In this document: positions 1-64,000 of the stretch, in pieces
Layout: the number at the start of each line of letters is the position of its first letter
How positions within the stretch are numbered: position 1 is the stretch's first letter
IMG/VR virus record: IMGVR_UViG_3300006155_000004
DNA: 64,000 bases
Reading direction: 5' to 3' (one strand)
DNA from: a virus
The notes under the pieces: model-generated
What the model was told of the DNA's origin: nothing
The model's input: the letters and a program-made list of their open reading frames with translations, nothing else
Database searches by the model: none
Position numbers and translations under genes: made by a program

Positions 1-369
1 GCTAACGAAAAGATTTATGAATGCAGCAATGTAACAACTGGCATAGATTCCATTACCATGACGATGGAAAACCAGAATGCAAACGACATGATCGCGGAGT
101 TTGATGGAGTAACCGAACTTACCGTATCATTCGAAAAAAAGAAAGAAGAATGGGAAGAGGATCTGGGACTGGTTTTAGAAGACCCGCACGGGATATATAA
201 AAACTTAAAATTGGAATCAGTAACCACGAACGTGAACGACGGATCGGTAAGCGTGACAATGCATATAAAAAGCGATATCGAAATGCGGCTGGACGCTTTG
301 GAAACGGGGCAGGAATTGCAGGACGGCGCCATTATGGAACTGGCACAGAATGTGGGAGGTGGGTTATAA
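1..369 (+). CDS. hypothetical phage late-region protein, possibly 5' partial (first ATG at 58)
   Basis: ORF 58..369; the same frame has no stop back to base 1; lies just upstream of the endolysin. Confidence 0.5.
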   Translation, partial: ANEKIYECSNVTTGIDSITMTMENQNANDMIAEFDGVTELTVSFEKKKEEWEEDLGLVLEDPHGIYKNLKLESVTTNVNDGSVSVTMHIKSDIEMRLDALETGQELQDGAIMELAQNVGGGL

Positions 370-503
370 TGGTTAAATTTTTGATCAACCAGATCAAGGT
401 CGGAAACATAAGCTTATTGGACGTGCCACCAATGTGGCGCGCTTCGGTTGAAGCTAAAATGGGTGAGGATTCTGAACGCAGAAAGGGAAACGAATGGGAA
501 TAA
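369..503 (+). CDS. small XkdX-like phage protein (44 aa)
   Basis: ATG overlaps the upstream stop (TAATG); peptide MVKFLINQIKVGNISLLDVPPMWRASV resembles small proteins found beside holin/lysin genes; not in the ORF track (<60 aa). Confidence 0.4.
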   Translation: MVKFLINQIKVGNISLLDVPPMWRASVEAKMGEDSERRKGNEWE

Positions 504-1285
504 AGAGAAAGACAGCGCTTGCGCACAGGAGCAATTACGGAGATTTGCGTCCGTCTTCTGCTATTAAATACATAATCCTGCATTATACAGCAAATGACGG
601 TGATACAGACGAGGGAAACGGATCCTATTTCAAAGGGGCAAACAGGAACGCTTCTGCCCACTATTTCGTAGATGACGACAGCATAACAAGGTCTGTTCCG
701 GATAATTACGTTGCGTGGTCCGTAGGTGGAGAAAAGTGGCAGGACTGCGGCAGGACTGGCGGCGGAAAGTTTTATGGGCATGCAACCAATTCAAACAGTA
801 TCAGCATAGAGATGTGCGACACAGTTCGGGACGGCATGGTCATGGCAACCGAAAAGACGATGGAGAATGCGGCTATGCTGTGCGGGGAATTGATGGAGAA
901 ATATAACATTGACATAGACCACGTGATCCGACACTTTGACGTGAACGGGAAGCACTGCCCGGCCTATTTTATGGAAAATAAAAAATGGGAGGATTTCAAG
1001 GACAGGGTGCGCGGAAATGAATTTAAAACAGATAGGATCTATGCGACGGTTCGGGAATGCTATCTTAGAAATAGTGTGGGCACTGGCAGGAACAAGGCGA
1101 AATATAAATCGCTTTCCGCTGCCGTAAAAAAGAAATGCAGAAATCAACTAGGGTATGCGGTGTTCAAAAAAGGCAGCACGTTCCGGCTGGCGAAAACAAA
1201 GAAATCCGGAAAAGATATATGGGGGCAAATGAAGTCCGGATATTGGATTCCGATTATTTATAAAGGAAAAGCAAGAGTAAAATAA
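494..1285 (+). CDS. endolysin: N-acetylmuramoyl-L-alanine amidase (Amidase_2/PGRP fold) with C-terminal SH3b-like wall-binding domain
   Basis: Motifs ILHYTAND, ASAHYFVDD, ISIEMCD and HFDVNGKHCP; C-terminal GYWIPIIYKG SH3-like tail. Confidence 0.9.
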   Translation: MGIKRKTALAHRSNYGDLRPSSAIKYIILHYTANDGDTDEGNGSYFKGANRNASAHYFVDDDSITRSVPDNYVAWSVGGEKWQDCGRTGGGKFYGHATNSNSISIEMCDTVRDGMVMATEKTMENAAMLCGELMEKYNIDIDHVIRHFDVNGKHCPAYFMENKKWEDFKDRVRGNEFKTDRIYATVRECYLRNSVGTGRNKAKYKSLSAAVKKKCRNQLGYAVFKKGSTFRLAKTKKSGKDIWGQMKSGYWIPIIYKGKARVK

Positions 1286-1290
1286 AAAGA

Positions 1291-1326
1291 ATCCGCCGTA
1301 TAAAAATATGTTTTTGTGCGGCGGAT
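1291..1326 (+). terminator. hairpin after the endolysin (8-bp stem ATCCGCCG/CGGCGGAT)
   Basis: Perfect 8-bp stem seen directly; large loop and no clear T-run, so terminator function is uncertain. Confidence 0.3.
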
Positions 1327-1391
1327 AATCGTAAAAATGTATCATTCTAACTCTTCTATCTTTTTTAAAATTAATTCTTTTTCTTTTTCGC

Positions 1392-1648
1392 TTAATCTTT
1401 CGTTGGTTCCATAGATTGACAAAGAAACGGAATAACCACCAAACAGCATAAGCCAAAAACAAAAGAAAGAGCTGCGGGAATCAACAAGAAAATCCCTAAA
1501 TGAAACAAAAAAAGGACAGAAAAAGACGAAAGTCCAGAACGATCACGTTATGAGAAATGAGATTTTTCCGCCACAACTTCTAGCTTATTAGACTTTTCTT
1601 CCGATTCTTTACATCCTTTTCTTTTGGTTCTGCTATTTTATCGTTCAT
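1392..1648 (-). pseudogene. possible frame-disrupted small membrane protein gene
   Basis: Minus-strand reading MNDKIAEPKEKDVKNRKKSLIS* continues coding-like in two other frames (..NVIVLDFRLFLSFFCFI*, GIFLLIPAALSFVFGLCCLVVIPFLC..). Confidence 0.25.
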
Positions 1649-1792
1649 AAATAAATATGCCCCATCCAAATGTATATTGCGATCATACTAAATGGTGTTA
1701 TTAAAATACAGAATTAAATAAAAAAATATTTATTTTGCTTACCAAATACGGAAAAAGTGATAGTAGGCTATATTAAATTGGAGAAACGCAAA

Positions 1793-2024
1793 ATGAAATC
1801 TGTTGTTTTTGAAAAGAAACTAAAAGATCTAAGGGAAAACGCAGGATTAACGCAAAGACAATTGGCTGTTCGAATTGAAGTTTCAAAGTCTACGGTGGCT
1901 TTGTATGAAATACAGGAAAGAGGGCTTTCATCAGATTCTTTGATTGGCCGATGATGGCATAGATATTATAGAACGTCTTATAGAAACAATGAGAGACAAA
2001 AACAGAAAGATAAAAGGAATTTGA
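1793..2024 (+). pseudogene. XRE-family HTH gene broken by a frameshift near 1946
   Basis: MKSVVFEKKLKDLRENAGLTQRQLAVRIEVSKSTVALYE stops at 1954; the C-terminal part (LADDGIDIIERLIETMRDKNRKIKGI) continues in another frame from 1944. Confidence 0.45.
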
Positions 2025-2082
2025 ACGACAACAAGAAATTGTCGGTTTTTGTCGTTAATTAATTATTATTTCACAAAAACTA

Positions 2083-2111
2083 TTGCAAAAAACGAATATA
2101 TGTTCTATAAT
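2083..2111 (+). promoter_or_regulatory. sigma-A-type promoter TTGCAA-17-TATAAT
   Basis: Hexamers at 2083-2088 and 2106-2111 with 17-nt spacing, upstream of ORF 2160. Confidence 0.5.
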
Positions 2112-2159
2112 ATTATCTGTCTTACATAGTACAAATACAAAATATGTTCGAGGTGTGTC

Positions 2160-2330
2160 ATGGATAAAACGCAAAATAAAGAAAAAGAGGTCGAGTTTTT
2201 TGTTTCTCCAGAAGAATACAAAAGAGAAGCGATTAAAATAATCAAAAAAATAAAAAGTCCCGAAATATTAAAATTGATATACTATTTTTCCAAAAGTGGC
2301 TATAAAGAGGAAAATGCGGGGAGAAGATAG
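2160..2330 (+). CDS. hypothetical small protein (56 aa)
   Basis: GAGGTG RBS then ATG; lysine-rich peptide; below the ORF-track cutoff. Confidence 0.45.
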   Translation: MDKTQNKEKEVEFFVSPEEYKREAIKIIKKIKSPEILKLIYYFSKSGYKEENAGRR

Positions 2331-2337
2331 CTCCCCG
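2317..2337 (-). terminator. hairpin CGGGGAG/CTCCCCG between convergent genes; T-rich tail on the minus strand
   Basis: 7-bp GC stem with 7-nt loop; lies just 3' of the minus-strand repressor gene. Confidence 0.5.
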
Positions 2338-2343
2338 AAATCC

Positions 2344-2721
2344 CTACAATATGAACTTTTCAAAGAAATCACAAATCAATTCTTTTTCGTCGGCCGGGAG
2401 CTTGCTATATTCAACAACTATTTTAGCAAATCTCTTATCTGCCAATGCGATTTTCAGTACATTGTCCATAAATTCTGCATCTGCACCAGAACCATTCTTT
2501 TCATCAGTTAAATCAGACTTTCCTATACGAAAATAATCAGCCAATTTTTGAATTTTTCCAAGGCTCGGAAACGACTTTCCGCTGCACCACATATTTAATG
2601 TAGGCGGATTTTCTCCGATAGCCTCAGCCACTTCTTTTTGTGTCTTCTGATTTAATGATATATATCTGTTTAAATTCTTAGCAAACACTTTCTTTTGTTC
2701 GTCATTTTCTATTTTAAACAC
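2344..2721 (-). CDS. XRE-family repressor (CI-like)
   Basis: HTH QKTQKEVAEAIGENPPTLNMWCSG; divergent from a Cro-like gene across an operator-rich region. Confidence 0.85.
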   Translation of the reverse strand: MFKIENDEQKKVFAKNLNRYISLNQKTQKEVAEAIGENPPTLNMWCSGKSFPSLGKIQKLADYFRIGKSDLTDEKNGSGADAEFMDNVLKIALADKRFAKIVVEYSKLPADEKELICDFFEKFIL

Positions 2722-2750
2722 CCCCTTTTTCGATTTTTATTATATAGCAT

Positions 2751-2825
2751 AATTCAAAAAAATTCAATATGAAATTCAATATTTTTGAATTTTCTATTGA
2801 CAATCAGAAAAAATTCAATTAAAAT
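2751..2825 (+). promoter_or_regulatory. switch region: AATTCAA operator repeats, inverted repeat AAATTCAA-N5-TTGAATTT, and promoter TTGACA-17-TAAAAT
   Basis: IR at 2772-2792; -35 at 2797-2802; -10 at 2820-2825; AATTCAA copies at 2751, 2761 and 2812. Confidence 0.6.
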
Positions 2826-2856
2826 GAATTTAGAAATTAGGAAAGGGGTGGTGTAA

Positions 2857-3072
2857 ATGCCGAGAATTTCTTTAAAAGCCGCGAGGGTGAATGCTAACAT
2901 GGAGCAGAGGGAATGGGCAGAAAACATAGGAGTATCAGTGGCTACGGTGATTAATTGGGAGAAGGGAAATACAGAACCAACCTTGTCTCAGTTAAGGAAA
3001 ATAAGTGAGTTGTCCGGGATTCCTATGGACTTTATTTTTGTGCCTGAAAAGTTCAATTTAATTGAATTTTAG
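2857..3072 (+). CDS. XRE-family HTH protein (Cro position; possible antitoxin for the downstream MazF)
   Basis: HTH QREWAENIGVSVATVINWEKG; 9-nt gap to the MazF-like ORF. Confidence 0.8.
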   Translation: MPRISLKAARVNANMEQREWAENIGVSVATVINWEKGNTEPTLSQLRKISELSGIPMDFIFVPEKFNLIEF

Positions 3073-3081
3073 GGAGGGAAA

Positions 3082-3393
3082 ATGTCTGATATGAAACGTG
3101 GACAAGTTTACTATGCAGAACTAAGACCGGTTATCGGAAGCGAGCAAGGAGGAGTCAGACCGTGTTTGGTTATCCAGAATGACACAGGGAACTTACATTC
3201 CACGACCGTCATGATAGCGGCCATGACAACGAAGAGAAAGGCAAATATACCGACACATGTTGCTGTATCGTCAGAAGATTACTGTCTTGACATCAACACA
3301 ACAATTCTTCTTGAACAGATACGAACGATAGACAAAAGTAGGATATCAAGTTTTGTTAGCAGATTGAACGACTGTACCATGAAAAAAGGTTGA
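3082..3393 (+). CDS. mazF: MazF/PemK-family endoribonuclease toxin, C-terminally truncated by a frame change at an A6GG run
   Basis: RGQVYYAELRPVIGSEQGGVRPCLVIQND and LLEQIRTIDK closely resemble B. subtilis EndoA; the expected C-terminal KVDEAL..LAL is encoded in the next frame. Confidence 0.85.
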   Translation: MSDMKRGQVYYAELRPVIGSEQGGVRPCLVIQNDTGNLHSTTVMIAAMTTKRKANIPTHVAVSSEDYCLDINTTILLEQIRTIDKSRISSFVSRLNDCTMKKG

Positions 3394-3448
3394 CGAAGCG
3401 TTAAATATCGGCCTTGCATTAAATAAGGAAGAAAGAGAAGCGGAAAAC

Positions 3449-4156
3449 TTGGGAGAGATAATTCACGTTGGAAACAGAGACATTTCCGTTAAAGAATACA
3501 ACGGACAAAGAGTGGTGACGTTCAAAGATATTGATGACGTTCACAACAGACCGGACGGAACGGCAAACAAAAGGTTCCTTGACAACAAGAAGCGGTTTGT
3601 AGAGGGGGAAGATTTCTTTAAGATAAGCAATTCCGAAATTCGGAAAAGCCGCATAATTCCTATATCTGACAATGATTACATGGACAAAATACTTGTAACA
3701 GAACAGGGATATCTGATGCTTGTCAAGTCATTTACAGATGATTTGGCGTGGGAAGTCCAGAGGAAACTTGTAAATGATTATTTCGGAGCGAAGAAGCTAT
3801 CTCCGGTCGAAATGATGCGGATTCAGCTTGGAATGATTGATGAACTTGGAGATAGAGTTACTGATCTAGAAAATACATACACAATCGACCACGGGCAACA
3901 GAGGGTTTTGGAAAACACGGTAAACAAAACTGTTATATCGGTTTTGGGCGGAAAAGAATCAAACGCCTACAAAGAAATAGGAAGAAAGGTATTTGCAGAG
4001 CGCAACAGGGATTTGAAGAACTATTTTAAGGTCAATTCCAGAGATGACGTTCCAAAGCTGCATTATGAAGATGCAATCAAGTATGCGGAGGATTGGAAAC
4101 CTTGCATAAACACTGCGATGCTTATTTCGAGCTGCAATGCTCAGATGAATTTATAG
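3449..4156 (+). CDS. ORF6N/KilA-N-type plus ORF6C-domain protein (antirepressor-like)
   Basis: RVVTFKDIDDVHNRPDGTANKRFLDNKKRFVEGEDFF N-terminal domain; C-terminal ORF6C-like segment; TTG start. Confidence 0.7.
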   Translation: MGEIIHVGNRDISVKEYNGQRVVTFKDIDDVHNRPDGTANKRFLDNKKRFVEGEDFFKISNSEIRKSRIIPISDNDYMDKILVTEQGYLMLVKSFTDDLAWEVQRKLVNDYFGAKKLSPVEMMRIQLGMIDELGDRVTDLENTYTIDHGQQRVLENTVNKTVISVLGGKESNAYKEIGRKVFAERNRDLKNYFKVNSRDDVPKLHYEDAIKYAEDWKPCINTAMLISSCNAQMNL

Positions 4157-4174
4157 AAGAAAGGAGAAATGAAT

Positions 4175-4297
4175 ATGTATATACCGGAATTTTGGCTGGG
4201 CGTATTATCGGTGGTTTCGGCTGAAATGATTGCATTTATTGCGGTCATAATCTATGCGTTTATCAAAAGCGGCAAGAAAAGAAAGGAGGATGAATAG
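4175..4297 (+). CDS. small single-TM peptide (40 aa)
   Basis: AAGGAG RBS 8 nt upstream; hydrophobic core WLGVLSVVSAEMIAFIAVIIYAFI followed by KKRKEDE. Confidence 0.4.
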   Translation: MYIPEFWLGVLSVVSAEMIAFIAVIIYAFIKSGKKRKEDE

Positions 4298-4389
4298 TGC
4301 CAAGGCCAAAAAAGTTTGAACATGGCGCAGAAATAAGACGCCTGTGCAGCCGGAATATGCGCGGCAGACAACTGGGCGCTTGTTGGTGA
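4297..4389 (+). CDS. 30-codon ORF with a strong RBS, ending at a TGA that is followed by 30 more in-frame sense codons
   Basis: AAAGGAGGA RBS 6 nt before GTG 4297; peptide PRPKKFEHGAEIRRL.. resembles the start of a small HTH protein. Confidence 0.35.
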   Translation: MPRPKKFEHGAEIRRLCSRNMRGRQLGACW

Positions 4390-4698
4390 AACAGAGTTTT
4401 GCCTGAAAATCATCCACAAAACACTGAAAAAATAAGAAAGATTGACAGGTATGCAATTCCAAAGAAAGGATGGAAGTGTTGAATTTAGAAACGGTAACCA
4501 CTCAAGACTGCATTGAGAACTACAAATCCAAAGGCAGAAGCGTCATTTTGAACGACGGAAAACTAATTGGATTTCAGCAAGAAGAAATCCCCACACAGAC
4601 CGAAAATCCAAGTGGGGATAAATAGCCAGATAAGGCTATTACTATGCCTAATTATATGCGGTTATTCGGGGAAAGCCAAGCGAAAGGAAGAAAAACAA

Positions 4699-4890
4699 AT
4701 GAGAAAAAATTTAAAAGAAGCCCGCAACAAGGCGGGCATGACGCAGAAACAGGTTGCAGAGTATTTGGAAATTAGTGAAATTGGTTATAGACAAATTGAA
4801 TCTGGAAAACGGATTGGTTCAATCAAAACATGGGACGCACTAGAGGATTTGTTTAATATTCATCAGCGGAAGTTAAGAGAGAACTTTTAA
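4699..4890 (+). CDS. XRE-family HTH protein
   Basis: MRKNLKEARNKAGMTQKQVAEYLEISEIGYRQIESG; the internal ATG with an RBS is preferred over the ORF-track start 4567. Confidence 0.75.
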   Translation: MRKNLKEARNKAGMTQKQVAEYLEISEIGYRQIESGKRIGSIKTWDALEDLFNIHQRKLRENF

Positions 4891-5089
4891 AATCCTCTAA
4901 ACACATTAAGTCGTCCAAAGAAACATTAAATATCACCGCAAGCTTTAATATTTTTTCTATATTTGGCTCACGCGTTCCTTGTTCGTATTGCCTTATTGTG
5001 ATTGTGGAAACCCCTAGATAATCAGCTATTTCCTTTTGCTTTAAAGGTGATTGCGTGCGTAGTTCGCGTAAACGTTCATTGAATCTCAT
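4853..5089 (-). CDS. XRE-family repressor of the long early operon
   Basis: LKQKEIADYLGVSTITIRQYEQG; divergent from promoter/operators at 5109-5164; its 3' end overlaps ORF 4699..4890 by 38 nt. Confidence 0.85.
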   Translation of the reverse strand: MRFNERLRELRTQSPLKQKEIADYLGVSTITIRQYEQGTREPNIEKILKLAVIFNVSLDDLMCLEDFKSSLLTSADEY

Positions 5090-5108
5090 AAGTACCTCCT
5101 AAAAATAC

Positions 5109-5164
5109 TTGACAGATTCAAAATGAATCGCTATAATGTGATAAAAGCGATTCAAAATGAATCG
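5109..5164 (+). promoter_or_regulatory. early promoter TTGACA-17-TATAAT with two copies of operator GATTCAAAATGAATCG
   Basis: -35 at 5109-5114; -10 at 5132-5137; identical 16-mers at 5115-5130 and 5149-5164. Confidence 0.7.
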
Positions 5165-5222
5165 TAATGTATAAAACGGTATAGTTGATTTTCATTATAC
5201 CACAAATCAGGAGGTATGCACA

Positions 5223-5534
5223 ATGAGCAAGAAAACAACAATCAAGGAAAGGATTACACACATCAAGAGAAAACTTGGATTGGACAAGCAAGAGAACGAG
5301 AAAATACAGAAGATTAAAAAAGATTTCAACGAACGAACCGCAGAAATAGGAGAAGAATGGGATTTATCAGATTTTCTCACGCTCTTAGAATTGTCGGAGT
5401 ACGGTCATTTAGGAAAGTCCAATGCCATCATATTTGCTTTTAAGATTGGCTATATGCAAGGGTATGAGGATTTGAGGGTTAAAACTTTGAATTGGCTCGA
5501 ACAATCATTCGGCGTTAAGGAAACGGAGGGCTAA
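5223..5534 (+). CDS. hypothetical early protein (paralog of 51120..51347)
   Basis: Shared segment ..RTAE..WDL.DFL.LL...EY...GKS.AI..A.KIGY with ORF 51120. Confidence 0.65.
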   Translation: MSKKTTIKERITHIKRKLGLDKQENEKIQKIKKDFNERTAEIGEEWDLSDFLTLLELSEYGHLGKSNAIIFAFKIGYMQGYEDLRVKTLNWLEQSFGVKETEG

Positions 5535-5537
5535 TAA

Positions 5538-5840
5538 ATGGAAGATTGCTTGAAAGCCCTTAGAGAAAGGCTGTATGCAGTGATGGGTAAGAACGACTGG
5601 ACGTTGACAAGGCTTTCAAATGAGTGTGGAGTTTCCTATCGCGAGTTACAGCAAATTCTTTACAAACAAAACAAAGATGTTCGGCTGTCAACCCTTGTAA
5701 GAATATCGGACGGTCTTGGAATACCACTAATTTCACTGGTTGACATGGAGGAAATGCGGAAAGAGGAAAATGCAGAGTTTATCAGAAAATTGTATTCAGA
5801 CATGAAAGAATATTTAAGAAAGAGTGGTGTTGAAATTTGA
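5538..5840 (+). CDS. HTH (XRE-like) DNA-binding protein
   Basis: WTLTRLSNECGVSYRELQQILYKQ HTH-like segment. Confidence 0.6.
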   Translation: MEDCLKALRERLYAVMGKNDWTLTRLSNECGVSYRELQQILYKQNKDVRLSTLVRISDGLGIPLISLVDMEEMRKEENAEFIRKLYSDMKEYLRKSGVEI

Positions 5841-6484
5841 GTGAATTGGTTGAAATTGTTTCAGAGAGAAACGGGAAACCTGTTACTACAAGCCTAAAAG
5901 TTGCGGAAAAATTTGAGAAAGACCATAGGCATGTGCTTGAAAGCATTAGAAATCTCGTAGCCGAAAAGTCGGCCGCCAAATTCTTTAAGGAAACTACCTA
6001 TAAAAACAGAGGAAAGAAATATCCTATGTTTGAAATGGATAGAGATGGTTTTTCTTTGCTCGTCATGGGGTTTAATGGAAAGAAAGCGTTGCAGTGGAAG
6101 TTGGATTACATACAGGCGTTTAACAGCATGGAAAGTTTTATAAAATCTATACAATCCGCCAAAATGGATTATCCAGCACTTACAAAAGCAATCGAGCAGG
6201 CACATGAAGAGCCAAAGTTTTACCATTTTAGTAATGAAATCAACATGATTAACCGTATTGCACTTGGAGCAGACGCAAAGCACTTTAAGGAAGAAAACGG
6301 AATTGATAAGGAAGAAAATTCTATCAGACCATATTTGACGGCGGAACAAATAAAGGCAATCGAGGAATTACAAAGGATAGATATAGGGCTTTTAGTTGCA
6401 AATATTGAATTTGAGAAGAGAAAGCAAATATTGAGGACGCATTATAGTAAAAACACATCAATTACAGAAATGGCGAGGCAATGA
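5837..6484 (+). CDS. Rha-family phage regulatory protein
   Basis: KPVTTSLKVAEKFEKDHRHVLESIRNL is typical of Phage_pRha; its TGA stop is followed by 65 in-frame coding-like codons. Confidence 0.8.
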   Translation: MSELVEIVSERNGKPVTTSLKVAEKFEKDHRHVLESIRNLVAEKSAAKFFKETTYKNRGKKYPMFEMDRDGFSLLVMGFNGKKALQWKLDYIQAFNSMESFIKSIQSAKMDYPALTKAIEQAHEEPKFYHFSNEINMINRIALGADAKHFKEENGIDKEENSIRPYLTAEQIKAIEELQRIDIGLLVANIEFEKRKQILRTHYSKNTSITEMARQ

Positions 6485-6707
6485 AAAAAATATATTGCAT
6501 TAAATGAGTTTGAGAGAAGAATTGCCAATGAGGGTATGGAGTTTAACGAATTTCCAAACAAGAAAGAACTTGAAAAAACAGAAAAAGAGATTGCTGAAAC
6601 TAACGAGGGTTTCAAAAATATAGTATTTGAGTTGGGGTGTTCAGTTTTGGCAAAAGCGTATCTGAAAGCAATAGATTAACTAAATCACAGATCAAAGGAG
6701 AAAACCA

Positions 6708-7346
6708 ATGAATAGAGAAAAGAATGAAAACAACCAAGTTACATTAATCGGAGAAATCGCAAGTAATTTTGAGTTCAGCCATGAGTGCTACGGCGAGGGA
6801 TTTTATACCGCCATGCTTTCGAGCGAGAGGACAAGCGGTCAGAAAGACATTATTCCAATTATGGTATCGGAACGGCTTGTTGATGTGAAAGCAGACTGGA
6901 TAGGTCGGTTTGTAATAGTGAATGGTCAGTTTAGGTCTTATAACAAGCATGATGAAGAAAGAAACCATCTTATTCTTTCGGTATTTGTTAGGGGGTTTAA
7001 GGAAACAGAATTTGAACATGAAGAACCGGGAAGCGGTAATGATGAAAACGACATTTCCCTTGACGGATATATCTGCAAATCGCCAACTTACCGAAAAACA
7101 CCGTTCGGCAGAGAAATCACAGACATTCTTCTTGCGGTCAACCGCTCATACGGAAAATCAGACTACATACCATGTATCGCATGGGGAAGAAATGCGGTAT
7201 ATGCAAGTGGTTTGGAAGTCGGCACAAGGCTACGGATTGAGGGAAGAATCCAGAGCAGGGAATACCAGAAACGCATTTCTGACGATGAATATGAAACACG
7301 AATTGCTTATGAGGTTTCGGTTTCAAAGATGGAAGCGGAGGAATGA
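6708..7346 (+). CDS. tandem OB-fold SSB-like protein (two SSB-type OB domains, no acidic tail)
   Basis: NQVTLIGEI..NGQFRSY and ISLDGYIC..RIEGRIQSREY repeat the SSB OB pattern. Confidence 0.55.
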   Translation: MNREKNENNQVTLIGEIASNFEFSHECYGEGFYTAMLSSERTSGQKDIIPIMVSERLVDVKADWIGRFVIVNGQFRSYNKHDEERNHLILSVFVRGFKETEFEHEEPGSGNDENDISLDGYICKSPTYRKTPFGREITDILLAVNRSYGKSDYIPCIAWGRNAVYASGLEVGTRLRIEGRIQSREYQKRISDDEYETRIAYEVSVSKMEAEE

Positions 7347-7534
7347 TCATGATTTATTTTGCTTATGTAATTGCCTGGATTAGCACATCGGCCGCGGTAA
7401 TTTCTGGAATGTATTTTACAAAGTCTGCATTGTGCCTATGGGCGCTTGTCTTGCCTGCTTGCATTAAATTAACACGCAATGGCGAAGACGACAAAGAAAG
7501 CGAGGAGGCAGAAGATGAACAGAGCAAAGATTGA
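7343..7534 (+). CDS. small membrane protein with an acidic tail
   Basis: Two hydrophobic segments, then DDKESEEAEDEQSKD; ATGA overlap with the upstream gene. Confidence 0.45.
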   Translation: MIMIYFAYVIAWISTSAAVISGMYFTKSALCLWALVLPACIKLTRNGEDDKESEEAEDEQSKD

Positions 7535-7844
7535 AGATGCATTGCTTGCAATGGGAGTTCCGGCAGGAATTAAAGGTTTTACATACATTACGGACGCGAT
7601 ACAGATTTTTGACGAAAGAGGAACAAACATCCGCATGACAAAAGAATTATATCCGACGATCGCAAAGAATAACGGAACAACTCCGTCCATAGTGGAAAGG
7701 TCAATCAGACACGCACTTACAGTAGCAAGAGATTGCAGGGGTAAATATGAAATCATTAATCACTACATAGGATTTGCGAACTGTCAAAATTCAAGTTCCC
7801 TTAAACAGCTCCACATGATGCTGAAAAGGGAGGATTCGGAATGA
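7515..7844 (+). CDS. stand-alone Spo0A C-terminal (DNA-binding) domain protein
   Basis: GVPAGIKGFTYITDAI, LYPTIAKNNGTTPSIVERSIRHAL match the Spo0A_C signature; GAGGAGG RBS before ATG 7515; no receiver domain. Confidence 0.85.
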   Translation: MNRAKIEDALLAMGVPAGIKGFTYITDAIQIFDERGTNIRMTKELYPTIAKNNGTTPSIVERSIRHALTVARDCRGKYEIINHYIGFANCQNSSSLKQLHMMLKREDSE

Positions 7845-8125
7845 GAAATACAGACCACAAAATCAAATCTACCTACGAAGTAACCCAAACCCATGAGTTT
7901 TCCGTAGACTGGAACGGCTTTAACTTTCTTATCATCTACGGACACCACAAAAACGGCTGGTTCATTGCAATTCCAAATTGGAATAAATGCACCGAAGCAG
8001 GAGAGCCGTCAGACGCAGCATATAACGCTACAAAGTTAGCGCAGACGCACATGAATGACATTGCGCCTGTGTATCTTGCACAGGCGATTAAAGAGCATTG
8101 GGAGGGATTGGAGAAACGAAAGTAA
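7841..8125 (+). CDS. hypothetical protein
   Basis: ORF track; ATGA overlap with the upstream gene. Confidence 0.55.
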   Translation: MRNTDHKIKSTYEVTQTHEFSVDWNGFNFLIIYGHHKNGWFIAIPNWNKCTEAGEPSDAAYNATKLAQTHMNDIAPVYLAQAIKEHWEGLEKRK

Positions 8126-8304
8126 AACAAATTGAAGGAAAAGATGTTCTAAATAATATCCAGAGCAGGGAATATTACAGAATGTCCAAGCAGTCAGACA
8201 AAGATGTTTTCAACATAAAAAGATTATCTGAAATGACTATTGCAGAACTCTTAAAGGCAGTTGAAAACAATGACACTTTCTTAGAAATAAAACAGGAGGA
8301 CTAA
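8098..8304 (+). CDS. hypothetical protein (start uncertain; TTG 8098 or ATG 8182)
   Basis: ORF track; coding-like, no motif recognised. Confidence 0.4.
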   Translation: MGGIGETKVKQIEGKDVLNNIQSREYYRMSKQSDKDVFNIKRLSEMTIAELLKAVENNDTFLEIKQED

Positions 8305-8306
8305 CC

Positions 8307-8465
8307 ATGTCAGAAATACAATGTTGCGGTCAATGCCGCCATCACAAACCCATGGCGCAAGATGAATTTATGTGCGACAACGAAAACAGCGAGGGCTACG
8401 GATTATCAACAGCTTATGATGATTGCTGTGAGGACGGATTTGAGGAGGCAGAGGAAAATAAATAA
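8307..8465 (+). CDS. small Cys-rich acidic protein (52 aa)
   Basis: AGGAGGA RBS 6 nt before ATG; CCGQC..C..CC pattern. Confidence 0.5.
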   Translation: MSEIQCCGQCRHHKPMAQDEFMCDNENSEGYGLSTAYDDCCEDGFEEAEENK

Positions 8466-9123
8466 AGCAGAAAAAAGACAATTTCATGGAATGTCAAAAT
8501 CGAGAATTAACAGAATATATAGGTGCATGAAATCAAGGTGTTATAACAAAAACAATTATTCCTATGAATATTACGGTGGCAGAGGAATTACGGTTTGTGA
8601 TGAATGGCTAGGTGAAAATGGATTTATCAATTTCTACAACTGGTCTATGACGAACGGGTATGCAGATAACTTGACGATTGATCGTATTGATACAAATGGT
8701 AATTATGAGCCTAATAATTGCCGTTGGGTGACCATGTTGCAGCAATCAAATAACACGAGGGCAAATAGAAATTTTGAATATAACGGAGAAGTGCATACCC
8801 TAAAAGAATGGGCGAATTTGCTTAAGATAAATTACAATACTCTATTTTCTAGGATTGATGTATTGGGATGGGATTTTAAAAAAGCTATTTCAGAACCAGT
8901 TCAAGAACAAAAGAAAACAAGAAGCGCAGGAAGAAAAGGGAGATATATCGAATACAACGGTGAAATTCACAACATTGCGGAATGGTCAAATGTAACTGGT
9001 ATAGGCAAAAAGACAATCTCTTACAGAATTAAGAACGGATATCCTTTGGATAAAGTATTTGGAAAAAATGATTTGAGAAGTGCGGGTTGTGAAATATGTG
9101 TTAAAGAATATAAAAAAATATAG
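8362..9123 (+). CDS. HNH_3/AP2-like DNA-binding protein lacking the catalytic His, with repeated C-terminal HTH-like modules (start uncertain)
   Basis: RCYNKNNYSYEYYGGRGITVCDEW and TIDRIDTNGNYEPNNCRW; repeats YNGEVHTLKEW / YNGEIHNIAEW; paralogs at 42779 and 48640. Confidence 0.65.
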   Translation: MNLCATTKTARATDYQQLMMIAVRTDLRRQRKINKAEKRQFHGMSKSRINRIYRCMKSRCYNKNNYSYEYYGGRGITVCDEWLGENGFINFYNWSMTNGYADNLTIDRIDTNGNYEPNNCRWVTMLQQSNNTRANRNFEYNGEVHTLKEWANLLKINYNTLFSRIDVLGWDFKKAISEPVQEQKKTRSAGRKGRYIEYNGEIHNIAEWSNVTGIGKKTISYRIKNGYPLDKVFGKNDLRSAGCEICVKEYKKI

Positions 9124-9133
9124 GAGGTCAACA

Positions 9134-11074
9134 ATGCAAGCAAGAATTAAATCTCTCCATTTGGAGAATTTCAAAGGCGTTAAATTCGCTACATATCAGT
9201 TTGACGGAAAGAATGTGTCTGCCATCGGTCAAAACGGAGCAGGAAAAACAACAATTTTCACAGCCTATATGTGGCTTATGGCAGATAAGGACAGCGACTT
9301 AAAGAGCAATCCGAACATAAGACCGCTTGACACAGAAGAATGTACACCGAGGGTTGAGGTTGTGTTTGACATTGACAGAAAGGAAGTGACCACCGCCAAA
9401 ATCCAGAAATGCACCGTTAAGAAAGGAAAGAACGTCGGTGCAGATACCGTATCGCTGTCAAACAGCTATGAAGTCAACAGCGTGGAATATGGCGAGCGTG
9501 ATTTCAAAAAGAAAATGACAGAGTACGGATTTGACTTTGATTTATTCCTGCCGCTATCTCACCCAGACATGTTCACAAGCCAAAAGTCAGCAGATATGCG
9601 AAAGGTTCTGTTTGGCATGGCAAGCGAACAGTCCGACTTTGATATTGCTTTACAGGCAGATGATTGCATAGAGGCTACCAATCTTCTAAAAATGTACACA
9701 TTTGATGAAGTCAAATCCATGCAGAATGCCACGCTCCGAAAAATCAGAGAGGAATACGGAAAGGACGGGGAAATCCTTAGAGCGAAAATTGAGGGCATGG
9801 AGCAGTCAAAAACAGATATTGACGTTGCCGAACTGGAGTTACAGAAAAAAGCCCTGAATGAGCAGATTGCGGACAACAAGGCAAAGCAGGAGGATATTTC
9901 AAAGGAATTTGAGGAACAACAAAAGGCAAGCGACGGCGTAATTGAACTGAAATTTGAGTTGAACGACTTGCAGAGAAAGGCGAATGAGAAATTAGAGAAG
10001 AAACGCAGAGAAATAAGGGAAGAAATTAATTCTGTTGATTGGCAGTTAAAAGAGATAAGGCACCAAATCCGGCTGAATAAGCAGGATATTGAAGCGGCAC
10101 AGAAATCCATAGACACAAATACAGTCCTTATCAATGCAACAAGGGAGAACTGGAAAGCGGCTAATGAGCGTGTATTTGACGAAAACAGCCTTATTTGTTC
10201 CTGTTGCGGACAAGAATACCCAGAAGAAAGAAAGGGAAAAATTAAAGCTGATTTTGGAAAGAACAGAGAGGAAGAATTAGCCTTTTTAACCAAAAGAGGG
10301 AATGAATTAAAGGCGGCTATCGACAAGGATAAGGCAGAAATTGAACAGTTAAAAGCCACATTAAAAGAGAATGAAGATGAAGAAATCAACCTTGCGGAAT
10401 CAATTAAAGGATTAGAGAAATGCCTTGAAGAAGTTCCACAGTCCGTTGACATTTCCGACCGCCCCGAAGTGCAGGAAATCCAAAGGCAGATTGCTGAAAA
10501 AGAAGCTGCCATGAGCAAGGGCAACAGTGCGGAGGAAATAAGACAGCAGTTGAAAGCCGGGGGAGAGGATTTACAGTCACGATTAACCGAGGTTGAGAAA
10601 CAGCTTGCCCTTGCACAGAAGAATGTTGAGATTGACGAGCAGATAGCAGCACTCCGAAAGAAACAGGGCGAATTTGAGCAGAACAAGGCAAATGCAGAGA
10701 AGATTTTGTATCAGCTTGAGCTTGTGAGCAAGCGGAAGAATGAGTTACTGACTGACCAAGTAAATTCCCATTTCAAACTGGTTAAATTCCGCCTGTTTGA
10801 CTATCTGAAAAATGGGAGTGTGGTGGATGATTGCGAGCCGACGATTGACAGGAAATCCTTAAAAGACCATTCAAACGGTGCGTTGCGCGTGCTTGCGAAG
10901 TTGGATATTGTGGATGGATTGCAAAGGTTTTACGGACAGCATTACCCGGTGTTTACAGATGATTTTTCCCTTGTCACAGAAAATACCGAGCGCAGAATTG
11001 ACACGGACTTCCAGTTGATTAAGCTGGTTGCGGAAAAGGGTGTTAAGGAATTGAAGATTGAAACGGAGGGATAA
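9134..11074 (+). CDS. Rad50/SbcC-like SMC-type ATPase with a central CxxC hook
   Basis: N-terminal IGQNGAGKTT Walker A, long coiled coil, CSCC at 10196-10207 at its midpoint, C-terminal PVFTDD Walker B-like motif. Confidence 0.8.
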   Translation: MQARIKSLHLENFKGVKFATYQFDGKNVSAIGQNGAGKTTIFTAYMWLMADKDSDLKSNPNIRPLDTEECTPRVEVVFDIDRKEVTTAKIQKCTVKKGKNVGADTVSLSNSYEVNSVEYGERDFKKKMTEYGFDFDLFLPLSHPDMFTSQKSADMRKVLFGMASEQSDFDIALQADDCIEATNLLKMYTFDEVKSMQNATLRKIREEYGKDGEILRAKIEGMEQSKTDIDVAELELQKKALNEQIADNKAKQEDISKEFEEQQKASDGVIELKFELNDLQRKANEKLEKKRREIREEINSVDWQLKEIRHQIRLNKQDIEAAQKSIDTNTVLINATRENWKAANERVFDENSLICSCCGQEYPEERKGKIKADFGKNREEELAFLTKRGNELKAAIDKDKAEIEQLKATLKENEDEEINLAESIKGLEKCLEEVPQSVDISDRPEVQEIQRQIAEKEAAMSKGNSAEEIRQQLKAGGEDLQSRLTEVEKQLALAQKNVEIDEQIAALRKKQGEFEQNKANAEKILYQLELVSKRKNELLTDQVNSHFKLVKFRLFDYLKNGSVVDDCEPTIDRKSLKDHSNGALRVLAKLDIVDGLQRFYGQHYPVFTDDFSLVTENTERRIDTDFQLIKLVAEKGVKELKIETEG

Positions 11075-11076
11075 AA

Positions 11077-11298
11077 ATGCCAACAGAGGATTGCAAAACG
11101 AAACAGTTAGAAGCAGAGAATGAAAAGCTCAAAAAGGAATTGTCTGAAATAAAGGAGAAAGAGTACAAAAAATCAGTTGAAAACAACAGATTGGAGTGTA
11201 AGATTTCCAGCTTGGAAAGAGAAAAGGATAGGTTATTAGAGATAATCGAAAATCTTTCCAAAGGATTTGCAAATATGGAGAGTGTAACAAAAAAGTAA
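11077..11298 (+). CDS. coiled-coil protein
   Basis: Heptad-rich KQLEAENEKLKKELSEIKEKE. Confidence 0.55.
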   Translation: MPTEDCKTKQLEAENEKLKKELSEIKEKEYKKSVENNRLECKISSLEREKDRLLEIIENLSKGFANMESVTKK

Positions 11299-11312
11299 AC
11301 GGAGGTTCAACC

Positions 11313-11612
11313 ATGAAGAAACAAATTTTAATCGTGGCGTTGGCGGTTGTGATGGTGGTTTGCTTAGTGGGGTGCGGCACTACATATCAAGAGGCGACAG
11401 GGCAGACAGAAAGCAATGAGAGCGGCGATTTTGGAAATGGATATTTTACTGCCATTTCCGAATGGAGTAGCACAACCAATAAGTACAAAATAGTCTATGC
11501 GAACGACACGAAGGTTAAATATTTTGTCTTCAATACTGGTTATAAATTTGGTATTACCCCACTCTACAACGCAGACGGAACATTGCAGATTTATGAAGAA
11601 AGCAAGGATTGA
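11313..11612 (+). CDS. predicted lipoprotein
   Basis: Signal peptide with lipobox MKKQILIVALAVVMVVCLVGC-G. Confidence 0.7.
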   Translation: MKKQILIVALAVVMVVCLVGCGTTYQEATGQTESNESGDFGNGYFTAISEWSSTTNKYKIVYANDTKVKYFVFNTGYKFGITPLYNADGTLQIYEESKD

Positions 11613-11693
11613 GGAACGAAGAAATACAACACGAATTTTATCAAAAGTTACATTGAGGAACATAAGACGGAAATTGAAACGGCAACTTGCGGT

Positions 11694-11957
11694 ATGCGAG
11701 AGGATTGGAGTTGGACTGCCGGGAAAGTTTTTGAAAATGGGGAGTTTTCCGCCAATTATGATTGGAATAAAGAGCATATTTCTGTTGCAGGAATTAGTGG
11801 CTCAACTTGGGCGACACCTGTTATGGAAGTTGAATTTAAGGACGGAAGAACAGAAGTTGTTAATTGCTATGAAGATGATGGAGAAAGAGCAAGCCGACGT
11901 CAGATTTCACAGCAGAAAGCATTTGCAAGGGCAACGGGCGGCATGGACTACATATAA
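11694..11957 (+). CDS. hypothetical protein; same frame as the lipoprotein gene and open right back to its TGA
   Basis: ORF track; 27 in-frame coding-like codons lie between TGA 11610-11612 and ATG 11694. Confidence 0.5.
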   Translation: MREDWSWTAGKVFENGEFSANYDWNKEHISVAGISGSTWATPVMEVEFKDGRTEVVNCYEDDGERASRRQISQQKAFARATGGMDYI

Positions 11958-12018
11958 GCGAAGATTAACCTCTCATACACCTTATGGCATGGGTTGAGGA
12001 CGAAAGGAGAATGAGGAT

Positions 12019-12246
12019 ATGAAAGTTGATGATTTAAAAAGAGGAAACGAAATCGAAAAAAGAATTTACGAGCTGGAGAAAATGCAGAAATGGCTTGAAG
12101 ATGTGAAAGGGAGAAGTGTTTCTGTTATCGCAAGTGGCTGTACGGTAAATGACACCGTTTTGCTTTCTGATGATATGCGAACCGCAATGCTTGGGATGTG
12201 TATTGGAGAAAGAGCAATATTAATCAAAGAGTTTGAAGAATTATAA
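12019..12246 (+). CDS. hypothetical protein
   Basis: ORF track with an RBS. Confidence 0.55.
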   Translation: MKVDDLKRGNEIEKRIYELEKMQKWLEDVKGRSVSVIASGCTVNDTVLLSDDMRTAMLGMCIGERAILIKEFEEL

Positions 12247-12272
12247 AAATAAAAGAAAGCGAGGAATAAACC

Positions 12273-12509
12273 ATGTCAGTAAAAACAAAGAATGAACTGC
12301 TTGAAGAAATCGAGCAGAAGAACGAGGAAATCGAGGTACTCAAAGCGGACATTGAGAAACTTGAAAAGTACAGAAAGTATGATGAAATGGCAGACGAGGC
12401 TAAGGCTATCAATGACAGTTTTGTCCGCAGCGGTTTTACAGAACAACAGGCGTTCGAACTTACAAGAGGCGCAGTAACAGCGGCGGTAGGCAGACCAACA
12501 TTATTTTAA
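12273..12509 (+). CDS. hypothetical coiled-coil protein
   Basis: ORF track. Confidence 0.55.
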   Translation: MSVKTKNELLEEIEQKNEEIEVLKADIEKLEKYRKYDEMADEAKAINDSFVRSGFTEQQAFELTRGAVTAAVGRPTLF

Positions 12510-12529
12510 TTTTAAGGAGGATATGAATT

Positions 12530-13345
12530 ATGGCAACAAAGAATGAGGTAGCAACACAGAACAATCAGTTGGCAATCGAAAAGGAATTTGGTCTTGTGGA
12601 GTATGAGTCGAACGGCGAAATGATTAAATTGTCGTTCCCTACGGTAAGAAGATACCTTGTCAGCGGCGGCGGAAACGTCACAGACCAAGAGGTAATGATG
12701 TTTTTGACATTGTGCAGATATCAGCACCTTAACCCGTTTTTGAGAGAGGCATATCTGATTAAGTACGGAAGTAACGACCCAGCAACGATTGTAACTGGAA
12801 AAGACGTGTTTACAAAGCGAGCGAACGCCGCGCCGGATTATGCCGGAAAGCAGGCGGGAGTTGTTGTTCTTACAGAAAGCGGAGAGATTATTGAACGCGA
12901 GGGTTCGATGGTTTTGCCAAAAGAAACGCTTGTAGGCGGTTGGGCGAAAGTGTTCATAAAAGGGCATGAAACGCCAGAGTATATCAGCGTTGGGCTTGAT
13001 GAATACATCGGCAGAAAGAAAGATGGAACTGTAAACAGCCAGTGGAGCAAAAAGCCAGGGACTATGATACGGAAAGTTGCAGTAGTGCAAGCGTTAAGAG
13101 AGGCTTTCCCAGACAGATTTCAGGGAATGTATGCGCAAGAAGAAATGCAAGAGGTTTCGGACATTCAGCTTGATACGCAAGAAGTTGTAGCGAGGGAGAT
13201 AGAACAAAACGCCAATTCCGTGCCATTCGAGGCAATCGAAGAAAAGCCAGAACCGCCGACCGTGCCAAAGGCGCAGACGAAAGAGAAAGAGCCTGTCAAA
13301 GTTGAGGGTGAACAGGAGTTGCCGGATTTTATGAAAGCGGATTAG
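12530..13345 (+). CDS. recT: RecT-family single-strand annealing recombinase
   Basis: FLTLCRYQHLNPFLREAYLIKYG, WSKKPGTMIRKVAVVQALREAFP. Confidence 0.9.
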   Translation: MATKNEVATQNNQLAIEKEFGLVEYESNGEMIKLSFPTVRRYLVSGGGNVTDQEVMMFLTLCRYQHLNPFLREAYLIKYGSNDPATIVTGKDVFTKRANAAPDYAGKQAGVVVLTESGEIIEREGSMVLPKETLVGGWAKVFIKGHETPEYISVGLDEYIGRKKDGTVNSQWSKKPGTMIRKVAVVQALREAFPDRFQGMYAQEEMQEVSDIQLDTQEVVAREIEQNANSVPFEAIEEKPEPPTVPKAQTKEKEPVKVEGEQELPDFMKAD

Positions 13346-13355
13346 GAGGGGCGTT

Positions 13356-13577
13356 ATGTGCAAACTATGTAGTGATGAAAATGTAGGAAACCTAACGCCG
13401 CTAAGTTCTGAAAATATTCCATTCGGAGAAAGCTACTTGGAACTGGAAATATTTTTTGGGAGAAACGATGACGGAAAAGCAAGAGTAAGAGCGGGCTTGT
13501 TTGACGGTTGCGAAACAATAAAGGAAGTCACATGGGAAACCCGATACTGTCCTGCATGCGGGAGAAAACTTGAATAA
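13356..13577 (+). CDS. small zinc-ribbon protein
   Basis: CKLC ... CPAC pairs. Confidence 0.55.
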   Translation: MCKLCSDENVGNLTPLSSENIPFGESYLELEIFFGRNDDGKARVRAGLFDGCETIKEVTWETRYCPACGRKLE

Positions 13578-13630
13578 TCAGAATTTTCGAAAGCGCAATA
13601 TACATTTTATTCTTTAAGCAGGAGGAAAGC

Positions 13631-13798
13631 ATGGAAAGACCAGAAAAAATAGAAACATTTATGTATGCGTTAATTAAAAACGCAAGCATGATTAGCCGAG
13701 TTGAATTTTTTGAAGATTGGGGCATTTCGAAAGAAGAAATGAACGAATGCATAAAATACGTCAAGGAAAAATTGGAAGTAAATAATATTTATGCGTAG
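13631..13798 (+). CDS. hypothetical small protein (55 aa)
   Basis: AGGAGGA RBS; followed by hairpin 13806-13832. Confidence 0.4.
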   Translation: MERPEKIETFMYALIKNASMISRVEFFEDWGISKEEMNECIKYVKEKLEVNNIYA

Positions 13799-13840
13799 CC
13801 ACACGGCGGACTTTCTTTCGTGGGAAGTCCGCAAATAATA

Positions 13841-15738
13841 GAGCACTCTCGGAAACTCAATAGAGAATAAGCAGGAAAAGGTTGATTTTCAGAAATGAGA
13901 GGGATAAGGGATGGATGATTATGGGGCTTGAGCAGTCCAGAGAGCATAAAGAATAAAAATGTGCATGACTTTAAAACCTGTCGAAAAACAGGCCTGAAAG
14001 AATCCAGAAGCAGGAAACTTGGTTTATGCCACTGCCTGCACCTGCTGTTTATAGCGGGCATCCAGATGGATGCAGATTCCAATCATGGTTGTCATGAAAG
14101 AATAATGCTCCTTTGTGTGTATGAACATACGGTGCAGTCCGTAATCATTGAGGATGCGGTTGTTGATACGTTCCGTGGCGGTGCGTTGATTATAAATCTT
14201 CTTATAAGCATCTGTGCCGCGGGGGACGTCGGTGTAAAGCCGGATATCCCATTCGGGCCGGGTCTTGACGACTCTCCCATATTTGGAATCGGTGCAGGAG
14301 TTTTTACATTTGGAACAGTGATCTTTCCCATAGGGGCAGCGCCACATGAGGTAACCGCTGGATCTGTCATAACCGTTAGGCTTCATGCGCAGTTTTTCCT
14401 GACATAAGGGTGTTCCATCTTTGTCAATGGTGATGGTATCAGGAATTGTTTTTGGCCGGCCGCATTTGTCGTTCAGGTCGATGAAGGCCCGTATTCCCCT
14501 GTTTTTAAGGATCCGGTAGGTGGGGTAATTGTCCATTGCAGAATCCAGGCACATATTCGAAGTGGAAACAGCCGGCATATGTTTTTCCAGTTCATGGAAA
14601 GCGACAAGGAAATTGACCGAATCATGACGCTTTGCACTGGTAAAACGCAGAAGCAGGGGGAGATCTGTCCTGAGTTCACTGTTATAGCAGGATAATTGGA
14701 ACAAAGTGTAGCCGAAGTAATATTTTTCCAGGTCGCTGTCCCAGCCCCAGGAAGCATCGGGGTCGGGGAAATGCCGCAGGTTTTCCGGTGCGCCAACCCT
14801 GTGGTGCCCGCGTGGGCAGGCATGGGTATGCACGGCGGTGCCGTCTCCGGAAACCGTAAGGTGTTCCCTTGGTATGAGGCCGGATTCCATGGAAGGCAGG
14901 ACAGCCACGTGATAGAAGAAGCGCTGCAGCCGCCCTTCAAAGTTAAAAGGGATATCCTTCCCGCTCATGAGCCGTTTTTCGATAGATTCTGTGATTTTGG
15001 GCTTTGCCTCCTGTGCTTTCTGTTTTTTGCCTTTGGGCTTATCCGGCTTTTTGGTGTTCCAGGAAGCCGGAAGCAGTTTGTCCCGCGCATATAAGTCCGT
15101 TGGCGGTGCAGCCCAGAGCCTGTCCATGAAGTCAAAATAAGAACCGAGGGGCGGCAGGGAATCCGAAGTGCAGCCGATGAGAGCGGCAAGGAGGCGGTCA
15201 TGTTTGAGCCTGTCGACCCAAAGGGTAAGGGATAGCTTGGCCAAACCTTCTGAAAATAGAAGAAAGAAAAGGATAAAAGACCTTAAGATTTGTGGCTGGT
15301 TCTTAGCGGGCCTGCCAGTGTTGGAGTAAAAGGGCAGAAGGAACTCCATGGCCTTATCGGTATCGAAAAGGCGGAGTTTCTGCCATGGTTTCCAAAGCTC
15401 CGTATGGAGCCGGACTCTTTCAGAGGAATCGAAATGGACTTTGGATTCGTTGAGAAAGTACTTGTAATCTTGCATGGACTGCCAGTACTTGATCATAAAG
15501 TGCACCTCCTAGTAGTTTAGTTTAATGCTGTGCGTGTGGCACAGACGCTTCTTAACTACAAGGGGCGCGTTTGGCGATTGGCGTATATGGTCACCAAACG
15601 CGCCGCACATTTTGACTTATATGTCAATACTTTTTTGAAAATTTAACAAAAATGTTTTCCGGGATATGGAGGAAAGCAAAAAAGAAGAACATGAAAAAAG
15701 AGCGGAAATTCGGGCTTAAAGAGTTTCCGAGACCGCTC
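13841..15738 (-). mobile_element. insertion sequence (DDE, IS4/IS5/IS1182-like superfamily; family unresolved)
   Basis: Terminal IRs GAGCACTCTCGGAAACTC (13841-13858) and the reverse complement of 15721-15738 match 16/18; direct repeat ATAATA at 13835-13840 and 15739-15744; visibly higher GC than the flanks. Confidence 0.8.
14024..15505 (-). CDS. IS transposase (DDE type)
   Basis: 493 aa; N-terminal NTGRPAKNQPQILRSF (InsH-N-like); C-terminal YNQRTATERINNRILNDYGL motif. Confidence 0.8.
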   Translation of the reverse strand: MHFMIKYWQSMQDYKYFLNESKVHFDSSERVRLHTELWKPWQKLRLFDTDKAMEFLLPFYSNTGRPAKNQPQILRSFILFFLLFSEGLAKLSLTLWVDRLKHDRLLAALIGCTSDSLPPLGSYFDFMDRLWAAPPTDLYARDKLLPASWNTKKPDKPKGKKQKAQEAKPKITESIEKRLMSGKDIPFNFEGRLQRFFYHVAVLPSMESGLIPREHLTVSGDGTAVHTHACPRGHHRVGAPENLRHFPDPDASWGWDSDLEKYYFGYTLFQLSCYNSELRTDLPLLLRFTSAKRHDSVNFLVAFHELEKHMPAVSTSNMCLDSAMDNYPTYRILKNRGIRAFIDLNDKCGRPKTIPDTITIDKDGTPLCQEKLRMKPNGYDRSSGYLMWRCPYGKDHCSKCKNSCTDSKYGRVVKTRPEWDIRLYTDVPRGTDAYKKIYNQRTATERINNRILNDYGLHRMFIHTKEHYSFMTTMIGICIHLDARYKQQVQAVA

Positions 15739-15763
15739 ATAATATGAGATTGGAGGGATTTCA

Positions 15764-15934
15764 ATGAAAACAAAAATTGAATTAGATAAAGAAGATATAA
15801 GAAGAATTATCGCAGAACATTTTTCTGTGAATGAAGATAGAGTGACAGTCGGTGCAAAAGAAATGTGCGTTGGATGTGGAATGATGGAGCATAATGAAAG
15901 CGTACCGTATTGCATTGTTGAAAAGACGGATTAA
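15764..15934 (+). CDS. hypothetical small protein (56 aa)
   Basis: GGAGGGA RBS; starts 20 nt beyond the IS target duplication. Confidence 0.4.
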   Translation: MKTKIELDKEDIRRIIAEHFSVNEDRVTVGAKEMCVGCGMMEHNESVPYCIVEKTD

Positions 15935-16004
15935 ATAGAAAAACCGTTTTGTAATTGTGAATTTGGAGAATGTTTATTATTTGGAGAGTTAAGGAGGGCG
16001 AGGA

Positions 16005-16217
16005 ATGGGTATTTTTATTGATATTTGCGTGTTTGTAGTTCTGTCCGTTTTACCGTATGCAATATTGATTCTTCTTTGTAAATATGGAACAAAAGGGCAA
16101 CATATAAGAGTTACGCTTGGTGCTTTAATGGTTTGTTTGGCGGCGAGTTGTTTGATAAACGGATTTCTTGGCTGCTGGATTTTAATAAATTATGGCTTGT
16201 TGCCAAAATTATTTTGA
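16005..16217 (+). CDS. small membrane protein
   Basis: Three hydrophobic segments. Confidence 0.5.
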   Translation: MGIFIDICVFVVLSVLPYAILILLCKYGTKGQHIRVTLGALMVCLAASCLINGFLGCWILINYGLLPKLF

Positions 16218-16237
16218 AGATTAAGGAGGCTTAACAC

Positions 16238-16645
16238 ATGGACATAAAAGAATTTGCAAAGTCAATAAGCGGAAAAGAATATGGTTATCCGCAGTTCACC
16301 AAAGAGGAAATCGAAACAGCGAAAGAAAGCGGATTTGTCATTGTCTACGGTTGTTCTGATGACCTTATGGAGTTTGATGGCGCAATTCAGGACAAGGGCG
16401 GCTGTTTTGGCGGTGGCGAGGTTTATTTCAACAAGAAAGAGGTATGCCAGGACGAAACAGACCATACCGCATTTGATAATTATAGCAACTGCATAAATGC
16501 GGTATGGTATATGGACGAAGACGAAAACGGAAATATGATTACATGGACTTACGAAACCGAGATGCCGCACGAAACCTTTATGATTTATGAGGGCGGAGAG
16601 TCTTATTGCAGAGGGATTGTGTTCAGCATTGATGATGTGAAATAG
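16238..16645 (+). CDS. hypothetical protein
   Basis: ORF track with an AAGGAGG RBS. Confidence 0.6.
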   Translation: MDIKEFAKSISGKEYGYPQFTKEEIETAKESGFVIVYGCSDDLMEFDGAIQDKGGCFGGGEVYFNKKEVCQDETDHTAFDNYSNCINAVWYMDEDENGNMITWTYETEMPHETFMIYEGGESYCRGIVFSIDDVK

Positions 16646-16658
16646 GAGGAAATGGGGA

Positions 16659-16838
16659 ATGAGCGAATTCGTAACTTGCAAAGGAAAAACGGTAGATGAC
16701 TGCCTTAAATGTGGATTGTATTATTCTTCACACAGCCCACATTATGACAAGGCTTATAAAAAAGAAGTTATAAGTATTACTTGTTTTTACGGACAAAGTG
16801 GAGAATATGACGCAGAAACAAGAAAAAGAGTTGATTAA
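16659..16838 (+). CDS. small Cys-containing protein (59 aa)
   Basis: AGGAGGA RBS 8 nt upstream. Confidence 0.4.
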   Translation: MSEFVTCKGKTVDDCLKCGLYYSSHSPHYDKAYKKEVISITCFYGQSGEYDAETRKRVD

Positions 16839-16853
16839 GGAGGCTTAACCGAT

Positions 16854-17210
16854 ATGAGGATTTTATCGCAAAACAATGGAAAGTACGATTTGCCGTATGA
16901 AAATATAGTTTTAGAGAAAATGATGGATTGCAACACGATTTATGCCTATACAGGCACAGGGCAGCCGTTTAAGATGGCGGTTTATTCTTCTGCCGAGAAA
17001 ATGGATAAGGCTATAGAGATGTTGCATGAGGTATACACAGGTATTCCACTTATTCTTCAAAATGTGGATATTTCAGAAGAAGCGGAGGAAATGTTTAAGA
17101 AATGGAAGAAACAAGGAATATTTGTTGTTTCTGAAAATCAACCGTCAAAAGTTGAATATGTGGGTAATATTTTGTTCCAATTTCCTGCTGATGATGAAGT
17201 GGGGGTATGA
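16854..17210 (+). CDS. hypothetical protein
   Basis: ORF track with an RBS. Confidence 0.6.
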   Translation: MRILSQNNGKYDLPYENIVLEKMMDCNTIYAYTGTGQPFKMAVYSSAEKMDKAIEMLHEVYTGIPLILQNVDISEEAEEMFKKWKKQGIFVVSENQPSKVEYVGNILFQFPADDEVGV

Positions 17211-17211
17211 A

Positions 17212-17607
17212 ATGAACATATCCACATTAGAACAAGTCCGAAAGGACATGGAGCATGGCGTTTACAACATGACAGAAAACGGGAAATGTACGGGTTGCGA
17301 CAACTGCTGTTCAAATATTCTGCCAATGACAGACAAGGAAATAGAGGCTATTAGACGGTACATAAAGAAACACTACATCAAAGAGTGCAAGCATACAATT
17401 CCACTTGCAAATCCAGTTCTTGACATGACTTGCCCGTTTCTCAATACAGATAAGAAAACGGATAAATGCACGATATACAGTGTCCGTCCTGCTATATGCA
17501 GATGCTTTATCTGTTCTGAACCGAACGGAGCGTTGAAACATAAGGAATTATGGCATGGAGTTAGATTGCCTGTGAATGTGAGGGAAACATTTTATGGAAA
17601 GGATTGA
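17212..17607 (+). CDS. YkgJ-family cysteine-cluster protein
   Basis: CTGCDNCC plus CPFL and CxIY..RPxICR motifs; the internal ATG is preferred over track start 17026. Confidence 0.7.
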   Translation: MNISTLEQVRKDMEHGVYNMTENGKCTGCDNCCSNILPMTDKEIEAIRRYIKKHYIKECKHTIPLANPVLDMTCPFLNTDKKTDKCTIYSVRPAICRCFICSEPNGALKHKELWHGVRLPVNVRETFYGKD

Positions 17608-17613
17608 AAAGGA

Positions 17614-18213
17614 ATGAACATAAAAGATTTCAAAGCCGGTCAGACGGTTTATGTTGAACTGACCGGGAACGCAAGCAGAGGAAAGACACCTGAACAATGT
17701 ATTGAGGAATGGGAGATTACTTCTGTTGGGAGGAAATACATAAAGGCAGCAAAGAAAGGATATGACAGGCTTTTTAGAGAAAACACTTTTGAATTTCAAG
17801 ATTACAATGAAAGATTTGTTGAGAAATCGGTTTACTGCGAAAAAAATTATGTTCTCTACACAACAAGGCAGGAGATTGAGGAAAAACAAGAGAAAAGCAG
17901 GCTGTTTCAGGAGATTGAGCAGCGGTTCAGATACGGTTCGCAAAGGGATATTTCCTTAGAGAAGTTGAGGGCAATACATGGGGTTTTGGATGAAAGCAGA
18001 ATGTCAGACATTGATTTCCTTAAAACGGTTCGTGAGATTTGCGAGAATAGATGTCATTCAGGCTTTGAAGATACAGAAGAAGAATATCCACATTGCCCGT
18101 TTCCGTGGAGGTTTTGCGATTTGGATAAGAATTTTTATGAAATGACAAATGATGAATTAGAGGAAATCTGTAAAACAGCAAGAGACTTTAAAGAGAATTT
18201 TCAAAGGAAGTGA
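17614..18213 (+). CDS. hypothetical protein
   Basis: ORF track; in frame with 17212..17607 and separated only by TGA plus 2 codons. Confidence 0.6.
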   Translation: MNIKDFKAGQTVYVELTGNASRGKTPEQCIEEWEITSVGRKYIKAAKKGYDRLFRENTFEFQDYNERFVEKSVYCEKNYVLYTTRQEIEEKQEKSRLFQEIEQRFRYGSQRDISLEKLRAIHGVLDESRMSDIDFLKTVREICENRCHSGFEDTEEEYPHCPFPWRFCDLDKNFYEMTNDELEEICKTARDFKENFQRK

Positions 18214-18214
18214 T

Positions 18215-18802
18215 TTGATTGATTTTGAAGTGTTTAGGGAGTGCGGTTTATTGAAAGTAGATATTTTTAATACAGAAAACAAGTATCAAATAATTTATGC
18301 TGACCCACCTTGGAGAAATCCTAAAAGCTGTACAAAGGCAAGAAATAACGAAAAACATTATCCGTCAATGGCAACTGATGAAATATGCAGACTCCCAATA
18401 ACAAATATATCGGAAAGAAACGCAATTCTTTTTCTGTGGATTTGCTTTCCTTGTTTAGAGTATAGTTTGAAAGTGATAAATTCATGGGGGTTTGAGTATT
18501 ACGGTTTGGGTTTTGATTGGTGCAAAATAAAATCTGACGGAACGCCCAAAATCGGATGCGGATATTATACAAGGCAGAACAACGAATTATGCCTTGTTGG
18601 AGTAAAATACGGAATGGAAAACAGAATAAAACCACTTGTTAAAAATATCGGTTGTAGTATTTTGGAACAGCCTAGGGAACACAGCAGAAAGCCAGATATT
18701 GTCAGAGAAAATATTATAAAAATTTGCGGAGATATTCCAAGAATCGAGTTATTTGCAAGACAAGAATATGACGGTTGGGATTGCTGGGGAAATGAAATTT
18801 AA
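18215..18802 (+). CDS. MT-A70-family N6-adenine DNA methyltransferase
   Basis: IIYADPPW catalytic motif; LFLW segment. Confidence 0.85.
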   Translation: MIDFEVFRECGLLKVDIFNTENKYQIIYADPPWRNPKSCTKARNNEKHYPSMATDEICRLPITNISERNAILFLWICFPCLEYSLKVINSWGFEYYGLGFDWCKIKSDGTPKIGCGYYTRQNNELCLVGVKYGMENRIKPLVKNIGCSILEQPREHSRKPDIVRENIIKICGDIPRIELFARQEYDGWDCWGNEI

Positions 18803-18823
18803 AAAGAAAGCGAGGTGATTTAG

Positions 18824-19573
18824 ATGTTCGTTAGATGTATTGGCACTGGTAGTAGCGGAAATTGTTACGCTTTATATGACAATTACGGCAAGATACTTCT
18901 TTTAGATTTGGGTTTAGCAAGGAAACAAATACTTAGAGGAATTGACTTTAATGTAACTGATGTTGTCGGGGCGGTAGTGAGCCACGGGCATGGAGACCAC
19001 GCAAAGTCGGTTAAGGACTTTGAGAATATGGGAATACCTGTTTTCAAGCCCTATATTGGAAAATGGAAAATGGCAGAAATGGATAGACATTATCCAACAT
19101 ACTACGGAAAGAGAACGAGAGATTTTAAGGTTCTTGAATTTGACATGACAGATAAGAACAACCGATTCATGCACACCAACAATGATGGCTCAGAATGTCC
19201 ATGTTACGGTTTTTTGATTGAACATGAGGACATGGGGAAGATGTTATACATAACCGACGCAGAGCTTGTCAAATGGAGATTTAGTGGTATCAATCACATC
19301 TTAATCTCTTGCAACTATCAAAAAAAATATATTTCTGACAGTGCAAAAAGAAGCCATGTTCTTATGGGGCATATGGAGTTGGAGACGGTAAAGGACTTTA
19401 TAAAGGCAAATAAATCCAATGCCCTTAGAACTGTCATGTTGTGCCATTTAAGCCAAGATAGCGCCGACCCGGAGGAATGTCTGTCAGAGATTCAAAATGT
19501 CGTTGGAGAGGACGTTAAATGCGTTGTGGCGACGGTGGGAGAAACGGTTGAATTAAGTTTGTATCCATTTTAA
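18824..19573 (+). CDS. metallo-beta-lactamase-fold hydrolase (possible nuclease partner of RecT)
   Basis: SHGHGDH motif. Confidence 0.75.
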   Translation: MFVRCIGTGSSGNCYALYDNYGKILLLDLGLARKQILRGIDFNVTDVVGAVVSHGHGDHAKSVKDFENMGIPVFKPYIGKWKMAEMDRHYPTYYGKRTRDFKVLEFDMTDKNNRFMHTNNDGSECPCYGFLIEHEDMGKMLYITDAELVKWRFSGINHILISCNYQKKYISDSAKRSHVLMGHMELETVKDFIKANKSNALRTVMLCHLSQDSADPEECLSEIQNVVGEDVKCVVATVGETVELSLYPF

Positions 19574-19583
19574 GGAGGTTTCC

Positions 19584-19898
19584 ATGAAGATAGAATTTGA
19601 CGAAAACGATTTGAAATATATAGAGAAAATCAATGAGGATTTGAAATCTGGTGAGCAAATCCCTTTGTTTGTTGGAACGGTTGGTAAAAGATATTTTATT
19701 GAGTTTACTTGTGAGGACATAGCTAAAGCTAATGCGTTTTCCATGATGTTTATGAACCCTAACGCTGAAAAGATACGGGAATTAAAGGAAAGATTAGGGA
19801 TAACGGTAAACTGTATAAGCTATTGTTCGGGTGATTCAAAACGAGAGGAACTTAAAAGATATTTGGAGAAAATGTTGCGTGAATTGGAACAGATGTAG
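19584..19898 (+). CDS. hypothetical protein
   Basis: ORF track. Confidence 0.55.
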   Translation: MKIEFDENDLKYIEKINEDLKSGEQIPLFVGTVGKRYFIEFTCEDIAKANAFSMMFMNPNAEKIRELKERLGITVNCISYCSGDSKREELKRYLEKMLRELEQM

Positions 19899-19927
19899 CG
19901 GAAAGCGGTTGAATTGAAAGAAAGCAG

Positions 19928-20263
19928 GTGTCCGTTTTGATAGATTTATACCCTACAAAATGCAATCTATGTGGCGGTACGGTTGTTTACATAAGCAATT
20001 CAAAAATCTATGGCAGGGAATACGGAAGCGGAAAATGTTATTACTGTGCAAACTGCGGTTCTTATGTCGGAACGCACAAGCCAAGACCGAAAGAAGCATT
20101 GGGGATTTTAGGAAATGGCAAAATGCGTGAAATGAAAATGAAGTGCCATGAATTATTCGACCGACAATGGAAGAACGAGAAAACTTCCAAGAAAAGGCAT
20201 ATCGCAAGGAAGAAAGCATATGAGGATTTGGCGGTTAAGCTGAATATTCCGGTTGAAGAATGA
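19928..20263 (+). CDS. zinc-ribbon protein (DUF3268-like by recollection)
   Basis: CNLCGG..CYYCANCGSYVG; its TGA is followed by 24 in-frame coding-like codons (HFGYFDMDMLNKDYGILK..). Confidence 0.6.
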   Translation: MSVLIDLYPTKCNLCGGTVVYISNSKIYGREYGSGKCYYCANCGSYVGTHKPRPKEALGILGNGKMREMKMKCHELFDRQWKNEKTSKKRHIARKKAYEDLAVKLNIPVEE

Positions 20264-20321
20264 CATTTCGGATATTTTGATATGGATATGCTGAATAAGG
20301 ATTATGGGATTTTGAAAGGCG

Positions 20322-20684
20322 GTGTCTGTTTTGAATGAAAAAGAAATCATGGAGGAAATACATAAAACCGTCAGCGAAACAATGGATAGAGAGATTATGA
20401 AATGCCTTGGCGTGGAGTATCACAAGCCAAAAGAAACAAAATGTAATCCGTTAGAAGATGCGAAAAATATGATTGCCAAAATGAGTACGGTAATCATGTG
20501 CAGTGAAAGTGATAAAAAGAAGTTGGAAGAACAGGAATTGCCCGGAATGACGACGATTATCCCTAGTCAGTATTTGGAAGACGGAACGGTTTACATGATA
20601 ACAGATGAAAAGCTGAAAGGATATATGTTGGAATCGGAAAGAAGAAAACGGTTAAGAGAAAAGAAATCTGATAAGGCAGATTAA
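20322..20684 (+). CDS. hypothetical protein
   Basis: ORF track. Confidence 0.55.
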   Translation: MSVLNEKEIMEEIHKTVSETMDREIMKCLGVEYHKPKETKCNPLEDAKNMIAKMSTVIMCSESDKKKLEEQELPGMTTIIPSQYLEDGTVYMITDEKLKGYMLESERRKRLREKKSDKAD

Positions 20685-20743
20685 CCGCCCACACATCGGC
20701 AGGATTGCAAAATATCCATTTTGAGAAAGAGAGGGAAAGATTT

Positions 20744-21208
20744 ATGACAATAAATTATATCTTAGAAAATATTTTTTCAGATCATTACATCAAATGGCAT
20801 TGTAAGGACGTTGATAGTATTGCTATGACTGAATTTAACGTTGCATGTCCGATTGGTGCACCGTTTTCTGAGCCGATTATTGACGTTAAAGAAGTTTATG
20901 TAAAAACAAAGTGCATTGTATCTCCATCACGCAAATATAAGGAAAATTGGGCAAGAGTTGTATGCCTGATTAATTCTAACGATCCAAGCGATGTAGACAA
21001 GATACTAACAGTTAGACAAGTCCTCGAGAGATTAAAACAATTTGACGGAGAGCTTGAATTGTGCGGCACAGATAAGGGGCATGATTTTAATTCTAATAAT
21101 TGGGTTTGTGCTTTTATAAACATTCTTGACGGAACAAGCAATGACGAATGCGAGAAACATAATATTCCACAGAATTACAAAGGAACCATAACAAATTTTT
21201 TAACATAA
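20744..21208 (+). CDS. hypothetical protein
   Basis: ORF-track frame; internal ATG with an upstream purine-rich RBS. Confidence 0.55.
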   Translation: MTINYILENIFSDHYIKWHCKDVDSIAMTEFNVACPIGAPFSEPIIDVKEVYVKTKCIVSPSRKYKENWARVVCLINSNDPSDVDKILTVRQVLERLKQFDGELELCGTDKGHDFNSNNWVCAFINILDGTSNDECEKHNIPQNYKGTITNFLT

Positions 21209-21241
21209 AAAAAGAAATACTTCGCCCAGAAAGGAGAAACT

Positions 21242-21574
21242 ATGGGAACAAACTATTATTTAGTCAAAAACAGACCGTCTATTGACAGAGGGTTGCATAT
21301 CGGAAAATCTTCTATTGGTTGGAGATTTCTTTTTCACAAACCGTCAATTTGGGATGTTGACAAGCCATTAAATACATTTGAACAATGGAGAGATTATCTC
21401 AAAGAAACAACAGAGGCAGGAACACACGTCATTATGAACGAGTATGACGAGATTGTTTCGTATGAATGGCTTATGGAACTGATTAAAAACAAGCAAGAAG
21501 AGGACAGCCCTGATATGTTTCAATATTGCGAAAATGTCAATGGGTATCGGTTTTCTGATGGAGAGTTTAGTTAG
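21242..21574 (+). CDS. hypothetical protein
   Basis: ORF track with an AAGGAG RBS. Confidence 0.6.
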   Translation: MGTNYYLVKNRPSIDRGLHIGKSSIGWRFLFHKPSIWDVDKPLNTFEQWRDYLKETTEAGTHVIMNEYDEIVSYEWLMELIKNKQEEDSPDMFQYCENVNGYRFSDGEFS

Positions 21575-21585
21575 GAGGGGTTGAA

Positions 21586-21816
21586 TTGAAATTTGTGTTG
21601 AATGGTTGCGACATATCATTTGTTGCGGAAGCGCCAGAGGATATCACATTGAAACAGCTTATCAAACAGTGTGACAAAATCAAGCCTGATTGGTGTGCTT
21701 GCGGCATATGTTCTTTGGGTTATGTCGGATATTCGGAAGATATAGAAGCGGATATTGCAATCGGATATGACACGATTGAAAAAGTTGGTGATGTTTCTTG
21801 CAGTATTGAGGATTGA
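21586..21816 (+). CDS. hypothetical protein
   Basis: ORF track, TTG start. Confidence 0.5.
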   Translation: MKFVLNGCDISFVAEAPEDITLKQLIKQCDKIKPDWCACGICSLGYVGYSEDIEADIAIGYDTIEKVGDVSCSIED

Positions 21817-21827
21817 AAGGAGAACCT

Positions 21828-22253
21828 ATGGCAGAAAAGAAATTATCAGAGGAATTAAGGCATTGTTTGAAATATGACGCTTGCGGAGATTGTCAATACT
21901 ACAAGCCAGAAACAAAATTTACTTGCCGAGGCTTGCTGCAAAAGGCGTATGAAGTGGTTAAGCGGTATGAGGAAATGGATGAATGCAGGAATGTTTTGAA
22001 ACTTCCAATAAATATAGAAACGCCAATTTATTCTATCGAATATTGTTGCGGTGAAAACAAAGACAATAAGATGGGAATGTGTTTTAGGGGATTTTGTTCT
22101 GATTGTGAAAAGAAATCTCATTACATTTTGGAAGCAACAGCAAAAAGTTCTTGCCAAATTTCGGAAATTGGTAAAAGCGTTTTTCTGTCGAAAGAAGCTG
22201 CTAAAAAGGCATTAAAGGAAATGGAGGATAGGAAGAATGGAGAGATTGACTGA
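21828..22253 (+). CDS. hypothetical protein with a recurring LKLP..Y...GKxVFL.xEEA module
   Basis: The module is shared with 22237..23112 and 33906..34484. Confidence 0.55.
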   Translation: MAEKKLSEELRHCLKYDACGDCQYYKPETKFTCRGLLQKAYEVVKRYEEMDECRNVLKLPINIETPIYSIEYCCGENKDNKMGMCFRGFCSDCEKKSHYILEATAKSSCQISEIGKSVFLSKEAAKKALKEMEDRKNGEID

Positions 22254-23112
22254 AAGATTGACGGATAAATCATATTGTATTTCTGATATTCGGGCAATAC
22301 AGAAAGAAACATTTTATGAGGATATGGAATGCAGGCGTGGCTTTGACTTGTATACAGGAAAAGCCATTGACAAGCTGGCAGAATATGAGGATTTAGAGGA
22401 ACAAGGGAAACTGCTGAAATTGCCAGTTGCAGTGGGAACCTGGGTATATGAAGTTTATCGGTTCATGGATGAGGGTGTTTGTGAGATTGATGTTCATAAA
22501 ATCAAGCTAGAAGATTTAGAGAATATCGGAAAAACCGTTTTCCTCACCATAGAAGAAGCCGAGGATAAGCTGGCAGAAATGGAGGGGGAAGAAGCGAACG
22601 AGCGGAGAGTGATTATATACATAAGTGCTACCAAGCAAACCACAACCGCAAAATGGCATTTAGAGGGAGTATATCCGTCTGATTTATGGGTTGCGATATT
22701 ACATGATATTTCAGATTTAAAGCCATTTTTGGGAGAATCAAAAGTAATCATTAAGTTTAGCGATAGAACCAGGGAGGCCGTGTTTTATTTTAGCGGCGGA
22801 AAACTGATACAAGCAGGTCAAAACGAATTAGATTTTTGGGTTAAGAAATCAGAAAAGGAAAGCGAGGAAAAATCAATGTTACATAATGTGACCGTAAAAC
22901 ATGAGGAAGACAAGGTGCTTGAAGAATTTTGGGTAATGAGGGCGGTAAAAGAGGGGAAATTACCATTTGATTTCAAAAAGACAGTTATTGACGAAAGAAA
23001 ATTAGACCATGAGCCGAGCAAAAGCGAAATCGCACAATTCCTAGCCGACAGCAAAGCGGATTTCGTGTCGGTGGTGCAGAATTACAGATTTGAAAATGAG
23101 TTGCCGTTTTAG
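22237..23112 (+). CDS. hypothetical protein with the same LKLP/GKTVFLT module
   Basis: LLKLPVAVGTWVYEVY...IGKTVFLTIEEAEDKL. Confidence 0.6.
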   Translation: MERLTERLTDKSYCISDIRAIQKETFYEDMECRRGFDLYTGKAIDKLAEYEDLEEQGKLLKLPVAVGTWVYEVYRFMDEGVCEIDVHKIKLEDLENIGKTVFLTIEEAEDKLAEMEGEEANERRVIIYISATKQTTTAKWHLEGVYPSDLWVAILHDISDLKPFLGESKVIIKFSDRTREAVFYFSGGKLIQAGQNELDFWVKKSEKESEEKSMLHNVTVKHEEDKVLEEFWVMRAVKEGKLPFDFKKTVIDERKLDHEPSKSEIAQFLADSKADFVSVVQNYRFENELPF

Positions 23113-23130
23113 GGAAAGGAGATTGAGGGA

Positions 23131-23457
23131 ATGAAACTTTATATTTTTAAAACATCGAATTGGAGTCATAAGCCAAAACTTACAATGGAAGAATTTGAGG
23201 TTGAGGAAAAACCGAAAACCTATGTATGCAAAGGAAGACGATTTAACAAAGAAGATATAGAAAAGGTAAGCGGATATGACTTTGATGAGTGTATGCTACT
23301 TGAAAACAATCCGTCTAAGGCTTGCGAAATTCTTTTGAAAAGAAAAGAGTTGGAATTGAAATGGGCGGAGGAAAAGGTTGCTGATAAGAAAGCAGAAATC
23401 GAGAATTTGAAAAGATATATCAGAAGAGAAAGTGAGAGGAAAGGCAATGATTGTTAA
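23131..23457 (+). CDS. hypothetical protein
   Basis: ORF track. Confidence 0.55.
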   Translation: MKLYIFKTSNWSHKPKLTMEEFEVEEKPKTYVCKGRRFNKEDIEKVSGYDFDECMLLENNPSKACEILLKRKELELKWAEEKVADKKAEIENLKRYIRRESERKGNDC

Positions 23458-23701
23458 GAGAAGAATTTTTGACGAATTAAACAAGAGATTAAAAGAGGCG
23501 AGGGAAGAAAACGAAGAATTACGGAAGAAAAATAATGATTTGAACAGAAGAATAAAAAGTGAGAGAGTAACGGGGTGTTGGTGCAGGACCTGTAAAAATT
23601 CCGTTGCAGAAACACATCAAACTGTATACGGAGATTACAAAACATATGATTGTTTGCTTGATGTGAAATGCAACGATTATGAGAGATTGGAGGATAAATA
23701 A
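23447..23701 (+). CDS. hypothetical coiled-coil/Cys protein
   Basis: ORF-track frame; internal ATG with an RBS. Confidence 0.5.
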   Translation: MIVKRRIFDELNKRLKEAREENEELRKKNNDLNRRIKSERVTGCWCRTCKNSVAETHQTVYGDYKTYDCLLDVKCNDYERLEDK

Positions 23702-23702
23702 T

Positions 23703-24125
23703 ATGAATCGTGTAATTTTAATGGGACGCTTGACAAAAGACCCAGACGTAAGATATTCACAAGGCAATAATCCAATGGCGATAGCAAGGTACACGCTAGC
23801 AGTTGAGCGAAAATTCAAGCGTGACGGCGAGGCGAACGCAGATTTTATTAACTGTATCGCATTTGGGAAGAATGGCGAGTTTGCGGAGAAGTATCTGCAT
23901 AAGGGGATTAAGATAGCAGTTGTCGGTCGTATTCAGACGGGAAGTTATACAAATAAAGACGGCGTAAAAGTATATACAACAGATGTGGTTGTGGAAGAAC
24001 ATGAGTTTGCAGAGAGCAAGAACACAAATCAACAGAATGAGCAAAGCAACAGACCGCAACCAAGTAATTCTGATGATGACTTCATGCAAATTCCCGACAA
24101 TATGGAGGACTTGCCATTCAACTGA
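23703..24125 (+). CDS. ssb: single-stranded DNA-binding protein
   Basis: MNRVILMGRLTKDPDVRY.. OB fold and acidic tail DDDFMQIPDNMEDLPF. Confidence 0.9.
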   Translation: MNRVILMGRLTKDPDVRYSQGNNPMAIARYTLAVERKFKRDGEANADFINCIAFGKNGEFAEKYLHKGIKIAVVGRIQTGSYTNKDGVKVYTTDVVVEEHEFAESKNTNQQNEQSNRPQPSNSDDDFMQIPDNMEDLPFN

Positions 24126-24138
24126 TTGGAGATATGAA

Positions 24139-24552
24139 ATGATTTGGAATTTAGTAATAATAGGAATAATATTTCTCGTTGGATTTTTGATAGATCACAT
24201 TATCAAATACAAGGAATTGAAATTTGACAATATGATTTTGAAAAAACAAGTTGACGAAATCAGAAACAACTTCAAGATGTACAGAAGTATTTCTGATTGC
24301 GAAAATGCAGAGGTTGAAAAGTTAAAGAGCCAAAATGCAGAACTTCTTATGGAAAATATGCAACTCAAATCTCTTATTGGTGCATATCGGAATGTATATG
24401 GTTATCAGGACAAATATTCAACACCGCAAATTCCAAAAGATACGGTTGATGCTGTCCGATACGCCATGAAACACGCCCATCCAGACAACGGAGGAAATGC
24501 AGAAGATTTCATAAGGTTTCAAAAGTGCTATGAGGAATTGACGAGGAAGTGA
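24139..24552 (+). CDS. membrane-anchored coiled-coil protein with a C-terminal J-domain-like HPD segment
   Basis: N-terminal TM IWNLVIIGIIFLVGFLI; C-terminal RYAMKHAHPDNGGNAEDFIRFQKCYEEL. Confidence 0.5.
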   Translation: MIWNLVIIGIIFLVGFLIDHIIKYKELKFDNMILKKQVDEIRNNFKMYRSISDCENAEVEKLKSQNAELLMENMQLKSLIGAYRNVYGYQDKYSTPQIPKDTVDAVRYAMKHAHPDNGGNAEDFIRFQKCYEELTRK

Positions 24553-24562
24553 GGTTGAGAAG

Positions 24563-24904
24563 ATGAAAGAAGCATTAGAGAAAATAAGAGATTTGTGCAG
24601 GAAGAATGATGAAGATAGCCACAGATACGAAAAAGAGGGAAATTTATCAATGGCTATCATGGCAGGAGTTAGAACACAGTGTTATGAGGAATGTTTTGAA
24701 ATTGTGAACAGCTGTGAAAACAAAGATAAAGATGAGGAATTGAAGCACTTTCTTGAAATTGAAATCGAGCAGGCAGAAAAACGAATGAAAGAAGAATCCA
24801 ACCCTACATTTAACGGACTTATCGTAGGACATGAATTTCAAATTGAGTTGAACAAAGGACATATACGCTTTTGCAAAGAAGTGTTGAAAATGTTAGCAAA
24901 ATAA
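24563..24904 (+). CDS. hypothetical protein
   Basis: ORF track. Confidence 0.55.
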   Translation: MKEALEKIRDLCRKNDEDSHRYEKEGNLSMAIMAGVRTQCYEECFEIVNSCENKDKDEELKHFLEIEIEQAEKRMKEESNPTFNGLIVGHEFQIELNKGHIRFCKEVLKMLAK

Positions 24905-24977
24905 AATTTAAGGATTGGAGGTAATGGAGGTTTGATGGCACAGATGAATTTATTTGATTTTATGGGAGGTTGAGGGA

Positions 24978-25336
24978 ATGGCATACGACTTAAATTCAGA
25001 CTTTGACATAGAACAGCACAAGAAAACTTTTATTCATTATCTCGAAGTGGTGATTGATGGAAACGGAAAGATAATGTATGCCGTTCCGTCACATCAAGAA
25101 AAGCTGATTACCCTTGCTCGTGAAAAGCTGAATGTCACAAGAGAAGAATTAAATGCCATTGTCCGCAGGAGTATTATTTTGACTTTATGGCATGGCTATG
25201 CAAAATAAGTGGTACTTGTGCGGTTTGGGAGAATTTTATTCAGTGCGACAATCTGACAGAACGGCAGATGAGGGCGTTGCAGATGTTGAAAGATAATGGA
25301 TTGTATTTAGGAGAAATTCCGAAGGAGGTTGATTGA
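24978..25336 (+). pseudogene. conserved phage hypothetical gene split by a 1-nt frame change near 25158-25162
   Basis: MAYDLNSDFDIEQHKKTFIHYLEV..EELNA in one frame continues as CPQEYYFDFMAWLCKISGTCAVWENF..GLYLGEIP in another. Confidence 0.5.
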
Positions 25337-25338
25337 AT

Positions 25339-25548
25339 ATGAAAAATAAAATTAAGAAAATTTTGAATTTTGTTACAGATATAGTACTTATATATTCTGT
25401 ACTTATGATGATTTTTGTTGTGTTTTTCTTTTTGGTTGCAATACCGACTGTTTCGTTACCATTTTTGATACTTTCTGTGGCGATTAAAATTATTCCGATG
25501 ATAAGCAAGAAAAAGGAGGACACCCAAAATGCTAACCATGCCAATTAA
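25339..25548 (+). CDS. small membrane protein
   Basis: Two TM segments; GAAGGAGG RBS. Confidence 0.5.
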   Translation: MKNKIKKILNFVTDIVLIYSVLMMIFVVFFFLVAIPTVSLPFLILSVAIKIIPMISKKKEDTQNANHAN

Positions 25549-25583
25549 AAAGAAGTGGTTAGGAGAGAGGAAAGAGAGGAAAT

Positions 25584-25739
25584 ATGGAGAAATTATTTGA
25601 TGTTTATTTTACAAAAGCTGACAGAAAAGAATACAAAGTTAGATATTGCTGCATTGATAAAAGTCAAGCAAGAAGATTATTCTTTTCTGAAATCCAAAAG
25701 GGAGAAGAATTAAAAAGAATTGTCGAGGTCAAGGAGTAG
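25584..25739 (+). CDS. hypothetical small protein (51 aa)
   Basis: Purine-rich RBS; below the ORF-track cutoff. Confidence 0.35.
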   Translation: MEKLFDVYFTKADRKEYKVRYCCIDKSQARRLFFSEIQKGEELKRIVEVKE

Positions 25740-25789
25740 CATTTTATCCTGACGGCGCAGGAAATTTTGAATGGAAGTGAGGATTAAGT

Positions 25790-25942
25790 ATGGATAACGA
25801 GAAAATGACAGTTGTTGACGCAAGGAAAATTTTGCAGATTATGAATGACTGTTGCAAAGGTCTGATTTTCACAAAAGATGAAGTAAGTCAGATTGCTGCA
25901 ATTTGTTTGAAAGCAATAGAACGAGTAGAAAGTGAGGATTAA
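25790..25942 (+). CDS. hypothetical small protein (50 aa)
   Basis: GTGAGGA RBS 6 nt upstream. Confidence 0.35.
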   Translation: MDNEKMTVVDARKILQIMNDCCKGLIFTKDEVSQIAAICLKAIERVESED

Positions 25943-25944
25943 CT

Positions 25945-26205
25945 ATGGCTTGTGCATTAGGAATAGAACAGGATTGTAACGAGTGCAGAATGTGTGGAAA
26001 TGGGAAAGGCGGTAAGAAGATGACAAATTTTGAACGGATTAAGGGAATGGGAATTGGAGAGCTAGCAGAGGTATTAGAGGATAGGGATATAGTATTTTCA
26101 TGTAATAAATGCCCTGCAAAGAAAAACAAAGGGCATGGATGCCCTGAACAAAGTTGCTTGCCATACATTAAGGAATGGTTAGAAAGCGAGTGTGATGTGG
26201 AATGA
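25945..26205 (+). CDS. Cys-rich hypothetical protein
   Basis: ORF track; CNECRMC and CNKC..C..C patterns. Confidence 0.5.
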   Translation: MACALGIEQDCNECRMCGNGKGGKKMTNFERIKGMGIGELAEVLEDRDIVFSCNKCPAKKNKGHGCPEQSCLPYIKEWLESECDVE

Positions 26206-26381
26206 ACAAAGCATTGGCAGAGTTTGTAATGTGTTTTTCTCTTTTGTATCTGATTGAGGGGATACACAATTCATTTAAAAAGAAAACCAATATGGCATAT
26301 AAGATTTCACATATTTTATATCCATTGTTTATGGTTGGGGTGATGATTTATTTCTTGATTTCAGGAGTAATAGTGGATTAG
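26202..26381 (+). CDS. small membrane protein (59 aa)
   Basis: ATGA overlap with the upstream gene; two hydrophobic segments. Confidence 0.4.
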   Translation: MNKALAEFVMCFSLLYLIEGIHNSFKKKTNMAYKISHILYPLFMVGVMIYFLISGVIVD

Positions 26382-26397
26382 GGGGTGTTGGTAAAAC

Positions 26398-26565
26398 ATG
26401 AAACCATTATGTCAAACGTATATCAATATATTTCATTTCCCAGAGTGTTGTGCGGAGAATTTGACGGATTGCGTAAGGCTGATTACGAATTGTGGGAATT
26501 ACAGCAGGCATGATATGGGAGAAAGCGAGAATAAAAAGGAGGAAAATCAGAATGAACAGAATTAA
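26398..26565 (+). CDS. hypothetical small Cys-containing protein (55 aa)
   Basis: ATG after a GGGGGTG RBS-like run. Confidence 0.3.
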   Translation: MKPLCQTYINIFHFPECCAENLTDCVRLITNCGNYSRHDMGESENKKEENQNEQN

Positions 26566-26710
26566 ATTATGGATTTCAAAGTTTATATGCAAATGGAGTG
26601 ACTTTGCAGAAATGGGGAATGACAAGGATATTTTGGAGTTGAAGAAAAGTATTAAGGCTTATGAAAACGGAATAGCCAAAAGAAAAGATATGGAGTGTGA
26701 TAACCAGTGA
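26552..26710 (+). CDS. hypothetical small protein (52 aa)
   Basis: AAAGGAGGAAAA RBS; ORF-track frame 26492..26710. Confidence 0.4.
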   Translation: MNRIKLWISKFICKWSDFAEMGNDKDILELKKSIKAYENGIAKRKDMECDNQ

Positions 26711-26811
26711 GCAACCGACAGAACATAGCCAAAGCAAAAGCCATAGAGCAGAAGAACAAGAAGCGTCTGCTTGCGGTTAATCCAAAACTTGACAAGAAAA
26801 GCGGCATTTGA
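26707..26811 (+). pseudogene. decayed 5' fragment of a GIY-YIG gene
   Basis: VSNRQNIAKAKAIEQKNKKRLLAVNPKLDKKSGI* parallels the N-terminus of 28835 (NIAKVKVIERKNEQKLLAVNPKLDNGSGIY). Confidence 0.5.
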
Positions 26812-26834
26812 ATTTGAATGTGAGGTGAAATATT

Positions 26835-28838
26835 GTGATTGAATTATTGGAACACAACAAAGAAACCTACAAAAGATTATGTGATTTACTGGAAAATAAC
26901 AATAAATGCGCTTTAGTGCAGGCAACAGGCACAGGGAAAAGTTATATTGCAGGGAGGTACATAGAAGAACACGCAGAAACATCCTTAATACTTGTGCCAA
27001 CAAACGCAATAGCTGATGCATGGGAAGAACTGCTTGCAGGAACGGAAAAGGAAGTCAATATCATAACCTATCAAGCCTTTGCGAAAGAACCGAAGAATTA
27101 TCTTGATTATGATTTAGTGATTGCTGATGAAATGCACCACTTGGGAAGTGATGTATGGGGCAAGAAATTTGTTGAAACCTACTTGCAGAGCGAAAACCAT
27201 AAAATCATAGGATTAACCGCTACGGAAATCCGTTATCTTGATAATTCAAGGGATATGGCAGAAGAAATCTTTGAGAATATGAGGATTGACGGTTGCGACT
27301 TGTCAACAGCGATAAATACAGGCGTTCTTCCTACGTTCAAGTATGTTTCCGCATTATATTGTGATGAAAGCGATTTTGACGAATGGAAAGAAAAAGCAGA
27401 GAAGATAAAGGACATAAAAACACAAACAGAACTCAAAGGGCGGTTAGATGTCTGTATTAAAAACATGGTATCGGTAAAACAGGCGGTCAATGAAAATCTG
27501 ACTGACGATTACAAGAAAATCATTGTGTTTCTGAATAATGTGGAATCGAAAGAAACAGCACTCGAAATGTTTAAAGATGTGTTTCCGAAAGCTAATTTTT
27601 ATGACGTGGATTACAGCAAGCAACGGACAGCGAACAATGAGCAGATAAACAAGTTTAAGGAAGACGGAAACAGGGCGGTATTGTTTGCGGTGGATATGCT
27701 GAATGAGGGAATCCATATCAAAGGTACGGATTGCGTGATTATGTTCAGAAAGACGGTATCTCCGCAGGTGTATTTACAGCAGTTGGGGCGTGGACTTGCA
27801 AGCGGAACGGATAAAACGCCTGTTATATTTGATTTTGTTGGAAATGAAAATTTGAAATTAAAAGCAAAATATGAAGCAGAAGAAAGCGCTGAAATAATAA
27901 ATCGAATAGATGGGAACTTAGATAAAGAACATAAGATAATTTTTAAAACATATTTATCTGACATAGAAAATTGTATTAATTCGATATGCTCTTTGTGTTT
28001 CAATTATTTTAAAGAAGACGAAATTGCGTTTATTAAAGAAAATTATGGAAAGATAAACACAAAAGAAATTGCTAAAATTTTAGGAAGAAGCAAGGGTGTA
28101 ATACATAATCTTGCAGCAAGGCTTGGGATTGCAAAAACAATCGAAAACTGGACAGATAAAGAAATAGAAATAGTCAGAAAAGAATATGCAAGCATAGGGG
28201 CAAAAGGAATAATTGAAAAATACAAAATTTCAAGAAGTGCAGATTCAATCCGTTCAAAGGCTAACAGTCTTGGAATTACTGTTAAATCCAATGATATATG
28301 GACTGATGAGCAAATAAGGTATTTAAAGGAAAACTGTACAGATAAAACATATGATGAGATTGCGAAATATTTAGGAAGAAGCAAAAACTCTGTAATAAAC
28401 AAGTTAAGAAGAATGGAAATTGATACAAATAAACAAAATTTGAAAAAGGTTTATTCTTTTGATAAAAGAGGGAATTTCGCAAAAGAGTATAGATGCATTT
28501 CTGAATGTGCAAAGAACTTTGGAGTCGGAAATAGTTCCGTTAGGGCGGCGATAGAACACAATTACACGGTTAATGGATTTTATCTTTTCTACGAGCCGAA
28601 TTTTAAGATAAAGAGCAAGACATACTCAAAAAAGAAAGTTATGAAACTCGATAAAAATCGAAACCTTATAAAGATATTTGACTCTGTAAAAGAAGCTACG
28701 GAAGAAAGCGGACTTTCCGAATTGTGGACAAGATTAAACAATAAAGTTGACAACCATATTAAGGAAACTGAATTCGTATGGATGTATGAGGAAGATTATA
28801 AAAAGATGATTGCAGAACAGAAAGCAGGTGGAGCATGA
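26835..28838 (+). CDS. SF2 (DEAD/DEAH-like) helicase fused to repeated HTH / NUMOD-like DNA-binding modules
   Basis: VQATGTGKS, ADEMHH, LTAT, QQLGRGLA helicase motifs; C-terminal repeats WTDKEIEIV.., WTDEQIRYL.., KEIAKILGRSKGVI, ISECAKNFGVGNSSV. Confidence 0.8.
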   Translation: MIELLEHNKETYKRLCDLLENNNKCALVQATGTGKSYIAGRYIEEHAETSLILVPTNAIADAWEELLAGTEKEVNIITYQAFAKEPKNYLDYDLVIADEMHHLGSDVWGKKFVETYLQSENHKIIGLTATEIRYLDNSRDMAEEIFENMRIDGCDLSTAINTGVLPTFKYVSALYCDESDFDEWKEKAEKIKDIKTQTELKGRLDVCIKNMVSVKQAVNENLTDDYKKIIVFLNNVESKETALEMFKDVFPKANFYDVDYSKQRTANNEQINKFKEDGNRAVLFAVDMLNEGIHIKGTDCVIMFRKTVSPQVYLQQLGRGLASGTDKTPVIFDFVGNENLKLKAKYEAEESAEIINRIDGNLDKEHKIIFKTYLSDIENCINSICSLCFNYFKEDEIAFIKENYGKINTKEIAKILGRSKGVIHNLAARLGIAKTIENWTDKEIEIVRKEYASIGAKGIIEKYKISRSADSIRSKANSLGITVKSNDIWTDEQIRYLKENCTDKTYDEIAKYLGRSKNSVINKLRRMEIDTNKQNLKKVYSFDKRGNFAKEYRCISECAKNFGVGNSSVRAAIEHNYTVNGFYLFYEPNFKIKSKTYSKKKVMKLDKNRNLIKIFDSVKEATEESGLSELWTRLNNKVDNHIKETEFVWMYEEDYKKMIAEQKAGGA

Positions 28839-29428
28839 AAAGCAATTATAAAAATATCGCAAAAGTAAAGGTTATTGAAAGAAAGAATGAGCAGAAATTA
28901 CTTGCAGTCAATCCTAAGTTGGATAATGGGAGCGGGATTTACATACTTTGGAGAACAGAAGTCCATGCCTATGTAGGGCAGAGTGTAGGGTTGCTTACCA
29001 GATTAGCACAACACCTTGCAGGATATAGCCAACATATAGATTTGTCGCTAAAAAAGCACAAACTTTATTCTTCTGAAAATCCATATGGATATAGGGTTGA
29101 CTTTATCCATTGCGATAAATCGGAATTGGACGATAAAGAACGGGAATATATCCAAAAGTGTATTGATAAAGGGTGGGTATTGAAAAACAAGACTTCTGGC
29201 GGTCAAGATGACGGAAAGGAAAAGATTGCAGATTATAAACCGCCAAAGACATACAGACAGGGCATACAAGCCGGAAAGAAAACCCTTGCAAGGGAACTTT
29301 CCTCTATCATCAGTAAGCATTTGACTGTAAGGCTGAAAGATGAAAAGCAGGGAAATAAAGTATCGGAGAAGCAGCTTGAAAAATTTAATCAATTATTAGA
29401 TGAAAACACATATAAAACGGAGGAATAG
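28835..29428 (+). CDS. GIY-YIG domain nuclease
   Basis: GIYILWRTEVHAYVGQSVGLLTRLAQH. Confidence 0.75.
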   Translation: MKSNYKNIAKVKVIERKNEQKLLAVNPKLDNGSGIYILWRTEVHAYVGQSVGLLTRLAQHLAGYSQHIDLSLKKHKLYSSENPYGYRVDFIHCDKSELDDKEREYIQKCIDKGWVLKNKTSGGQDDGKEKIADYKPPKTYRQGIQAGKKTLARELSSIISKHLTVRLKDEKQGNKVSEKQLEKFNQLLDENTYKTEE

Positions 29429-29431
29429 CAG

Positions 29432-29653
29432 ATGAAATATAAAGAGTTTCGTGCATGGTGCAATCAAAGAGCGGCTGATGGGTGCTGGGGGATGCAAACT
29501 GCAATGTTTTGTGTTTGGGTTGTGGATGAGATCAGGAAAATCCCATTTTGGAAACGCGAAAAAGTTTGGAAAGAGAAATATGAGGAAGAAATAATGCGAG
29601 ATGTTGTAGGACCAATAGAAAAGAAAATCAAGGAAGTATACGAGGAAATTTAA
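29432..29653 (+). CDS. hypothetical protein
   Basis: ORF track. Confidence 0.5.
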   Translation: MKYKEFRAWCNQRAADGCWGMQTAMFCVWVVDEIRKIPFWKREKVWKEKYEEEIMRDVVGPIEKKIKEVYEEI

Positions 29654-29689
29654 TCGGATTTTGGATGAAAATAATTATGGAGGTTGAGT

Positions 29690-29848
29690 ATGGAAATGGT
29701 TCAAGACGGCGTTGAGGTTTATTGTCTGCCGGATAACGCCTATTGCAATGCAGACGAAGAAAAGAGAAGCCCGCTTGATATTGACGATTGCCCTATTGGG
29801 TGTGCAGTGTGTAGCGGAGATTGTTACCATTATAGGGAAGATGATTGA
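29690..29848 (+). CDS. small Cys-rich protein (52 aa)
   Basis: GGAGG RBS 6 nt upstream. Confidence 0.4.
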   Translation: MEMVQDGVEVYCLPDNAYCNADEEKRSPLDIDDCPIGCAVCSGDCYHYREDD

Positions 29849-29872
29849 AATTATAAGAAATGAGGTGCGGTT

Positions 29873-30328
29873 ATGAGTGCTAAGGAATATGCAAGGTTAA
29901 TGAGAGAAGAATTGTATCGGCAGAATAAAAGCGTTTTGGAAGTCACAGACGATTTATGGCTTGCCATTGCAGATAATATGGAAAAATTTGCAGAATGGGC
30001 GGTTGAGGAATATAAGGAAAGGGCGGTTGAACAGTTGGAGAAAGCAAAAAAAATTTTACCGGCATGGGTACTTTGCAATCGGCTTATTTTGACAAAGGGA
30101 TTGATAAGGCTATTGAAATTGTCAAGTCTGGCGGTGTTGCGGATGATTAGATACGAAAATCAATGTATAGATTGCGGTTTTCCATGCAGATATGAGGCTT
30201 GCAGGTATTACAAGGTTGCAATCCCTGTCTGCGGCGAATGTGGGGAAGATGTGGACAAGTTATATCGTTTGGACGGGGAAGAATTATGCGAAACCTGCGT
30301 GTTGAGGAGATTGGAGGTTGTGGAGTGA
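29873..30328 (+). CDS. hypothetical protein with C-terminal Cys clusters
   Basis: ORF track. Confidence 0.55.
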   Translation: MSAKEYARLMREELYRQNKSVLEVTDDLWLAIADNMEKFAEWAVEEYKERAVEQLEKAKKILPAWVLCNRLILTKGLIRLLKLSSLAVLRMIRYENQCIDCGFPCRYEACRYYKVAIPVCGECGEDVDKLYRLDGEELCETCVLRRLEVVE

Positions 30329-30576
30329 TATTTGTATCAAAGAAAAAGAAAATTAAACTCGGAAAGTTGATAGCGGCTACAAAACAAATAGCAGTACATT
30401 CTATCGGCGAAACAGACAAGAAAACGCAGATTGAGAATATGAGCAAAATTGTTGAAAACCTTGCAAGCATAGCTTTTGAAATAGGCGGAGAACGATTCGC
30501 AATGATTGATGTTGTTGCCTCCGAATACACCTTGCAGGAAGCACTTAAAAAGAGAATTGAGGGCAAAAATGGATAA
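30325..30576 (+). CDS. hypothetical protein (GTG start overlapping the upstream stop)
   Basis: Frame of ORF 30199..30576; start inferred. Confidence 0.35.
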   Translation: MIFVSKKKKIKLGKLIAATKQIAVHSIGETDKKTQIENMSKIVENLASIAFEIGGERFAMIDVVASEYTLQEALKKRIEGKNG

Positions 30577-30922
30577 GAGAAAATACACAATATACTGTGT
30601 GGATTTTGATGGAACTTTATGCGAAAGCATATATCCTGGCATAGGCAATCCGAACATGGAACTGATAAACCATCTAATCAAACGCCGGAAACAGGGAAAT
30701 AAAGTCATTCTGTGGACTTGCAGAGTTGGTGACAGGCTGAATGAAGCAGTTGAGTGGTGTAGGCAGTACGGTCTTGAATTTGACGCTGTGAATGAGAATC
30801 TGCCGGAAATGATTGAATGGTTTGGTACAGATTCCAGAAAAATTCATGCAGATATATTTATTGACGATAAGGCGGTAAACAAGCCAAAATATCATGTTCC
30901 TTATAAGGAGGTGGCGGAATGA
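30569..30922 (+). CDS. HAD-superfamily phosphatase-like protein
   Basis: YCVDFDGTL motif I and FIDD motif; internal ATG chosen. Confidence 0.6.
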   Translation: MDKRKYTIYCVDFDGTLCESIYPGIGNPNMELINHLIKRRKQGNKVILWTCRVGDRLNEAVEWCRQYGLEFDAVNENLPEMIEWFGTDSRKIHADIFIDDKAVNKPKYHVPYKEVAE

Positions 30923-31416
30923 CAGAGAATGAAGCAAGAGAATTTTTGGGAAGATTTTCTTTGGATAGAATCGGGTATGCTAGTGGGAAAGAAGTTGATA
31001 CAGATCGTTTTAATTATTTTACAGAAGCGTTAATGACAGCCATGCAAGCATTAACTGAAATCCAGCAGTACCGAGCAATCGGCACAGTCGAGGAATGCCG
31101 GGAGGCAAGGGAAAGGCAGATGGGGAAGAAACCAAATCATTTCTACAAAAAATATGGAAAACATCAGTGGAGACGAAAAGATAGCGGAGAAATTGATGAA
31201 GATGCGTGGGATTCTGATGCTCATAGTGGGGTTGTTTGTGAAGTTTGTGGAGAATGTGTCTGTACAATGTGCAATCCAGACTATGATGAATTAGATGATT
31301 GCGAGGAAGAATACTGGATTTGCCCTAATTGCGGAAAAAAGATATATTGCAAAGACGAGTACTGTAAATGCGGTCAGCACCTTGATTGGAGTGATACCCA
31401 ACGGCCTACCAAATAG
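30919..31416 (+). CDS. hypothetical protein with zinc-ribbon motifs
   Basis: CEVCGECVC, CPNCG. Confidence 0.55.
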   Translation: MTENEAREFLGRFSLDRIGYASGKEVDTDRFNYFTEALMTAMQALTEIQQYRAIGTVEECREARERQMGKKPNHFYKKYGKHQWRRKDSGEIDEDAWDSDAHSGVVCEVCGECVCTMCNPDYDELDDCEEEYWICPNCGKKIYCKDEYCKCGQHLDWSDTQRPTK

Positions 31417-31602
31417 CAGACCAAAGACACCCGTTCATGGGACTTGACAATAAAATCTGTAAAAATCCTACATATTGGTGTAGACTGCATCAGGTTTGGC
31501 TGTCGGAGGAAGATGTTAAAAGGAAGAAATGCAGATGTAAAGATGATTTTGATTTGATTGGTACGTATAGGTGCGGAAATTTGGATAGGAGGGATTGAGG
31601 GA

Positions 31603-31890
31603 ATGAATATATCATCTCACGCTAAACAGCGATTAAAAGAAAGATGCGGATTCACTAAGAAATCCTATGAGCGCATGGCAGAAAAAGCATTTAACGAGGG
31701 AACAACGCACAAGCAGACAAGGGGCAGATTGAATAAATGGATTACAAGCCTATTCTTTAGGAATTGTAACGCTAACAACATACGGATTTATGGCGATAAT
31801 GCGTACATATTCTGCGGGGAAACACTTGTGACCGTTATTTCTATTCCCTCAAACATAAAGAGGGATATGGACAAAATGATTGAGAAATAG
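31603..31890 (+). CDS. hypothetical protein
   Basis: ORF-track frame; ATG after an RBS. Confidence 0.5.
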   Translation: MNISSHAKQRLKERCGFTKKSYERMAEKAFNEGTTHKQTRGRLNKWITSLFFRNCNANNIRIYGDNAYIFCGETLVTVISIPSNIKRDMDKMIEK

Positions 31891-31902
31891 GAGGATTTTG
31901 AA

Positions 31903-32367
31903 ATGAGTATGTTATCGGAACAAGTAAACCAACTAAAAGAAGAAGCTAAATATTTGGAAAAAGACCAAGAAAAGAGATTGGCAAGCATATTACGCCAAGC
32001 CGCCGACACCATAGAAACCTTATCCGCAAAGCCGGCGGAGGCAAATGTGGAGCGGCCGGATAGGTGTTATGCAGGCGGAAGAAAACTTGAAGCGGGAGAT
32101 ATTGTTCAGCATTTTAAGAGGGAAACGGCAAAAGATAAAGAACACAGCATGGAGTATCTGTACATAATCGAAGCGATAGCCACACATACGGAAACAAGAG
32201 AAAAATTAGTTGTTTATCGTGCGCTTTATAAAAACGATGAAAACGGTGTGCATTTTAATGTTTTCGCAAGACCTTATGACATGTTTATGTCAGAGGTGGA
32301 CCATGAAAAATATCCTGATATTAAGCAAAAATACCGCTTTGAATTGTTTGAGCATGATAGGAGTTGA
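31903..32367 (+). CDS. DUF1653-like protein
   Basis: VQHFKRE..LYIIEAIATHTETREKLVVYRALY..FARPYDMF pattern. Confidence 0.6.
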   Translation: MSMLSEQVNQLKEEAKYLEKDQEKRLASILRQAADTIETLSAKPAEANVERPDRCYAGGRKLEAGDIVQHFKRETAKDKEHSMEYLYIIEAIATHTETREKLVVYRALYKNDENGVHFNVFARPYDMFMSEVDHEKYPDIKQKYRFELFEHDRS

Positions 32368-32400
32368 TTACATTGCAGGAATTTGTAACTATCAAGGCAG

Positions 32401-33261
32401 GTGGATAAATTGAATGGAAATTTCATAAAGATTGACCGAAAAATGCTCGAATGGGAGTGGTACAAAAACGAGCATACCAAGAATGTGTTTTTACATTGCC
32501 TGCTAAAAGCACACTGGAAAGACACAAAGATTGAGGGGAAAACAATTCCGAGAGGTTCTTTTGTTTCTTCTATAGGAAATATAGCGGAAGAACTTTCGTT
32601 GACGCCTATGGAAGTGAGGACAGCATTGAAACATCTAAAATCAACAAACGAATTAACAAGCAAAGGAACGAACAGAAATACAGTATTTACGGTAACAAAC
32701 TATGATTTGTACCAATCAAAAGAACAAGCAGAGCAACAAACAGATAACAAACGAACAACAAACGAACAACAAACGGATAACGAGCAAATAACAAGCAAAG
32801 AACAAACCATTAACAAACCATTAACAACAAATGAAGAATATAAAGAAGATAAGAATATAAAGAACGAAGAAGAAAGAGAAGAATGTAAAGAATGCAAGAA
32901 AGAGATAGAGGACAAGCCGAAGAAAAAAGAGCCGACTGTTTATTATCCAAATGACAAGCTACTAAACAGCGCCTTTAAAGAATTTTTGGTTATGAGGAAC
33001 AAAATCAAGAAACCGATAGCCACCAAGCAGGCATTGACAAGAATGATGAACAAGATTGAGAAGTTGTCGGGCGGCGATAATGATTTGGCGATAAAGATAC
33101 TCAACCAATCTACAGACCATTGCTGGCAGGATGTGTATGAGTTGAAAGAGGATAAGAAGAATTATCGTTCTTCAAATACAAATTTTCAGAATCAGTCTAA
33201 GCAGGCGAAATTTGAGCGATTAATGAACCAAATAAAGGAGGATGAGGCGAGTGACAGTTAA
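32401..33261 (+). CDS. replication initiator / replisome organiser (wHTH N-terminus, low-complexity QQTDN linker, DnaD-like C-terminus)
   Basis: FIKIDRKMLEWEWYKNEHTKNVFLHCLL..SFVSSIGNIAEELSLTPMEVRTALKHL. Confidence 0.65.
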   Translation: MDKLNGNFIKIDRKMLEWEWYKNEHTKNVFLHCLLKAHWKDTKIEGKTIPRGSFVSSIGNIAEELSLTPMEVRTALKHLKSTNELTSKGTNRNTVFTVTNYDLYQSKEQAEQQTDNKRTTNEQQTDNEQITSKEQTINKPLTTNEEYKEDKNIKNEEEREECKECKKEIEDKPKKKEPTVYYPNDKLLNSAFKEFLVMRNKIKKPIATKQALTRMMNKIEKLSGGDNDLAIKILNQSTDHCWQDVYELKEDKKNYRSSNTNFQNQSKQAKFERLMNQIKEDEASDS

Positions 33262-33928
33262 AGAAGCGAGAAAGTTTGTTGCGGTGCTTATGGTTACATA
33301 TCCGAACTATAACCCGATAGATGAAGAATTAGCTGCCGAAACATGGGCTGGTGTTACGGAGGAATACACCTATGAACAAGTGGATATTGCATTAAGAAGC
33401 TATATGAAAACGAATACAAGCGGTTTTGCTCCCGTTCCCAGTCAAATCATAGAGAAGATACATACCATGACCGCACCACAGGAATTAAACGAAATGGAGG
33501 CATGGTCGTTTGTCAGCAAGGCAATACGGGACAGTGGATATAACAGCGTGGACGAATTTGCAAAATTACCGCCGCTTGTGCAAAAGGCAGTCGGACTTCC
33601 GAGCCAGTTAAGAACATGGGCGTTAGATGAAAATTACAATGAGCAAGTGGCAATGTCTAGCTTTCAAAGAGCGTATAAGGCAGAATTAAAACACCATGAG
33701 GAACTTCAAAAAATGCCACAGAATATAAGACAGCTTATTGAAAATGCAAATGTCGGCTCATATTCGGCTCAAATAGCCGAGAAAAGACAGCAAGCCATAG
33801 AAAGTGCCAGTGAGAGGAAACAATGCGAAATCAAGGCGTTAGAGATGAAGCATGAGGGCGTACCAATGCCAGAGAAGTATAAGGAAAGATTGGAGGATAT
33901 GAGGAATGAACAGATTAACAACAAATAA
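33242..33928 (+). CDS. helicase loader/inhibitor-like protein (G39P family)
   Basis: MVTYPNYNPIDEELAAETWAG..FAPVPSQIIEKI. Confidence 0.6.
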   Translation: MRRVTVKEARKFVAVLMVTYPNYNPIDEELAAETWAGVTEEYTYEQVDIALRSYMKTNTSGFAPVPSQIIEKIHTMTAPQELNEMEAWSFVSKAIRDSGYNSVDEFAKLPPLVQKAVGLPSQLRTWALDENYNEQVAMSSFQRAYKAELKHHEELQKMPQNIRQLIENANVGSYSAQIAEKRQQAIESASERKQCEIKALEMKHEGVPMPEKYKERLEDMRNEQINNK

Positions 33929-34484
33929 AGAAGTATCAGAAATGAATATATATGAGTTGGCACACAATTCATGCTATGCAAAGGACGGAAAGGCAAGATA
34001 TAGAGATTTTGAGGATGATTTTGACGCAAGGCAACTGGCAATAAAACTTTTGGAAAAGTATGCGGACATTCCGAATGAGTTTACTGGTGATGAAGATTTT
34101 GATGATTTTATGATGGATTCCTTGCAGTATGGAACAGGAGATATACTTGGATTGATTGCGGTGTTTTATCGGAATCTGTGGGCGATGGCTGATTTAAGGG
34201 AAACATTAAAGCGTTTTGAGGATTTGAAAGAACAAGGGACAATGATTGAACTTCCTTGCAAGGTTGGAGATACATTTTGGACTTTTACGGAGGAATCGAG
34301 AGGTGTATATGACGGAGATGTGGTAGATATCCAAGTTGAAAAAATAGAAATCCGATTTAATGACGGAAAACCATACTTTTATATTGACAACATGGAATTT
34401 GATATTGACTGTTTTGGAAAAACAATTTTTCGCACTAGAGAAGAAGCAGAGAAAAAGATAAAGGAGATTATGAGTAATGGATAA
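33906..34484 (+). CDS. hypothetical protein with the LP.KVGD../GKTIF.TREEAE module
   Basis: MIELPCKVGDTFWTF...FGKTIFRTREEAEKKI. Confidence 0.55.
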   Translation: MNRLTTNKEVSEMNIYELAHNSCYAKDGKARYRDFEDDFDARQLAIKLLEKYADIPNEFTGDEDFDDFMMDSLQYGTGDILGLIAVFYRNLWAMADLRETLKRFEDLKEQGTMIELPCKVGDTFWTFTEESRGVYDGDVVDIQVEKIEIRFNDGKPYFYIDNMEFDIDCFGKTIFRTREEAEKKIKEIMSNG

Positions 34485-34887
34485 AATCACAGTCTACACC
34501 GACGGCTCAGTCCTAAACAATGGTTCTTCTGACAGCGGTTGCGGTTGGGCTTGCAAGCTGATTTACCGAGGGCATGAGAAAATGAAGTCAGGAGGCGATA
34601 AGGGCAAGACAAACAATGTTATGGAGATGACAGCAGTTCTGCAAGCCATGAAATCCATAACGGACAAGTCTATTCCAGCGGAAGTGTTTTCGGACAGTAA
34701 GTATGTGGTGGAAACACTGAATGGGAATTATCAGATTAAGAAGAACGTGAAGTTGTGGCAGGAACTTATGGCGGAGAAAGAGAAGTTTGCAGATATTCGG
34801 TTTATTTGGGTTAAGGGGCATGATAAGAATGTTCATAACAATGATGTTGACAGGCGGGCGGTAGCAGAAGCCAAGAAAGCGAGGTAA
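34477..34887 (+). CDS. rnhA: ribonuclease HI
   Basis: YTDGS, NNVMEMTA, FSDSKY, GHDKNVHNNDVD. Confidence 0.85.
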   Translation: MDKITVYTDGSVLNNGSSDSGCGWACKLIYRGHEKMKSGGDKGKTNNVMEMTAVLQAMKSITDKSIPAEVFSDSKYVVETLNGNYQIKKNVKLWQELMAEKEKFADIRFIWVKGHDKNVHNNDVDRRAVAEAKKAR

Positions 34888-34891
34888 GTAA

Positions 34892-36859
34892 ATGGATTAT
34901 CAGCAATTAGATATATTCGACATGACAAGACAGACATTTCAGATAGACAAGCCTATCCGATTGATTGAACTCTTTGCAGGTGTCGGCAGTCAGGCAATGG
35001 CATTGCGGGATTTGGGAGCGGATTTTGAGCATTACAGAGTGGTTGAGTTTGATAAGTTTGCAGTCGCAAGCTACAATACCATTCACGGTACAAACTTTGA
35101 AACAACGGATATTCGGAATATAAGTGGTGTGGATTTAGGGATTTGCGACACAGGCAAATTCTGCTACATAACGACATATTCATTCCCTTGTTTCGTTGGA
35201 AACACGTTTGTTTTGACTAGAGATGGTTTAAAACAAATTGATGGTATAATTCCTGGCGATTATGTCCTTACTCATTCTAATGAGTATAAAAAGGTTTTGA
35301 AAAGCGGATATACTGGAACGAAAAACATATTTTCCGTGAAAGGTATGTGTATTGATGAAATAAAATGCACAAATAATCACAAATTTTATGCAAGGAAAAT
35401 GATTGGACACTATCCGAGGAATAAAAACGGAAAAAGATTCAGAACAAGAGAATTTTTAAGACCTGAATGGATTGAATGCGAAAGCCTAACAAAAGATTAT
35501 TACTTAGGTGTTGCAACCAACCAAAATAGCGTAATTCCAACTTGGGATGGAACTGATTTTAAATGGTCTGATGGAAGAAAATCAAGGCATAAGAATCAAC
35601 TATCAAAACTCATGGGGAATCATAGTTTTTGGTGGATAATCGGCAGATATTTAGGAGATGGGTGGATTAGAACGCAAGGTGGAGTAATTATATGTTGCTC
35701 AAAAAACGAAACGCATGAAATTCTTCCGCATTTAAGAAATTGCGTTTTTTCCTATTCCATATCAGCGGAAAGAACGGTAAATAAGATACACATAGCAATA
35801 AAGGAATTGCAATGTTTTTGTGAACGATTTGGAAGAGGAGCAAAAGGAAAACGCCTTCCGGGATTTGTTTTTGATATGCCTTGCGAGTTGTTGAAGAGTT
35901 TGATTGATGGCTATGTAAGTTCTGATGGATGTTACACACAAGGGCTGTATAAAATTAGTAGTATTAGCAAGGAACTTGTCTACGGATTTGCTCAATTGGT
36001 TGCAAAAGCATATAAAGTACCATACAGAATATATAAGACAGAAAGACCTAAAAAGTGCAAGATAGAGGGAAGAACAGTAAATCAAAACGACACATATCAG
36101 TTGGTTTGGAAGTTGCAGAAGAAAAAACAAGACAAGGCTTTTTATGAAAAAGGTTATGTATGGTTTCCGATTAAGAGCGTGGAAAATACAAATTCAAAAG
36201 AGAAAGTATACGACATAACGGTTGAAGACTCTCATAGTTTTACTGCAAACGGAGCAATTGTTCACAACTGTCAGGATTTATCAGTCGCCGGAAAGCAAAA
36301 AGGCATGACCAAAGGAAGTGGTACAAGGTCGGGTTTGCTATGGGAAGTAGAACGGTTGCTGAATGAATGCATCGAACTCCCACAAGTCCTGCTGATGGAG
36401 AATGTTCCTGCCGTACATTCACAAGCCAATATACCAGACTTCCAGAAGTGGATTGATTTTCTTGAAAGCAAAGGGTATTCAAACTACTGGAAGGATCTGA
36501 ACGCTAAAGATTATGGTGTGGCGCAAAATCGCGATAGATGCTTTATGGTGAGCTTTTTGGGCGAATGGAATTACAAATTTCCACAGCCGATACCGCTTGA
36601 AAGAAAGTTAAAGGACTATTTAGAAGATGAGGTTGACGAGAAGTATTACATCAATAATGAAAAGTCGCAGAAATTGATACAGACACTTATTGAGAATGGA
36701 ACATTGCAAGGCTGTATTGGGAATATAAATCCAAGCGGAAACGGAATGAACGGAAATGTATATGCGGGAGATTTAAGTCCAACAATTACCACGAATAAAG
36801 GCGATGGCGCAAAGATTTTTGTTGACCTATCCCTAAAAAATCCAAACAAAAAACGATAA
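34892..36859 (+). CDS. DNA (cytosine-5)-methyltransferase, N-terminal/catalytic part (motifs I-VIII), interrupted by an intein
   Basis: ELFAGVGS (I), FP-[intein]-CQDLS (IV), LMENVPAV (VI), QNRDRCF (VIII); ends at a stop right after an A6 run. Confidence 0.85.
   Translation: MDYQQLDIFDMTRQTFQIDKPIRLIELFAGVGSQAMALRDLGADFEHYRVVEFDKFAVASYNTIHGTNFETTDIRNISGVDLGICDTGKFCYITTYSFPCFVGNTFVLTRDGLKQIDGIIPGDYVLTHSNEYKKVLKSGYTGTKNIFSVKGMCIDEIKCTNNHKFYARKMIGHYPRNKNGKRFRTREFLRPEWIECESLTKDYYLGVATNQNSVIPTWDGTDFKWSDGRKSRHKNQLSKLMGNHSFWWIIGRYLGDGWIRTQGGVIICCSKNETHEILPHLRNCVFSYSISAERTVNKIHIAIKELQCFCERFGRGAKGKRLPGFVFDMPCELLKSLIDGYVSSDGCYTQGLYKISSISKELVYGFAQLVAKAYKVPYRIYKTERPKKCKIEGRTVNQNDTYQLVWKLQKKKQDKAFYEKGYVWFPIKSVENTNSKEKVYDITVEDSHSFTANGAIVHNCQDLSVAGKQKGMTKGSGTRSGLLWEVERLLNECIELPQVLLMENVPAVHSQANIPDFQKWIDFLESKGYSNYWKDLNAKDYGVAQNRDRCFMVSFLGEWNYKFPQPIPLERKLKDYLEDEVDEKYYINNEKSQKLIQTLIENGTLQGCIGNINPSGNGMNGNVYAGDLSPTITTNKGDGAKIFVDLSLKNPNKKR
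35189..36268 (+). mobile_element. intein with LAGLIDADG homing-endonuclease domain (360 codons) inserted at the PCQ catalytic cysteine
   Basis: Starts CFVGNTFVLT, has TNNH, WWIIGRYLGDGW, LIDGYVSSDGC, VYDITVEDSHSF, and ends AIVHN followed by C; 1080 nt, in frame. Confidence 0.8.
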
Positions 36860-36929
36860 GCAGCTGTATCACAGCAAGGGAAGATAGGGGAATATCAAAC
36901 CAACAGTCAGTAGGAAAAGGAGTGGTGGA

Positions 36930-37640
36930 ATGTCAAAGGAAATCTTAGGAAGTATTTATTATAAGACGTCAGAGGATTTTATGCGTGGGATTTATCCCAT
37001 GGCAAGAACAGTTAAGGCAGAGCAACGTGATTTGGCGGTGGTGGAAATGGAAGAAAGACGATTAGGAAATATTTACGGCTTTGACGGTGGGAATTACGCA
37101 GGGAATGTGTATGATGATAAGGCTTTATCTCCAACAATACGGACATATCAATGCGGAAATCAACAGCCTATGATTGTTGCCATGCGTGGCAGAAATCCCA
37201 GAAACCCGTCAGACCGTACTGCAGGGAGTCCAACAGAACAGAGGTTAGATACGAACGGTCAAGGTATCTGCAATGCGCTGACGAGCATGCAGAAAGATAA
37301 TATGGTGCTAGTGAAAGCAGATTTTTGCATTGGAGGACTGCAGGAGCATCAAACAGCGAGAATAGACGGCATATCTCCATCTCTAACGGCAGCGATGGGT
37401 ATGGGAGGAGGGCAAACACCTCTGATAAATTGTCAATACCGCATACGAAAACTAACCCCGCTTGAATGTTGGCGGCTTATGGGATTTTCTGATGAAGATT
37501 TTCATAAGGCAGAGGAAGTCAATAGCAATTCGCAACTCTATAAACAGGCAGGGAACAGCATTGTAAACAATGTATTAATTGCGATTTTCGGGCAGATGAT
37601 ACCCAGAAAGGAAAATTTGTACAAAGAATTACAAGACTGA
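36930..37640 (+). CDS. C5-methyltransferase C-terminal part (target-recognition modules plus motifs IX-X), in a different frame from the N-terminal part
   Basis: ALSPTIRT, ISPSLTAAMG TRD-like repeats; RKLTPLECWRLMGF (IX), YKQAGNSIV (X). Confidence 0.8.
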   Translation: MSKEILGSIYYKTSEDFMRGIYPMARTVKAEQRDLAVVEMEERRLGNIYGFDGGNYAGNVYDDKALSPTIRTYQCGNQQPMIVAMRGRNPRNPSDRTAGSPTEQRLDTNGQGICNALTSMQKDNMVLVKADFCIGGLQEHQTARIDGISPSLTAAMGMGGGQTPLINCQYRIRKLTPLECWRLMGFSDEDFHKAEEVNSNSQLYKQAGNSIVNNVLIAIFGQMIPRKENLYKELQD

Positions 37641-37644
37641 ATGA

Positions 37645-38094
37645 TTGGAGGCAAAGAGGTTTTCCCGGGAAATAAAGCTGGCTTTACTCCAAAGGATTAT
37701 GAAAGATTGCAAATACCCAAATTGTGTAGAGTGTGCAAATGATGATTGCGATATGGAACAAAAGGACATAGCGGCGCTGTTAAAACGCAGACGGTGGAAT
37801 GCGAATCCGACAAAATATCGGCAAAAACAGATAGATTACAAGGCAAAAATTAAGGAGAATCTACCGCATTGTGACGAATGCACAGATTGCGTTCTTGTGA
37901 AAAAGGATAAAGGCGATGGTTTCAGAAGACTTTGTATAGCGGAAATGAGATTAGTTGAACAGAAAGTGTCAAATTCTCCGCAATGGTGCAGAAAGCGAGC
38001 GCCGAGCAAAGATTATCTGAAACGCCGTGAAAATATACTAAGGCAGAAGAAAGAAAAATATTGGAAAGAGAGGGCGGGAAATGAGCAGAGTTAA
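37645..38094 (+). CDS. Cys-rich hypothetical protein (start uncertain; ATG 37699 possible)
   Basis: ORF track; CKYPNCVEC.., CDECTDC. Confidence 0.45.
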   Translation: MEAKRFSREIKLALLQRIMKDCKYPNCVECANDDCDMEQKDIAALLKRRRWNANPTKYRQKQIDYKAKIKENLPHCDECTDCVLVKKDKGDGFRRLCIAEMRLVEQKVSNSPQWCRKRAPSKDYLKRRENILRQKKEKYWKERAGNEQS

Positions 38095-38497
38095 CAAATA
38101 CAGAGGAATACACATTCATGCGTATCCGCAAAACGAACACATTAACGGAACATGGATTTATGGGCACTTGTCGGACGAAAACTATATCAATTCGCTAGAC
38201 TTAGAGGGAGAATTTCTAGTTGACAAAGACACTGTCGGGCAGTACATAGGCGTTGACGACAAGAACGGAAAGGAAATCTACGAGGGGGATATTGTCAAAA
38301 GAAAAATGTTTGATGATTATGTAGTTGGACAAGTAGTGCGGCTTGATATAGGCTTCTGCGGTTTTATGCTAAAATGTGGAAACAGATATTATCATATGGG
38401 AAAAAGCGAACACACGGGAATATCCGATTGCGATGAAGTTATCGGAAATGTGTATGAAAATGCGGATTTGTTGAAGGAGGTTGAAATAAGTGAGTGA
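38081..38497 (+). CDS. YopX-family protein
   Basis: TVGQYIGVDDKNGKEIYEGDIV ... IGNVYENADLL. Confidence 0.75.
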   Translation: MSRVNKYRGIHIHAYPQNEHINGTWIYGHLSDENYINSLDLEGEFLVDKDTVGQYIGVDDKNGKEIYEGDIVKRKMFDDYVVGQVVRLDIGFCGFMLKCGNRYYHMGKSEHTGISDCDEVIGNVYENADLLKEVEISE

Positions 38498-38621
38498 AGA
38501 AACATATACAATCGAACAAATTATTGAAGCTATTGTACAGGCTGATGAAGAAATTGTGCAAGCCATCAGATGCAAGGACAGAGAAATGCTCGAAGATGTG
38601 CTGAAAGATTATTTGCACTGA
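38490..38621 (+). CDS. hypothetical small acidic protein (43 aa)
   Basis: GAAGGAGG RBS 9 nt before GTG. Confidence 0.3.
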   Translation: MSEETYTIEQIIEAIVQADEEIVQAIRCKDREMLEDVLKDYLH

Positions 38622-38634
38622 ATGGAGGCAGGAA

Positions 38635-38931
38635 ATGAGTAAATCTATTTTAGTGATTGATACGCCAAAAGCATGTATTGACTGTCCGTGTCATTTTGCA
38701 GACGATGTAATGATTTGGTGCGGAAAAGAGAGAAAAGAGATTTTTTCAGATGATATTGAAACTTTTAAGCCTGATTGGTGTCAACTTCGGGATTTGCCAG
38801 AGAAAAAACCGAAAGTAAAATATCAAGGAAATGGGTGCTTCGGAATCAATGAGGCGATGAAAAATAGTTTTAATATGGGATTCAATTCCTGCATTGACGA
38901 AATTTTGAAAGGAGAGAACGGGAATGAGTAG
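38635..38931 (+). CDS. hypothetical Cys-containing protein
   Basis: ORF track. Confidence 0.5.
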   Translation: MSKSILVIDTPKACIDCPCHFADDVMIWCGKERKEIFSDDIETFKPDWCQLRDLPEKKPKVKYQGNGCFGINEAMKNSFNMGFNSCIDEILKGENGNE

Positions 38932-39382
38932 AGAACATCTTTATAAGGCAAAGCGTGTGAATTGGAGGGAACTGCCGAAAGAGGAATGGTGGGTTGAGGG
39001 GCATCTCACACAAAGAAAGGATAGCTATGGAAAAGTTTTCGAATCTTGGATTGTATTAGATGCCTACGAACAACTCGGCGTATTGAACATGAAAAGCGCA
39101 TTGGTTTCAGAAATTGATTTTAATTGTTACAAGGTAGACCCCGAAACCGTCTGCGAATATACGGGATTGAACGACAAGAGCGGAAAGAGATTTGAGGGAT
39201 ATATATTTCAAGCAAGTGACGGAGATTTCATTCAAAGATATGTTATTGCGTGGAACGAAGACTCCCTTGAATGGTCTGCGGAGTGCATAGGAAATCCGGA
39301 CGGAACGTTGCCGTTATCCGAATTTAGAGTGGGTGAAATCGAAGTTATTGGAAATATTTTTGACAATCCTGAACTTTTGTAA
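38924..39382 (+). CDS. YopX-like protein
   Basis: CEYTGLNDKSGKRFEGYIF ... IGNIFDNPELL. Confidence 0.65.
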   Translation: MSREHLYKAKRVNWRELPKEEWWVEGHLTQRKDSYGKVFESWIVLDAYEQLGVLNMKSALVSEIDFNCYKVDPETVCEYTGLNDKSGKRFEGYIFQASDGDFIQRYVIAWNEDSLEWSAECIGNPDGTLPLSEFRVGEIEVIGNIFDNPELL

Positions 39383-39438
39383 TGAGTGAGATAAATATTC
39401 TGAAATAATAATTTTTGATAATTTTATAGGAGGTAATT

Positions 39439-39609
39439 ATGGAACTGGTTCTTGAAAACGGGCAGAGAATGTATATTGACGAATGTGTTGAGGGCGCAAT
39501 AGCGCGGTTATACGGAGAAGATGGCGCTCTTGTTGATCAGAGGGAATTCAGCGCGGAGTTCCTATTTGGATCGTTGTTTGGACATATGCGCGGAGGTGAT
39601 GAAGAATGA
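39439..39609 (+). CDS. hypothetical small protein (56 aa)
   Basis: AGGAGG RBS 5 nt upstream; ATGA overlap with xis. Confidence 0.4.
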   Translation: MELVLENGQRMYIDECVEGAIARLYGEDGALVDQREFSAEFLFGSLFGHMRGGDEE

Positions 39610-39836
39610 GCGGAGAATTAGAAGAAAAGCTAAAAAGAGAAAAACTGTCCATCCCGATAAAGGACAAGCTGAACCTGACGATTGAGGAGGCAGCTGCGTA
39701 TAGCAACATTGGTGTGAATAAACTGCGTTCCATGGCAGATGAGCCGAGTTGCCCGTTTGTACTATACATAGGAAAACGGAAGGTAATCAAGCGCAAAGCA
39801 TTTGAAAGGTATCTCGAAAAAGTGCTTGAAGTGTGA
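39606..39836 (+). CDS. xis: excisionase-family DNA-binding protein
   Basis: LNLTIEEAAAYSNIGVNKLRSM HTH_17-type; immediately upstream of the integrase. Confidence 0.75.
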   Translation: MSGELEEKLKREKLSIPIKDKLNLTIEEAAAYSNIGVNKLRSMADEPSCPFVLYIGKRKVIKRKAFERYLEKVLEV

Positions 39837-39854
39837 GAATATAACAAGCTTTGT

Positions 39855-39883
39855 TTGAGTTTTGAGCCTTTTTATGGTAAAAT
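39855..39883 (+). promoter_or_regulatory. promoter TTGAGT-17-TAAAAT with TG extension, upstream of int
   Basis: -35 at 39855-39860; TGGTAAAAT at 39875-39883. Confidence 0.45.
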
Positions 39884-39933
39884 ATAAACTATATCAAGGC
39901 TCTTTTCCTAAACAAAAGAAAGGAGATTTGTCA

Positions 39934-41124
39934 ATGGGAAAAGATTTGAAAGGAAAGGAGTTGGGTGTTGGGTTAATCCAACGCAAAGACGGGCTGTATC
40001 AGGCGAGATATTCTAACAGATGGGGAAAGAGAAAAACTATCTATGGGAAGAATCTGCGAGAACTGAGAAAAGAGCTTGCGGAGGCTATTGCGGGAAACGA
40101 GAACTTTGCAAGCACAAAATACGAAATAACGCTTGATAAGTGGTTTGACAGATGGATGGAGGTTTATAAAGAGAAAAGTATAAGACCAAACACCAAGAGA
40201 GAATATACGCACATATACAAGAAAAATATTTCTCCGTACATAGGAGAAAGAAACATCAATTCTCTTGTCAAATCCGATATTCAAAGAATTATTGATAGGG
40301 CAAGTGACGACAGTTATGCTTATGAGCGGCAGAATAAAATCAAAGTGATTCTTCGAGATATGCTGCAGAGGGCAGTTGAAGATAATCTTGTTGTCAACAA
40401 TCCCGTGAGCGGTATAAAACTTAGGGCAGATAAGGAAATCAAGGCAAAATCATTGACAGTTGAAGAACAATCATTATTCTTTGATTATTGCCGCAACACA
40501 TTTTATGATAACCTTTTCAACGTGGCGGTTAATACGGGATTACGGCCGGGCGAGCTATTTGCCTTGCAATTTTCGGACATAGATCTTGATAATGGGCTTA
40601 TAGACGTAAACAAAACGCTTGTTTACCAAAAATATCTTGATGATGAATGTAAAACGTTTCATGTCGAACCGCCAAAAACTAAGAAAAGCTACAGAAAAGT
40701 GCCAATCAACAGCGTTTGCAGAAAGTTTTTAGAAAGTCAATTAGAATTGAAATCAGTCGTATCGCAGAAAAGACCAAAACAACAGAATGACTACGTATTT
40801 GTGACAAAGTTTAATACGCCTCTTAACTCTGTTATTTATTCGGATGCGATAAAAGCCGTAATTCGCCAGATAAACCTAGCAAGGCCGTTTGATAATCAGT
40901 TTGAGGTATTCAGCGGACATACATTCCGGCACACATTTGCTACTAGGTGCTTCGAGAGTGGGGTGGACGCAAAAGTGGTGCAAAGCTATCTTGGTCATGC
41001 AAGCCTTAAAATGACAATGGATTTATATACACATGTCACAGAGGAAAAATCAATGAAAGACATAGAAAAAATTGTTCCGGGGATCGAAAACAAGGTCGTG
41101 AACATAAGGAGAAAAATGGCTTAA
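39934..41124 (+). CDS. int: tyrosine recombinase / phage integrase
   Basis: LRPGELFAL.., HTFRHTFAT, LGHASLKMTMDLYTHV; ATG with an AAAGGAG RBS preferred over the track start. Confidence 0.9.
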   Translation: MGKDLKGKELGVGLIQRKDGLYQARYSNRWGKRKTIYGKNLRELRKELAEAIAGNENFASTKYEITLDKWFDRWMEVYKEKSIRPNTKREYTHIYKKNISPYIGERNINSLVKSDIQRIIDRASDDSYAYERQNKIKVILRDMLQRAVEDNLVVNNPVSGIKLRADKEIKAKSLTVEEQSLFFDYCRNTFYDNLFNVAVNTGLRPGELFALQFSDIDLDNGLIDVNKTLVYQKYLDDECKTFHVEPPKTKKSYRKVPINSVCRKFLESQLELKSVVSQKRPKQQNDYVFVTKFNTPLNSVIYSDAIKAVIRQINLARPFDNQFEVFSGHTFRHTFATRCFESGVDAKVVQSYLGHASLKMTMDLYTHVTEEKSMKDIEKIVPGIENKVVNIRRKMA

Positions 41125-41154
41125 ATGGTGTAGCGATGGTGTAGTGATGGTGTA
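41125..41154 (+). repeat. three ATGGTGTA repeats with 11-bp phasing (candidate integrase arm-type sites)
   Basis: Copies at 41125, 41136 and 41147, directly after the int stop. Confidence 0.6.
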
Positions 41155-41345
41155 TTCTTAAAAATAAATGTTATAAAATCAATGTTTTTAATAATTTTTG
41201 TAACATAAATGGTATAATTATTATGTATACCAGAGTACTCCGTATGAGCTGTAGGAATATTTATGAAATAGCGGTTTTATGCGGGTTTTCAATGCGTTTT
41301 CATTTTTACGAAACCTCACATAATTTAACAATTATTCACGGAAAA

Positions 41346-41406
41346 ACGGTGTATTAATGGTGTAAATGGTGTAGTAAATGGTGCAGTAAATTTTAAAAAT
41401 GGTGTA
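41346..41406 (+). repeat. five further A(T/C)GGTG(T/C)A repeats in the same orientation
   Basis: Copies at 41346, 41357, 41366, 41378 and 41399. Confidence 0.6.
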
Positions 41407-41437
41407 GCAGAAAAAGGAAAGGGCCTTGATATTTTTC

Positions 41438-41466
41438 TTGACCATTGTCAGTATTAGACATATAAT
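41438..41466 (+). promoter_or_regulatory. promoter TTGACC-17-TATAAT
   Basis: Hexamers at 41438-41443 and 41461-41466, upstream of ORF 41494. Confidence 0.55.
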
Positions 41467-41493
41467 GTGATTATATTAAGAAAGGGGGTATTT

Positions 41494-41925
41494 ATGTCTG
41501 ATAATATTGATTTAGAAACAGATTCAGAAAATACTGTTGTCGAAGAAGAAGCCCAGGGAATCGCGATGGAGCTGCTGCACGATTTGAAGGAGCATAACCG
41601 GAGGATGGACGATCATAACAAGAGGCTCGTTTCCGCTCTTAAAATGTCTGCGATATCTTTCGGAGCGACTGTAATCATTGTGGTCGGGATGTTTTTCTTT
41701 GGCATGCTGTTTTTCTTAAATCAGTACGAGTTTGAGAACTATTCACAGGATGGTGGCGGTTACAATAATATTAACACTGGGGAACAGGGGGATTTGTACA
41801 ACGGGGCAGAAATATCAGAGGATGAAAAAGAAGAACGGCAAAGCGAAAGGAATGATTCACAAGAAGCCGTCCAATGGCCGGAACAAGAATCGGAGCCGGA
41901 GAACAAAGAAAAGGATAATAATTAA
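41494..41925 (+). CDS. single-pass membrane protein with acidic termini
   Basis: TM ISFGATVIIVVGMFFFGMLFFL; ATG with a GGGGG RBS. Confidence 0.6.
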   Translation: MSDNIDLETDSENTVVEEEAQGIAMELLHDLKEHNRRMDDHNKRLVSALKMSAISFGATVIIVVGMFFFGMLFFLNQYEFENYSQDGGGYNNINTGEQGDLYNGAEISEDEKEERQSERNDSQEAVQWPEQESEPENKEKDNN

Positions 41926-41984
41926 ATTTAGGAAAAAATAAAGGATTTTGTCAATAAAAGCTTTGTAATATTTGGTTTAAAGGG

Positions 41985-42203
41985 GTGGTATCTACGTTGA
42001 AAGTGCCCGATTTTACATTGCCAGAATTGGAATACATAAAGAAAAACGGAAATCTAACGCCGAGAGAGGCGGAGGTACTTGAATTGAGAAATCAAGAATA
42101 CCCTCCGACCATAGAGAGCATTGCTGAAACGTGGGGGTGCAGTCCGTCTACAGTCAGTAAAACCATAGGAAGTCTAAAGAAAAAGATAATAAGGCTTTTG
42201 TAA
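41985..42203 (+). CDS. small sigma-70 region-4 / LuxR-type HTH protein
   Basis: LTPREAEVLELRNQ..TIESIAETWGCSPSTVSKTIGSLKKKI. Confidence 0.5.
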   Translation: MVSTLKVPDFTLPELEYIKKNGNLTPREAEVLELRNQEYPPTIESIAETWGCSPSTVSKTIGSLKKKIIRLL

Positions 42204-42233
42204 TGGTTTAAACAATATTACAATTTCACTACA

Positions 42234-42262
42234 AGAACATGCTATTGAGTATGTTCTTTTTT
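42234..42262 (+). terminator. rho-independent terminator (AGAACAT/ATGTTCT plus a T-run)
   Basis: 7-bp stem then TTTTTT. Confidence 0.55.
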
Positions 42263-42295
42263 GTTTGTAAAATAAAATTCATAGGAGGTATTTCT

Positions 42296-42502
42296 ATGAA
42301 TTTAAGTTTTTTATCAAAAGAACAGTCGGAAGAATATAAAAACAAGATGAACTTGACGGAAGATGAAGATCAGATTTTTGATATGTTAACAAAGAATTAT
42401 TCTGTTGTCAAGATTTCAGATATTATGCAAATGTCAACTCGGACGGTCGACAGAAGAATTAAAAATATCAAATCGAAAATGAAAAATCTAAATCTGGTTT
42501 AA
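42296..42502 (+). CDS. small sigma-70 region-4 / LuxR-type HTH protein
   Basis: LTEDEDQIFDML..VVKISDIMQMSTRTVDRRIKNIKSKM; AGGAGG RBS. Confidence 0.5.
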   Translation: MNLSFLSKEQSEEYKNKMNLTEDEDQIFDMLTKNYSVVKISDIMQMSTRTVDRRIKNIKSKMKNLNLV

Positions 42503-42678
42503 TGGCCGGATTTTTCTATGCAGTCTATTAGGTAGCTATTCAAACTATTAAATCCTTTTTCTTTTGCTAATTTCCCCCATTCCTCTTTTTTCCCCTTTTT
42601 TGCCATTATCGTTATCCTATCATAATTTTTCTCATTCCAACGGTTTTTAACTTCCGATGATGTTTTTGTTTTTACCAT
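42499..42678 (-). CDS. Arc/MetJ-type ribbon-helix-helix protein
   Basis: NRWNEKNYDRITIMAKKGKKEEWGKLAKEKGFSLNSYLIDCI pattern; GGAGG RBS. Confidence 0.55.
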   Translation of the reverse strand: MVKTKTSSEVKNRWNEKNYDRITIMAKKGKKEEWGKLAKEKGFNSLNSYLIDCIEKSGH

Positions 42679-42778
42679 GACGAAACCTCCATTTTTAATA
42701 AACAGTATAATACTTTTGCAAGTATGTTGCAATACTTTATAAAGTATGCTATAATGAAAATAAATGGAGGTGTTGAAA

Positions 42779-43753
42779 ATGGCAGATTTAAATTGCTTGT
42801 GGGGAATATACTACGATATGATAAAAAGATGTTATGATAAAAATTATTTTTTATACAAAAGTTATGGAGAAATCGGAGTAACCGTTTGCCCTGAATGGTT
42901 AAATAATAGAAGTAGTTTTAACGAATGGGCAAATTTGAAAAATTACAAAAAGGGAATGCGCTTAAAATTGCGTGAAAAAGAAGTTGGATATTTTCCGAGT
43001 AATTGCTATTTTAGTAACAAAAGAGAAAGAAAGTTAAAAGAAAATAAACAAAAAGAAGGCAGTAAAACATACAGAAGTGATAAATTCAAAAGTATTTTAG
43101 GCGTTGAAAAATATATAGATAGTCCTATATACATATCTTATTATGCAATGATTGATAGATGTTGTAATCCGAAGAACAAGTCCTATAAATGGTATGGCGC
43201 AAAAGGCATAAAAGTATGTGATGAATGGACAGAAGATATAATCGGATTTGAAAGATTTTCTGTTTGGTCTTTAGGGAATGGGTGGAGAAAAGGTCTTACA
43301 ATAGACAGAATAAATGCGGATAAAGATTATTGCCCAGAAAATTGTAGGTGGATAACTATACAAGAACAGCAGATAAACAAATCAAATTCTTTAAATTTTA
43401 TGTATAGTGGTCAGATTAGAAATTTATCGGAAATAGCGAAAGAAAATAATTTGTGTTATTCAAATTTGTATAGGAAAATAATGTATGATAATTATTCTGT
43501 TGAAGATGCGATAAATTATTTAAAAAGAAGAAGAAAAGGAAAGAAAAATAGCATGTACCATTCAAAACAAGTTGCGCAAATAGATAGTAATGGAGAAATA
43601 GCAAAAGTTTTTCCAAGCGCAAAATCAGCGGCTGATTCCTACGGAAAATCTTCTGGAAGCTTAACAAAGGCTTGTAGAAACGGGACAACATGGTTGGGGA
43701 AAAGATGGAAATATATAACCGAAGATGAATATGACGAATTTTTAAAAAAGTAG
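42779..43753 (+). CDS. HNH_3/AP2-like DNA-binding protein (two tandem modules, first degenerate) with a NUMOD1-like C-terminus
   Basis: RCCNPKNKSYKWYGAKGIKVCDEW, LTIDRINADKDYCPENCRW; C-terminal VAQIDSNGEIAKVFPSAKSAADSYG. Confidence 0.65.
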   Translation: MADLNCLWGIYYDMIKRCYDKNYFLYKSYGEIGVTVCPEWLNNRSSFNEWANLKNYKKGMRLKLREKEVGYFPSNCYFSNKRERKLKENKQKEGSKTYRSDKFKSILGVEKYIDSPIYISYYAMIDRCCNPKNKSYKWYGAKGIKVCDEWTEDIIGFERFSVWSLGNGWRKGLTIDRINADKDYCPENCRWITIQEQQINKSNSLNFMYSGQIRNLSEIAKENNLCYSNLYRKIMYDNYSVEDAINYLKRRRKGKKNSMYHSKQVAQIDSNGEIAKVFPSAKSAADSYGKSSGSLTKACRNGTTWLGKRWKYITEDEYDEFLKK

Positions 43754-43826
43754 CTTTTAAAAGAGGCGTAAACTTGTCGTTTTCGTCTCTTTTTTATATG
43801 GTAAAACAATTACAGGAGATGATTTT

Positions 43827-44057
43827 ATGTTCAATGATGACCTTTTGTGCAAAATCTTCGCGCATGAGGAAATGCAAAAAATTCCTATAGGGACACAAGC
43901 AACAGCTGTCCATGTGTTTGAAGAAATCTTAGAAGATATATTGGAGGAAAATCCATATGAGCAATTATCCGGCTTACTCGTACCAGCAACCCCAGATGAT
44001 GGGGTATCAGCAGAATTTCAATCAGACTATGCAGATGCAGAACCCCTATATGGATAG
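43827..44057 (+). CDS. hypothetical acidic protein; its 3' 100 nt overlaps the next ORF out of frame
   Basis: ORF track; the overlap suggests a wrong end or a frame problem. Confidence 0.35.
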   Translation: MFNDDLLCKIFAHEEMQKIPIGTQATAVHVFEEILEDILEENPYEQLSGLLVPATPDDGVSAEFQSDYADAEPLYG

Positions 44058-44481
44058 GTCTGTGCAGATGCAGCAATATCAGCAGGGGCAGCAGGTGCTA
44101 CCAACACAAATGCAGGGAGCATATCAGCAGCCCGGACTTATCGGGAAAATGGTGAATGACGTGTCTATGGTTTCCCCAAACGATGTACCTATGGATGGAA
44201 ACATTGCCATTTTCCCAAAGGGAGACATGTCTGAAATCTACTGTAAGCAGTGGAAGCAGGACGGGACCATTCAGACAGTCGTTTATAAGCCTGTTTTAGA
44301 ACAGAATCAGACAGAGGCTACAAATACACCGCAGATGGATTTTAGCGCCTTAAATGAGGACGTTAGGGCGCTTAGGGAAGATATAAAAGGTGTTCGGGAT
44401 ATGATTGAAAAATCTATGGCGGTTCCGGCAACTAAAACATCCCAGAGAGGGAAGAAAGCGGAGGTAAGTGCTGATGAATAG
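43957..44481 (+). CDS. Gln/Met-rich low-complexity protein with a globular C-terminal half
   Basis: GGAGG RBS; YSYQQPQMMGYQQNFNQTMQMQNPY.. followed by a non-repetitive C-terminal half. Confidence 0.6.
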   Translation: MSNYPAYSYQQPQMMGYQQNFNQTMQMQNPYMDRSVQMQQYQQGQQVLPTQMQGAYQQPGLIGKMVNDVSMVSPNDVPMDGNIAIFPKGDMSEIYCKQWKQDGTIQTVVYKPVLEQNQTEATNTPQMDFSALNEDVRALREDIKGVRDMIEKSMAVPATKTSQRGKKAEVSADE

Positions 44482-44752
44482 ACAAATGCAGATACAGCAG
44501 ATGATGGGAAATCCACAGTTTCAACAGCAGTACCAACAGAGATTAAGAGTGATGAACCCAGCACAGATTTTAGACCAGATAGCAAACAACCCCAAAATGA
44601 TGGAAAATCCAATGGTGAAAAACATCATGGAAATGCGGAATAACCACGACACCGAGGGGCTGACCGGAATGGCAGAAAATATGTTCCGCGAAAACGGGAG
44701 AGATTATGGAGAGTTTGAAAGCGGATTGAAACAGCAGTTAGGGTTTAAATGA
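44474..44752 (+). CDS. Gln/Met/Asn-rich small protein
   Basis: MNRQMQIQQMMGNPQFQQQYQQ.. Confidence 0.5.
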   Translation: MNRQMQIQQMMGNPQFQQQYQQRLRVMNPAQILDQIANNPKMMENPMVKNIMEMRNNHDTEGLTGMAENMFRENGRDYGEFESGLKQQLGFK

Positions 44753-44909
44753 ACGGACCCAAGCAGTGTGTTTTAATGTATAAAATTCAGAAAATCCTTG
44801 AATTTATAAGGTTTTTCTGGCGGACCACACAAAGTACATATTAGGGTTTGGCGCGCAGATAAAAACCGGTTCCCTATTTGTAAATACACTTCAAATAGGA
44901 GGCACTAAT

Positions 44910-45842
44910 ATGTTTAATTCAAACAATTCAACACCATTTACGATGCCGGTACAACCTGCCGGATATGGAAACGGCGGTGGCTTTGGTGGCTGGGGAGATG
45001 ACTGGATTGCCCTGATTGTACTGGCTATGGTATTCGGCTATGGAAACTTCGGTTTCGGCGGCATGGGCGGCATGGGTGGCATGGGAATGTTCTGGCCGTT
45101 TATGATGGGCGGTTTTGGAGGATTCGGCGGTAACGGCTGCGGATGCGGCGGAACGAATGCCATCGATGCATCCATCCAGCGCGGATTTGATACCCAGTCC
45201 ATAATCGGAAAGTTAGACGGTATCAACAACGGCTTATGTGACGGCTTCTATGCAGTCAACACGTCCATTCTGAACTCACAAAGCGGCATCCAGAACAGTT
45301 TGTGTCAGGGCTTTAACGGCGTGAACACAAATATCATGCAGGGCAACTTTGGTTTGCAACAGGCTATCAACGGTGCTTCTGTGGCTAATATGCAGGGACA
45401 GAACGCTTTGCAGAGCCAGTTAGCAAGCTGCTGCTGCGAAACGCAGAGAGCAATTGACGGTGTAAACTATAACATGGCGACCAATACCTGTGCTATTACC
45501 AATCAGATGAACAACAACACCAGAGACATTATCGAGAGCAACAATGCTGGTACAAGAGCAATCCTTGACTACCTGTGCCAGAAAGAAAATGCAGACCTTC
45601 GGGCAGAAAACCAGAGCCTTAGACTGGAGAAGAGCCAGACGGCACAGAACGCATTTATTGCAGCAAACCAGAGCGCACAGACAGCCGAACTCATTAGGCG
45701 ATTGGGGGCTGATTGCCCGGTTAATGCCGTGGTGGTTCAGCCGAACACGCCTGTTACTTTCCCGACAAACTGCTGCGGTGGTGTAAACTACGCAGGATAT
45801 GGCAATAACGGCGGGTGCGGCTGCAATAGTGGCTGCTGCTAA
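44910..45842 (+). CDS. Gly/Cys/Asn/Gln-rich membrane-anchored protein (YjcZ-like Gly-rich N-terminus; GC-rich Cys termini)
   Basis: GYGNGGGFGGWGDDWIALIVLAMVFGYGNFGFGGMGG..GCGCGG; C-terminal NCCGGVNYAGYGNNGGCGCNSGCC; AGGAGG RBS. Confidence 0.7.
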   Translation: MFNSNNSTPFTMPVQPAGYGNGGGFGGWGDDWIALIVLAMVFGYGNFGFGGMGGMGGMGMFWPFMMGGFGGFGGNGCGCGGTNAIDASIQRGFDTQSIIGKLDGINNGLCDGFYAVNTSILNSQSGIQNSLCQGFNGVNTNIMQGNFGLQQAINGASVANMQGQNALQSQLASCCCETQRAIDGVNYNMATNTCAITNQMNNNTRDIIESNNAGTRAILDYLCQKENADLRAENQSLRLEKSQTAQNAFIAANQSAQTAELIRRLGADCPVNAVVVQPNTPVTFPTNCCGGVNYAGYGNNGGCGCNSGCC

Positions 45843-45934
45843 TGGATGCGAAAGAAACTGATACTCTCGCCATTCTTGACGAGATTATCAGAAATCAGGA
45901 AGAAATACTAAGAAAACTCGCCAACATAAGTTAG
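45842..45934 (+). CDS. 30-aa helical peptide
   Basis: TAATG overlap with the upstream stop. Confidence 0.3.
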   Translation: MDAKETDTLAILDEIIRNQEEILRKLANIS

Positions 45935-45977
45935 GCTGATTATTCCCCACAACAAAGGTGGGTTGATTATAAGCTAA

Positions 45978-46007
45978 GGGGCGAGATGTAACAGTCTTGT
46001 CCCTTTT
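45978..46007 (+). terminator. rho-independent terminator
   Basis: 9-bp stem (2 G-U pairs), 8-nt loop, TTTT. Confidence 0.55.
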
Positions 46008-46029
46008 GCGTTGTACATTGACAACTGAA

Positions 46030-46051
46030 TATGGCTAACAGTTTGTATGCT
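46030..46051. repeat. left copy of a perfect 22-bp inverted repeat TATGGCTAACAGTTTGTATGCT
   Basis: Exact reverse complement of 46706-46727. Confidence 0.9.
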
Positions 46052-46057
46052 TTATGC

Positions 46058-46085
46058 TTGCAATTTTCTCTGTTTGTGATATAAT
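46058..46085 (+). promoter_or_regulatory. promoter TTGCAA-16-TATAAT (TGA extension) inside the IR-bounded cassette
   Basis: -35 at 46058-46063; -10 at 46080-46085. Confidence 0.5.
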
Positions 46086-46119
46086 AAATGTGACACATAA
46101 ATTCATAGGAGTGTTGCGA

Positions 46120-46689
46120 ATGGCAGGTAGACCAAAGAAAACAGACGACGAAAAACGGACAAACTTTATAAATGTCCGCTTGAATAATTCGGAGAAAGAA
46201 AAACTTGAATTTCTATCGGAAAAGCAAGGAATTTCAAAACATCAAGTTATCAGAAACGGGATTGAATTGCAGTATAAGGAGGAAAAAATGAATAGGAAAA
46301 TTAAGTTTAGGGCGTGGTGTGAAACATATACTGGAACAAGCGGCATAAAGAAGTTTATGGAAAACTGTTTTAAGCAAATCAAATTAGAATCTACAAGCAT
46401 CAATCCGCAAGGTAGTTTTATAGGAAAACAAGGAACTTGGAGCGGATTGCACGAAAGCGTATTTATGCAATACATAGGGATTGAAGATAAAAACAAAAAG
46501 GAAATATATGAGAGCGATGTAGTAAAAATAGATGGAAAACGAGAACTTTTTACCGTTGTTTGGGTGTGTGATACCGCAAGGTTTGGATTGCAAAGCAAGG
46601 GAGAACTTCTTTATTTTGAGTTGGGAATTGGAAGCAGGATTGAAGTTGTAGGAAATAAATACGAAAATCCAGAACTTTTGCAAAACTAA
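46120..46689 (+). CDS. in-frame fusion of an RHH (CopG-like) domain and a YopX domain; internal RBS+ATG at 46288
   Basis: MAGRPKK..FINVRLNNSEKEKLEFL RHH; AAGGAGG-N5-ATG, then MNRKIKFRAW..YIGIEDKNKKEIYESDVV..GNKYENPELL. Confidence 0.7.
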   Translation: MAGRPKKTDDEKRTNFINVRLNNSEKEKLEFLSEKQGISKHQVIRNGIELQYKEEKMNRKIKFRAWCETYTGTSGIKKFMENCFKQIKLESTSINPQGSFIGKQGTWSGLHESVFMQYIGIEDKNKKEIYESDVVKIDGKRELFTVVWVCDTARFGLQSKGELLYFELGIGSRIEVVGNKYENPELLQN

Positions 46690-46705
46690 ATCATTTATCA
46701 AATAG

Positions 46706-46727
46706 AGCATACAAACTGTTAGCCATA
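46706..46727. repeat. right copy of the 22-bp inverted repeat; also the 5' arm of a local hairpin with 46731-46742
   Basis: AGCATACAAACTGTTAGCCATA; followed by GGCTAGCAGTTT and a T-run. Confidence 0.9.
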
Positions 46728-46771
46728 GGAGGCTAGCAGTTTTTTATTTGGAGAAATGGAGGTTAAAATAT

Positions 46772-47185
46772 ATGGCATGTAAAAATGTATGCAGGCTGTG
46801 CGACAGACTGATTTTGAGCCAGTCAATTACGTTTACTGGCGGCAATCTGGTTATCAATCTGCCCGCCGGAAGTTACAACAATAACTGCAAATACTGCATT
46901 GTCTTAGCACAGGCAATCCCGACAACTACGACAATCGGCGCACCTGTGGTATTCACAATCGGAACAGGAACACAGCTTTATCCTCTTGCGAACAGATGTT
47001 GCAGACCTGTTACGGCGTGTGGCGTGCGTACCCGCACAAAATATTCTGTATGCGTGGAGACGACGGAGACAGGGGCGACATTCAAAATGCTTGGAAATCC
47101 GGCGTGTCAGCCGAACAACAACCTGCGGGCAGTTAATGGTACTGCACCCGTGTCAGAACCGGCAACACCAGAGGCAGGAGCATAG
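46772..47185 (+). CDS. Cys-rich beta-type protein of unknown family
   Basis: MACKNVCRLCDR.., CKYC, CC, C..C; GGAGG RBS 7 nt upstream. Confidence 0.6.
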   Translation: MACKNVCRLCDRLILSQSITFTGGNLVINLPAGSYNNNCKYCIVLAQAIPTTTTIGAPVVFTIGTGTQLYPLANRCCRPVTACGVRTRTKYSVCVETTETGATFKMLGNPACQPNNNLRAVNGTAPVSEPATPEAGA

Positions 47186-47201
47186 AGAGGAGGTAAAAAG
47201 T

Positions 47202-48050
47202 ATGCATATCAAGAGAATCCATGAAATGGAAGAAAAGTTGACAGAAATCGCCCTTTGCGAGATTAACAAGGGCATTGAATGTGTCAATACCGCCGAAATG
47301 GGCGCAGTTATCGACATGATAAAAGATTTGGCTTGTGCCGAAAAAGAGGCAAGAGAAGCCAAAGAAATGGAAAAAGAAGAGGAAGGTGAAAAGAAAGAAA
47401 ACGAATACTTTCTGAAAAAGCTGAAAGAAGAATACGGAGAAGAAGAGGGAGAAAAGAGGTTTTACAGCGGACAGCCTAGAAGCCGCACGTCTGGTCGGTT
47501 TATGAGGCGCGGAGACGGGCGTAGGAGAGGATATGAGGAGCCACCTTATTATCACACCATGCCAGATTACAGAATGGATTTGGCAGATTACAAAGGAAAG
47601 ACAGCCGAGGAACTTAGGGACTTAGATAGAGCTTCAGGGCGATTATATTTTTCTGAACCTATGGGCGTCAATATGAGCGGTGGAAATTCTTCTGTCAGTA
47701 ACACAAGCTCGGAAAATAGCGGCGGAAATACGAGGTCATATACAGAGGGTTTTGAGGATGGACAGACCAGGGGATATTCCGAAGGATATGAACGAGGAAG
47801 AAATGACGGAAGAAACTCGCAAAGCAGAGATAGGCGTGAGGGGCGTTCAGGGCAGTCCAGACGCGGATATATGGAAACTAAAGAAGCACGCAAAGAAAAT
47901 ACACCAGAAAACAAGCAGTACCGAATGAAAGAATTGGAAACATACGCAAAGGAATTGACCGAAGACGTAGTTGACATGATTGCAGACGCTACGCCGGAGG
48001 AGCGTTCTCTTATGAAGCAGAAAATGCAGGTGCTTTTGCAAAAACTGTAA
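47202..48050 (+). CDS. protein with helical ends and an E/K-rich then R/G/S/Y-rich low-complexity core
   Basis: GAGAGGAGG RBS; EKEEEGEKKENEY.., RRGDGRRRGYEEPPYY.., GYSEGYERGRNDGRNSQSRDRREGRSG. Confidence 0.6.
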   Translation: MHIKRIHEMEEKLTEIALCEINKGIECVNTAEMGAVIDMIKDLACAEKEAREAKEMEKEEEGEKKENEYFLKKLKEEYGEEEGEKRFYSGQPRSRTSGRFMRRGDGRRRGYEEPPYYHTMPDYRMDLADYKGKTAEELRDLDRASGRLYFSEPMGVNMSGGNSSVSNTSSENSGGNTRSYTEGFEDGQTRGYSEGYERGRNDGRNSQSRDRREGRSGQSRRGYMETKEARKENTPENKQYRMKELETYAKELTEDVVDMIADATPEERSLMKQKMQVLLQKL

Positions 48051-48059
48051 AATAAAGCC

Positions 48060-48102
48060 TTGACTTATGCCTAGATGTATGTTAAATTATATCTAGGCAT
48101 AA
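48060..48102 (+). promoter_or_regulatory. promoter with a perfect 12-bp inverted-repeat operator TTATGCCTAGAT / ATCTAGGCATAA
   Basis: -35 TTGACT at 48060-48065; IR arms at 48065-48076 and 48091-48102. Confidence 0.6.
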
Positions 48103-48118
48103 AAGCGAGGTGGTGAAA

Positions 48119-48304
48119 ATGTCGCCTAGAACTGGCAGACCTATTATCGGGAGCGAGCCGAAAAATCAACAAATTGCATTGAGGGTAACAGCTACAACAA
48201 AGAGGAAATTTCAAGAGTGTTCTGAAATTACCGGAAAAACTCAAACAAATTTGCTTGAAGAAATGGTTGACGACTTGCACGATAGGTTGACGGAAAAAGA
48301 ATAG
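48119..48304 (+). CDS. RHH (CopG-like) regulator
   Basis: MSPRTGRPIIG..QIALRVTATTKRKFQE. Confidence 0.65.
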   Translation: MSPRTGRPIIGSEPKNQQIALRVTATTKRKFQECSEITGKTQTNLLEEMVDDLHDRLTEKE

Positions 48305-48639
48305 AGCGTTACCGCCCTGAACAAGTGATAAACGCTCTACACCGAGGTTTCCCTCTGATAAATACAATCATATCACAGCGGAGACCTCTTTTCAAGATAT
48401 TTTTACAAAAGATGAACCCACGCTCATGGGAGAAAGAGGTACATAATAAGAAGAAAAATAATGATAATGCTTTACGCGCTCTCTTCAATCATTGATGACA
48501 TTGCATATTTCGTTGTCGGAAATTGCGAGGATTTTCAATGCGAGATTAAAACTCATTGGAGAGAACATTCTATCGGTTAGTATGTTTTCTGCTGATTTGG
48601 GGAGTGGCTACCGCTCCCTTTTGTGATATGGAGGTATTT

Positions 48640-49620
48640 ATGGAAAAGCCAACGCTTAATTGGAGATGTAAAGATATATCTGGGTATAGGAAAGGAACGA
48701 TAACTGTAAAAAATCCAACCGATAGCAGAAGTAAGAACGGATCTATAATATGGGAATGCGAGTGTGAGTGCGGAAACAAGGTTTATTTAACAAAACAACA
48801 AATAGAGAAAAATCCTTATTGTGGAAAACGCAATAAAACATATAATTTTATAGATTTTAAAGACAAACAAATAGGTGTTCTTCATGTTATCGAATATACA
48901 GGAGATTCAAAATGGTTATGCGAATGTGAGTGTGGAAATCGGAAAATTGTTCATAGGTCTGTTTTGCGAAAAGGAGCAACATATGCTTGCTCATGCAATC
49001 ACAAACTTCATAAATCCGATTGCAATACAACGCATGGAAAGAGCAATACAAGGCTTTATCATGTTTGGTGCGGAATGAAAAACAGATGTTACAATAAAAA
49101 TTTAGATGAATATCACAGATATGGCGGCAGAGGAATAACAATCTGCCCTGAATGGCTGGGGAAGAACGGCTTTCAGAATTTTTGTAAATGGGCATATGCG
49201 AATGGGTACGACGAAAATGCAAAGCGTGGAGATTGTACAATAGACAGAATTAACAATGATGGAAATTATGAACCGTCAAATTGCCGGTGGGCTACATATA
49301 TTGAACAAGCCAATAATAGGAGTGACAATCATTTAATAGAGATAAGTGGGGTTGTTAAAGGAATTAAGGATTGGTGCGATGAATACGGAATAAAAATCGG
49401 AACGTATAAAACGAGAGTTCGCAGAGGAACGGACGATGTTTCTGCTATTACTACGCCAATAAGAAAATTCAGCAAAGATTTAACCGAAAAAGAGAGAAAA
49501 GAAAGAAAACAAAAGAGACTTGAAAGAATTAAAAAATGGCAGGAAGAAAACAAAGATAAAGTTAAAGAATATCAAAGAAAAAGCGAGGAAAAGAAAAAAT
49601 CAGAAAAGAAAGCCGATTAG
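48640..49620 (+). CDS. HNH_3/AP2-like DNA-binding protein with two N-terminal zinc-ribbon modules and a Lys/Glu-rich tail
   Basis: WECECECGN.. x2; RCYNKNLDEYHRYGGRGITICPEW; CTIDRINNDGNYEPSNCRW. Confidence 0.65.
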   Translation: MEKPTLNWRCKDISGYRKGTITVKNPTDSRSKNGSIIWECECECGNKVYLTKQQIEKNPYCGKRNKTYNFIDFKDKQIGVLHVIEYTGDSKWLCECECGNRKIVHRSVLRKGATYACSCNHKLHKSDCNTTHGKSNTRLYHVWCGMKNRCYNKNLDEYHRYGGRGITICPEWLGKNGFQNFCKWAYANGYDENAKRGDCTIDRINNDGNYEPSNCRWATYIEQANNRSDNHLIEISGVVKGIKDWCDEYGIKIGTYKTRVRRGTDDVSAITTPIRKFSKDLTEKERKERKQKRLERIKKWQEENKDKVKEYQRKSEEKKKSEKKAD

Positions 49621-49639
49621 GGGCAGAAATGCCCCTTTT
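49620..49639 (+). terminator. rho-independent terminator GGGGCA-GAAA-TGCCCC-TTTT
   Basis: 6-bp stem, GAAA tetraloop, T-run. Confidence 0.6.
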
Positions 49640-49658
49640 CTTGAAAGAGGGTGTATCT

Positions 49659-49982
49659 ATGAATTTTATTGTGAATAATCATATATGGAAGCTGCAATTC
49701 GCAAAAGGCGGCAGCGAAAATCTGCGTAGATCGGACGGCAGTTATACTTTTGGTGCGACGGACAATTCTGTCAAAACAGTTTTTCTCATGCAGAATATGT
49801 CGGATTACATGACGGATAAGGTATTAGTTCACGAATTGTCGCACGTCCATGCGCTAGAGTATGACTATTCAATTCCGCTATGGGTAGAAGAAATCGTTTG
49901 TGATTTCCTAAGTCTGTATGGCAGGAGCGTAGTCTATTTGGCGGATAGTATAATGCCAAAGATTTTAAGGAGGATAGCATGA
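49659..49982 (+). CDS. small zinc-metallopeptidase-like protein (HExxH)
   Basis: GATDNSVKTVFL...VLVHELSHVH. Confidence 0.55.
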   Translation: MNFIVNNHIWKLQFAKGGSENLRRSDGSYTFGATDNSVKTVFLMQNMSDYMTDKVLVHELSHVHALEYDYSIPLWVEEIVCDFLSLYGRSVVYLADSIMPKILRRIA

Positions 49983-50146
49983 CAAATATAGAGTTACTTA
50001 AATACATACAACGCACAAATCCCGAAATGACAATAGAGCATATGATTGAAGAATTATCCAAGTGCCGATATTCGTCGGTTGCACTTTGTATGGTGTGTGA
50101 GAATGATAAAAATGTATTGCAAACCAAAGAATCTATGGTATACTAA
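49979..50146 (+). CDS. hypothetical small protein (55 aa)
   Basis: AAGGAGG RBS 5 nt upstream; ATGA overlap. Confidence 0.35.
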   Translation: MTNIELLKYIQRTNPEMTIEHMIEELSKCRYSSVALCMVCENDKNVLQTKESMVY

Positions 50147-50197
50147 ACTTGTCTAAGGTTTTAGTGAGCGATTTAGATTTCGCTATTCAAATTAAAG

Positions 50198-50220
50198 GCT
50201 TGCGATTTTGCAGGCTTTTT
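50198..50220 (+). terminator. rho-independent terminator
   Basis: GCTTGC/GCAGGC stem then TTTTT. Confidence 0.5.
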
Positions 50221-50328
50221 ATTATGCCCTGCGACAACGATGAATGGCTCAAATTCGCCTTGAAATTGATTTGATGATAATTTATAGGTCAAGAGGATAA
50301 AACGCCTTAAAACGCAAAATACGAGTTC

Positions 50329-50355
50329 AGAGAGTGTTTCAGCACTCTTTTTTTA
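50329..50355 (+). terminator. rho-independent terminator
   Basis: AGAGTG/CACTCT stem then T7. Confidence 0.55.
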
Positions 50356-50374
50356 ATTTTCTTGAAATTTTCTC

Positions 50375-50420
50375 TTGACTTTTGTTGTTAGCTACATTAT
50401 ACTAAACGTAGTTAGCTACA
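50375..50420 (+). promoter_or_regulatory. promoter TTGACT-17-TATACT with two GTTAGCTACA repeats
   Basis: Repeats at 50387-50396 and 50411-50420. Confidence 0.55.
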
Positions 50421-50434
50421 AAGGAGGTGATTGT

Positions 50435-50611
50435 TTGGCTAACGCAAGCAGAGCCGAATACTTTAGGGAACGAAGAAAAACCATGAAACAGTTTAATGTA
50501 ATGCTCAAGAGAGAAAAAATTGAAGCATTGGAAGAAAAGATTAAGTCTCAAGGGAAAACAAAGGTTGAGTGGTTCGAGGGAATCGTTGATAAAGAATTGG
50601 GCGAAAAATAA
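50435..50611 (+). CDS. small RHH-like regulator (TTG start)
   Basis: AGGAGGTG RBS; ANASRAEYFRERRKTMKQFNVMLKREKIEALEE. Confidence 0.5.
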   Translation: MANASRAEYFRERRKTMKQFNVMLKREKIEALEEKIKSQGKTKVEWFEGIVDKELGEK

Positions 50612-50768
50612 TAAGAATGGAGCAATCAGCTTTTGCAAGGGCTATTGATTGCTCCACAACCCCAAACGGAGTACGCAAATATTATAGCACTGTGTACCTT
50701 TGTTTGGCAACCAATAAATCAAATGGAGGTATATTTTTATGACATTTTTTAGAAATAAAAATTAGGTA

Positions 50769-50814
50769 TTGACTTTTTGACATTCATAAAGTATAGTGTA
50801 CTTAGTGACATTCA
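50769..50814 (+). promoter_or_regulatory. promoter TTGACT-17-TATAGT with two TGACATTCA repeats
   Basis: Repeats at 50778-50786 and 50806-50814. Confidence 0.55.
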
Positions 50815-50834
50815 AAAAGTGAGGTGAAAAGCGT

Positions 50835-50996
50835 ATGTCACCAATGGGCAGACCAAAGTCTGACAATCCCAAGTCCGAACAAGTCACAGTAAGGCTTGAT
50901 AAAGAACATTCTGAAATTCTCAAAGAGTATTGCGAGAAAGAGAAAGTTGAAAAAGCAGAAGCCATAAGACGAGGGATAAGAAAATTAAAAGAGTAG
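50835..50996 (+). CDS. RHH (CopG-like) regulator (53 aa)
   Basis: MSPMGRPKSDNPKSEQVTVRLDKEHSEILKEY; GAGGTG RBS. Confidence 0.6.
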   Translation: MSPMGRPKSDNPKSEQVTVRLDKEHSEILKEYCEKEKVEKAEAIRRGIRKLKE

Positions 50997-51119
50997 CCGT
51001 TTCAAGTTTGGCGACCAGATACGACTACTCAACGCACCAACCCCATGAGAGATTGATAAATCCATTATATCAGCCTCTTATGGGAAAATCAATCATTTTT
51101 TCTTATAGGAGGATTTTTT

Positions 51120-51347
51120 ATGATGTTTTTTAGAAAGAAAAAGGAACTCAAAGAGAAGTTACAGAGGATTGACAAAGAACTTAAAAACCGCACAGCCGAG
51201 GTGTCGGACGATATTTGGGATTTAGGGGATTTCCTTATGCTGCTTAATATTGCGGAATATTCCAAACCATTAGGAAAGTCAAAAGCTATTGTTTACGCCC
51301 TTAAAATCGGGTATCTGGCAGGAATGGGTGGTACTGAAAATGAGTAA
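51120..51347 (+). CDS. hypothetical early protein, paralog of 5223..5534
   Basis: NRTAEVSDDIWDLGDFLMLLNIAEYSKPLGKSKAIVYALKIGY. Confidence 0.6.
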   Translation: MMFFRKKKELKEKLQRIDKELKNRTAEVSDDIWDLGDFLMLLNIAEYSKPLGKSKAIVYALKIGYLAGMGGTENE

Positions 51348-51588
51348 GAATGACATTTTAGACCAAGTTTTTACCGCCACTTGCAAACTTGAACTTATGA
51401 GAACGGTAATTGAAACGCTTATTAACATGGTTGAGGATAATGGAGATATTAAGACACTAGAGCAGGCTATGAATTTTGCATATATCCAAGGTACTATTGA
51501 TGATTTTCTCCATATCACACATGATGGCGTACATTTTGCTATTCAGACATTGAATAGCTTGCAGAAAGGTGGTTCTTCTGATGAATGA
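51340..51588 (+). CDS. hypothetical protein
   Basis: ORF-track frame; ATG overlapping the upstream 3' end. Confidence 0.5.
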   Translation: MSKNDILDQVFTATCKLELMRTVIETLINMVEDNGDIKTLEQAMNFAYIQGTIDDFLHITHDGVHFAIQTLNSLQKGGSSDE

Positions 51589-52417
51589 CATTCAAACCGC
51601 AACCATGCAGACACCTATTGAAATTGCGTTAGGCATTGATGAAAACGGCATGACAACCGCAAGAAAACTGTATGCGTTTTTGGAGTTAGAGCCGAAAAAT
51701 TATTCTCGTTGGTGCAAAAGTAATATTGCCGACAATGAATTTGCTACGGAAAACGAGGATTATAAGGTTTTCGTCATTGATGAAGAAAACCCTTTAGGCG
51801 GTAGACCTACACAAGATTTTAAGCTGACCGCCCACTTTGCAAAGAAACTCTCATGCAAAGGTAATGGAGAACGTGCGGAGCAGGCAAGGGAATATTTTTC
51901 CGCGCTTGATGACAAGGTCAAAGAGGTTGCCATAAACCGTAGCCAGTTATCCCAATCCACACAAGCATTGTTCGGTATCATTGAAAGCATGGCAAAGCAG
52001 GAGTTAGAACAGAAACGCCAAGCGGAGCAATTAAACCGTATTGAGCAAAAACAGGAAGTCATATCTGATACCTTTACCCATACTTCAACCGACGAAGATT
52101 TCAAAGCATGGGTAAATCGCTGTATTGCCAAGATTGCCGAAAGTCCGAATTATGCGAATGGTACTGGCAGGTCGGCAAGGTATCAGAATGTCCGTACCGA
52201 GAGTTACGACAGATTAAGGCAGAAATGGAACTGTAACCTTAATGATAGGGTTGCAAGGGCTAAAGGTCGGGCTTTGGAAAACAAGCCTAACATTACCAAA
52301 AAGGAACTTGATTCCATTAACAAGTTATCCGTCATTTCAGAGGATAAGAGCCTAAAACCTGTCTATGAAACGGTCGTTAAGGAAATGATGATTTGCTACT
52401 GTGTAAACATTTCTTGA
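51581..52417 (+). CDS. AntA/AntB-type antirepressor-like protein
   Basis: MTTARKLYAFLELEPKNYSRWCKSNI..DYKVF; LTAHFAKKLS. Confidence 0.7.
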   Translation: MNDIQTATMQTPIEIALGIDENGMTTARKLYAFLELEPKNYSRWCKSNIADNEFATENEDYKVFVIDEENPLGGRPTQDFKLTAHFAKKLSCKGNGERAEQAREYFSALDDKVKEVAINRSQLSQSTQALFGIIESMAKQELEQKRQAEQLNRIEQKQEVISDTFTHTSTDEDFKAWVNRCIAKIAESPNYANGTGRSARYQNVRTESYDRLRQKWNCNLNDRVARAKGRALENKPNITKKELDSINKLSVISEDKSLKPVYETVVKEMMICYCVNIS

Positions 52418-52444
52418 CACGTTCCCAACTCTATACATCATTTA

Positions 52445-52482
52445 GGGCGGTAGTGGTCGGCTACTGCCCTTTATTCTGTTTT
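52445..52482. terminator. bidirectional terminator between convergent units
   Basis: GGGCGGTAG/CTACTGCCC 9-bp stem followed by a T-rich tract. Confidence 0.55.
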
Positions 52483-52568
52483 CAAGGTACGGAATTGCGT
52501 TAGTCGGATTTGCACCAACTACTAGGCGACTAGCACGCAAATTTATTGGATAGACTGCGGTTGCAGGC

Positions 52569-52712
52569 TTAATCTTTTTTATCTTTGAAGTGTGATGGCT
52601 TTCCGTAAATGTCTTTGCTGTCAACGGTACATTTTTTGCAGTATTTCTTTTTGCTTTTATCACGGTCTTTGTTTAGTTGTCCATATTCACAATTCTTGCA
52701 ATCATATTTCAT
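52569..52712 (-). CDS. small zinc-ribbon protein (47 aa)
   Basis: MKYDCKNCEYGQ...KKYCKKCT. Confidence 0.4.
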   Translation of the reverse strand: MKYDCKNCEYGQLNKDRDKSKKKYCKKCTVDSKDIYGKPSHFKDKKD

Positions 52713-52787
52713 TCAAAATCCCTCCATTTCAAAAATTATAATTCCGTTGTGGGTGCGTGTCAAGGCGGAAAGGGCGGTTATACCGCC

Positions 52788-53048
52788 CTATATCGTGTTG
52801 ACATATTCCATAACGTGCTTTATGGTCTCATCATGCGATTTTCCTGCCATAAGCCGTTTCGATATCGTTGTAAGTTGTCGGCTGTTTGCGTCAATAATCT
52901 TTTTGAGTGCCTCTGTGGGTATCCTTCCAGTCGATACATACCAAGACAGTGGATAGACGGCATTTTCTGCCTCGTTCGCGCTTAGGCCGCGTTTCCATAG
53001 TCTTGTTACAAGGGCAAACTCTATTTCGTTAAAATATTTTTGCGTCAT
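52788..53048 (-). CDS. hypothetical protein
   Basis: ORF-track frame 52788..53099; internal ATG chosen. Confidence 0.5.
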   Translation of the reverse strand: MTQKYFNEIEFALVTRLWKRGLSANEAENAVYPLSWYVSTGRIPTEALKKIIDANSRQLTTISKRLMAGKSHDETIKHVMEYVNTI

Positions 53049-53141
53049 ATCCTTTTCTTTCTCCCCTATATCCCTGGGGGCTGGGAATTTTATTGACAAA
53101 TGGCAGTCGGGAGGCTTACGCTCCCTGCGCCGCTGGTCTTC

Positions 53142-53399
53142 CTATGATACAAGATTTAAAATCTCGCTTCTTTTCGTCCGTACCATTATACGAGCTGTTT
53201 TTTCGTCAATTTGACCGTTTGTCATTTTTACAATCAGATTTGTAACCGCTGTAAATGCGTCAAATTCCGCCTTGTACGCCTCGTCAAAGGTCTTTTCTTT
53301 TTCTTCGTTGGTCGGATCGGCCATCATGGCATCGTCTGCCTTGTTTGCGATTTCCTCCAGTCTTGCAAGTTCTTCCAATCTCTTTTTTAATTCATTCAT
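53142..53399 (-). CDS. hypothetical helical acidic protein
   Basis: ORF track. Confidence 0.55.
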   Translation of the reverse strand: MNELKKRLEELARLEEIANKADDAMMADPTNEEKEKTFDEAYKAEFDAFTAVTNLIVKMTNGQIDEKTARIMVRTKRSEILNLVS

Positions 53400-53469
53400 A
53401 ATTTTTCCACCTTTTAACCTTTCTTTTTATTTTGTTCCAACCCCGGCATTTCTGCCGGACGCTTGCGGC

Positions 53470-53883
53470 CTATTTGCTGTATACTCCCAAAACCTCTGCT
53501 CCGCTGATTATCAACTCGCCCATATCGTTTCCACTCTCGGCATAATCTCCGCCCAAAACGTGGACATTGCCGCCAAAATAGATTTTAACCTGCTCTATGG
53601 ATTTTGCGATTGATGCATCGTCTTCGGCATCAAATCCGATTACGCAAGTGCCGTCAAGCTCTCCAGCGTCATAAAATCCTGCGTAAATACCATCCTCAAT
53701 ATACGGATAAACCAACTCGCCGTCCTCGTCAAAATCCGGATCCTGGAAAAGCTGGTTGGAATTGCTGGCCGTATCGCCGATATTGTAGCATATTCCGTCG
53801 TCAACCCTCAATCCGTAAAACTCAAAATCTGTACCGCTGATTGCTTTCTTAATGTCATCAATCGTTAATTTTGTCATATCCAT
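53470..53883 (-). CDS. strongly acidic protein (candidate DNA mimic / anti-restriction)
   Basis: About a quarter of its 137 residues are D/E and very few are K/R, counted by eye. Confidence 0.6.
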   Translation of the reverse strand: MDMTKLTIDDIKKAISGTDFEFYGLRVDDGICYNIGDTASNSNQLFQDPDFDEDGELVYPYIEDGIYAGFYDAGELDGTCVIGFDAEDDASIAKSIEQVKIYFGGNVHVLGGDYAESGNDMGELIISGAEVLGVYSK

Positions 53884-54044
53884 TCCCTCCTGTCTGGCTT
53901 GTTGTTTGCCTGTTTCTTTAACTGTCTTTATTATATCACTTTCAAAAGAAATGTCAAGCCTTTTTATAACTTTTCTAAGAAATATTTTTTGTTGACTTTT
54001 TCGTCGTTATAATATATATTAGGAAATAGAAAGGAGGCTTTAAA

Positions 54045-54281
54045 ATGCTGAAATACAAATTTAATATGGAAGAAGCGCTGGAGCGTGCGAAATTTAACAC
54101 GTACAAAGCAAAGACAACTGGACTTTTAAGCCAAGATACGCTAAAAAAAATAAAGGCAGAAAGTACAGATATTAGCCTTAAAGCATTAAATAATTTATGC
54201 TTAATTTTAGATATGCCGCCAGGGGCGATTCTGGATTTCGAAATCACAGACAAGGAAAAAGAAGATAGAAAAAAACTTTGA
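54045..54281 (+). CDS. XRE-like HTH protein
   Basis: LSQDTLKKIKAESTDISLKALNNLCLILDMPPGAIL. Confidence 0.6.
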   Translation: MLKYKFNMEEALERAKFNTYKAKTTGLLSQDTLKKIKAESTDISLKALNNLCLILDMPPGAILDFEITDKEKEDRKKL

Positions 54282-54409
54282 TTATTTTAAAAATATCTCT
54301 TTACAAAGTGATAAGAATATGATATTATATAATTGTCAAGAGTGAAACCAAATGACAATAACCGACAAGGCAGAGGGCAAGCGAAGCCTCAAGGGGAAAG
54401 GAGAAAAAC

Positions 54410-54562
54410 ATGAACGAAATGAAAGAATTTGTTGCATACAGCAAAAAGCTTTTAAGGGTACTTAAAAAGATAAAATCAGCATTGCAGAACAAAGATTATG
54501 CAGAGGTTGAAAAGCTGGTTGATGAACTGATTGATGACACCGAGGGCGATATCCAGGCATAA
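54410..54562 (+). CDS. hypothetical small helical protein (50 aa)
   Basis: AAAGGAGAAAAAC RBS. Confidence 0.35.
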   Translation: MNEMKEFVAYSKKLLRVLKKIKSALQNKDYAEVEKLVDELIDDTEGDIQA

Positions 54563-54660
54563 CAGAATAAGGGTTCACAGAAAGGGCGGTCTTGTCACCG
54601 CCCCAACTGCTATTATAGGGTATCATATTTTTCTTGTTTCGGCAACTGTAAATTATTGCA

Positions 54661-54815
54661 TGGTGCATTAAAAATTCATTTCATAATGAATTAAAAATGA
54701 ATTGCATAATGAATTTCATAATGCATTAATAATGCATTTAATAATTCATTTATAACTGCATTACATAAATGCATTTTTAATGAAGTTAGTAAATGCATTA
54801 TGAACTTTAAGAACG
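54661..54815. repeat. dense array of ATG(C/A)ATT motifs (at least 9 copies), many as ATAATGCATT / CATAATGAATT
   Basis: Copies at 54686, 54697, 54709, 54721, 54732, 54756, 54769 and 54793, among others. Confidence 0.7.
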
Positions 54816-54827
54816 GAGGTTTTATAA

Positions 54828-55484
54828 ATGAGTGGAACGGAACAAAATAAACTTGATAAGTTGAACGCGCGTTATAAGCGTCAAAATGACAAGATACAAA
54901 AGAATTATGACAGAGTATCGGCAGTTCTTCCAAAGGGCAGTACAGATCGCATAAAAGCGTTAGGGATAAGCACAAATCAGTTTATAAACAGTGCGGTATC
55001 TTCCGAACTGGACAAGCTGGAAAGCGGTAAAAATCCAAAGAGAAAGCCAAAAGAGCCAACGCCTGACAAGGTAAACGGAAAGCCTGTTTACAGGTTCTGG
55101 AGAGAAGATGAATATATCAAGCGTGGCGGTCAGTGGTGGCATGAGGTTGTATTTTTCCATGATGACATGGAACTAAATGACTTGTTTATTAAATTTCTTG
55201 ATATTTCGGCAAAGGAAAATGAAAACTATAAAGACGGATGCCGCCTGTGGTTTGATTTGATAAATCCGCAAAGGGAAGTAGGTAAAATAAGTGATTTGGA
55301 ATTATTAAAAATGACAGATGAAGAAATAGGCAAAATCCCTGATGAACTGCTAGAGGAAACCATAGACCAGAACGAGGAATTAAAGGCGCTTTTGAAAGAT
55401 TGTGTGTATAATGGCAATTATAAATCGTTGCTTGAATTTATTGGATTTTACGAACTTGTGGAAACGACAAAAGACAATAAATAA
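54828..55484 (+). CDS. protein with an N-terminal Arc-like RHH segment
   Basis: NYDRVSAVLPKGSTDRIKALGISTNQFINSAV resembles ORF 42499..42678. Confidence 0.55.
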   Translation: MSGTEQNKLDKLNARYKRQNDKIQKNYDRVSAVLPKGSTDRIKALGISTNQFINSAVSSELDKLESGKNPKRKPKEPTPDKVNGKPVYRFWREDEYIKRGGQWWHEVVFFHDDMELNDLFIKFLDISAKENENYKDGCRLWFDLINPQREVGKISDLELLKMTDEEIGKIPDELLEETIDQNEELKALLKDCVYNGNYKSLLEFIGFYELVETTKDNK

Positions 55485-55639
55485 TTGCATTTACGAAATG
55501 CAGTTAATAAGTGATATTAATAATACAAGCCGTCTATATCGCAAGCATAGTCGGCTTAAATTGATATATGGCATATGTTCTTGAATGATTGTATTATATG
55601 CCATATATCCGCAATATGTCAAGTAGGAGTGCGGCAGAA

Positions 55640-55963
55640 ATGAAGCATGGAAATAAATATTATTTGCAACTAAGCAGGAAGATTTTCACAGAGGAATACA
55701 GCAATTTGTCAAACAACGCAAAATGGCTTTTCGTGGTTTTGAATGAACTGGAACAGGAATTTTGCGGAGATAAAGCAGAGGACTATTTTTATCGTTCCAA
55801 TGAGGAATTGGCGAAAGACTGCAATTTCGGACTGTCAACGCTCAAGAAAGCCAAATCCGATCTATTAAAGACCGATTTAGTCCAGTCGCGGCAAGGGCAT
55901 TTTGTAGACGATTTCGGAAAGAAAAGCGAAAAGCATTTTACATACTACCGAATAAAGTCATAA
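55640..55963 (+). CDS. replication-initiator-like winged-helix protein
   Basis: YYLQLSRKIFTEEYSNLSNNAKWLFVVLNELE..EELAKDCNFGLSTLKKAKSDL; iterons follow directly. Confidence 0.5.
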   Translation: MKHGNKYYLQLSRKIFTEEYSNLSNNAKWLFVVLNELEQEFCGDKAEDYFYRSNEELAKDCNFGLSTLKKAKSDLLKTDLVQSRQGHFVDDFGKKSEKHFTYYRIKS

Positions 55964-55967
55964 TTAG

Positions 55968-56040
55968 CAAAGGCCAATATTTATACCATTGCCCAAAGGC
56001 CAAAATATAACCCACGGCAAAGGTCAGATTTTAACCCACG
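55968..56040 (+). repeat. three tandem ~25-bp iterons CAAAGG(C/T)CA(A/G)-AT-rich-ACCC
   Basis: Units start at 55968, 55994 and 56018. Confidence 0.65.
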
Positions 56041-56480
56041 TATATAAGAACTGTATTTTATATTAAGAATTGGATTATAATTATCTAAGATTTAGTAAAT
56101 AACATAGTATTGCTAAAGCAATACGTTGTATATTTATAATATATACAATAAAACATAGCACAGTATATATTATTATCCACAGAGTATATTATACCAGTAG
56201 TCTATAGCGTACATATAGCCATAGTGTGCAGTGTTAGCCAATACAGTATATATATTCATATATCACAGAATATTAATCCAATACAGTAAATCTTTGGTCA
56301 ATAAAGTATAACATACACACATTACCGGTATGTATTAAATTATTATAATACGCGCGCGGATATATATTATATACAGCTTGCAGAATATATGTTCTGTAAA
56401 TCCACAGTTGACAGATAAATAAATCTATGATATGGTTTTAATAATTTAACAGATTTACTTAACTTTTTTGGATGGAATTG
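56041..56480. repeat. very AT-rich field with at least 7 ACAG(T/A)ATAT-like motifs, a TATTGCTAAAGCAATA palindrome and a CGCGCGCGG island
   Basis: Motif copies near 56160, 56179, 56243, 56265, 56283, 56383 and 56403. Confidence 0.55.
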
Positions 56481-56566
56481 TAGAGGGAAACTAAAACCCG
56501 GAGGTCATGACGCTATCATGGCTTTCTGGGTTATTTTTATTTTTAGGCAGAATGGAGGTGTGGAAA

Positions 56567-57115
56567 GTGGCAGATAAAGAGTATAAGCGTAAAGGATATG
56601 CGCCGGATTTGTCAGAAACAGATAACATAATGGCGGTTACTGATATTCTTTTAACGACTGTTAAATCTGGCAGACCTGCGGAATACCCAGAAGATGGGCA
56701 TGGGCTTGAAAGATTCAAGAAAACGACGGTTGAATACTTGGAGCATGTGCAGGAAATAAACAGTGGTGACGATGTGTCAAAGAAAGTCATTCCGGATATT
56801 GAATCATGGGCTTGCTATTTAGGCATTACAAGGGCTACATTGGCCACATATGCAAGGACAAGGGGAGAGGATTGGAAGCAGTTTATAGCGGTTGTCAAGA
56901 ATGGCATAGCGGCGGTTAAGAAAGACGCTGCATTCCATCAGCAGATAGCCCCGGTTATGGCCATGTTTGACTTTACAAACAATCACGACTACGTGAATAC
57001 AAATGAGTTTAAGTTAAATGCAAGTGTTACAGAAGATGCAAAGAAAGTATTAACCGCTAAAGAACTTCCTAAATTGGGAGATGTGGATAGTGCAGAAGTA
57101 AATGATAATATATAA
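56567..57115 (+). CDS. terS: terminase small subunit
   Basis: SGRPAEYPE.., IPDIESWACYLGITRATLATYAR, MAMFDFTNNHDY; GGAGGTG RBS before GTG 56567. Confidence 0.7.
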   Translation: MADKEYKRKGYAPDLSETDNIMAVTDILLTTVKSGRPAEYPEDGHGLERFKKTTVEYLEHVQEINSGDDVSKKVIPDIESWACYLGITRATLATYARTRGEDWKQFIAVVKNGIAAVKKDAAFHQQIAPVMAMFDFTNNHDYVNTNEFKLNASVTEDAKKVLTAKELPKLGDVDSAEVNDNI

Positions 57116-57206
57116 ACATATATAATTATTATGTTCTGTGCAGTGATTATATATATAAAAAATTGCTTATTGTGGTATGTATGTGTGATTATATGATAGT
57201 TAATCA

Positions 57207-57720
57207 ATGGGGCTGCGGGTCATGAAAGGGCTAAGTTCCATGAGCATTTCTTTACACGAAAAAAGCCACAAAGAGCGGGCGCCTCACCAATGGCAAAGCG
57301 TGTCCGACATCATGGCTGGAACATGCCAGGGGCAAGAGGGGGGGGGCGGACAAGAGGACGGTTCTGACGGCTATGGGACTGCCGAAACTGGGCGGCAGTG
57401 AGGTTAAAGGGATAGATGTTGTGGAGTATGGGGAGCGAGGTACAACATATTGATTTTGCAGTGTAAAAAATAGCAAGGTAAATTTTACACAGTTATTTTC
57501 AAACATATGTTCATTGATTTTTGTGCATATTGACGATAAAAAAGAGCCTTGTTGGGTGTGGGAGTGGTTGGAAGTACCCACCCCCGGGGTTTGTAGGAGA
57601 GCCACCGAGCCGCTTATTAAGCTGGTTCTGCAAATTTTTTAGAAAAAAGGGGGTTGCAACAAGTCGATCTAAAAATTTCCCGAAAAATAAAAAGGCATCC
57701 AAACATAGGACACCTTAAAA
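57207..57720. other. GC-rich, hairpin-dense non-coding block (candidate large structured RNA); contains a G9 run at 57338-57346
   Basis: Sharp composition shift against the AT-rich flanks; nested stems such as GTCCG..CGGAC, CTGG..CCAG, CTGCCG-aaactgg-CGGCAG, GGGTG..CACCC; ORFs on both strands look non-coding. Confidence 0.3.
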
Positions 57721-57785
57721 TTATTTTTCAAAAACAAAAAGGTAATATTTAATTATATTATATATACCGCGCTGAACATTGATAA

Positions 57786-57998
57786 TTACATACCCCTTTT
57801 AATCCACTGTATATCATAACCAACAATATCCAATATTTCCAAAATTTCATTGTACTTAAATGTTTCTTTGGAAAGACGGTTACTAAAGTTTTGATAGCCA
57901 AGATTGGTATTGTGTCTTTTGTTTAGTTCGTCATTTATCTGTGCCATTGTGTAGCCGGATTTTATGATAAGTGCTTTCAAATCATTTTTGTAAGCCAT
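57786..57998 (-). CDS. small HTH regulator
   Basis: MAYKNDLKALIIKSGYTMAQINDELNKR..; GGAGG RBS 8 nt upstream. Confidence 0.6.
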   Translation of the reverse strand: MAYKNDLKALIIKSGYTMAQINDELNKRHNTNLGYQNFSNRLSKETFKYNEILEILDIVGYDIQWIKRGM

Positions 57999-58041
57999 AA
58001 GATACACCTCCTTGAATGGAATACATTATATCATAATAAAT

Positions 58042-58113
58042 TTTCATTGTAAAGTTATAAAAAGACTTGCGTTTTATTATGAAAAGGTGTATAATTTCAT
58101 TATAAAGTTATAA
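58042..58113 (+). promoter_or_regulatory. two 19-bp direct repeats TTTCATT(G/A)TAAAGTTATAA flanking promoter TTGCGT-17-TATAAT
   Basis: Repeats at 58042-58060 and 58095-58113; -35 at 58067; -10 at 58090. Confidence 0.6.
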
Positions 58114-58130
58114 TTAAGGAGGTAAATACA

Positions 58131-58703
58131 ATGAAGGTCGGATATGTCAGAGTTAGCACAGTAGAGCAGAACGAGGACAGGCAGCTAAAAGGACTTGAAA
58201 ACTTCGGGATTGACAAATGGTACATTGAAAAGATTTCTGGTAAGAACACGAACAGACCAGAGTTTCAGAAAATGATGTCAGAAGTCAAAGAGGGAGATAT
58301 AATCTACGTTCACGCATTGTCAAGGCTTGCAAGGAATGCAAGGGATTTGCTGAATATTCAGTATGAATTACAGGAAAAAGGCGTGAATTTAGTTAGCAAC
58401 AAAGAAAGCATAGATACAACAACCCCTGTTGGCAGAGCGTTTTTTGGAATGTTGGCAGTGATGAACCAGTTTGAGCGTGAGGTCATGTTGGAAAGACAGG
58501 CAGAGGCTATCGCTGTTGCGAAAGAAAAAGGCACATACCGTCACAGGGGGGATAAAAAAATTGACGTGGATTTGTTTGACGAGAATTATAGCCTTTACAT
58601 TGACGGAAACTTGACTAAGGTTGAGTTTGCAAAGAATATAGGCGTTTCCAGACCCACTCTTGATAAGATTTTGAAGAAAAGAGAGGGAGGAGAGGAAATA
58701 TGA
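58131..58703 (+). CDS. small serine recombinase (resolvase/invertase family)
   Basis: MKVGYVRVSTVEQNEDRQ, SRLARNARDL, C-terminal HTH EFAKNIGVSRPTLDKIL. Confidence 0.9.
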   Translation: MKVGYVRVSTVEQNEDRQLKGLENFGIDKWYIEKISGKNTNRPEFQKMMSEVKEGDIIYVHALSRLARNARDLLNIQYELQEKGVNLVSNKESIDTTTPVGRAFFGMLAVMNQFEREVMLERQAEAIAVAKEKGTYRHRGDKKIDVDLFDENYSLYIDGNLTKVEFAKNIGVSRPTLDKILKKREGGEEI

Positions 58704-59170
58704 AAATATTTGGTTATGTCAGGGATAAAGACGGAAATTTTGAAAATCGCAAAAATAAAGTCATTGAATTTTCAAAACAGATGGATTTTTCGATAGATAA
58801 ATTTATCTGTGAAAAATCTTCTGAAAACTACGAAGATATGACAGAGATTAGAAAGCTACTGGAAGACGAAAAGGATTTTGTTCTTTTAGTTTCTGACGCA
58901 TCGGATTTATTTGAAGATGACTATGCCTGTGTAAAACTCTTACCGATTTTAGAGAAAAATAATGTGTTTTTGGTAGACGCATATTATCCTAATTTGGACT
59001 ATCGAATGATGATGGAGAAAAACTGTAAAGATTGTCCGTCAAACTTCTTGCAAAATCGCCTTATGGTAATATTGGAAATATATTTGAGGAAAAAGTATGA
59101 TGGGAGCGATGACAATATGGTTTATGGTGATATGAGGACAAGGCTTTCTGAATGGAAAAACAGCTTGTAA
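58700..59170 (+). CDS. resolvase-N-like paralog lacking the catalytic serine
   Basis: MKIFGYVRDKDGNFENRK.. and VLLVSDASDLFED follow the resolvase N-domain pattern, but the Ser position is not Ser; ATGA overlap with 58131..58703. Confidence 0.55.
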   Translation: MKIFGYVRDKDGNFENRKNKVIEFSKQMDFSIDKFICEKSSENYEDMTEIRKLLEDEKDFVLLVSDASDLFEDDYACVKLLPILEKNNVFLVDAYYPNLDYRMMMEKNCKDCPSNFLQNRLMVILEIYLRKKYDGSDDNMVYGDMRTRLSEWKNSL

Positions 59171-59281
59171 ACCAAACAACAAGTTCTAACCAACAAAAGA
59201 TAAAATCTCAAACCACTCCCGATTAAATCAATCAAAACACCAAAGCTACCAACAACAAAATCAAATATAAGGCGGTGCAAC

Positions 59282-59464
59282 ATGAACACAGTACAAGAAA
59301 ACATAGAACTTTTCCGAAAACTGCAATCAGCACTTATCGAGGACAAAGTTTTGTATGACGCATTTGCCGCAAGTATAGAAAGTGCAATAAAAGAACTTCC
59401 ACCACACATAGACAGAGAATGTGCGGCAAAGAGAATAGCGGATAGGATTATTGGGAGGGGATAA
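59282..59464 (+). CDS. hypothetical protein
   Basis: ORF track. Confidence 0.45.
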   Translation: MNTVQENIELFRKLQSALIEDKVLYDAFAASIESAIKELPPHIDRECAAKRIADRIIGRG

Positions 59465-59466
59465 GA

Positions 59467-59637
59467 ATGTGGGTAAAAGGAAAGCCAAACATAAGTGGAA
59501 ATTACAAAGTTAGATACAAGGGAAAAGAGGGAAGAGACGACTATACAACTTCGGGCGGTGGTCATTGGTGGAATACAGGAACAATTCACGACCAAGAAGA
59601 GGTTGAATATGATCCAGCCAGTTTTAGGGAATTATAA
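59467..59637 (+). CDS. hypothetical small protein (56 aa)
   Basis: ATG 3 nt after the upstream stop. Confidence 0.4.
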   Translation: MWVKGKPNISGNYKVRYKGKEGRDDYTTSGGGHWWNTGTIHDQEEVEYDPASFREL

Positions 59638-59641
59638 TTTT

Positions 59642-59713
59642 AGGGCTATCGCCAAACGGTAAGGCACAGCGCTTTGACTGCTGTATTTCCGGGTTCGAGT
59701 CCTGGTAGCCCTG
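59642..59713 (+). tRNA. tRNA-Gln (anticodon UUG)
   Basis: Acceptor AGGGCTA/TAGCCCT, anticodon loop CTTTGAC, T-arm CCGGG-TTCGAGT-CCTGG; no encoded CCA. Confidence 0.85.
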
Positions 59714-59792
59714 TTGCCGCGACTTGCGCCGGAGTTGCGCGGGAATAAAGTTAATGGGTCGCGGTATTAAATCTGAAAGCGAGGGAGTTTTG

Positions 59793-59942
59793 ATGATTAT
59801 TGCCATCTTTGGGATAATTGTTTTTCAACTCGTGGAACGGATTGCCATAGTCGAGAAATCCTCAACAGAGGTTTTGAGGAAATGCATCTGTATGTTAGGG
59901 TTTTCATACAATGCAATTCCGGCAAGGCATGAAGTCCCGTGA
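59793..59942 (+). CDS. possible small membrane protein (49 aa)
   Basis: GAGGGAG RBS; hydrophobic MIIAIFGIIVFQLV. Confidence 0.3.
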   Translation: MIIAIFGIIVFQLVERIAIVEKSSTEVLRKCICMLGFSYNAIPARHEVP

Positions 59943-60118
59943 AAGCCATATCTGCAAGAAGATAATCCGCAAAATGCTGAAAAGCCAGTATTGATTATTA
60001 AAAATTATAATTGAGATAATGAACCAACAAAACTATCAAACATTGCGGATATGGCGGATTTAAGAAAATATATAAACTTATCGGCGGCGGCTTGTTGGTC
60101 TCGTTGCCGCCGGTTTAT

Positions 60119-60191
60119 GCGGGCATAGCTCAATCGGAAGAGCACTGGACTCCAAAACCAGAAGTCGTAGGTTCGACCCCCTCTGCCCGTG
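60119..60191 (+). tRNA. tRNA-Trp-like (anticodon CCA) with A31:A39 and two T-stem mismatches
   Basis: Acceptor GCGGGCA/TGCCCGT (G1:U72), D-arm GCTC..GAGC, loop CTCCAAA; T-stem GTAGG/CCCTC pairs only 3 of 5. Confidence 0.6.
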
Positions 60192-60244
60192 CTTAGTATC
60201 AAATATTTGTATTATTCGATATCTCCTTTTAACCCCGTAGTGGA

Positions 60245-60601
60245 ATGCTGTTAAGAGCCATCGCACGGCTTGCGGGGATTCGGTGGAGCGACCACCATTA
60301 TAAAAACAATCCGTGTAAAAATGTCACAAGTCTTGCAGGCAGGATGTCTAATGCCGAGGGGAAACTTGGAAAGATAATTTTCGGTTCATTTGTTGGAGAT
60401 CCAGGAGGGAAAAACTATATTGAACTGCCAATAAAGAGTGCGGACGTTTTTAGCAACAATATACTAGCGATCAATGGTGATTTTGTTGTGTATGGCGGCT
60501 TCGTTATTGGTTTCAACTTCTACAAAGAAAATGTCGTGTGTATATTATCTGCTGCGAGAAGCGGGGCCATAAGGATCAATTATATATATTTCCATGTTTA
60601 G
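60245..60601 (+). CDS. hypothetical beta-rich protein (start uncertain; ATG 60344 possible)
   Basis: ORF track. Confidence 0.4.
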   Translation: MLLRAIARLAGIRWSDHHYKNNPCKNVTSLAGRMSNAEGKLGKIIFGSFVGDPGGKNYIELPIKSADVFSNNILAINGDFVVYGGFVIGFNFYKENVVCILSAARSGAIRINYIYFHV

Positions 60602-60672
60602 GCGCGTCAGTTGAAAGATAAGTGAAATGGTTTGTGTGGCGGGGAGGAACCCGCAAAAGGGAGGATATGGGA

Positions 60673-60855
60673 ATGGCGAGCACGACAAGAAAACCAATTC
60701 CAAGGAAGTATGAAGAGTGCCTAAATTGCCCGAACGATATTCCTGGTTATGGAAAGTGTAAGATAAAGTTTGACAATTTTTATTATCGGAGAGGGAAAAA
60801 TAATCGTTGTTTCCATTGTCAAGAGGAAATCAGAAAATTGAAATTAGGATTCTAA
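60673..60855 (+). CDS. small Cys4 zinc-ribbon protein
   Basis: GGGAGG RBS 8 nt upstream; CLNCP...CFHC. Confidence 0.45.
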   Translation: MASTTRKPIPRKYEECLNCPNDIPGYGKCKIKFDNFYYRRGKNNRCFHCQEEIRKLKLGF

Positions 60856-60963
60856 AATCCATTTTAAGCCATTTTAACCCCACGCCCTATAATTTCATCA
60901 CCGAAACACAAAAGAGGGCGTTTTGGGGCAAATAGGAGCGTTAGAGAGGTATCAAAACAATAA

Positions 60964-61046
60964 GGGAAGTTATACAGTAGGGGCAGCGGGGCAGTCTGTA
61001 AAACTGTTATCTTTGGATTCGGGCGGTTCGACTCCGCCACTTCCCA
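60964..61046 (+). tRNA. tRNA-Tyr-like (anticodon GUA, long variable arm) with an unpaired D-stem
   Basis: Perfect acceptor GGGAAGT/ACTTCCC and T-arm GGCGG-TTCGACT-CCGCC, loop CTGTAAA, variable arm ATC-TTTG-GAT; no D-stem complementarity found. Confidence 0.6.
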
Positions 61047-61164
61047 TTTTGATAATACTTGCCATTATCAAATCAAGCACAGCATGAGCCTTTAGGGTAT
61101 AGTGCGGTAGTCTGATAAACTATGTGGGGAATGGGAGGCAAGTTTCCAAACCCCATGCTTGTAT

Positions 61165-61236
61165 GGTGTCATAGCCAAGTGGATAAGGCAACAGACTGCA
61201 ACTCTGTTATCGAGGGTTCAAATCCCTCTGACATCT
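61165..61236 (+). tRNA. tRNA-Cys (anticodon GCA)
   Basis: Acceptor GGTGTCA/TGACATC, D-arm GCC..GGC, loop CTGCAAC, T-arm GAGGG-TTCAAAT-CCCTC. Confidence 0.8.
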
Positions 61237-61409
61237 CTTTTTATAAAAACCTGTCGGTCAAGCCTATATGGTGAGCAAAAATAGAGAATCAGTAAAGCCT
61301 TAAATGACCGTAAAACCCGTGATAGCCCCGGACACGCAAGGGATTAGTTTCCCGGATACGGAAATCGTCACGAATTGCCGCATAGTTGTGAAAGGTCTAT
61401 GCGGAATAT

Positions 61410-61483
61410 GCGGGAGTACCCAAGTGGTGATTGGATGCGTCTTATACACGTCAACGCCGCAGGTTCGATTCCTGCTTCCCGTA
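61410..61483 (+). tRNA. tRNA-like element, anticodon-loop CTTATAC (UAU, Ile-like); non-canonical (extra nucleotide before the D-stem, G:U at both acceptor ends)
   Basis: T-arm GCAGG-TTCGATT-CCTGC perfect; D-arm CCAA-GTGGTGA-TTGG; anticodon stem only 4 bp. Confidence 0.35.
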
Positions 61484-61588
61484 CTTAACAGCGGAATAGC
61501 CCGACGGGGCAAAAAGTGGCAAACTCCACAAGCCGCCTGTCCGTTGTTTAACAAAATTGTGGAGAGAAAAGCATAGTGGAGGTGCGAT

Positions 61589-62320
61589 ATGGAAAGAAAA
61601 TCCAACAGAAAATTAGCAACAGAAAGACAGATTTCGTATGCAAATGCAATTTCAAGCACGCTTGGTTCTGGTCTTTCTTTTTCAAAAGATGATAGTTATT
61701 ACGAAGTAAACAAATTCATAACAGAAAACGAGGAAAAATATAAAAACAAAGGTAATGAAAAACTTGCAAGTATAAGGCAAATTGACTACGCAAACGCTAT
61801 ATCCAATTTCTGCAATATCGGCATTTCTTTTGATGAAAATAGTACATACATAGAAGTTGCAGATTTCATATCGAAAAATAAAGACGAATACATGAGAATG
61901 AGATGGAGAGAGTCCATTTGCGAATATAAAAAAACGGAAAACAGCATTGATGTTCCAAAAGAAAGCATGTTGTTTATTTGTGATAACTTGTTTAAGAAAC
62001 ATGGGTTATACGCATTTATCGGAAAAGATGACATGGTTTTGTATATTGGAAAATCAATAGATTTATCATCAAGAATACCAACATCGTACAAAGAAAGAAA
62101 AGAATATGCAAAAATAAATAAGATTATGTATTATGTTGATGAAAACATGGCAAACGTAAACATAATGGAAATATTGCTGATAGCAGAATATAACCCGGTT
62201 TTAAATACAGAAAGTAAAACTGAAGATGTTCCCACAAAATTTCACAGCGGGATTGATATATTAAACGATTTCAAAGAGATACCGCATTTTTGTGATTGTG
62301 AAATGGGGGTGGGGGCATGA
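61589..62320 (+). CDS. GIY-YIG nuclease with two N-terminal (K)LA(T/S)xRQIxYANAIS repeats
   Basis: GLYAFIGKDDMVLYIGKSIDLSSRI; EILLIAEYNPVLN. Confidence 0.7.
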   Translation: MERKSNRKLATERQISYANAISSTLGSGLSFSKDDSYYEVNKFITENEEKYKNKGNEKLASIRQIDYANAISNFCNIGISFDENSTYIEVADFISKNKDEYMRMRWRESICEYKKTENSIDVPKESMLFICDNLFKKHGLYAFIGKDDMVLYIGKSIDLSSRIPTSYKERKEYAKINKIMYYVDENMANVNIMEILLIAEYNPVLNTESKTEDVPTKFHSGIDILNDFKEIPHFCDCEMGVGA

Positions 62321-63390
62321 GTGATTTAGTTGCCGTATCTGAAAAAGAAATTGAAGAAAAAGTTAAGTTTTTATCTTCCGCAAAATGCAACCATACACAG
62401 CATATGTATATTGACATTACTGGAGATTTGGTGCAGGGCACGCTTTTGTCAAGGATAATGTACTGGTTTTCTGTTGATAAAAACAAAAAATCAAAAGTCC
62501 GCATATTTAAAGACGATTATTTTTGGATTGCAAAACAGCGCAAGGACTGGTGGGAAGAAATACGGATAACCGAAAGGCAGTACGATAAAGCCATTAAAGA
62601 GTTAGAGAAAAAAGGATTTGTTGTACTTGCTAAATATAAATTTAACTCTATGCCAACGATACATATAAGACCAGATTATGAAAATATAAATTCTGCAACA
62701 AAGGAATGGGAAAATCAGTTGCGAAAAGAAATTGTTGCAGAGTACAAAAGAGAATTACAGAATGAGACAGACGGGAATAACACAAAATGTAATTCCCAAG
62801 GGATTGGCACAAAGTGCAAAACGGGAGTTACGCAAGAAAGCAATCTTTTAACATTGATTACTAACAATGACTACTCTGACATTAATTACATACCAGAAAC
62901 TACAAAGGCAGAAACATTATCTAAAGATAATGACGAGGCAGATACAATCTCTTCAAAAAAGAGCTTGCCGACCTACGCCAAAAAGAAAACCAGATCAGAG
63001 TTGATGGAACTTGAAGCCGATATGTGCAGACGGTTTGTAAAGATTGGCAGTCAGTATGACATAACCGACACAGCCCTTAAAAACATAGTCAATGCGTTTG
63101 CGAGGTATTCTAGTAAATTTACAGAGCGTACAGAGAAAATACATCCGATTCTGAAAGATAAAACTCTGGAAAAGATATTTGTTACACTGGCGACAATATC
63201 GGATACAGAGTACAGCCATTTTGAAAATGTAGCGGACTATGAGCCAGACATCGACGGATTGAGTTATCTTGACAAAATGGTGGACGAACACTTTAGCTCC
63301 GAACATGGAGGCAGTACAGACTGGCATATCTCTCATTTTGCAAGACCTGATTATCTAGAAAAGATGGCACAGCATATTGTTGAGTGGTAG
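62317..63390 (+). CDS. replication-organiser-like protein (DnaD/wHTH-type N-terminus)
   Basis: GTLLSRIMYWFSVDK..FWIAKQRKDWWEEIRITERQYDKAIKELEKKGFV..PTIHIR. Confidence 0.6.
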   Translation: MSDLVAVSEKEIEEKVKFLSSAKCNHTQHMYIDITGDLVQGTLLSRIMYWFSVDKNKKSKVRIFKDDYFWIAKQRKDWWEEIRITERQYDKAIKELEKKGFVVLAKYKFNSMPTIHIRPDYENINSATKEWENQLRKEIVAEYKRELQNETDGNNTKCNSQGIGTKCKTGVTQESNLLTLITNNDYSDINYIPETTKAETLSKDNDEADTISSKKSLPTYAKKKTRSELMELEADMCRRFVKIGSQYDITDTALKNIVNAFARYSSKFTERTEKIHPILKDKTLEKIFVTLATISDTEYSHFENVADYEPDIDGLSYLDKMVDEHFSSEHGGSTDWHISHFARPDYLEKMAQHIVEW

Positions 63391-63402
63391 GGAGGTTATC
63401 TG

Positions 63403-63696
63403 ATGGAATACTCAAACACACGTTTATGCAGCGGATATTTAAACAAACCAAAACCCTGTGAACATTTTGAAAGCTGCGACATGAAGATCGGGTTTCAGTG
63501 GGACGAGAACGGAAACGAGCATTACATAATTGGCAGGGGTTGTAATTCCATGAGCTGCAAGCGAGACAATCCGGATTACAAGCCATTGACCAAGGCACAG
63601 TTCATAGAGATGTATAAGCAAATGCCGAACCGCACAAATATTTCTCTTTATGTGCTATTGGAGTGCGCAAGGATTAACGGAATGGTGGAGGAATAG
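63403..63696 (+). CDS. hypothetical Cys-containing protein
   Basis: ORF track. Confidence 0.5.
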   Translation: MEYSNTRLCSGYLNKPKPCEHFESCDMKIGFQWDENGNEHYIIGRGCNSMSCKRDNPDYKPLTKAQFIEMYKQMPNRTNISLYVLLECARINGMVEE

Positions 63697-63699
63697 CTT

Positions 63700-64000
63700 A
63701 TGAATCGCCAACAAAGACGCTATGCAGAGCGCAAAAACCAAAAATACAAAACCGCCACATACAACCTCACCAAGAGCCAGCTTGATAATGCCGTCAAAGA
63801 TTCCGTCAAGTCAGAACTGGAAAAAGCATACCAGGACGGCGTAAATGAGGGAGTAAATCAGGCGATGATTCTGTTGCTTACCTTGCCGCTTGAAGTCCTC
63901 ATGGATTTCTACTGGAAGAAAAGCTATACAAAGAAAATTCCCGAATTTACCCAATACGTACTGGATTATTACGCGGCATGGCAGAACGGCGAACTGGACA
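63700..64000 (+). CDS. hypothetical protein, 3' partial at the window edge
   Basis: ATG 4 nt after the upstream stop; open to the end of the window. Confidence 0.45.
   Translation, partial: MNRQQRRYAERKNQKYKTATYNLTKSQLDNAVKDSVKSELEKAYQDGVNEGVNQAMILLLTLPLEVLMDFYWKKSYTKKIPEFTQYVLDYYAAWQNGELD

What the first reader, a model, noticed from the sequence alone, without database searches (positions are those of the whole stretch)
35189..36268. LAGLIDADG intein inserted exactly at the catalytic Cys of the C5-methyltransferase PCQ motif
ORF 34892..36859 reads ...TTYSFP, then a 360-codon insert, then CQDLSVAGKQKG... Excising 35189-36268 (1080 nt, in frame) restores the canonical motif IV F-P-C-Q. The insert carries the intein blocks: Cys1 (CFVGNTFVLT), TNNH, two LAGLIDADG-type motifs (WWIIGRYLGDGW, LIDGYVSSDGC), VYDITVEDSHSF, and a terminal HN followed by Cys+1. 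The +1 splicing nucleophile would be the methyltransferase active-site cysteine, so methylase activity would depend strictly on splicing.
Basis: partly seen in the sequence, partly recalled or inferred. Interest (0 to 1): 0.7.

Follow-up and report, generated by a model that had tools for sequence, protein, structure and literature searches.

The report
Homing intein inside phage cytosine methyltransferase
A phage DNA cytosine-methyltransferase gene is interrupted, exactly in front of its catalytic cysteine, by a 360-codon self-splicing protein element (an intein carrying a homing endonuclease); it is a genuine but fairly ordinary new member of a widespread, mostly unannotated intein family that always sits at this site.

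Summary
ORF 34892-36859 reads ...TTYSFP, then a 360-codon insert (35189-36268), then CQDLSVAGK. An intein-free ortholog (L001, about 85-90% nt identity) lacks exactly these 1080 nt. The insert passes the curated cut-offs for the intein splicing domain and the intein C-terminal region. It models at pLDDT 95.9 and matches TliVMA, PI-SceI and PI-PfuI inteins. It keeps Cys1, TxxH, both LAGLIDADG aspartates, block F, His-Asn and Cys+1. Splicing itself is inferred, not shown. The thing is not new in kind. I found 139 protein clusters, 191 IMG/VR viral contigs and 31 species genomes carrying relatives. Nearly all sit at the same P|C...N|C site, including some P1-like phage Dmt genes and phages Nyseid, B22, A4 and 587AP2. 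A 2025 actinophage survey already lists C-5 methylases as intein hosts. The closest exteins (92-93% identity) are intein-free, while the closest intein is only 69% identical, which fits horizontal homing. The host gene is a two-ORF methyltransferase. Here it also carries a 1-nt A-run deletion that truncates the N-terminal subunit.

The parts
34892..35188 (+). N-extein: the first 99 codons of the C5-methyltransferase N-terminal subunit (motif I FAGVGSQ ... up to TTYSFP, the first half of motif IV).
   Evidence: PF00145. It is 92-93% identical at protein level to the intein-free orthologs P0121 and P0127.
35189..36268 (+). Intein, 360 codons: a class 1 splicing (HINT) domain split by a double-motif LAGLIDADG homing-endonuclease domain.
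   Evidence: Pfam PF14890 scores 48.8 bits against a 35.8 cut-off, and TIGR01443 scores 33.9 against 15.6. The AF2 model has pLDDT 95.9. The best Foldseek matches are the TliVMA intein (E 4.6e-19, TM 0.70), PI-SceI, PI-PfuI and PI-TkoII. The intein-free ortholog L001 lacks exactly these bases. GC is 0.349 against 0.41 in the exteins.
35189..35227 (+). Block A (CFVGNTFVLTRDG), with Cys1 at 35189-35191.
   Evidence: Cys1 is invariant in 65/65 family members, and Gly13 is also invariant.
35360..35395 (+). Block B (IKCTNNHKFYAR), with Thr61 and His64 of the TxxH motif.
   Evidence: T61 and H64 are invariant in 65/65. They are also invariant in the 13-sequence alignment that reaches down to 28% identity.
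35627..35665 (+). First LAGLIDADG motif (FWWIIGRYLGDGW), with the presumed catalytic Asp157.
   Evidence: G152 and G158 are invariant and D157 is kept in 64/65. The endonuclease core matches I-DmoI and I-Tsp061I in Foldseek.
35888..35932 (+). Second LAGLIDADG motif (LLKSLIDGYVSSDGC), with the presumed catalytic Asp246.
   Evidence: G241 and G247 are invariant and D246 is kept in 62/65. Pfam LAGLIDADG_3 scores 22.2 bits at residues 237-292.
36206..36268 (+). Blocks F and G (VYDITVEDSHSF ... ANGAIVHN), ending in His359-Asn360.
   Evidence: H359 and N360 are invariant in 65/65. TIGR01443 matches residues 339-360.
36269..36271 (+). Cys+1: the first C-extein residue, which is the catalytic cysteine of motif IV (P-C-Q).
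   Evidence: It is invariant in the alignment. It is present in 77 of 78 IMG/VR loci. In the intein-free orthologs the sequence reads TYSFPCQDLS.
36269..36859 (+). C-extein: the rest of the methyltransferase N-terminal subunit (motif IV QDLSVAG, motif VI ENV, motif VIII QNRDR, and the start of the target-recognition region). It ends at a premature stop.
   Evidence: and the alignment to L001.
36848..36853 (+). A6 run. The orthologs L001 and P0121 have A7. The missing base puts a stop at 36857-36859 and cuts about 30 conserved residues off the N-terminal subunit.
   Evidence: The same A6 form occurs in the independent contig L120.
36853..36948 (+). Continuation in the -1 frame (TISSCITAREDRGISNQQSVGKGVVECQRKS*), identical to the C-terminus of the intein-free ortholog P0121. 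It is orphaned in this window.
36930..37640 (+). Methyltransferase C-terminal subunit ORF (target-recognition modules, motif IX RKLTPLECWRLMGF, motif X QAGNSI), preceded by the AAAGGAG ribosome-binding site.
   Evidence: PF00145 profile positions 264-322 match with E 1.6e-10. The same two-ORF layout is seen in L001, L119 and L120. Fused versions are P0161 and P0213. The RBS is shown.

Best explanation
Bases 35189-36268 encode a canonical class 1 intein with an embedded double-motif LAGLIDADG homing endonuclease. It is inserted in frame between Pro and Cys of catalytic motif IV (F-P-C-Q) of the N-terminal subunit of a phage C5 DNA cytosine methyltransferase. The inferred mechanism runs as follows. 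The gene is translated as a 655-residue precursor whose catalytic loop is interrupted. Cys1 performs an N-to-S acyl shift at the Pro(-1)-Cys1 bond. Cys+1 attacks that thioester, forming a branched intermediate. Asn360, assisted by His359, cyclises and releases the intein. An S-to-N shift then rebuilds a native F-P-C-Q loop, in which the former splicing nucleophile becomes the cysteine that attacks cytosine C6. The released 360-residue protein probably acts as a homing endonuclease. It would cut intein-free alleles at the motif IV coding sequence during co-infection or prophage encounter, so that repair copies the intein in. What is shown here is the precise insertion, the family membership, the conservation of all catalytic residues, the fold, and the patchy distribution against intein-free near-identical exteins. 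Splicing, cleavage and methylation are inferred.
For: Precise insertion: the 1080-nt in-frame insertion is absent from the intein-free ortholog L001, and orthologs read TYSFPCQDLS.

Family scores: Pfam Intein_splicing and TIGR01443 both score above their curated cut-offs.

Relatives: all 139 homologs of the intein lie in PF00145 proteins. The same P|C...HN|C(Q/T) junction is found in about 110 of the 120 listed proteins, in 78/78 full-length IMG/VR loci, 77 of them uninterrupted, and in most genome loci.

Conserved residues: Cys1, T61, H64, G152/D157/G158, G241/D246/G247, H359, N360 and Cys+1 are invariant or nearly so across 65 members down to 39% identity, and across phage P1-like, Nyseid and Mannheimia relatives at 28-33% identity.

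Fold: the AF2 model has pLDDT 95.9 and pTM 0.93. The top Foldseek hits are endonuclease-containing inteins: TliVMA (E 4.6e-19, TM 0.70), PI-SceI, PhoVMA, PI-PfuI and PI-TkoII. The endonuclease core matches I-DmoI.

Horizontal origin: the nearest exteins (92-93% identity) are intein-free, while the best extein identity among intein-bearing homologs is 75% and the best intein identity is 69%. The intein's GC is 0.349 against 0.41 in the flanks.

No RNA intron: there is no Rfam match in 34000-38200.
Against: No experiment exists, so splicing competence is inferred from residues only. The host gene in this window has a 1-nt deletion in an A-run that truncates the N-terminal subunit. The methyltransferase may therefore be non-functional here, or may depend on frameshifting, which would remove selection for splicing. 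The -1 residue is Pro. From my memory of engineered intein systems this is unfavourable for the first step, but it is invariant in this family, which argues the family is adapted to it. LAGLIDADG_3 scores 0.3 bits below Pfam's cut-off. No donor intein closer than 69% identity was found, so recent homing is not demonstrated.
Confidence: 0.9

Rival explanations
1. The insert is a decaying relic in a dead gene. It is of intein origin, but the methyltransferase in this genome is a pseudogene because of the A-run frameshift, so neither splicing nor methylation matters any more.
For: A 1-nt deletion (A6 against A7) truncates the N-terminal subunit relative to L001 and P0121. The closest intein relative (P0003 on L005) sits in a gene broken by a (TTAC)6 repeat.
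Against: The intein ORF is intact over 360 codons and keeps every catalytic residue. The orphaned -1 frame segment is still open and identical to P0121, so the change is very recent, reversible, or a sequencing error. The same A6 form recurs in an independent sample (L120), and many database proteins have lengths of 294-300 aa. This suggests a tolerated or regulated length variant rather than decay.
Confidence: 0.15
2. The insert is a non-excised Hint/LAGLIDADG domain: a permanent insertion domain or bacterial intein-like (BIL) module with some other role, not a splicing intein.
For: There are weak sub-threshold matches to Hint_2 and PT-HINT. No splicing data exist.
Against: The insertion breaks the catalytic P-C dipeptide of motif IV, which could not function if the insert were retained. 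Near-identical orthologs lack the insert entirely. The full class 1 residue set, including the terminal HN and Cys+1, is invariant. From my own knowledge, BIL domains typically lack an endonuclease and do not sit in conserved motifs of enzymes.
Confidence: 0.03
3. The insert is an in-frame group I or II intron, or a free-standing homing-endonuclease gene that only mimics an intein, as with the ShiLan insertion in actinophage methylases (PMC9957025, PMC11855218).
For: Such in-frame insertions in phage methylase genes have been described.
Against: There is no Rfam match at E<=1 in 34000-38200 on either strand. The ends of the insert encode the two lobes of a HINT fold modelled at pLDDT above 95. 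The junction residues are the intein nucleophiles.
Confidence: 0.02
4. The junction was created by an assembly artefact or chimera.
For: None specific. The A-run length could be a homopolymer error.
Against: The same architecture and junctions are seen in hundreds of independent assemblies and in isolate phage genomes.
Confidence: 0.01

Closest known systems
Endonuclease-containing class 1 inteins with solved structures: TliVMA (7qsu), PI-SceI (1vde, 1lws), PI-PfuI (1dq3), PI-TkoII (2cw7)
   Same: They share the bipartite architecture: a HINT splicing domain interrupted by a double-motif LAGLIDADG endonuclease. They also share the Cys1 / TxxH / HN / Cys+1 chemistry. Foldseek gives E 4.6e-19 to 5e-10 and TM up to 0.70. 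phmmer against 7qsu gives E 3e-5.
   Different: Sequence identity is only 13-19%. The host protein is different (V-ATPase, RNR or polymerase, against a DNA methyltransferase here). This intein is smaller than PI-SceI, at 360 against 454 residues.
Unannotated inteins at the same motif IV site of C5-methyltransferases in isolate phages: P1-like Dmt (OP279344, RCS47, Ro157c2YLVW), Lactobacillus phage Nyseid, Propionibacterium phage B22, Escherichia phage A4, Mannheimia phage 587AP2
   Same: The insertion point is identical (..P|CF...VHN|CQ..). The domain order and conserved residues are the same. P7 lacks the P1-type intein exactly, and the spliced product matches P7 at 648/673 residues.
   Different: They are 27-34% identical to the window's intein. 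The records annotate the genes simply as methyltransferases or hypothetical proteins.
C-5 DNA methylase inteins listed in the actinobacteriophage intein survey (bioRxiv 10.1101/2025.01.02.630785)
   Same: The host protein class is the same (IPR001525). The survey lists it among hosts 'previously reported as containing inteins'. Phage B22, an actinophage, has the same site.
   Different: The text I could read does not give the insertion site or note that Cys+1 is the catalytic cysteine. The hosts are Actinobacteria, whereas the relatives of this window come mostly from gut and rumen assemblies (Hadza gut, water buffalo, horse faeces).
Mycobacteriophage inteins in N6_N4 DNA methylases (DNMT-1/2; PMC5050341, PMC9957025)
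   Same: These are also inteins in phage DNA-modification enzymes, with patchy distribution and horizontal transfer between divergent methylases.
   Different: The methyltransferase superfamily is different (PF01555, no catalytic cysteine), and the insertion sites are different.
Two-subunit C5-methyltransferases (M.AquI type; NCBIfam NF045953 'N-terminal subunit') and multispecific Bacillus phage methyltransferases (SPR, phi3T), recalled from my own knowledge
   Same: The host enzyme is split after motif VIII into an N-terminal ORF and a C-terminal ORF carrying tandem target-recognition modules. There is a weak NF045953 match, and the same layout is seen in L001, L119 and L120.
   Different: The NF045953 score is far below its cut-off (22 against 93). 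Fused single-chain relatives also exist (P0161, P0213). Target specificity is unknown.

Membership tests
Class 1 intein | The N-terminal residue is Cys or Ser (block A nucleophile). | tested here: met
   Cys1 lies at 35189-35191 and is invariant in 65/65 relatives.
Class 1 intein | A block B TxxH motif is present. | tested here: met
   TNNH lies at 35369-35380, and T61 and H64 are invariant.
Class 1 intein | The C-terminus is His-Asn (block G), followed by a Cys, Ser or Thr +1 nucleophile. | tested here: met
   HN lies at 36263-36268 and Cys+1 at 36269-36271. TIGR01443 scores 33.9 bits against a 15.6 cut-off.
Class 1 intein | The splicing domain has a HINT fold. | tested here: met
   The AF2 model has pLDDT 95.9. 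Foldseek matches solved inteins with E down to 4.6e-19. PF14890 scores above its gathering threshold.
Class 1 intein | The insertion is precise and in frame in a conserved host protein, with intein-free orthologs. | tested here: met
   L001, P0121 and P0127 lack exactly the 360 codons.
Class 1 intein | The protein splices autocatalytically, giving ligated exteins and a free intein. | not testable with these tools
   This needs expression followed by SDS-PAGE and mass spectrometry.
Class 3 intein | A WCT triplet is present and there is no N-terminal nucleophile. | tested here: not met
   Cys1 is present and invariant, and block F reads VYDITVEDSHSF with no block F Cys. The element is therefore not class 3.
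LAGLIDADG homing endonuclease (double-motif, monomeric) | There are two LAGLIDADG helices, each ending in a conserved acidic residue. | tested here: met
   The motifs are GRYLGDGW (D157) and IDGYVSSDGC (D246). D is kept in 64/65 and 62/65 relatives. Foldseek matches I-DmoI and I-Tsp061I. Pfam LAGLIDADG_3 scores 22.2 bits, 0.3 below its cut-off.
LAGLIDADG homing endonuclease (double-motif, monomeric) | The enzyme cleaves the intein-free allele site-specifically. | not testable with these tools
   The only evidence is indirect: a patchy distribution and intein-free near-identical exteins.
C5 DNA cytosine methyltransferase (PF00145) | Motifs I (FxGxG), IV (PCQ), VI (ENV), VIII (QxRxR), IX and X are present. 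| tested here: met
   PF00145 matches with E 2.3e-39 in ORF1 and 1.6e-10 in ORF2. FAGVGS, FP|CQ (after removal of the intein), ENV, QNRDR, RKLTPLECWRLMGF and QAGNSI are all read directly from the translations.
C5 DNA cytosine methyltransferase (PF00145) | The reading frame is intact and contiguous or properly coupled, giving a complete enzyme. | tested here: inconclusive
   The two-ORF layout is conserved in relatives. In this window, however, an A6-for-A7 change truncates ORF1 and orphans 31 conserved codons.
Bacterial intein-like (BIL) domain | There is no endonuclease, the domain sits in variable regions of non-conserved proteins, and it often lacks a +1 nucleophile (from my own knowledge). 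| tested here: not met
   An endonuclease domain is present, the insertion sits in the most conserved motif, and Cys+1 is invariant.

The most novel reading that the evidence does not exclude
The intein may be more than a neutral parasite. It may be a conditional post-translational switch for the phage methyltransferase. Cys1 and Cys+1 flank an invariant, normally splice-unfavourable Pro(-1), and Cys+1 is the enzyme's own nucleophile. Splicing could therefore be gated, for example by a reversible Cys1-Cys+1 disulfide, by redox state or by DNA binding, as proposed for the SufB and RadA inteins. Self-methylation of phage DNA would then be timed or restricted to certain host states. The strict conservation of this one site across at least five bacterial phyla, P1-like phages included, could partly reflect such a benefit.
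Probability: 0.08. Interest if true: 0.7.

Novelty: new member of a known kind. Interest (0 to 1): 0.35.

Why it matters
For annotation: hundreds of phage and prophage 'DNA cytosine methyltransferase' genes of about 600 residues, including the Dmt genes of some P1-like phages, contain an unannotated intein. Their mature products are about 360 residues shorter than annotated.

For intein biology: Novikova et al. [quoted passage not shown] This is an example in which the +1 splicing nucleophile is itself the host enzyme's catalytic nucleophile, and it comes with an invariant Pro at -1. It also offers a large natural series of orthologous inteins (28-69% identity) and intein-free alleles at 90-93% identity that could be used for homing and splicing studies or as new splicing tools.

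For phage biology: the intein marks the methyltransferase gene as a target of selfish-element traffic between gut phages.

None of this changes current concepts.

Tried and rejected
- A megablast of 34400-38200 against GenBank phages found nothing, so the window has no close sequenced isolate relative.
- I looked for an RNA intron explanation with an Rfam scan at E<=1 and found no match.
- I looked for a second, uninterrupted motif IV (PCQ-type) elsewhere in the window that could serve as a homing target in cis. A six-frame regex found none.
- Eight full-text literature searches found no paper describing an intein at the PCQ cysteine of a C5-methyltransferase. The only mention of C-5 methylases as intein hosts is in the 2025 actinophage survey. 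The library holds open-access papers only, so absence there is not proof.
- I considered a programmed -1 frameshift at the A6 run. In the related contig L120 a -1 shift would fuse all parts into one full-length enzyme. In this window it would only restore the 325-residue N-terminal subunit. I could not distinguish slippage, phase variation and sequencing error.
- I did not attempt dN/dS on the endonuclease domain, because the nearest DNA relative is too diverged (65% aa identity).
Full report
**Observation.** ORF 34892-36859 (+) encodes 655 residues. Residues 1-99 end in ...TTYSFP. Residues 100-459 (35189-36268, 1080 nt) run from CFVGNTFVLT to ANGAIVHN. Residue 460 onward reads CQDLSVAGKQKG. 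The finding's coordinates are exact.

**Is it an intein?**
- The insert alone scores 48.8 bits on Pfam Intein_splicing (gathering cut-off 35.8) and 33.9 bits on TIGR01443 intein_Cterm (cut-off 15.6). It has near-threshold LAGLIDADG_3 (22.2 against 22.5) and sub-threshold Hint_2 and intein_Nterm matches.
- An AlphaFold2 model built on a 65-sequence alignment has mean pLDDT 95.9 and pTM 0.93.
- Foldseek against the PDB returns only endonuclease-bearing inteins at the top: TliVMA 7qsu (E 4.6e-19, TM 0.70), PI-SceI, PhoVMA, PI-PfuI and PI-TkoII. These are followed by the free-standing LAGLIDADG enzymes I-Tsp061I and I-DmoI, which match the central domain.
- Across 65 family members (39-67% identity) the following are invariant or nearly so: Cys1, Gly13, Thr61 and His64 (TxxH), Gly152/Asp157/Gly158, Gly241/Asp246/Gly247, His359 and Asn360. 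The same residues, plus Pro(-1) and Cys+1, stay invariant when phage P1-like, Nyseid and Mannheimia relatives at 28-33% identity are added.
- This is the full residue set of a class 1 intein with an apparently intact double-motif LAGLIDADG endonuclease.
- No Rfam family matches 34000-38200 at E<=1, so an RNA intron is not indicated.

**Is the insertion precise, and where?**
- A search with the conceptually spliced extein finds intein-free orthologs at up to 93% identity (P0121, P0127, P0122, P0123). They read ...MTYSFPCQDLSVAGKQKG.
- At the DNA level, the window with 35189-36268 removed aligns colinearly with the P0123 contig L001. The junction is TTCCCT|TGTCAGGAT.
- The host is a PF00145 C5-methyltransferase (E 2.3e-39). 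The split dipeptide P|C belongs to motif IV. By established knowledge of the family (M.HhaI Cys81), that cysteine is the nucleophile that attacks cytosine C6.
- By intein convention the first Cys is excised with the intein. The second Cys, at +1, is the trans-thioesterification nucleophile and stays in the enzyme. Splicing itself is untested.

**How common is it?**
- All 139 database homologs of the intein (best 69% identity) lie in PF00145 proteins. Junction parsing shows the same (F/S/T)P|C(F/L/V)...HN|C(Q/T) site in essentially all complete sequences.
- IMG/VR holds 191 viral contigs with relatives. Of the 78 full-length loci examined, all have the same site, and 77 have an uninterrupted intein frame.
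- Species-representative genomes add 31 loci from Clostridia, Bacillaceae, Treponema, Bacteroidales, Mollicutes, Gracilibacteria and Proteobacteria.
- tblastn against GenBank phages shows more distant relatives (27-34% identity) at the same site. They occur in Dmt of some P1-like phages (OP279344, RCS47, Ro157c2YLVW), Lactobacillus phage Nyseid, Propionibacterium phage B22, Escherichia phage A4 and Mannheimia phage 587AP2.
- Phage P7 lacks the P1-type intein exactly. The spliced product matches the P7 protein at 648 of 673 residues.
- None of these records annotates an intein.

**Literature.**
- Inteins in phage DNA methylases are documented for N6_N4 enzymes of mycobacteriophages (PMC5050341, PMC9957025).
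- A 2025 actinophage survey lists C-5 methylases (IPR001525) among hosts 'previously reported as containing inteins'.
- I found no open-access paper that describes the motif IV site or the identity of Cys+1 with the catalytic cysteine.
[quoted passage not shown] This makes the site noteworthy but not unprecedented in principle.

**Evolutionary reading.**
- The best extein identity among intein-bearing homologs is 75%, whereas intein-free homologs reach 92-93%.
- The nearest intein is only 69% identical.
- The intein's GC content is 0.349 against 0.41 in both exteins.
- This is the classic signature of an element that moves independently of its host gene, by homing or by loss from close relatives. 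The conserved endonuclease residues suggest that the endonuclease is, or recently was, active.

**Host gene and context.**
- The methyltransferase is not a single ORF. Motifs I-VIII lie in 34892-36859. Tandem target-recognition modules plus motifs IX-X lie in 36930-37640, behind an AAAGGAG ribosome-binding site. The same two-ORF layout occurs in L001, L119 and L120, while P0161 and P0213 are fused.
- Relative to L001 and P0121, the window has A6 instead of A7 at 36848-36853. This creates a stop at 36857 and orphans a 31-codon segment (36853-36948) that is still identical to the P0121 C-terminus.
- The A6 form recurs in an independent contig (L120), where a -1 shift would produce a fused full-length enzyme. 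Whether this is a homopolymer error, phase variation or programmed slippage is unresolved. It is the main reason for caution about methyltransferase function in this particular genome.
- The surrounding window looks like a phage replication and recombination module on the + strand. It holds an SbcC-like protein, RecT, a D5-type helicase, a DnaD-like protein, RNase H, YopX paralogs, HNH endonucleases, AntA and a tRNA cluster.

**Verdict.** The element is a canonical class 1 LAGLIDADG intein and a new, fairly divergent member of a large but poorly annotated family dedicated to motif IV of C5-methyltransferases. It is a new member of a known kind. Interest is moderate to low, at 0.35.

Noticed in passing
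window 36848-36948: The A6 run is A7 in the orthologs L001 and P0121. The change truncates the methyltransferase N-terminal subunit, and the -1 frame still encodes the conserved TISSCITAREDRGISNQQSVGKGVVECQRKS tail. The same A6 variant occurs in the independent contig L120, where a -1 shift would fuse the N-terminal part, the middle segment and the C-terminal part into one full-length enzyme. A second variable run, GGAA(A)TGG, sets the frame of the C-terminal ORF. This could be phase variation, programmed slippage or a homopolymer sequencing error.
   Followed up: partly
window 34892-37640; L001 3450-5128; L119 2501-3990; L120 2501-4092: The C5-methyltransferase is organised as two ORFs, overlapping or adjacent: motifs I-VIII in the first, and target-recognition modules plus motifs IX-X in the second. 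Single-chain fused relatives of about 510 aa exist (P0161, P0213). Most intein-bearing relatives of about 600 aa also end before the target-recognition region.
   Followed up: partly
L005 5953-5976 (contig of P0003, the closest intein relative): A (TTAC)6 tetranucleotide repeat immediately upstream of the SFP|C junction shifts the frame, so the gene is called as two ORFs (5568-6035 and 6001-7755). The P0003 protein was found on 13 contigs, and the three loci retrieved (L005-L007) show the same two-ORF split. This looks like a phase-variable simple-sequence repeat in a phage methyltransferase.
   Followed up: partly
L002 (OP279344, phage P1 isolate) 2270-5311; L123 (P7) 201-2219: Some P1-like phages (a laboratory P1 del-res del-mod isolate, RCS47, Ro157c2YLVW) carry a 341-residue unannotated intein at GGTP|C...HN|CQAFS in the C5 domain of Dmt. 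P7 lacks exactly the intein-sized segment at this site. The reference P1 (NC_005856) and SJ46 also lack the intein-sized stretch, but they matched in three pieces and I did not inspect the site in them.
   Followed up: yes
L107 2001-3008; L109-L113: Distant relatives of this intein (24-29% identity) sit at other junctions. One lies directly after motif VI (..WENV|C...HN|CGAFS) in a Lachnospiraceae MAG. Several proteobacterial ones lie in an ..LSPD|C...HN|CKHFSKAKGG context. These may be cases of site or extein switching.
   Followed up: no
window 42764-43753 and 48556-49620: Two paralogous HNH endonuclease ORFs (phrog_374 and phrog_3377, E down to 1e-66) lie about 6 kb apart, downstream of a tyrosine-integrase-like ORF (39862-41124). 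Three YopX-domain ORFs are also present (38081, 38924, 46054). The region appears rich in selfish endonuclease genes.
   Followed up: no
window 59641-61484: A cluster of five tRNA genes (Gln-TTG, Trp-CCA, Tyr-GTA, Cys-GCA, Ile-TAT) lies on the + strand, consistent with a large phage genome.
   Followed up: no
window 35189-36268 and the whole family: The -1 residue is Pro in every member examined at the motif IV site (65/65 proteins, 78/78 IMG/VR loci). From my memory of engineered intein systems, Pro at -1 is strongly unfavourable for the first splicing step, so this family may have an unusual tolerance for it.
   Followed up: no
L108 (Gracilibacteria MAG): The intein frame shows 24 'stops' under translation table 11. 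Gracilibacteria are known to read UGA as Gly (code 25), which could account for them, but I did not check which codons they are. If so, the intein family also occurs in an alternative-code lineage.
   Followed up: no

Follow-up and report, generated by a model that had tools for sequence, protein, structure and literature searches.

The i-spanin Rz combines an N-terminal transmembrane domain with coiled coils and intermolecular disulfides, and the cluster motif of radical-SAM proteins has the spacing CX3CX2C. On the spore side, the C-terminal domain of the exosporium tip protein F-BclA is available as PDB 9H38 (PMC12357932). How does the locus described here compare? In a window of 64,000 nucleotides from a virus (IMG/VR record IMGVR_UViG_3300006155_000004), positions 43827–48050 hold seven co-oriented plus-strand genes for the proteins A76, B174, C94, D310, E30, F137 and G282. 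The initial annotation could name no family for them, and indeed none matches a characterised one: searches of Pfam, NCBIfam, PADLOC and PDB sequences gave no named family for any of the seven (in PADLOC, no exclusion or defence family), and the PHROGs to which the tested members belong are all of unknown function. Since no confident match to an ordinary phage scaffold, holin or tail fibre emerged either, the finding is not explained away. We conclude that these genes for unusual Gln-, Gly- and Cys-rich proteins do exist and constitute a conserved, self-regulated, autonomous accessory cassette of thousands of tailed phages of gut anaerobes. As to its product, we tentatively favour a membrane-anchored stalk-and-knob assembly that acts at the cytoplasmic membrane in infected cells or lysogens, a reading that is possible rather than probable.

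Gene content and conservation

The open reading frames listed initially are all present on the plus strand at the starts then given, with strong, GGAGG-like Shine–Dalgarno sites, and their unusual compositions are borne out against the 62 other plus-strand ORFs of the window. The block is also richer in GC, as had been said (GC 0.469 and GC3 0.498, against 0.394 and 0.405), and its codon choice is unlike that of the rest of the phage, CAG making up 81% of Gln codons as against 50%. In the window the cassette adjoins the integrase gene, about 43 kb from the endolysin gene (494–1285).

The cluster is far beyond chance: some 20 independent loci, whose proteins are 20–90% identical, share its gene order. 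The order sig-A-B-C-D-E-F-G-(p117) is kept in loci L005, L008, L009 and L018–L020, and B-C-D-(E)-F-G in Ceridwen, Dulem 33, 35 and 36, bajarodcaudo 5, XP41-N3 and L010–L016. Within the cassette D is always accompanied by B and C; E, F, G and a small protease are its usual further partners, and a membrane protein and a GerE/sigma-r4-type HTH protein are often found upstream. In Dulem 35 the cassette, with its own p152 and sig1 pair, sits between head genes, and it therefore moves as a unit. Earlier it had been taken to be borne by a mobile element with its own regulators, which fits: the carrier is a phage and HTH genes lie alongside. The cassette proteins are nearly phage-only, with three weak matches in 72,556 plasmids.

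The first gene, A76 (43827..44057), encodes a small acidic protein without a family match; its last 101 nt are shared, in a different frame, with the beginning of B. In L005, L008, L009, L018 and L020 the protein is conserved at 61–77% identity and the genes overlap in a similar way. B174 (43957..44481) has a Q/M/Y-rich N-terminus and a conserved domain of about 60 residues; part of it aligns to a C-terminal coiled-coil-like helix of its relatives (15-member alignment A9). Its Gln and Met contents are 14.9% and 8.6%, against a background of 3.3% and 2.8%. Relatives of B belong to phrog_21718 (Ceridwen protein, 1.1e-29; B174 itself, 2.3e-5), and a PDB sequence search returned none. C94 (44474..44752; 92 residues if read from the ATG at 44474) is small and rich in Gln (14.9%), Met (12.8%) and Asn (11.7%). 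All full cassettes keep C in its position, and the Ceridwen counterpart falls in phrog_22984.

E30 (45842..45934), which was absent from the initial annotation, begins with an ATG that overlaps the stop of D (TAATG) and is translationally coupled to D. It is conserved at 93–100% identity in close relatives, was independently called as a 30-aa gene in L004, L005, L024 and L026, and is the C-terminal remnant of a protein of 63–83 residues, with a hydrophobic N-terminus and a coiled coil, found at the same position in other relatives. The last protein, G282 (47202..48050; E 16%, R 10.3%), is rich in R/G/S/Y, intrinsically disordered and helical at its ends. The layout proposed for it, helical-looking conserved ends around E/K-rich and R/G/S/Y-rich tracts, is seen in a 13-member alignment (A10), in which the low-complexity tracts vary in length. 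Its Dulem 35 counterpart belongs to phrog_28802 (2.4e-56); the other matches are sub-threshold and of low complexity.

Protein D, a proposed stalk, and protein F, a proposed knob

The hallmark of the cassette is D310 (44910..45842; phrog_16490, 6.5e-59; G 16.5%, N 12.6%, C 5.2%), a single-pass membrane protein with a long stalk of 11-residue repeats and a Pro/Cys-rich tail. An acidic N-tail, a Gly-flanked hydrophobic helix (about 31–45) and a Gly/Met-rich linker are followed by about 12 eleven-residue N/Q/G-rich repeats (98–225) with CCC at 174–176, a coiled-coil segment (225–266) and a tail ending in GCGCNSGCC. The Gly-rich membrane anchor, the N/Q-rich middle with its cysteines and the GCGC/CC end thus stand as first annotated; the label 'YjcZ-like' for the anchor was dropped, no Pfam or NCBIfam match supporting it. 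Relatives of D number at least 7989 in 90%-identity clusters and form 1123 clusters at 50% identity; the best 150 of the 1123 are all of 91–340 residues and share one architecture with no fused domains. CCC is near-invariant (112 of 115 full-length representatives). At 11/3 the repeat power is 86, as against 8.9 ± 8.8 for shuffled sequences, a value reached by none of 2000 shuffles. AlphaFold2 renders D, at low confidence (pLDDT 45), as a transmembrane helix and one long helix; since the repeat region is Gly-rich, it could instead be a beta-solenoid. Weak charge statistics (average net charge of −2.1 for the N-flank and −0.7 for the C-flank) suggest that the N-tail lies outside and the stalk in the cytoplasm. 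Neither D nor any of its partners has a signal peptide.

What might the stalk carry? F137 (46772..47185) is an eight-stranded, Cys-bearing beta-sandwich, here termed type i, with a flexible Pro/Thr/Ala-rich C-tail. The Cys motifs first noticed in it are confirmed as C3-x3-C7-x2-C10, C39-x2-C42 and C75C76 (7.3% Cys), and C7, C10 and C42 are invariant. An AlphaFold2 model built from a 150-sequence alignment has a mean pLDDT of 77.6 (core about 87). Foldseek against BFVD matched it to phage proteins of tail-fibre and collagen-like type, in their C-terminal parts (E of 1e-4 to 1e-3, TM 0.45–0.55); in the PDB nothing was better than E = 0.36, the best, weak match being a phage baseplate/tail-fibre chain, and no C1q-like match appeared. 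The model thus resembles phage fibre-tip knobs, not capsid proteins. L020, although closely related (its G and D are 61% and 64% identical to those of the window), has a non-homologous, type-ii protein in place of F; the type-ii profile weakly matches the F-BclA domain 9H38 (E = 1.1e-3). No correlation was seen between the type of F and the type of D tail, a point against contact between the two proteins.

These observations agree with the earlier expectation of a self-assembling, cross-linkable structure, with which composition and Cys conservation are compatible. The other early proposal, structural proteins of an unrecognised particle, is not upheld: the cassette lacks replication, packaging and capsid-like genes, and F resembles fibre tips. 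In the stalk-and-knob assembly that we favour, the short acidic N-tail of the inserted D would face outwards and its stalk inwards, into the cytoplasm, and F would dock on D through the conserved cysteines of both, which might form a metal/thiol centre under the reducing conditions of the cell or, once released, disulfides. Assembly or scaffolding would be the task of B, C, E and G, and the HTH pair and the protease would switch the cassette on. The product would stand on the cytoplasmic membrane, the one structure common to all hosts, whether Gram-positive, Gram-negative or archaeal, with the knob as a fast-evolving specificity element. Of its conceivable roles we would place first exclusion, a guarding of the membrane against competing phages, although no exclusion or defence family of PADLOC matches; then control or completion of release, and third an adhesive function after lysis.

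Could the cysteines themselves be the point? The motifs of F (CX3CX2C, CXXC) and D (CCC, GCGC) might bind Fe–S clusters or other metals, in which case the complex would serve phages of strict anaerobes specifically, sensing oxygen or redox state or acting as a sink. In favour, every host identified is a strictly anaerobic inhabitant of animal guts, few residues are better conserved than the cysteines, disulfides are unlikely in proteins predicted to be cytoplasmic, and CX3CX2C is the radical-SAM spacing. That spacing is, however, absent from type-ii and crAss-type F proteins, archaeal D has no Cys tail, no cassette protein is homologous to any Fe–S or metal-binding family, and the stalk and the Q-rich partners are left unexplained. 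We regard a redox centre as very unlikely.

Genomic positions and hosts

If the cassette moves as a unit, where does it settle? In Ceridwen, XP41-N3, bajarodcaudo 5 and Dulem 33 it lies directly 3′ of holin/endolysin genes, and in the crAss-like cr116_1 shortly after holin and L,D-carboxypeptidase genes. In vir215 its position is between tail genes and the integrase, and a 156-aa protein two genes downstream has several hydrophobic segments, judged by eye from its sequence. Such neighbours would suit a lysis accessory, in which D, by virtue of its Gly-rich hydrophobic segment, its extended coiled coil, the cysteines available for covalent oligomerisation and the Pro-rich tail, would be a spanin-like or fusion-protein-like remodeller that ruptures or vesiculates the cytoplasmic membrane late in infection, the remaining proteins timing or assisting it. 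The architecture of D parallels that of Rz, crAss annotators label D-like proteins 'spike protein/glycoprotein', and the longer E proteins are laid out, by eye, like BhlA-type holin-like peptides. Nevertheless we consider this role unlikely. The hosts are mostly monoderm, in which a spanin is needless; no lipobox ORF occurs in or beside the cassette; E-type proteins have no Pfam holin or BhlA match; and canonical holin and endolysin are separately present. In the window the endolysin is some 43 kb away and the cassette sits beside the integrase with its own regulators; in Dulem 36 the lysis genes are about 16.6 kb from the cassette (9703 versus 26305). Nor would a swappable knob have a role in such a model. 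Adjacency to holin/endolysin or tail genes, as seen in many phages, suits a lysis or a virion role just as well as it suits the stalk-and-knob assembly that we favour.

The cassette follows a receptor-binding protein gene in Dulem 36 and tail genes elsewhere. Another reading is of accessory fibres with D as their shaft and F as the knob at the far end, assembled onto particles in the cytoplasm to decorate head or tail or to adhere to mucus or to the surface of the host. The likeness of F to tail-fibre and collagen-like proteins, and to the baseplate chain, points this way, as do the crAss label 'outer capsid protein/viral fiber' for D-like proteins, the missing signal peptides, a swapping of knobs like the exchange of receptor-binding tips, and restriction to gut viromes, which would suit an environment-facing adhesin. 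Against this, the same cassette occurs in very different phages (BFVD labels Myo-, Sipho- and Podoviridae, and crAss-like), situated at many different sites in their genomes and accompanied by regulators of its own, unlike lattice-specific decoration proteins; the hydrophobic helix of D is of membrane type; low-complexity proteins such as B, C and G are untypical of virions; and the complete virion inventory of crAss001 holds no D-like protein, nor is a crAss001 homologue among the matches of D. A virion fibre therefore seems to us distinctly doubtful.

What of the spore? It had been proposed that the module remodels the spore or cell surface, and Cys/Gln cross-linkable proteins with a BclA-like knob might indeed be made in the mother cell of sporulating Clostridia, with GerE-like factors in control, and added to the coat or exosporium. 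Most carriers are Clostridia, the regulators include GerE-family HTH proteins, signal peptides are absent as in coat and ENA proteins, the cassette of L026 abuts a gerA-family gene, and the type-ii F profile matches the F-BclA domain (PMC12357932). A stand-alone Spo0A DNA-binding domain (7479–7844; Spo0A_C, 2.7e-19) is likewise real, but it is encoded not by a neighbouring phage, as first thought, but by the same all-plus-strand genome as the cassette. Butyrivibrio, on the other hand, is described as a non-spore-forming genus, and a full or partial cassette is present in the Butyrivibrio fibrisolvens phage Ceridwen, in a Christensenellaceae MAG and in the apparently integrase-less phage Dulem 36. 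Homologues of D extend from phages of Butyrivibrio and C. perfringens to phages of Bacteroides (including one of Bacteroides uniformis), crAss-like phages and viruses assigned to Methanomassiliicoccales (hhalign 99.6%, E = 1.8e-23), so a spore-specific role does not generalise. These distant proteins retain the TM, CCC, PxPAY and C-terminal GCGC features, archaeal D being without the Cys tail. For the stalk-and-knob reading it is a difficulty that in the archaeal-virus loci D has no partners, and that its neighbours in Bacteroides and crAss-like phages are analogous only in size and character, hhalign with two-sequence profiles showing no homology to B or F. No cassette protein matches the Pfam models CotY/Z, ExsF, DUF3992, DUF4183 or BclA_C, and the window's own F, of type i, has no C1q-like match in the PDB. 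The initial annotation had counted a spread mainly in non-sporulating hosts against the spore; the distribution of D and of the cassette goes half of that way. We conclude that the cassette is not specifically a spore-coat module, and spore-surface remodelling is highly improbable.

Regulators, insertions and the small protease

Upstream lies a pair of genes headed by p152 (41494..41925), which encodes a single-pass membrane protein with acidic ends and no family match, beside a consensus-like sigma-70 promoter (TTGACC-17-TATAAT, 41438–41466). Its homologues directly precede those of sig1 in Dulem virus 35 (L002), L009 and L023. Two sigma-region-4-like genes had been reported here, and both do encode stand-alone HTH proteins: sig1 (41985..42203, 72 aa) matches Sigma70_r4 (1.6e-5, 24.8 bits, cut-off 24.1) and also GerE (7.9e-5), whereas sig2 (42296..42502, 68 aa) is of the GerE/LuxR type (GerE, 9.2e-8, 32 bits, cut-off 23.5). 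The former accompanies the cassette in L002, L009, L013, L020 and L023; homologues of the latter (87–90% identity) precede it in L005, L007, L008, L018 and L019, and in L024 and L025 GerE-annotated genes occupy its position. A protein of L012, its sequence judged by eye, has hydrophobic segments at the N-terminus and an HTH-like end at the C-terminus.

A conserved non-coding element 5′ of D (44834..44875, plus strand), a candidate operator, promoter or 5′ leader, has the pattern …GTACATATT…GGTT…GCGC.CA…AAA…GGTT.C…, with columns invariant in eight loci and diverging flanks. RNAalifold pairs its AACATATT with the start-codon region AATATGTT, with no covariation. Judged by eye, the element departs from the −10 consensus of sigma-K and from that of sigma-E, a further point against mother-cell expression.

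Two genes are insertions and not functional parts. An HNH homing-endonuclease-like gene (42764..43753, plus strand; phrog_3377, 4.7e-61), followed by a terminator-like hairpin (43759–43793), lies between regulators and cassette and is missing from the same place in L005. A mobile insertion (46030..46727, plus strand) that interrupts the cassette carries an RHH–YopX fusion gene (46120–46689; YopX, 2.9e-16; phrog_876 repressor, 3.5e-11) within a 26-nt inverted repeat (46030–46055 and 46702–46727, 96% complementary); it is missing in L005, L006 and L026, and the syntenic locus of Lachnospiraceae bacterium A2 is without the gene. Downstream, RHH64 (48110..48304, plus strand; phrog_876, 2e-7) encodes a small ribbon–helix–helix-type repressor next to an operator-like palindrome (48065–48102; 15-nt arms, 93% complementary) that overlaps a promoter-like site (48060–48088). 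Of the control by RHH genes with palindromic operators first described, then, genes and palindrome are real, but one gene is an insertion and the other has no conserved link with the cassette.

RHH64 and a second HNH gene (48637–49620) separate G from p117 (49629..49982, plus strand), a small HExxH metallopeptidase-like protein (motif VHELSHV) with weak matches to DUF6782, Peptidase_M78 and phrog_13742 (peptidase, 7e-4). The gene is usually found 3′ of G: homologues follow the cassette in L005, L009, L017–L020 and L022, a p117-like protein was recognised by inspection at the same place in L021, and HExxH ('PolyVal metallopeptidase') genes hold the same relative position in the Bacteroides and crAss-like loci.

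Setting and unity of the cassette

What kind of genome surrounds the cassette at 43827-48050? The window is the non-structural portion of a large phage genome, with nearly all of its genes on the + strand. In the listed gene order an endolysin gene (494-1285) is followed by genes for anti-repressors, an SbcC-like protein, RecT, a helicase, a DnaD-like protein and a methyltransferase, and then by a Tn916-type integrase gene (39862-41124). Among the early genes is one for a stand-alone C-terminal DNA-binding domain protein of the Spo0A family (7479-7844; Pfam Spo0A_C, 2.7e-19, 69.5 bits), after which comes the gene of a DUF6618 protein (7841-8125). Farther on lie a region that weakly matches the DNA-packaging gp3 family, scoring under the curated cut-off (56507-57115), and a cluster of five tRNA genes (59641-61484; Gln-TTG, Trp-CCA, Tyr-GTA, Cys-GCA and Ile-TAT). 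Just 3' of the integrase gene, direct repeats of AATGGTGTAAATGGTGTAG-type units extend over 41115-41393; they may be the arm-type sites of attP.

Downstream of the integrase gene, and likewise on the + strand, come p152, which encodes a membrane protein and has a near-consensus sigma-70 promoter (41438-41466), the small helix-turn-helix genes sig1 and sig2, an HNH gene, and then A76, B174, C94, D310 and E30, each named by a letter and its length in residues. E30 is followed by the fusion gene RHH-YopX, F137, G282, a small RHH gene, a second HNH gene and p117. The product of p117 has a HELSH motif, matches Peptidase_M78 (0.018) and DUF6782 (0.0078) below threshold, and matches the peptidase family phrog_13742 at 7e-4. 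Sig1 passes the Pfam gathering threshold for Sigma70_r4 (24.8 against 24.1 bits), and sig2 is of GerE/LuxR type (Pfam GerE, 32.0 against 23.5 bits); at 68-72 residues both are too short for sigma factors.

The initial annotation was right about the gene starts that it named, each of which has a GGAGG-type ribosome-binding site, and the open reading frames on its list stand, but it overlooked E30, whose ATG overlaps the stop codon of D. The odd compositions are as it described them, in strong contrast to the other 62 open reading frames of the window, and the cassette is indeed GC-richer (GC 0.469 versus 0.394; GC3 0.498 versus 0.405). Glutamine is encoded by CAG in 81% of cases within the cassette, against 50% elsewhere in the window. 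The phage tRNA-Gln(UUG) reads CAA, which the cassette avoids; the tRNAs are thus not tuned to the cassette, and the idea that they serve it was ruled out. A76 and B174, which are read in different frames, share 101 nt (43957-44057), and an overlap of 56-70 nt is kept in loci L008, L009 and L020. Between sig2 and the HNH gene is one of the few minus-strand reading frames here (42499-42732; 59-77 residues, Lys-rich). It matches no family, and there is a promoter-like site on the opposite strand at 42727-42755.

Is the block inherited as a unit? We followed its gene order by tblastn and inspection of open reading frames in 33 fetched loci. The order (p152)-sig-A-B-C-D-E-F-G-(p117) recurs in Lachnospiraceae bacterium A2, several MAGs and IMG/VR contigs. 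The core B-C-D-(E)-F-G is found in Butyrivibrio phage Ceridwen, Clostridium perfringens phage XP41-N3, Dulem viruses 33, 35 and 36, bajarodcaudo virus 5, and MAGs of Oscillospiraceae, Ruminococcus and ‘Bacilli’. A Christensenellaceae MAG (L012) has B, C and D only, its locus ending after D, and a Clostridia MAG (L010) has only an F-like gene. Protein identities between cassettes fall as low as about 20-40%; a megablast search of the 12-kb region against phages gave no match, and a single-sequence genome scan returned only 9 genome loci. In Dulem 35 the cassette, together with its own p152 and sig1, is situated between head genes, from which it follows that the cassette moves as a unit. We conclude that the cassette is real, mobile and self-contained, with its own helix-turn-helix regulators and a small protease.

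Its location differs between phages. It follows the holin/endolysin genes in Ceridwen, XP41-N3 and bajarodcaudo virus 5, lies between endolysin and integrase in Dulem 33, and stands directly 3' of the receptor-binding protein gene in Dulem 36, where the 50 kb examined contain no integrase gene. In cr116_1 the lysis genes precede it and the scaffold and MCP genes follow it; in vir215 the D homologue lies between tail genes and integrase; in the window and its relatives the cassette adjoins the integrase gene, far from lysis and structural genes. In L026 it is the first block after host-like genes, which include one of the gerA family. These sites are classic accessory (‘moron’) territory of Firmicutes phages. 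Like morons and lysogenic-conversion cassettes, which occupy the stretch from lysis genes to attP-int, the cassette sits at the lysin-integrase junction or beside the integrase, has its own promoter-like sites, regulators and terminators, deviates in base composition and inserts as a unit at different places. Unlike them, it comprises seven to ten genes rather than one or two, its products look structural and are neither toxins nor enzymes, and it also occurs in virulent-looking phages (crAss-like phages, Dulem 36). Because the cassette is present in apparently virulent phages, its function must also pay off in lytic growth.

Protein D and its distribution

Searches of Pfam, NCBIfam, PADLOC and PHROGs with all members, and with their counterparts at other loci, placed none in a named family. 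The PHROGs matched by members or by counterparts elsewhere are without assigned function: 21718 (B), 22984 (C), 16490 (D), 20016 (type-ii F), 28802 (G) and 3754 (an associated Cys-His protein). D310 matches phrog_16490 across its repeat and coiled-coil core (6.5e-59, 200.9 bits), and the vir215 homologue carries that annotation in its own record. The initial likening of the membrane anchor of D to YjcZ finds no support: D310 has no Pfam or NCBIfam match at E <= 1 apart from a spurious one to the MreC coiled coil.

Alignments give D an acidic N-terminal tail, a short hydrophobic helix between Gly-rich runs and a repeat region rich in Asn, Gln and Gly; after these come CCC, which is invariant, a segment of coiled-coil type (…L.L..SQ..QN…) and finally CPxPAY with an end rich in Cys (GCGC). 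The repeat unit measures 11 residues: the power of the hydrophobicity spectrum at 11/3 is 86, against 8.9 ± 8.8 for shuffled sequences, and 0 of 2000 shuffles reach 86. There is also a harmonic at about 5.4. AlphaFold2 models one transmembrane helix and one 170-residue helix, at a pLDDT of only 45; given the high Gly content, a beta-solenoid is a possible alternative to the helix. The relatives of D number at least 7989 in 90%-identity clusters; at 50% identity an exhaustive HMMER search yields 1123 clusters, 515 of them at E <= 1e-10. Among the best 150 of these 1123 the lengths run from 91 to 340 residues, the shorter ones being fragments; the core is always in the same place and there are no fusions. 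Of 115 full-length representatives, 112 have CCC and 76 a hydrophobic window. None has a signal peptide. The mean charge of the flanks of the hydrophobic segment (-2.1 on the N side versus -0.7 on the C side) weakly favours an N-out/C-in topology. D is thus the membrane-type hallmark protein of the cassette, with a long repeat stalk and conserved cysteines, accompanied by low-complexity partners and by an exchangeable knob, F. That the cassette houses a redox or metal centre is a reading to which we give little weight.

How far does D extend beyond the Firmicutes? Using tblastn with the XP41-N3 and cr116_1 proteins as queries, we found homologues in six isolated C. perfringens phages, in Bacteroides uniformis phage C3_41T2LP, in many crAss-like phages, where they are labelled ‘spike protein/glycoprotein’ or ‘outer capsid protein/viral fiber’, and in two viruses whose records give Methanomassiliicoccales as host. 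The proteins of this wider set retain the Gly-flanked transmembrane segment and CCC, and the bacterial ones also PxPAY and a C-terminal GCGC/CNC; hhalign aligns them with the Firmicutes set over 231 columns (99.6% probability, E = 1.8e-23). Behind D, the Bacteroides and crAss-like loci encode a beta-rich protein that contains Cys, then one that combines a beta-domain with a coiled coil and, further on, a tiny R/D/Y-rich protein and an HExxH (‘PolyVal’) metallopeptidase. The series is of the same kind as the cassette; when the crAss neighbours were compared by hhalign with B and F, using profiles of 2 sequences only, no homology was detected. In the archaeal-virus loci D alone of the cassette is present. 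D is nearly absent from plasmids, and the sources that we identified are all animal guts.

The distribution of the cassette is independent of host envelope type. A multi-gene cassette whose architecture is kept across Gram-positive, Gram-negative and possibly archaeal hosts must act on something common to them, be it the cytoplasmic membrane, the virion or their surroundings in the gut. D constitutes a large gut-virome family without assigned function, in phages of three very different host groups, and solving the cassette would take a great many ‘hypothetical proteins’ out of the annotation of gut phages.

The known systems that come closest are parallels, and we count the cassette among none of them. 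With two-component spanins (lambda Rz/Rz1) and class I viral fusion subunits D would have in common an N-terminal anchor in the membrane, or a hydrophobic segment rich in Gly, and a long non-globular stalk of coiled-coil type, both helices being modelled at low confidence; it also has conserved cysteines suited to covalent oligomers and a Pro-rich tail, and is frequently encoded beside holin and endolysin. As in SU-TM pairs, there is a separate and variable partner of receptor type, F with its CXXC. No sequence or fold match links D to either. The differences from spanins are several: no + frame of 43700-48100 contains a lipobox-bearing reading frame and hence a lipoprotein partner; most hosts are monoderm; D exceeds Rz two- to threefold in size and has 11-residue N/Q/G repeats; and it comes with Q-rich and disordered proteins, its own helix-turn-helix regulators and a protease. 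Neither D, E30 nor the full-length E of L013 matches a holin family (BhlA or other Pfam and PHROG families). A spanin-like or fusogen-like lysis accessory, lacking the lipoprotein partner that defines spanins and any holin match, is on balance rather unlikely.

The exchangeable protein F and possible roles

If D is the stalk, what does F contribute? The AlphaFold2 model of F137, built on a 150-sequence alignment, is an eight-strand all-beta domain (mean pLDDT 77.6, about 87 in the core). Foldseek found nothing significant in the PDB (best E = 0.36), so that the idea of type-i F137 as a jelly-roll of ENA/DUF3992 or C1q type is unsupported; the hit of highest probability was a baseplate/tail-fibre chain of Pa193 (E = 0.38, probability 0.66). 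In BFVD its own homologues came first, and then C-terminal parts of other phage proteins, annotated as tail fibre, hyaluronidase fibre, or collagen-repeat or trimeric-adhesin stalk (E 1e-4 to 1e-3, TM 0.45-0.55, 9-18% identity). Many cassettes carry in the F slot a protein that cannot be aligned with this one, type ii (hhalign probability of type i versus ii, 0.3%). The window phage and its close relative L020 (G 61% and D 64% identical) differ at this place, with type i in the window and type ii in L020; the F slot thus accommodates knob-like modules that can be swapped, which is what one would expect of a specificity element. F and the receptor-binding protein of the same phage (Dulem 36) show no similarity.

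Might F belong to a virion fibre? Tail-fibre and receptor-binding knobs may resemble F in fold, to judge from the BFVD matches of its model, and F is, like them, exchanged between close relatives. Unlike them, F is a separate gene product of 125-150 residues and not the C-terminus of a fibre, and in the window it stands alone beside the integrase, outside any tail operon and far from structural genes. The crAss001 virion atlas contains no D-like component. We regard virion fibres as an unlikely explanation.

PDB sequence and profile searches found nothing for D, type-i F, B, G or the Cys-His protein; the single match in the set was that of the type-ii F profile, a protein that the window lacks, to 9H38 (E = 1.1e-3, 74 columns). 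This entry is the C-terminal domain of F-BclA, the tip fibrillum of the Bacillus thuringiensis F-ENA (PMC12357932). The C1q-like domains of BclA and F-BclA and the ENA tip fibrillae (PMC12357932) are, like F as modelled, small Cys-bearing beta-sandwiches without a signal peptide, and Cys-rich N-terminal connectors couple knob to fibre. Unlike BclA, F is stand-alone and has no collagen-like stalk, and DUF3992 or DUF4183 subunits are missing; for the type-i F of the window we detect no resemblance to type ii or C1q folds, and the cassette also occurs with non-sporulating hosts. Circumstantially, and for this phage only, the GerE-type regulators, the Spo0A_C gene and the BclA-like knobs of relatives point to remodelling of the spore surface. 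It cannot be the general function of the family, since Butyrivibrio, Bacteroides, crAss-like and archaeal-virus records carry D. Neither A-G nor the type-ii F proteins match CotY/Z, ExsF, BclA_C, DUF3992 or DUF4183 (Pfam, E <= 1). The spore-coat or exosporium reading of the initial annotation is thereby weakened on two counts, Pfam membership and a distribution not restricted to endospore formers, and we now hold it to be quite improbable.

What, then, might D and F do together? The reading that we prefer, tentatively and from their anatomy, is that they would form a stalk-and-knob complex on the cytoplasmic membrane. Its most plausible role would be exclusion, with control of release second and adhesion after lysis third. 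The PADLOC defence and exclusion profiles gave nothing meaningful, only helix-turn-helix-type matches for sig1 and a weak AbiTi match for C94 (0.035).

A far more speculative idea, and a long shot, is a phage-made two-part ‘spike’ in which a swappable receptor-type knob, F with its CXXC, would be thiol-linked to a fusion-protein-like stalk, D with its Gly-rich hydrophobic segment, long repeat coil and CCC. The pair would be analogous to the SU-TM pairs of enveloped viruses or to spanins, and would be independent of the host envelope. After lysis the spike would remain on pieces of membrane or vesicles, perhaps accompanied by virions or phage DNA; oxidation would harden it, and it would direct this material to new cells or gut surfaces or fuse it with them, serving gut transmission. 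If true, it would be a transmission device common to gut viruses of Firmicutes, Bacteroidota and methanogens. The remaining probability belongs to an explanation not yet imagined.

A literature search of limited extent found no description of this cassette, which on that ground we place outside the known kinds of system; it may yet prove to be a variant of one of them. Papers on the C. perfringens carrier phages, on prophages and endospore appendages, and on lysogenic conversion in Lachnospiraceae yielded no functional or virion-proteome data for these proteins. The cassette is directly testable in isolated carriers, namely Ceridwen, the six C. perfringens phages and C3_41T2LP, and solving it could reveal a new mechanism of exclusion, release or transmission.

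Control elements, inserted genes and neighbours

Upstream of D a non-coding element (44834-44875) is invariant in 8 of 8 aligned loci. Within it AACATATT is complementary to the start region of D, AATATGTT, and there is a GCGC-centred palindrome. The element could be a candidate operator for sig1 and sig2, or a translational control element. An RNA structure at this place gains no support: the start-codon pairing lacks covariation and the folding energy is -3.9 kcal/mol. In L012 a protein encoded upstream of the cassette (6072-6707) has, by eye, hydrophobic N-terminal segments and a C-terminus resembling a sigma-r4-type helix-turn-helix, which suggests membrane-tethered control of the cassette.

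In many cassettes the place held by the HExxH protein p117 in the window lineage is occupied by the Cys-His protein of phrog_3754 (L001 4713-5090; L013 7280-7636; L015 1956-2351; L016 about 6806-7177). It has about 125 residues, an invariant Cys and His in papain-like order and, downstream of these, a D.WD motif that is mostly conserved; neither the PDB nor Pfam contains a relative. The notion that it is a transglutaminase cross-linking the Q-rich B and C has no homology support, and its gene is absent from the window.

Judged from sequence, the RHH and HNH genes are passengers of one conserved cassette. RHH-YopX is flanked by a 26-nt inverted repeat, 96% complementary (46030-46055 and 46702-46727), and is missing from otherwise syntenic cassettes such as the A2 locus; it has the look of a small mobile gene cassette that ends in inverted repeats. 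Between cassettes the HNH genes vary too. Three paralogues resembling homing-endonuclease genes (phrog_3377/374) lie at 8362-9123, 42764-43753 and 48637-49620, and the latter two, which flank the cassette, have 81-nt repeats in common. Related HNH genes are found inside the cassettes of other phages and even, in cr116_1, in the MCP gene. In vir215 (Caudoviricetes sp., L033), a virus assigned to Methanomassiliicoccales, a reverse transcriptase gene (3152-4186), which probably belongs to a diversity-generating retroelement, stands between a tail protein gene and that of the D homologue.
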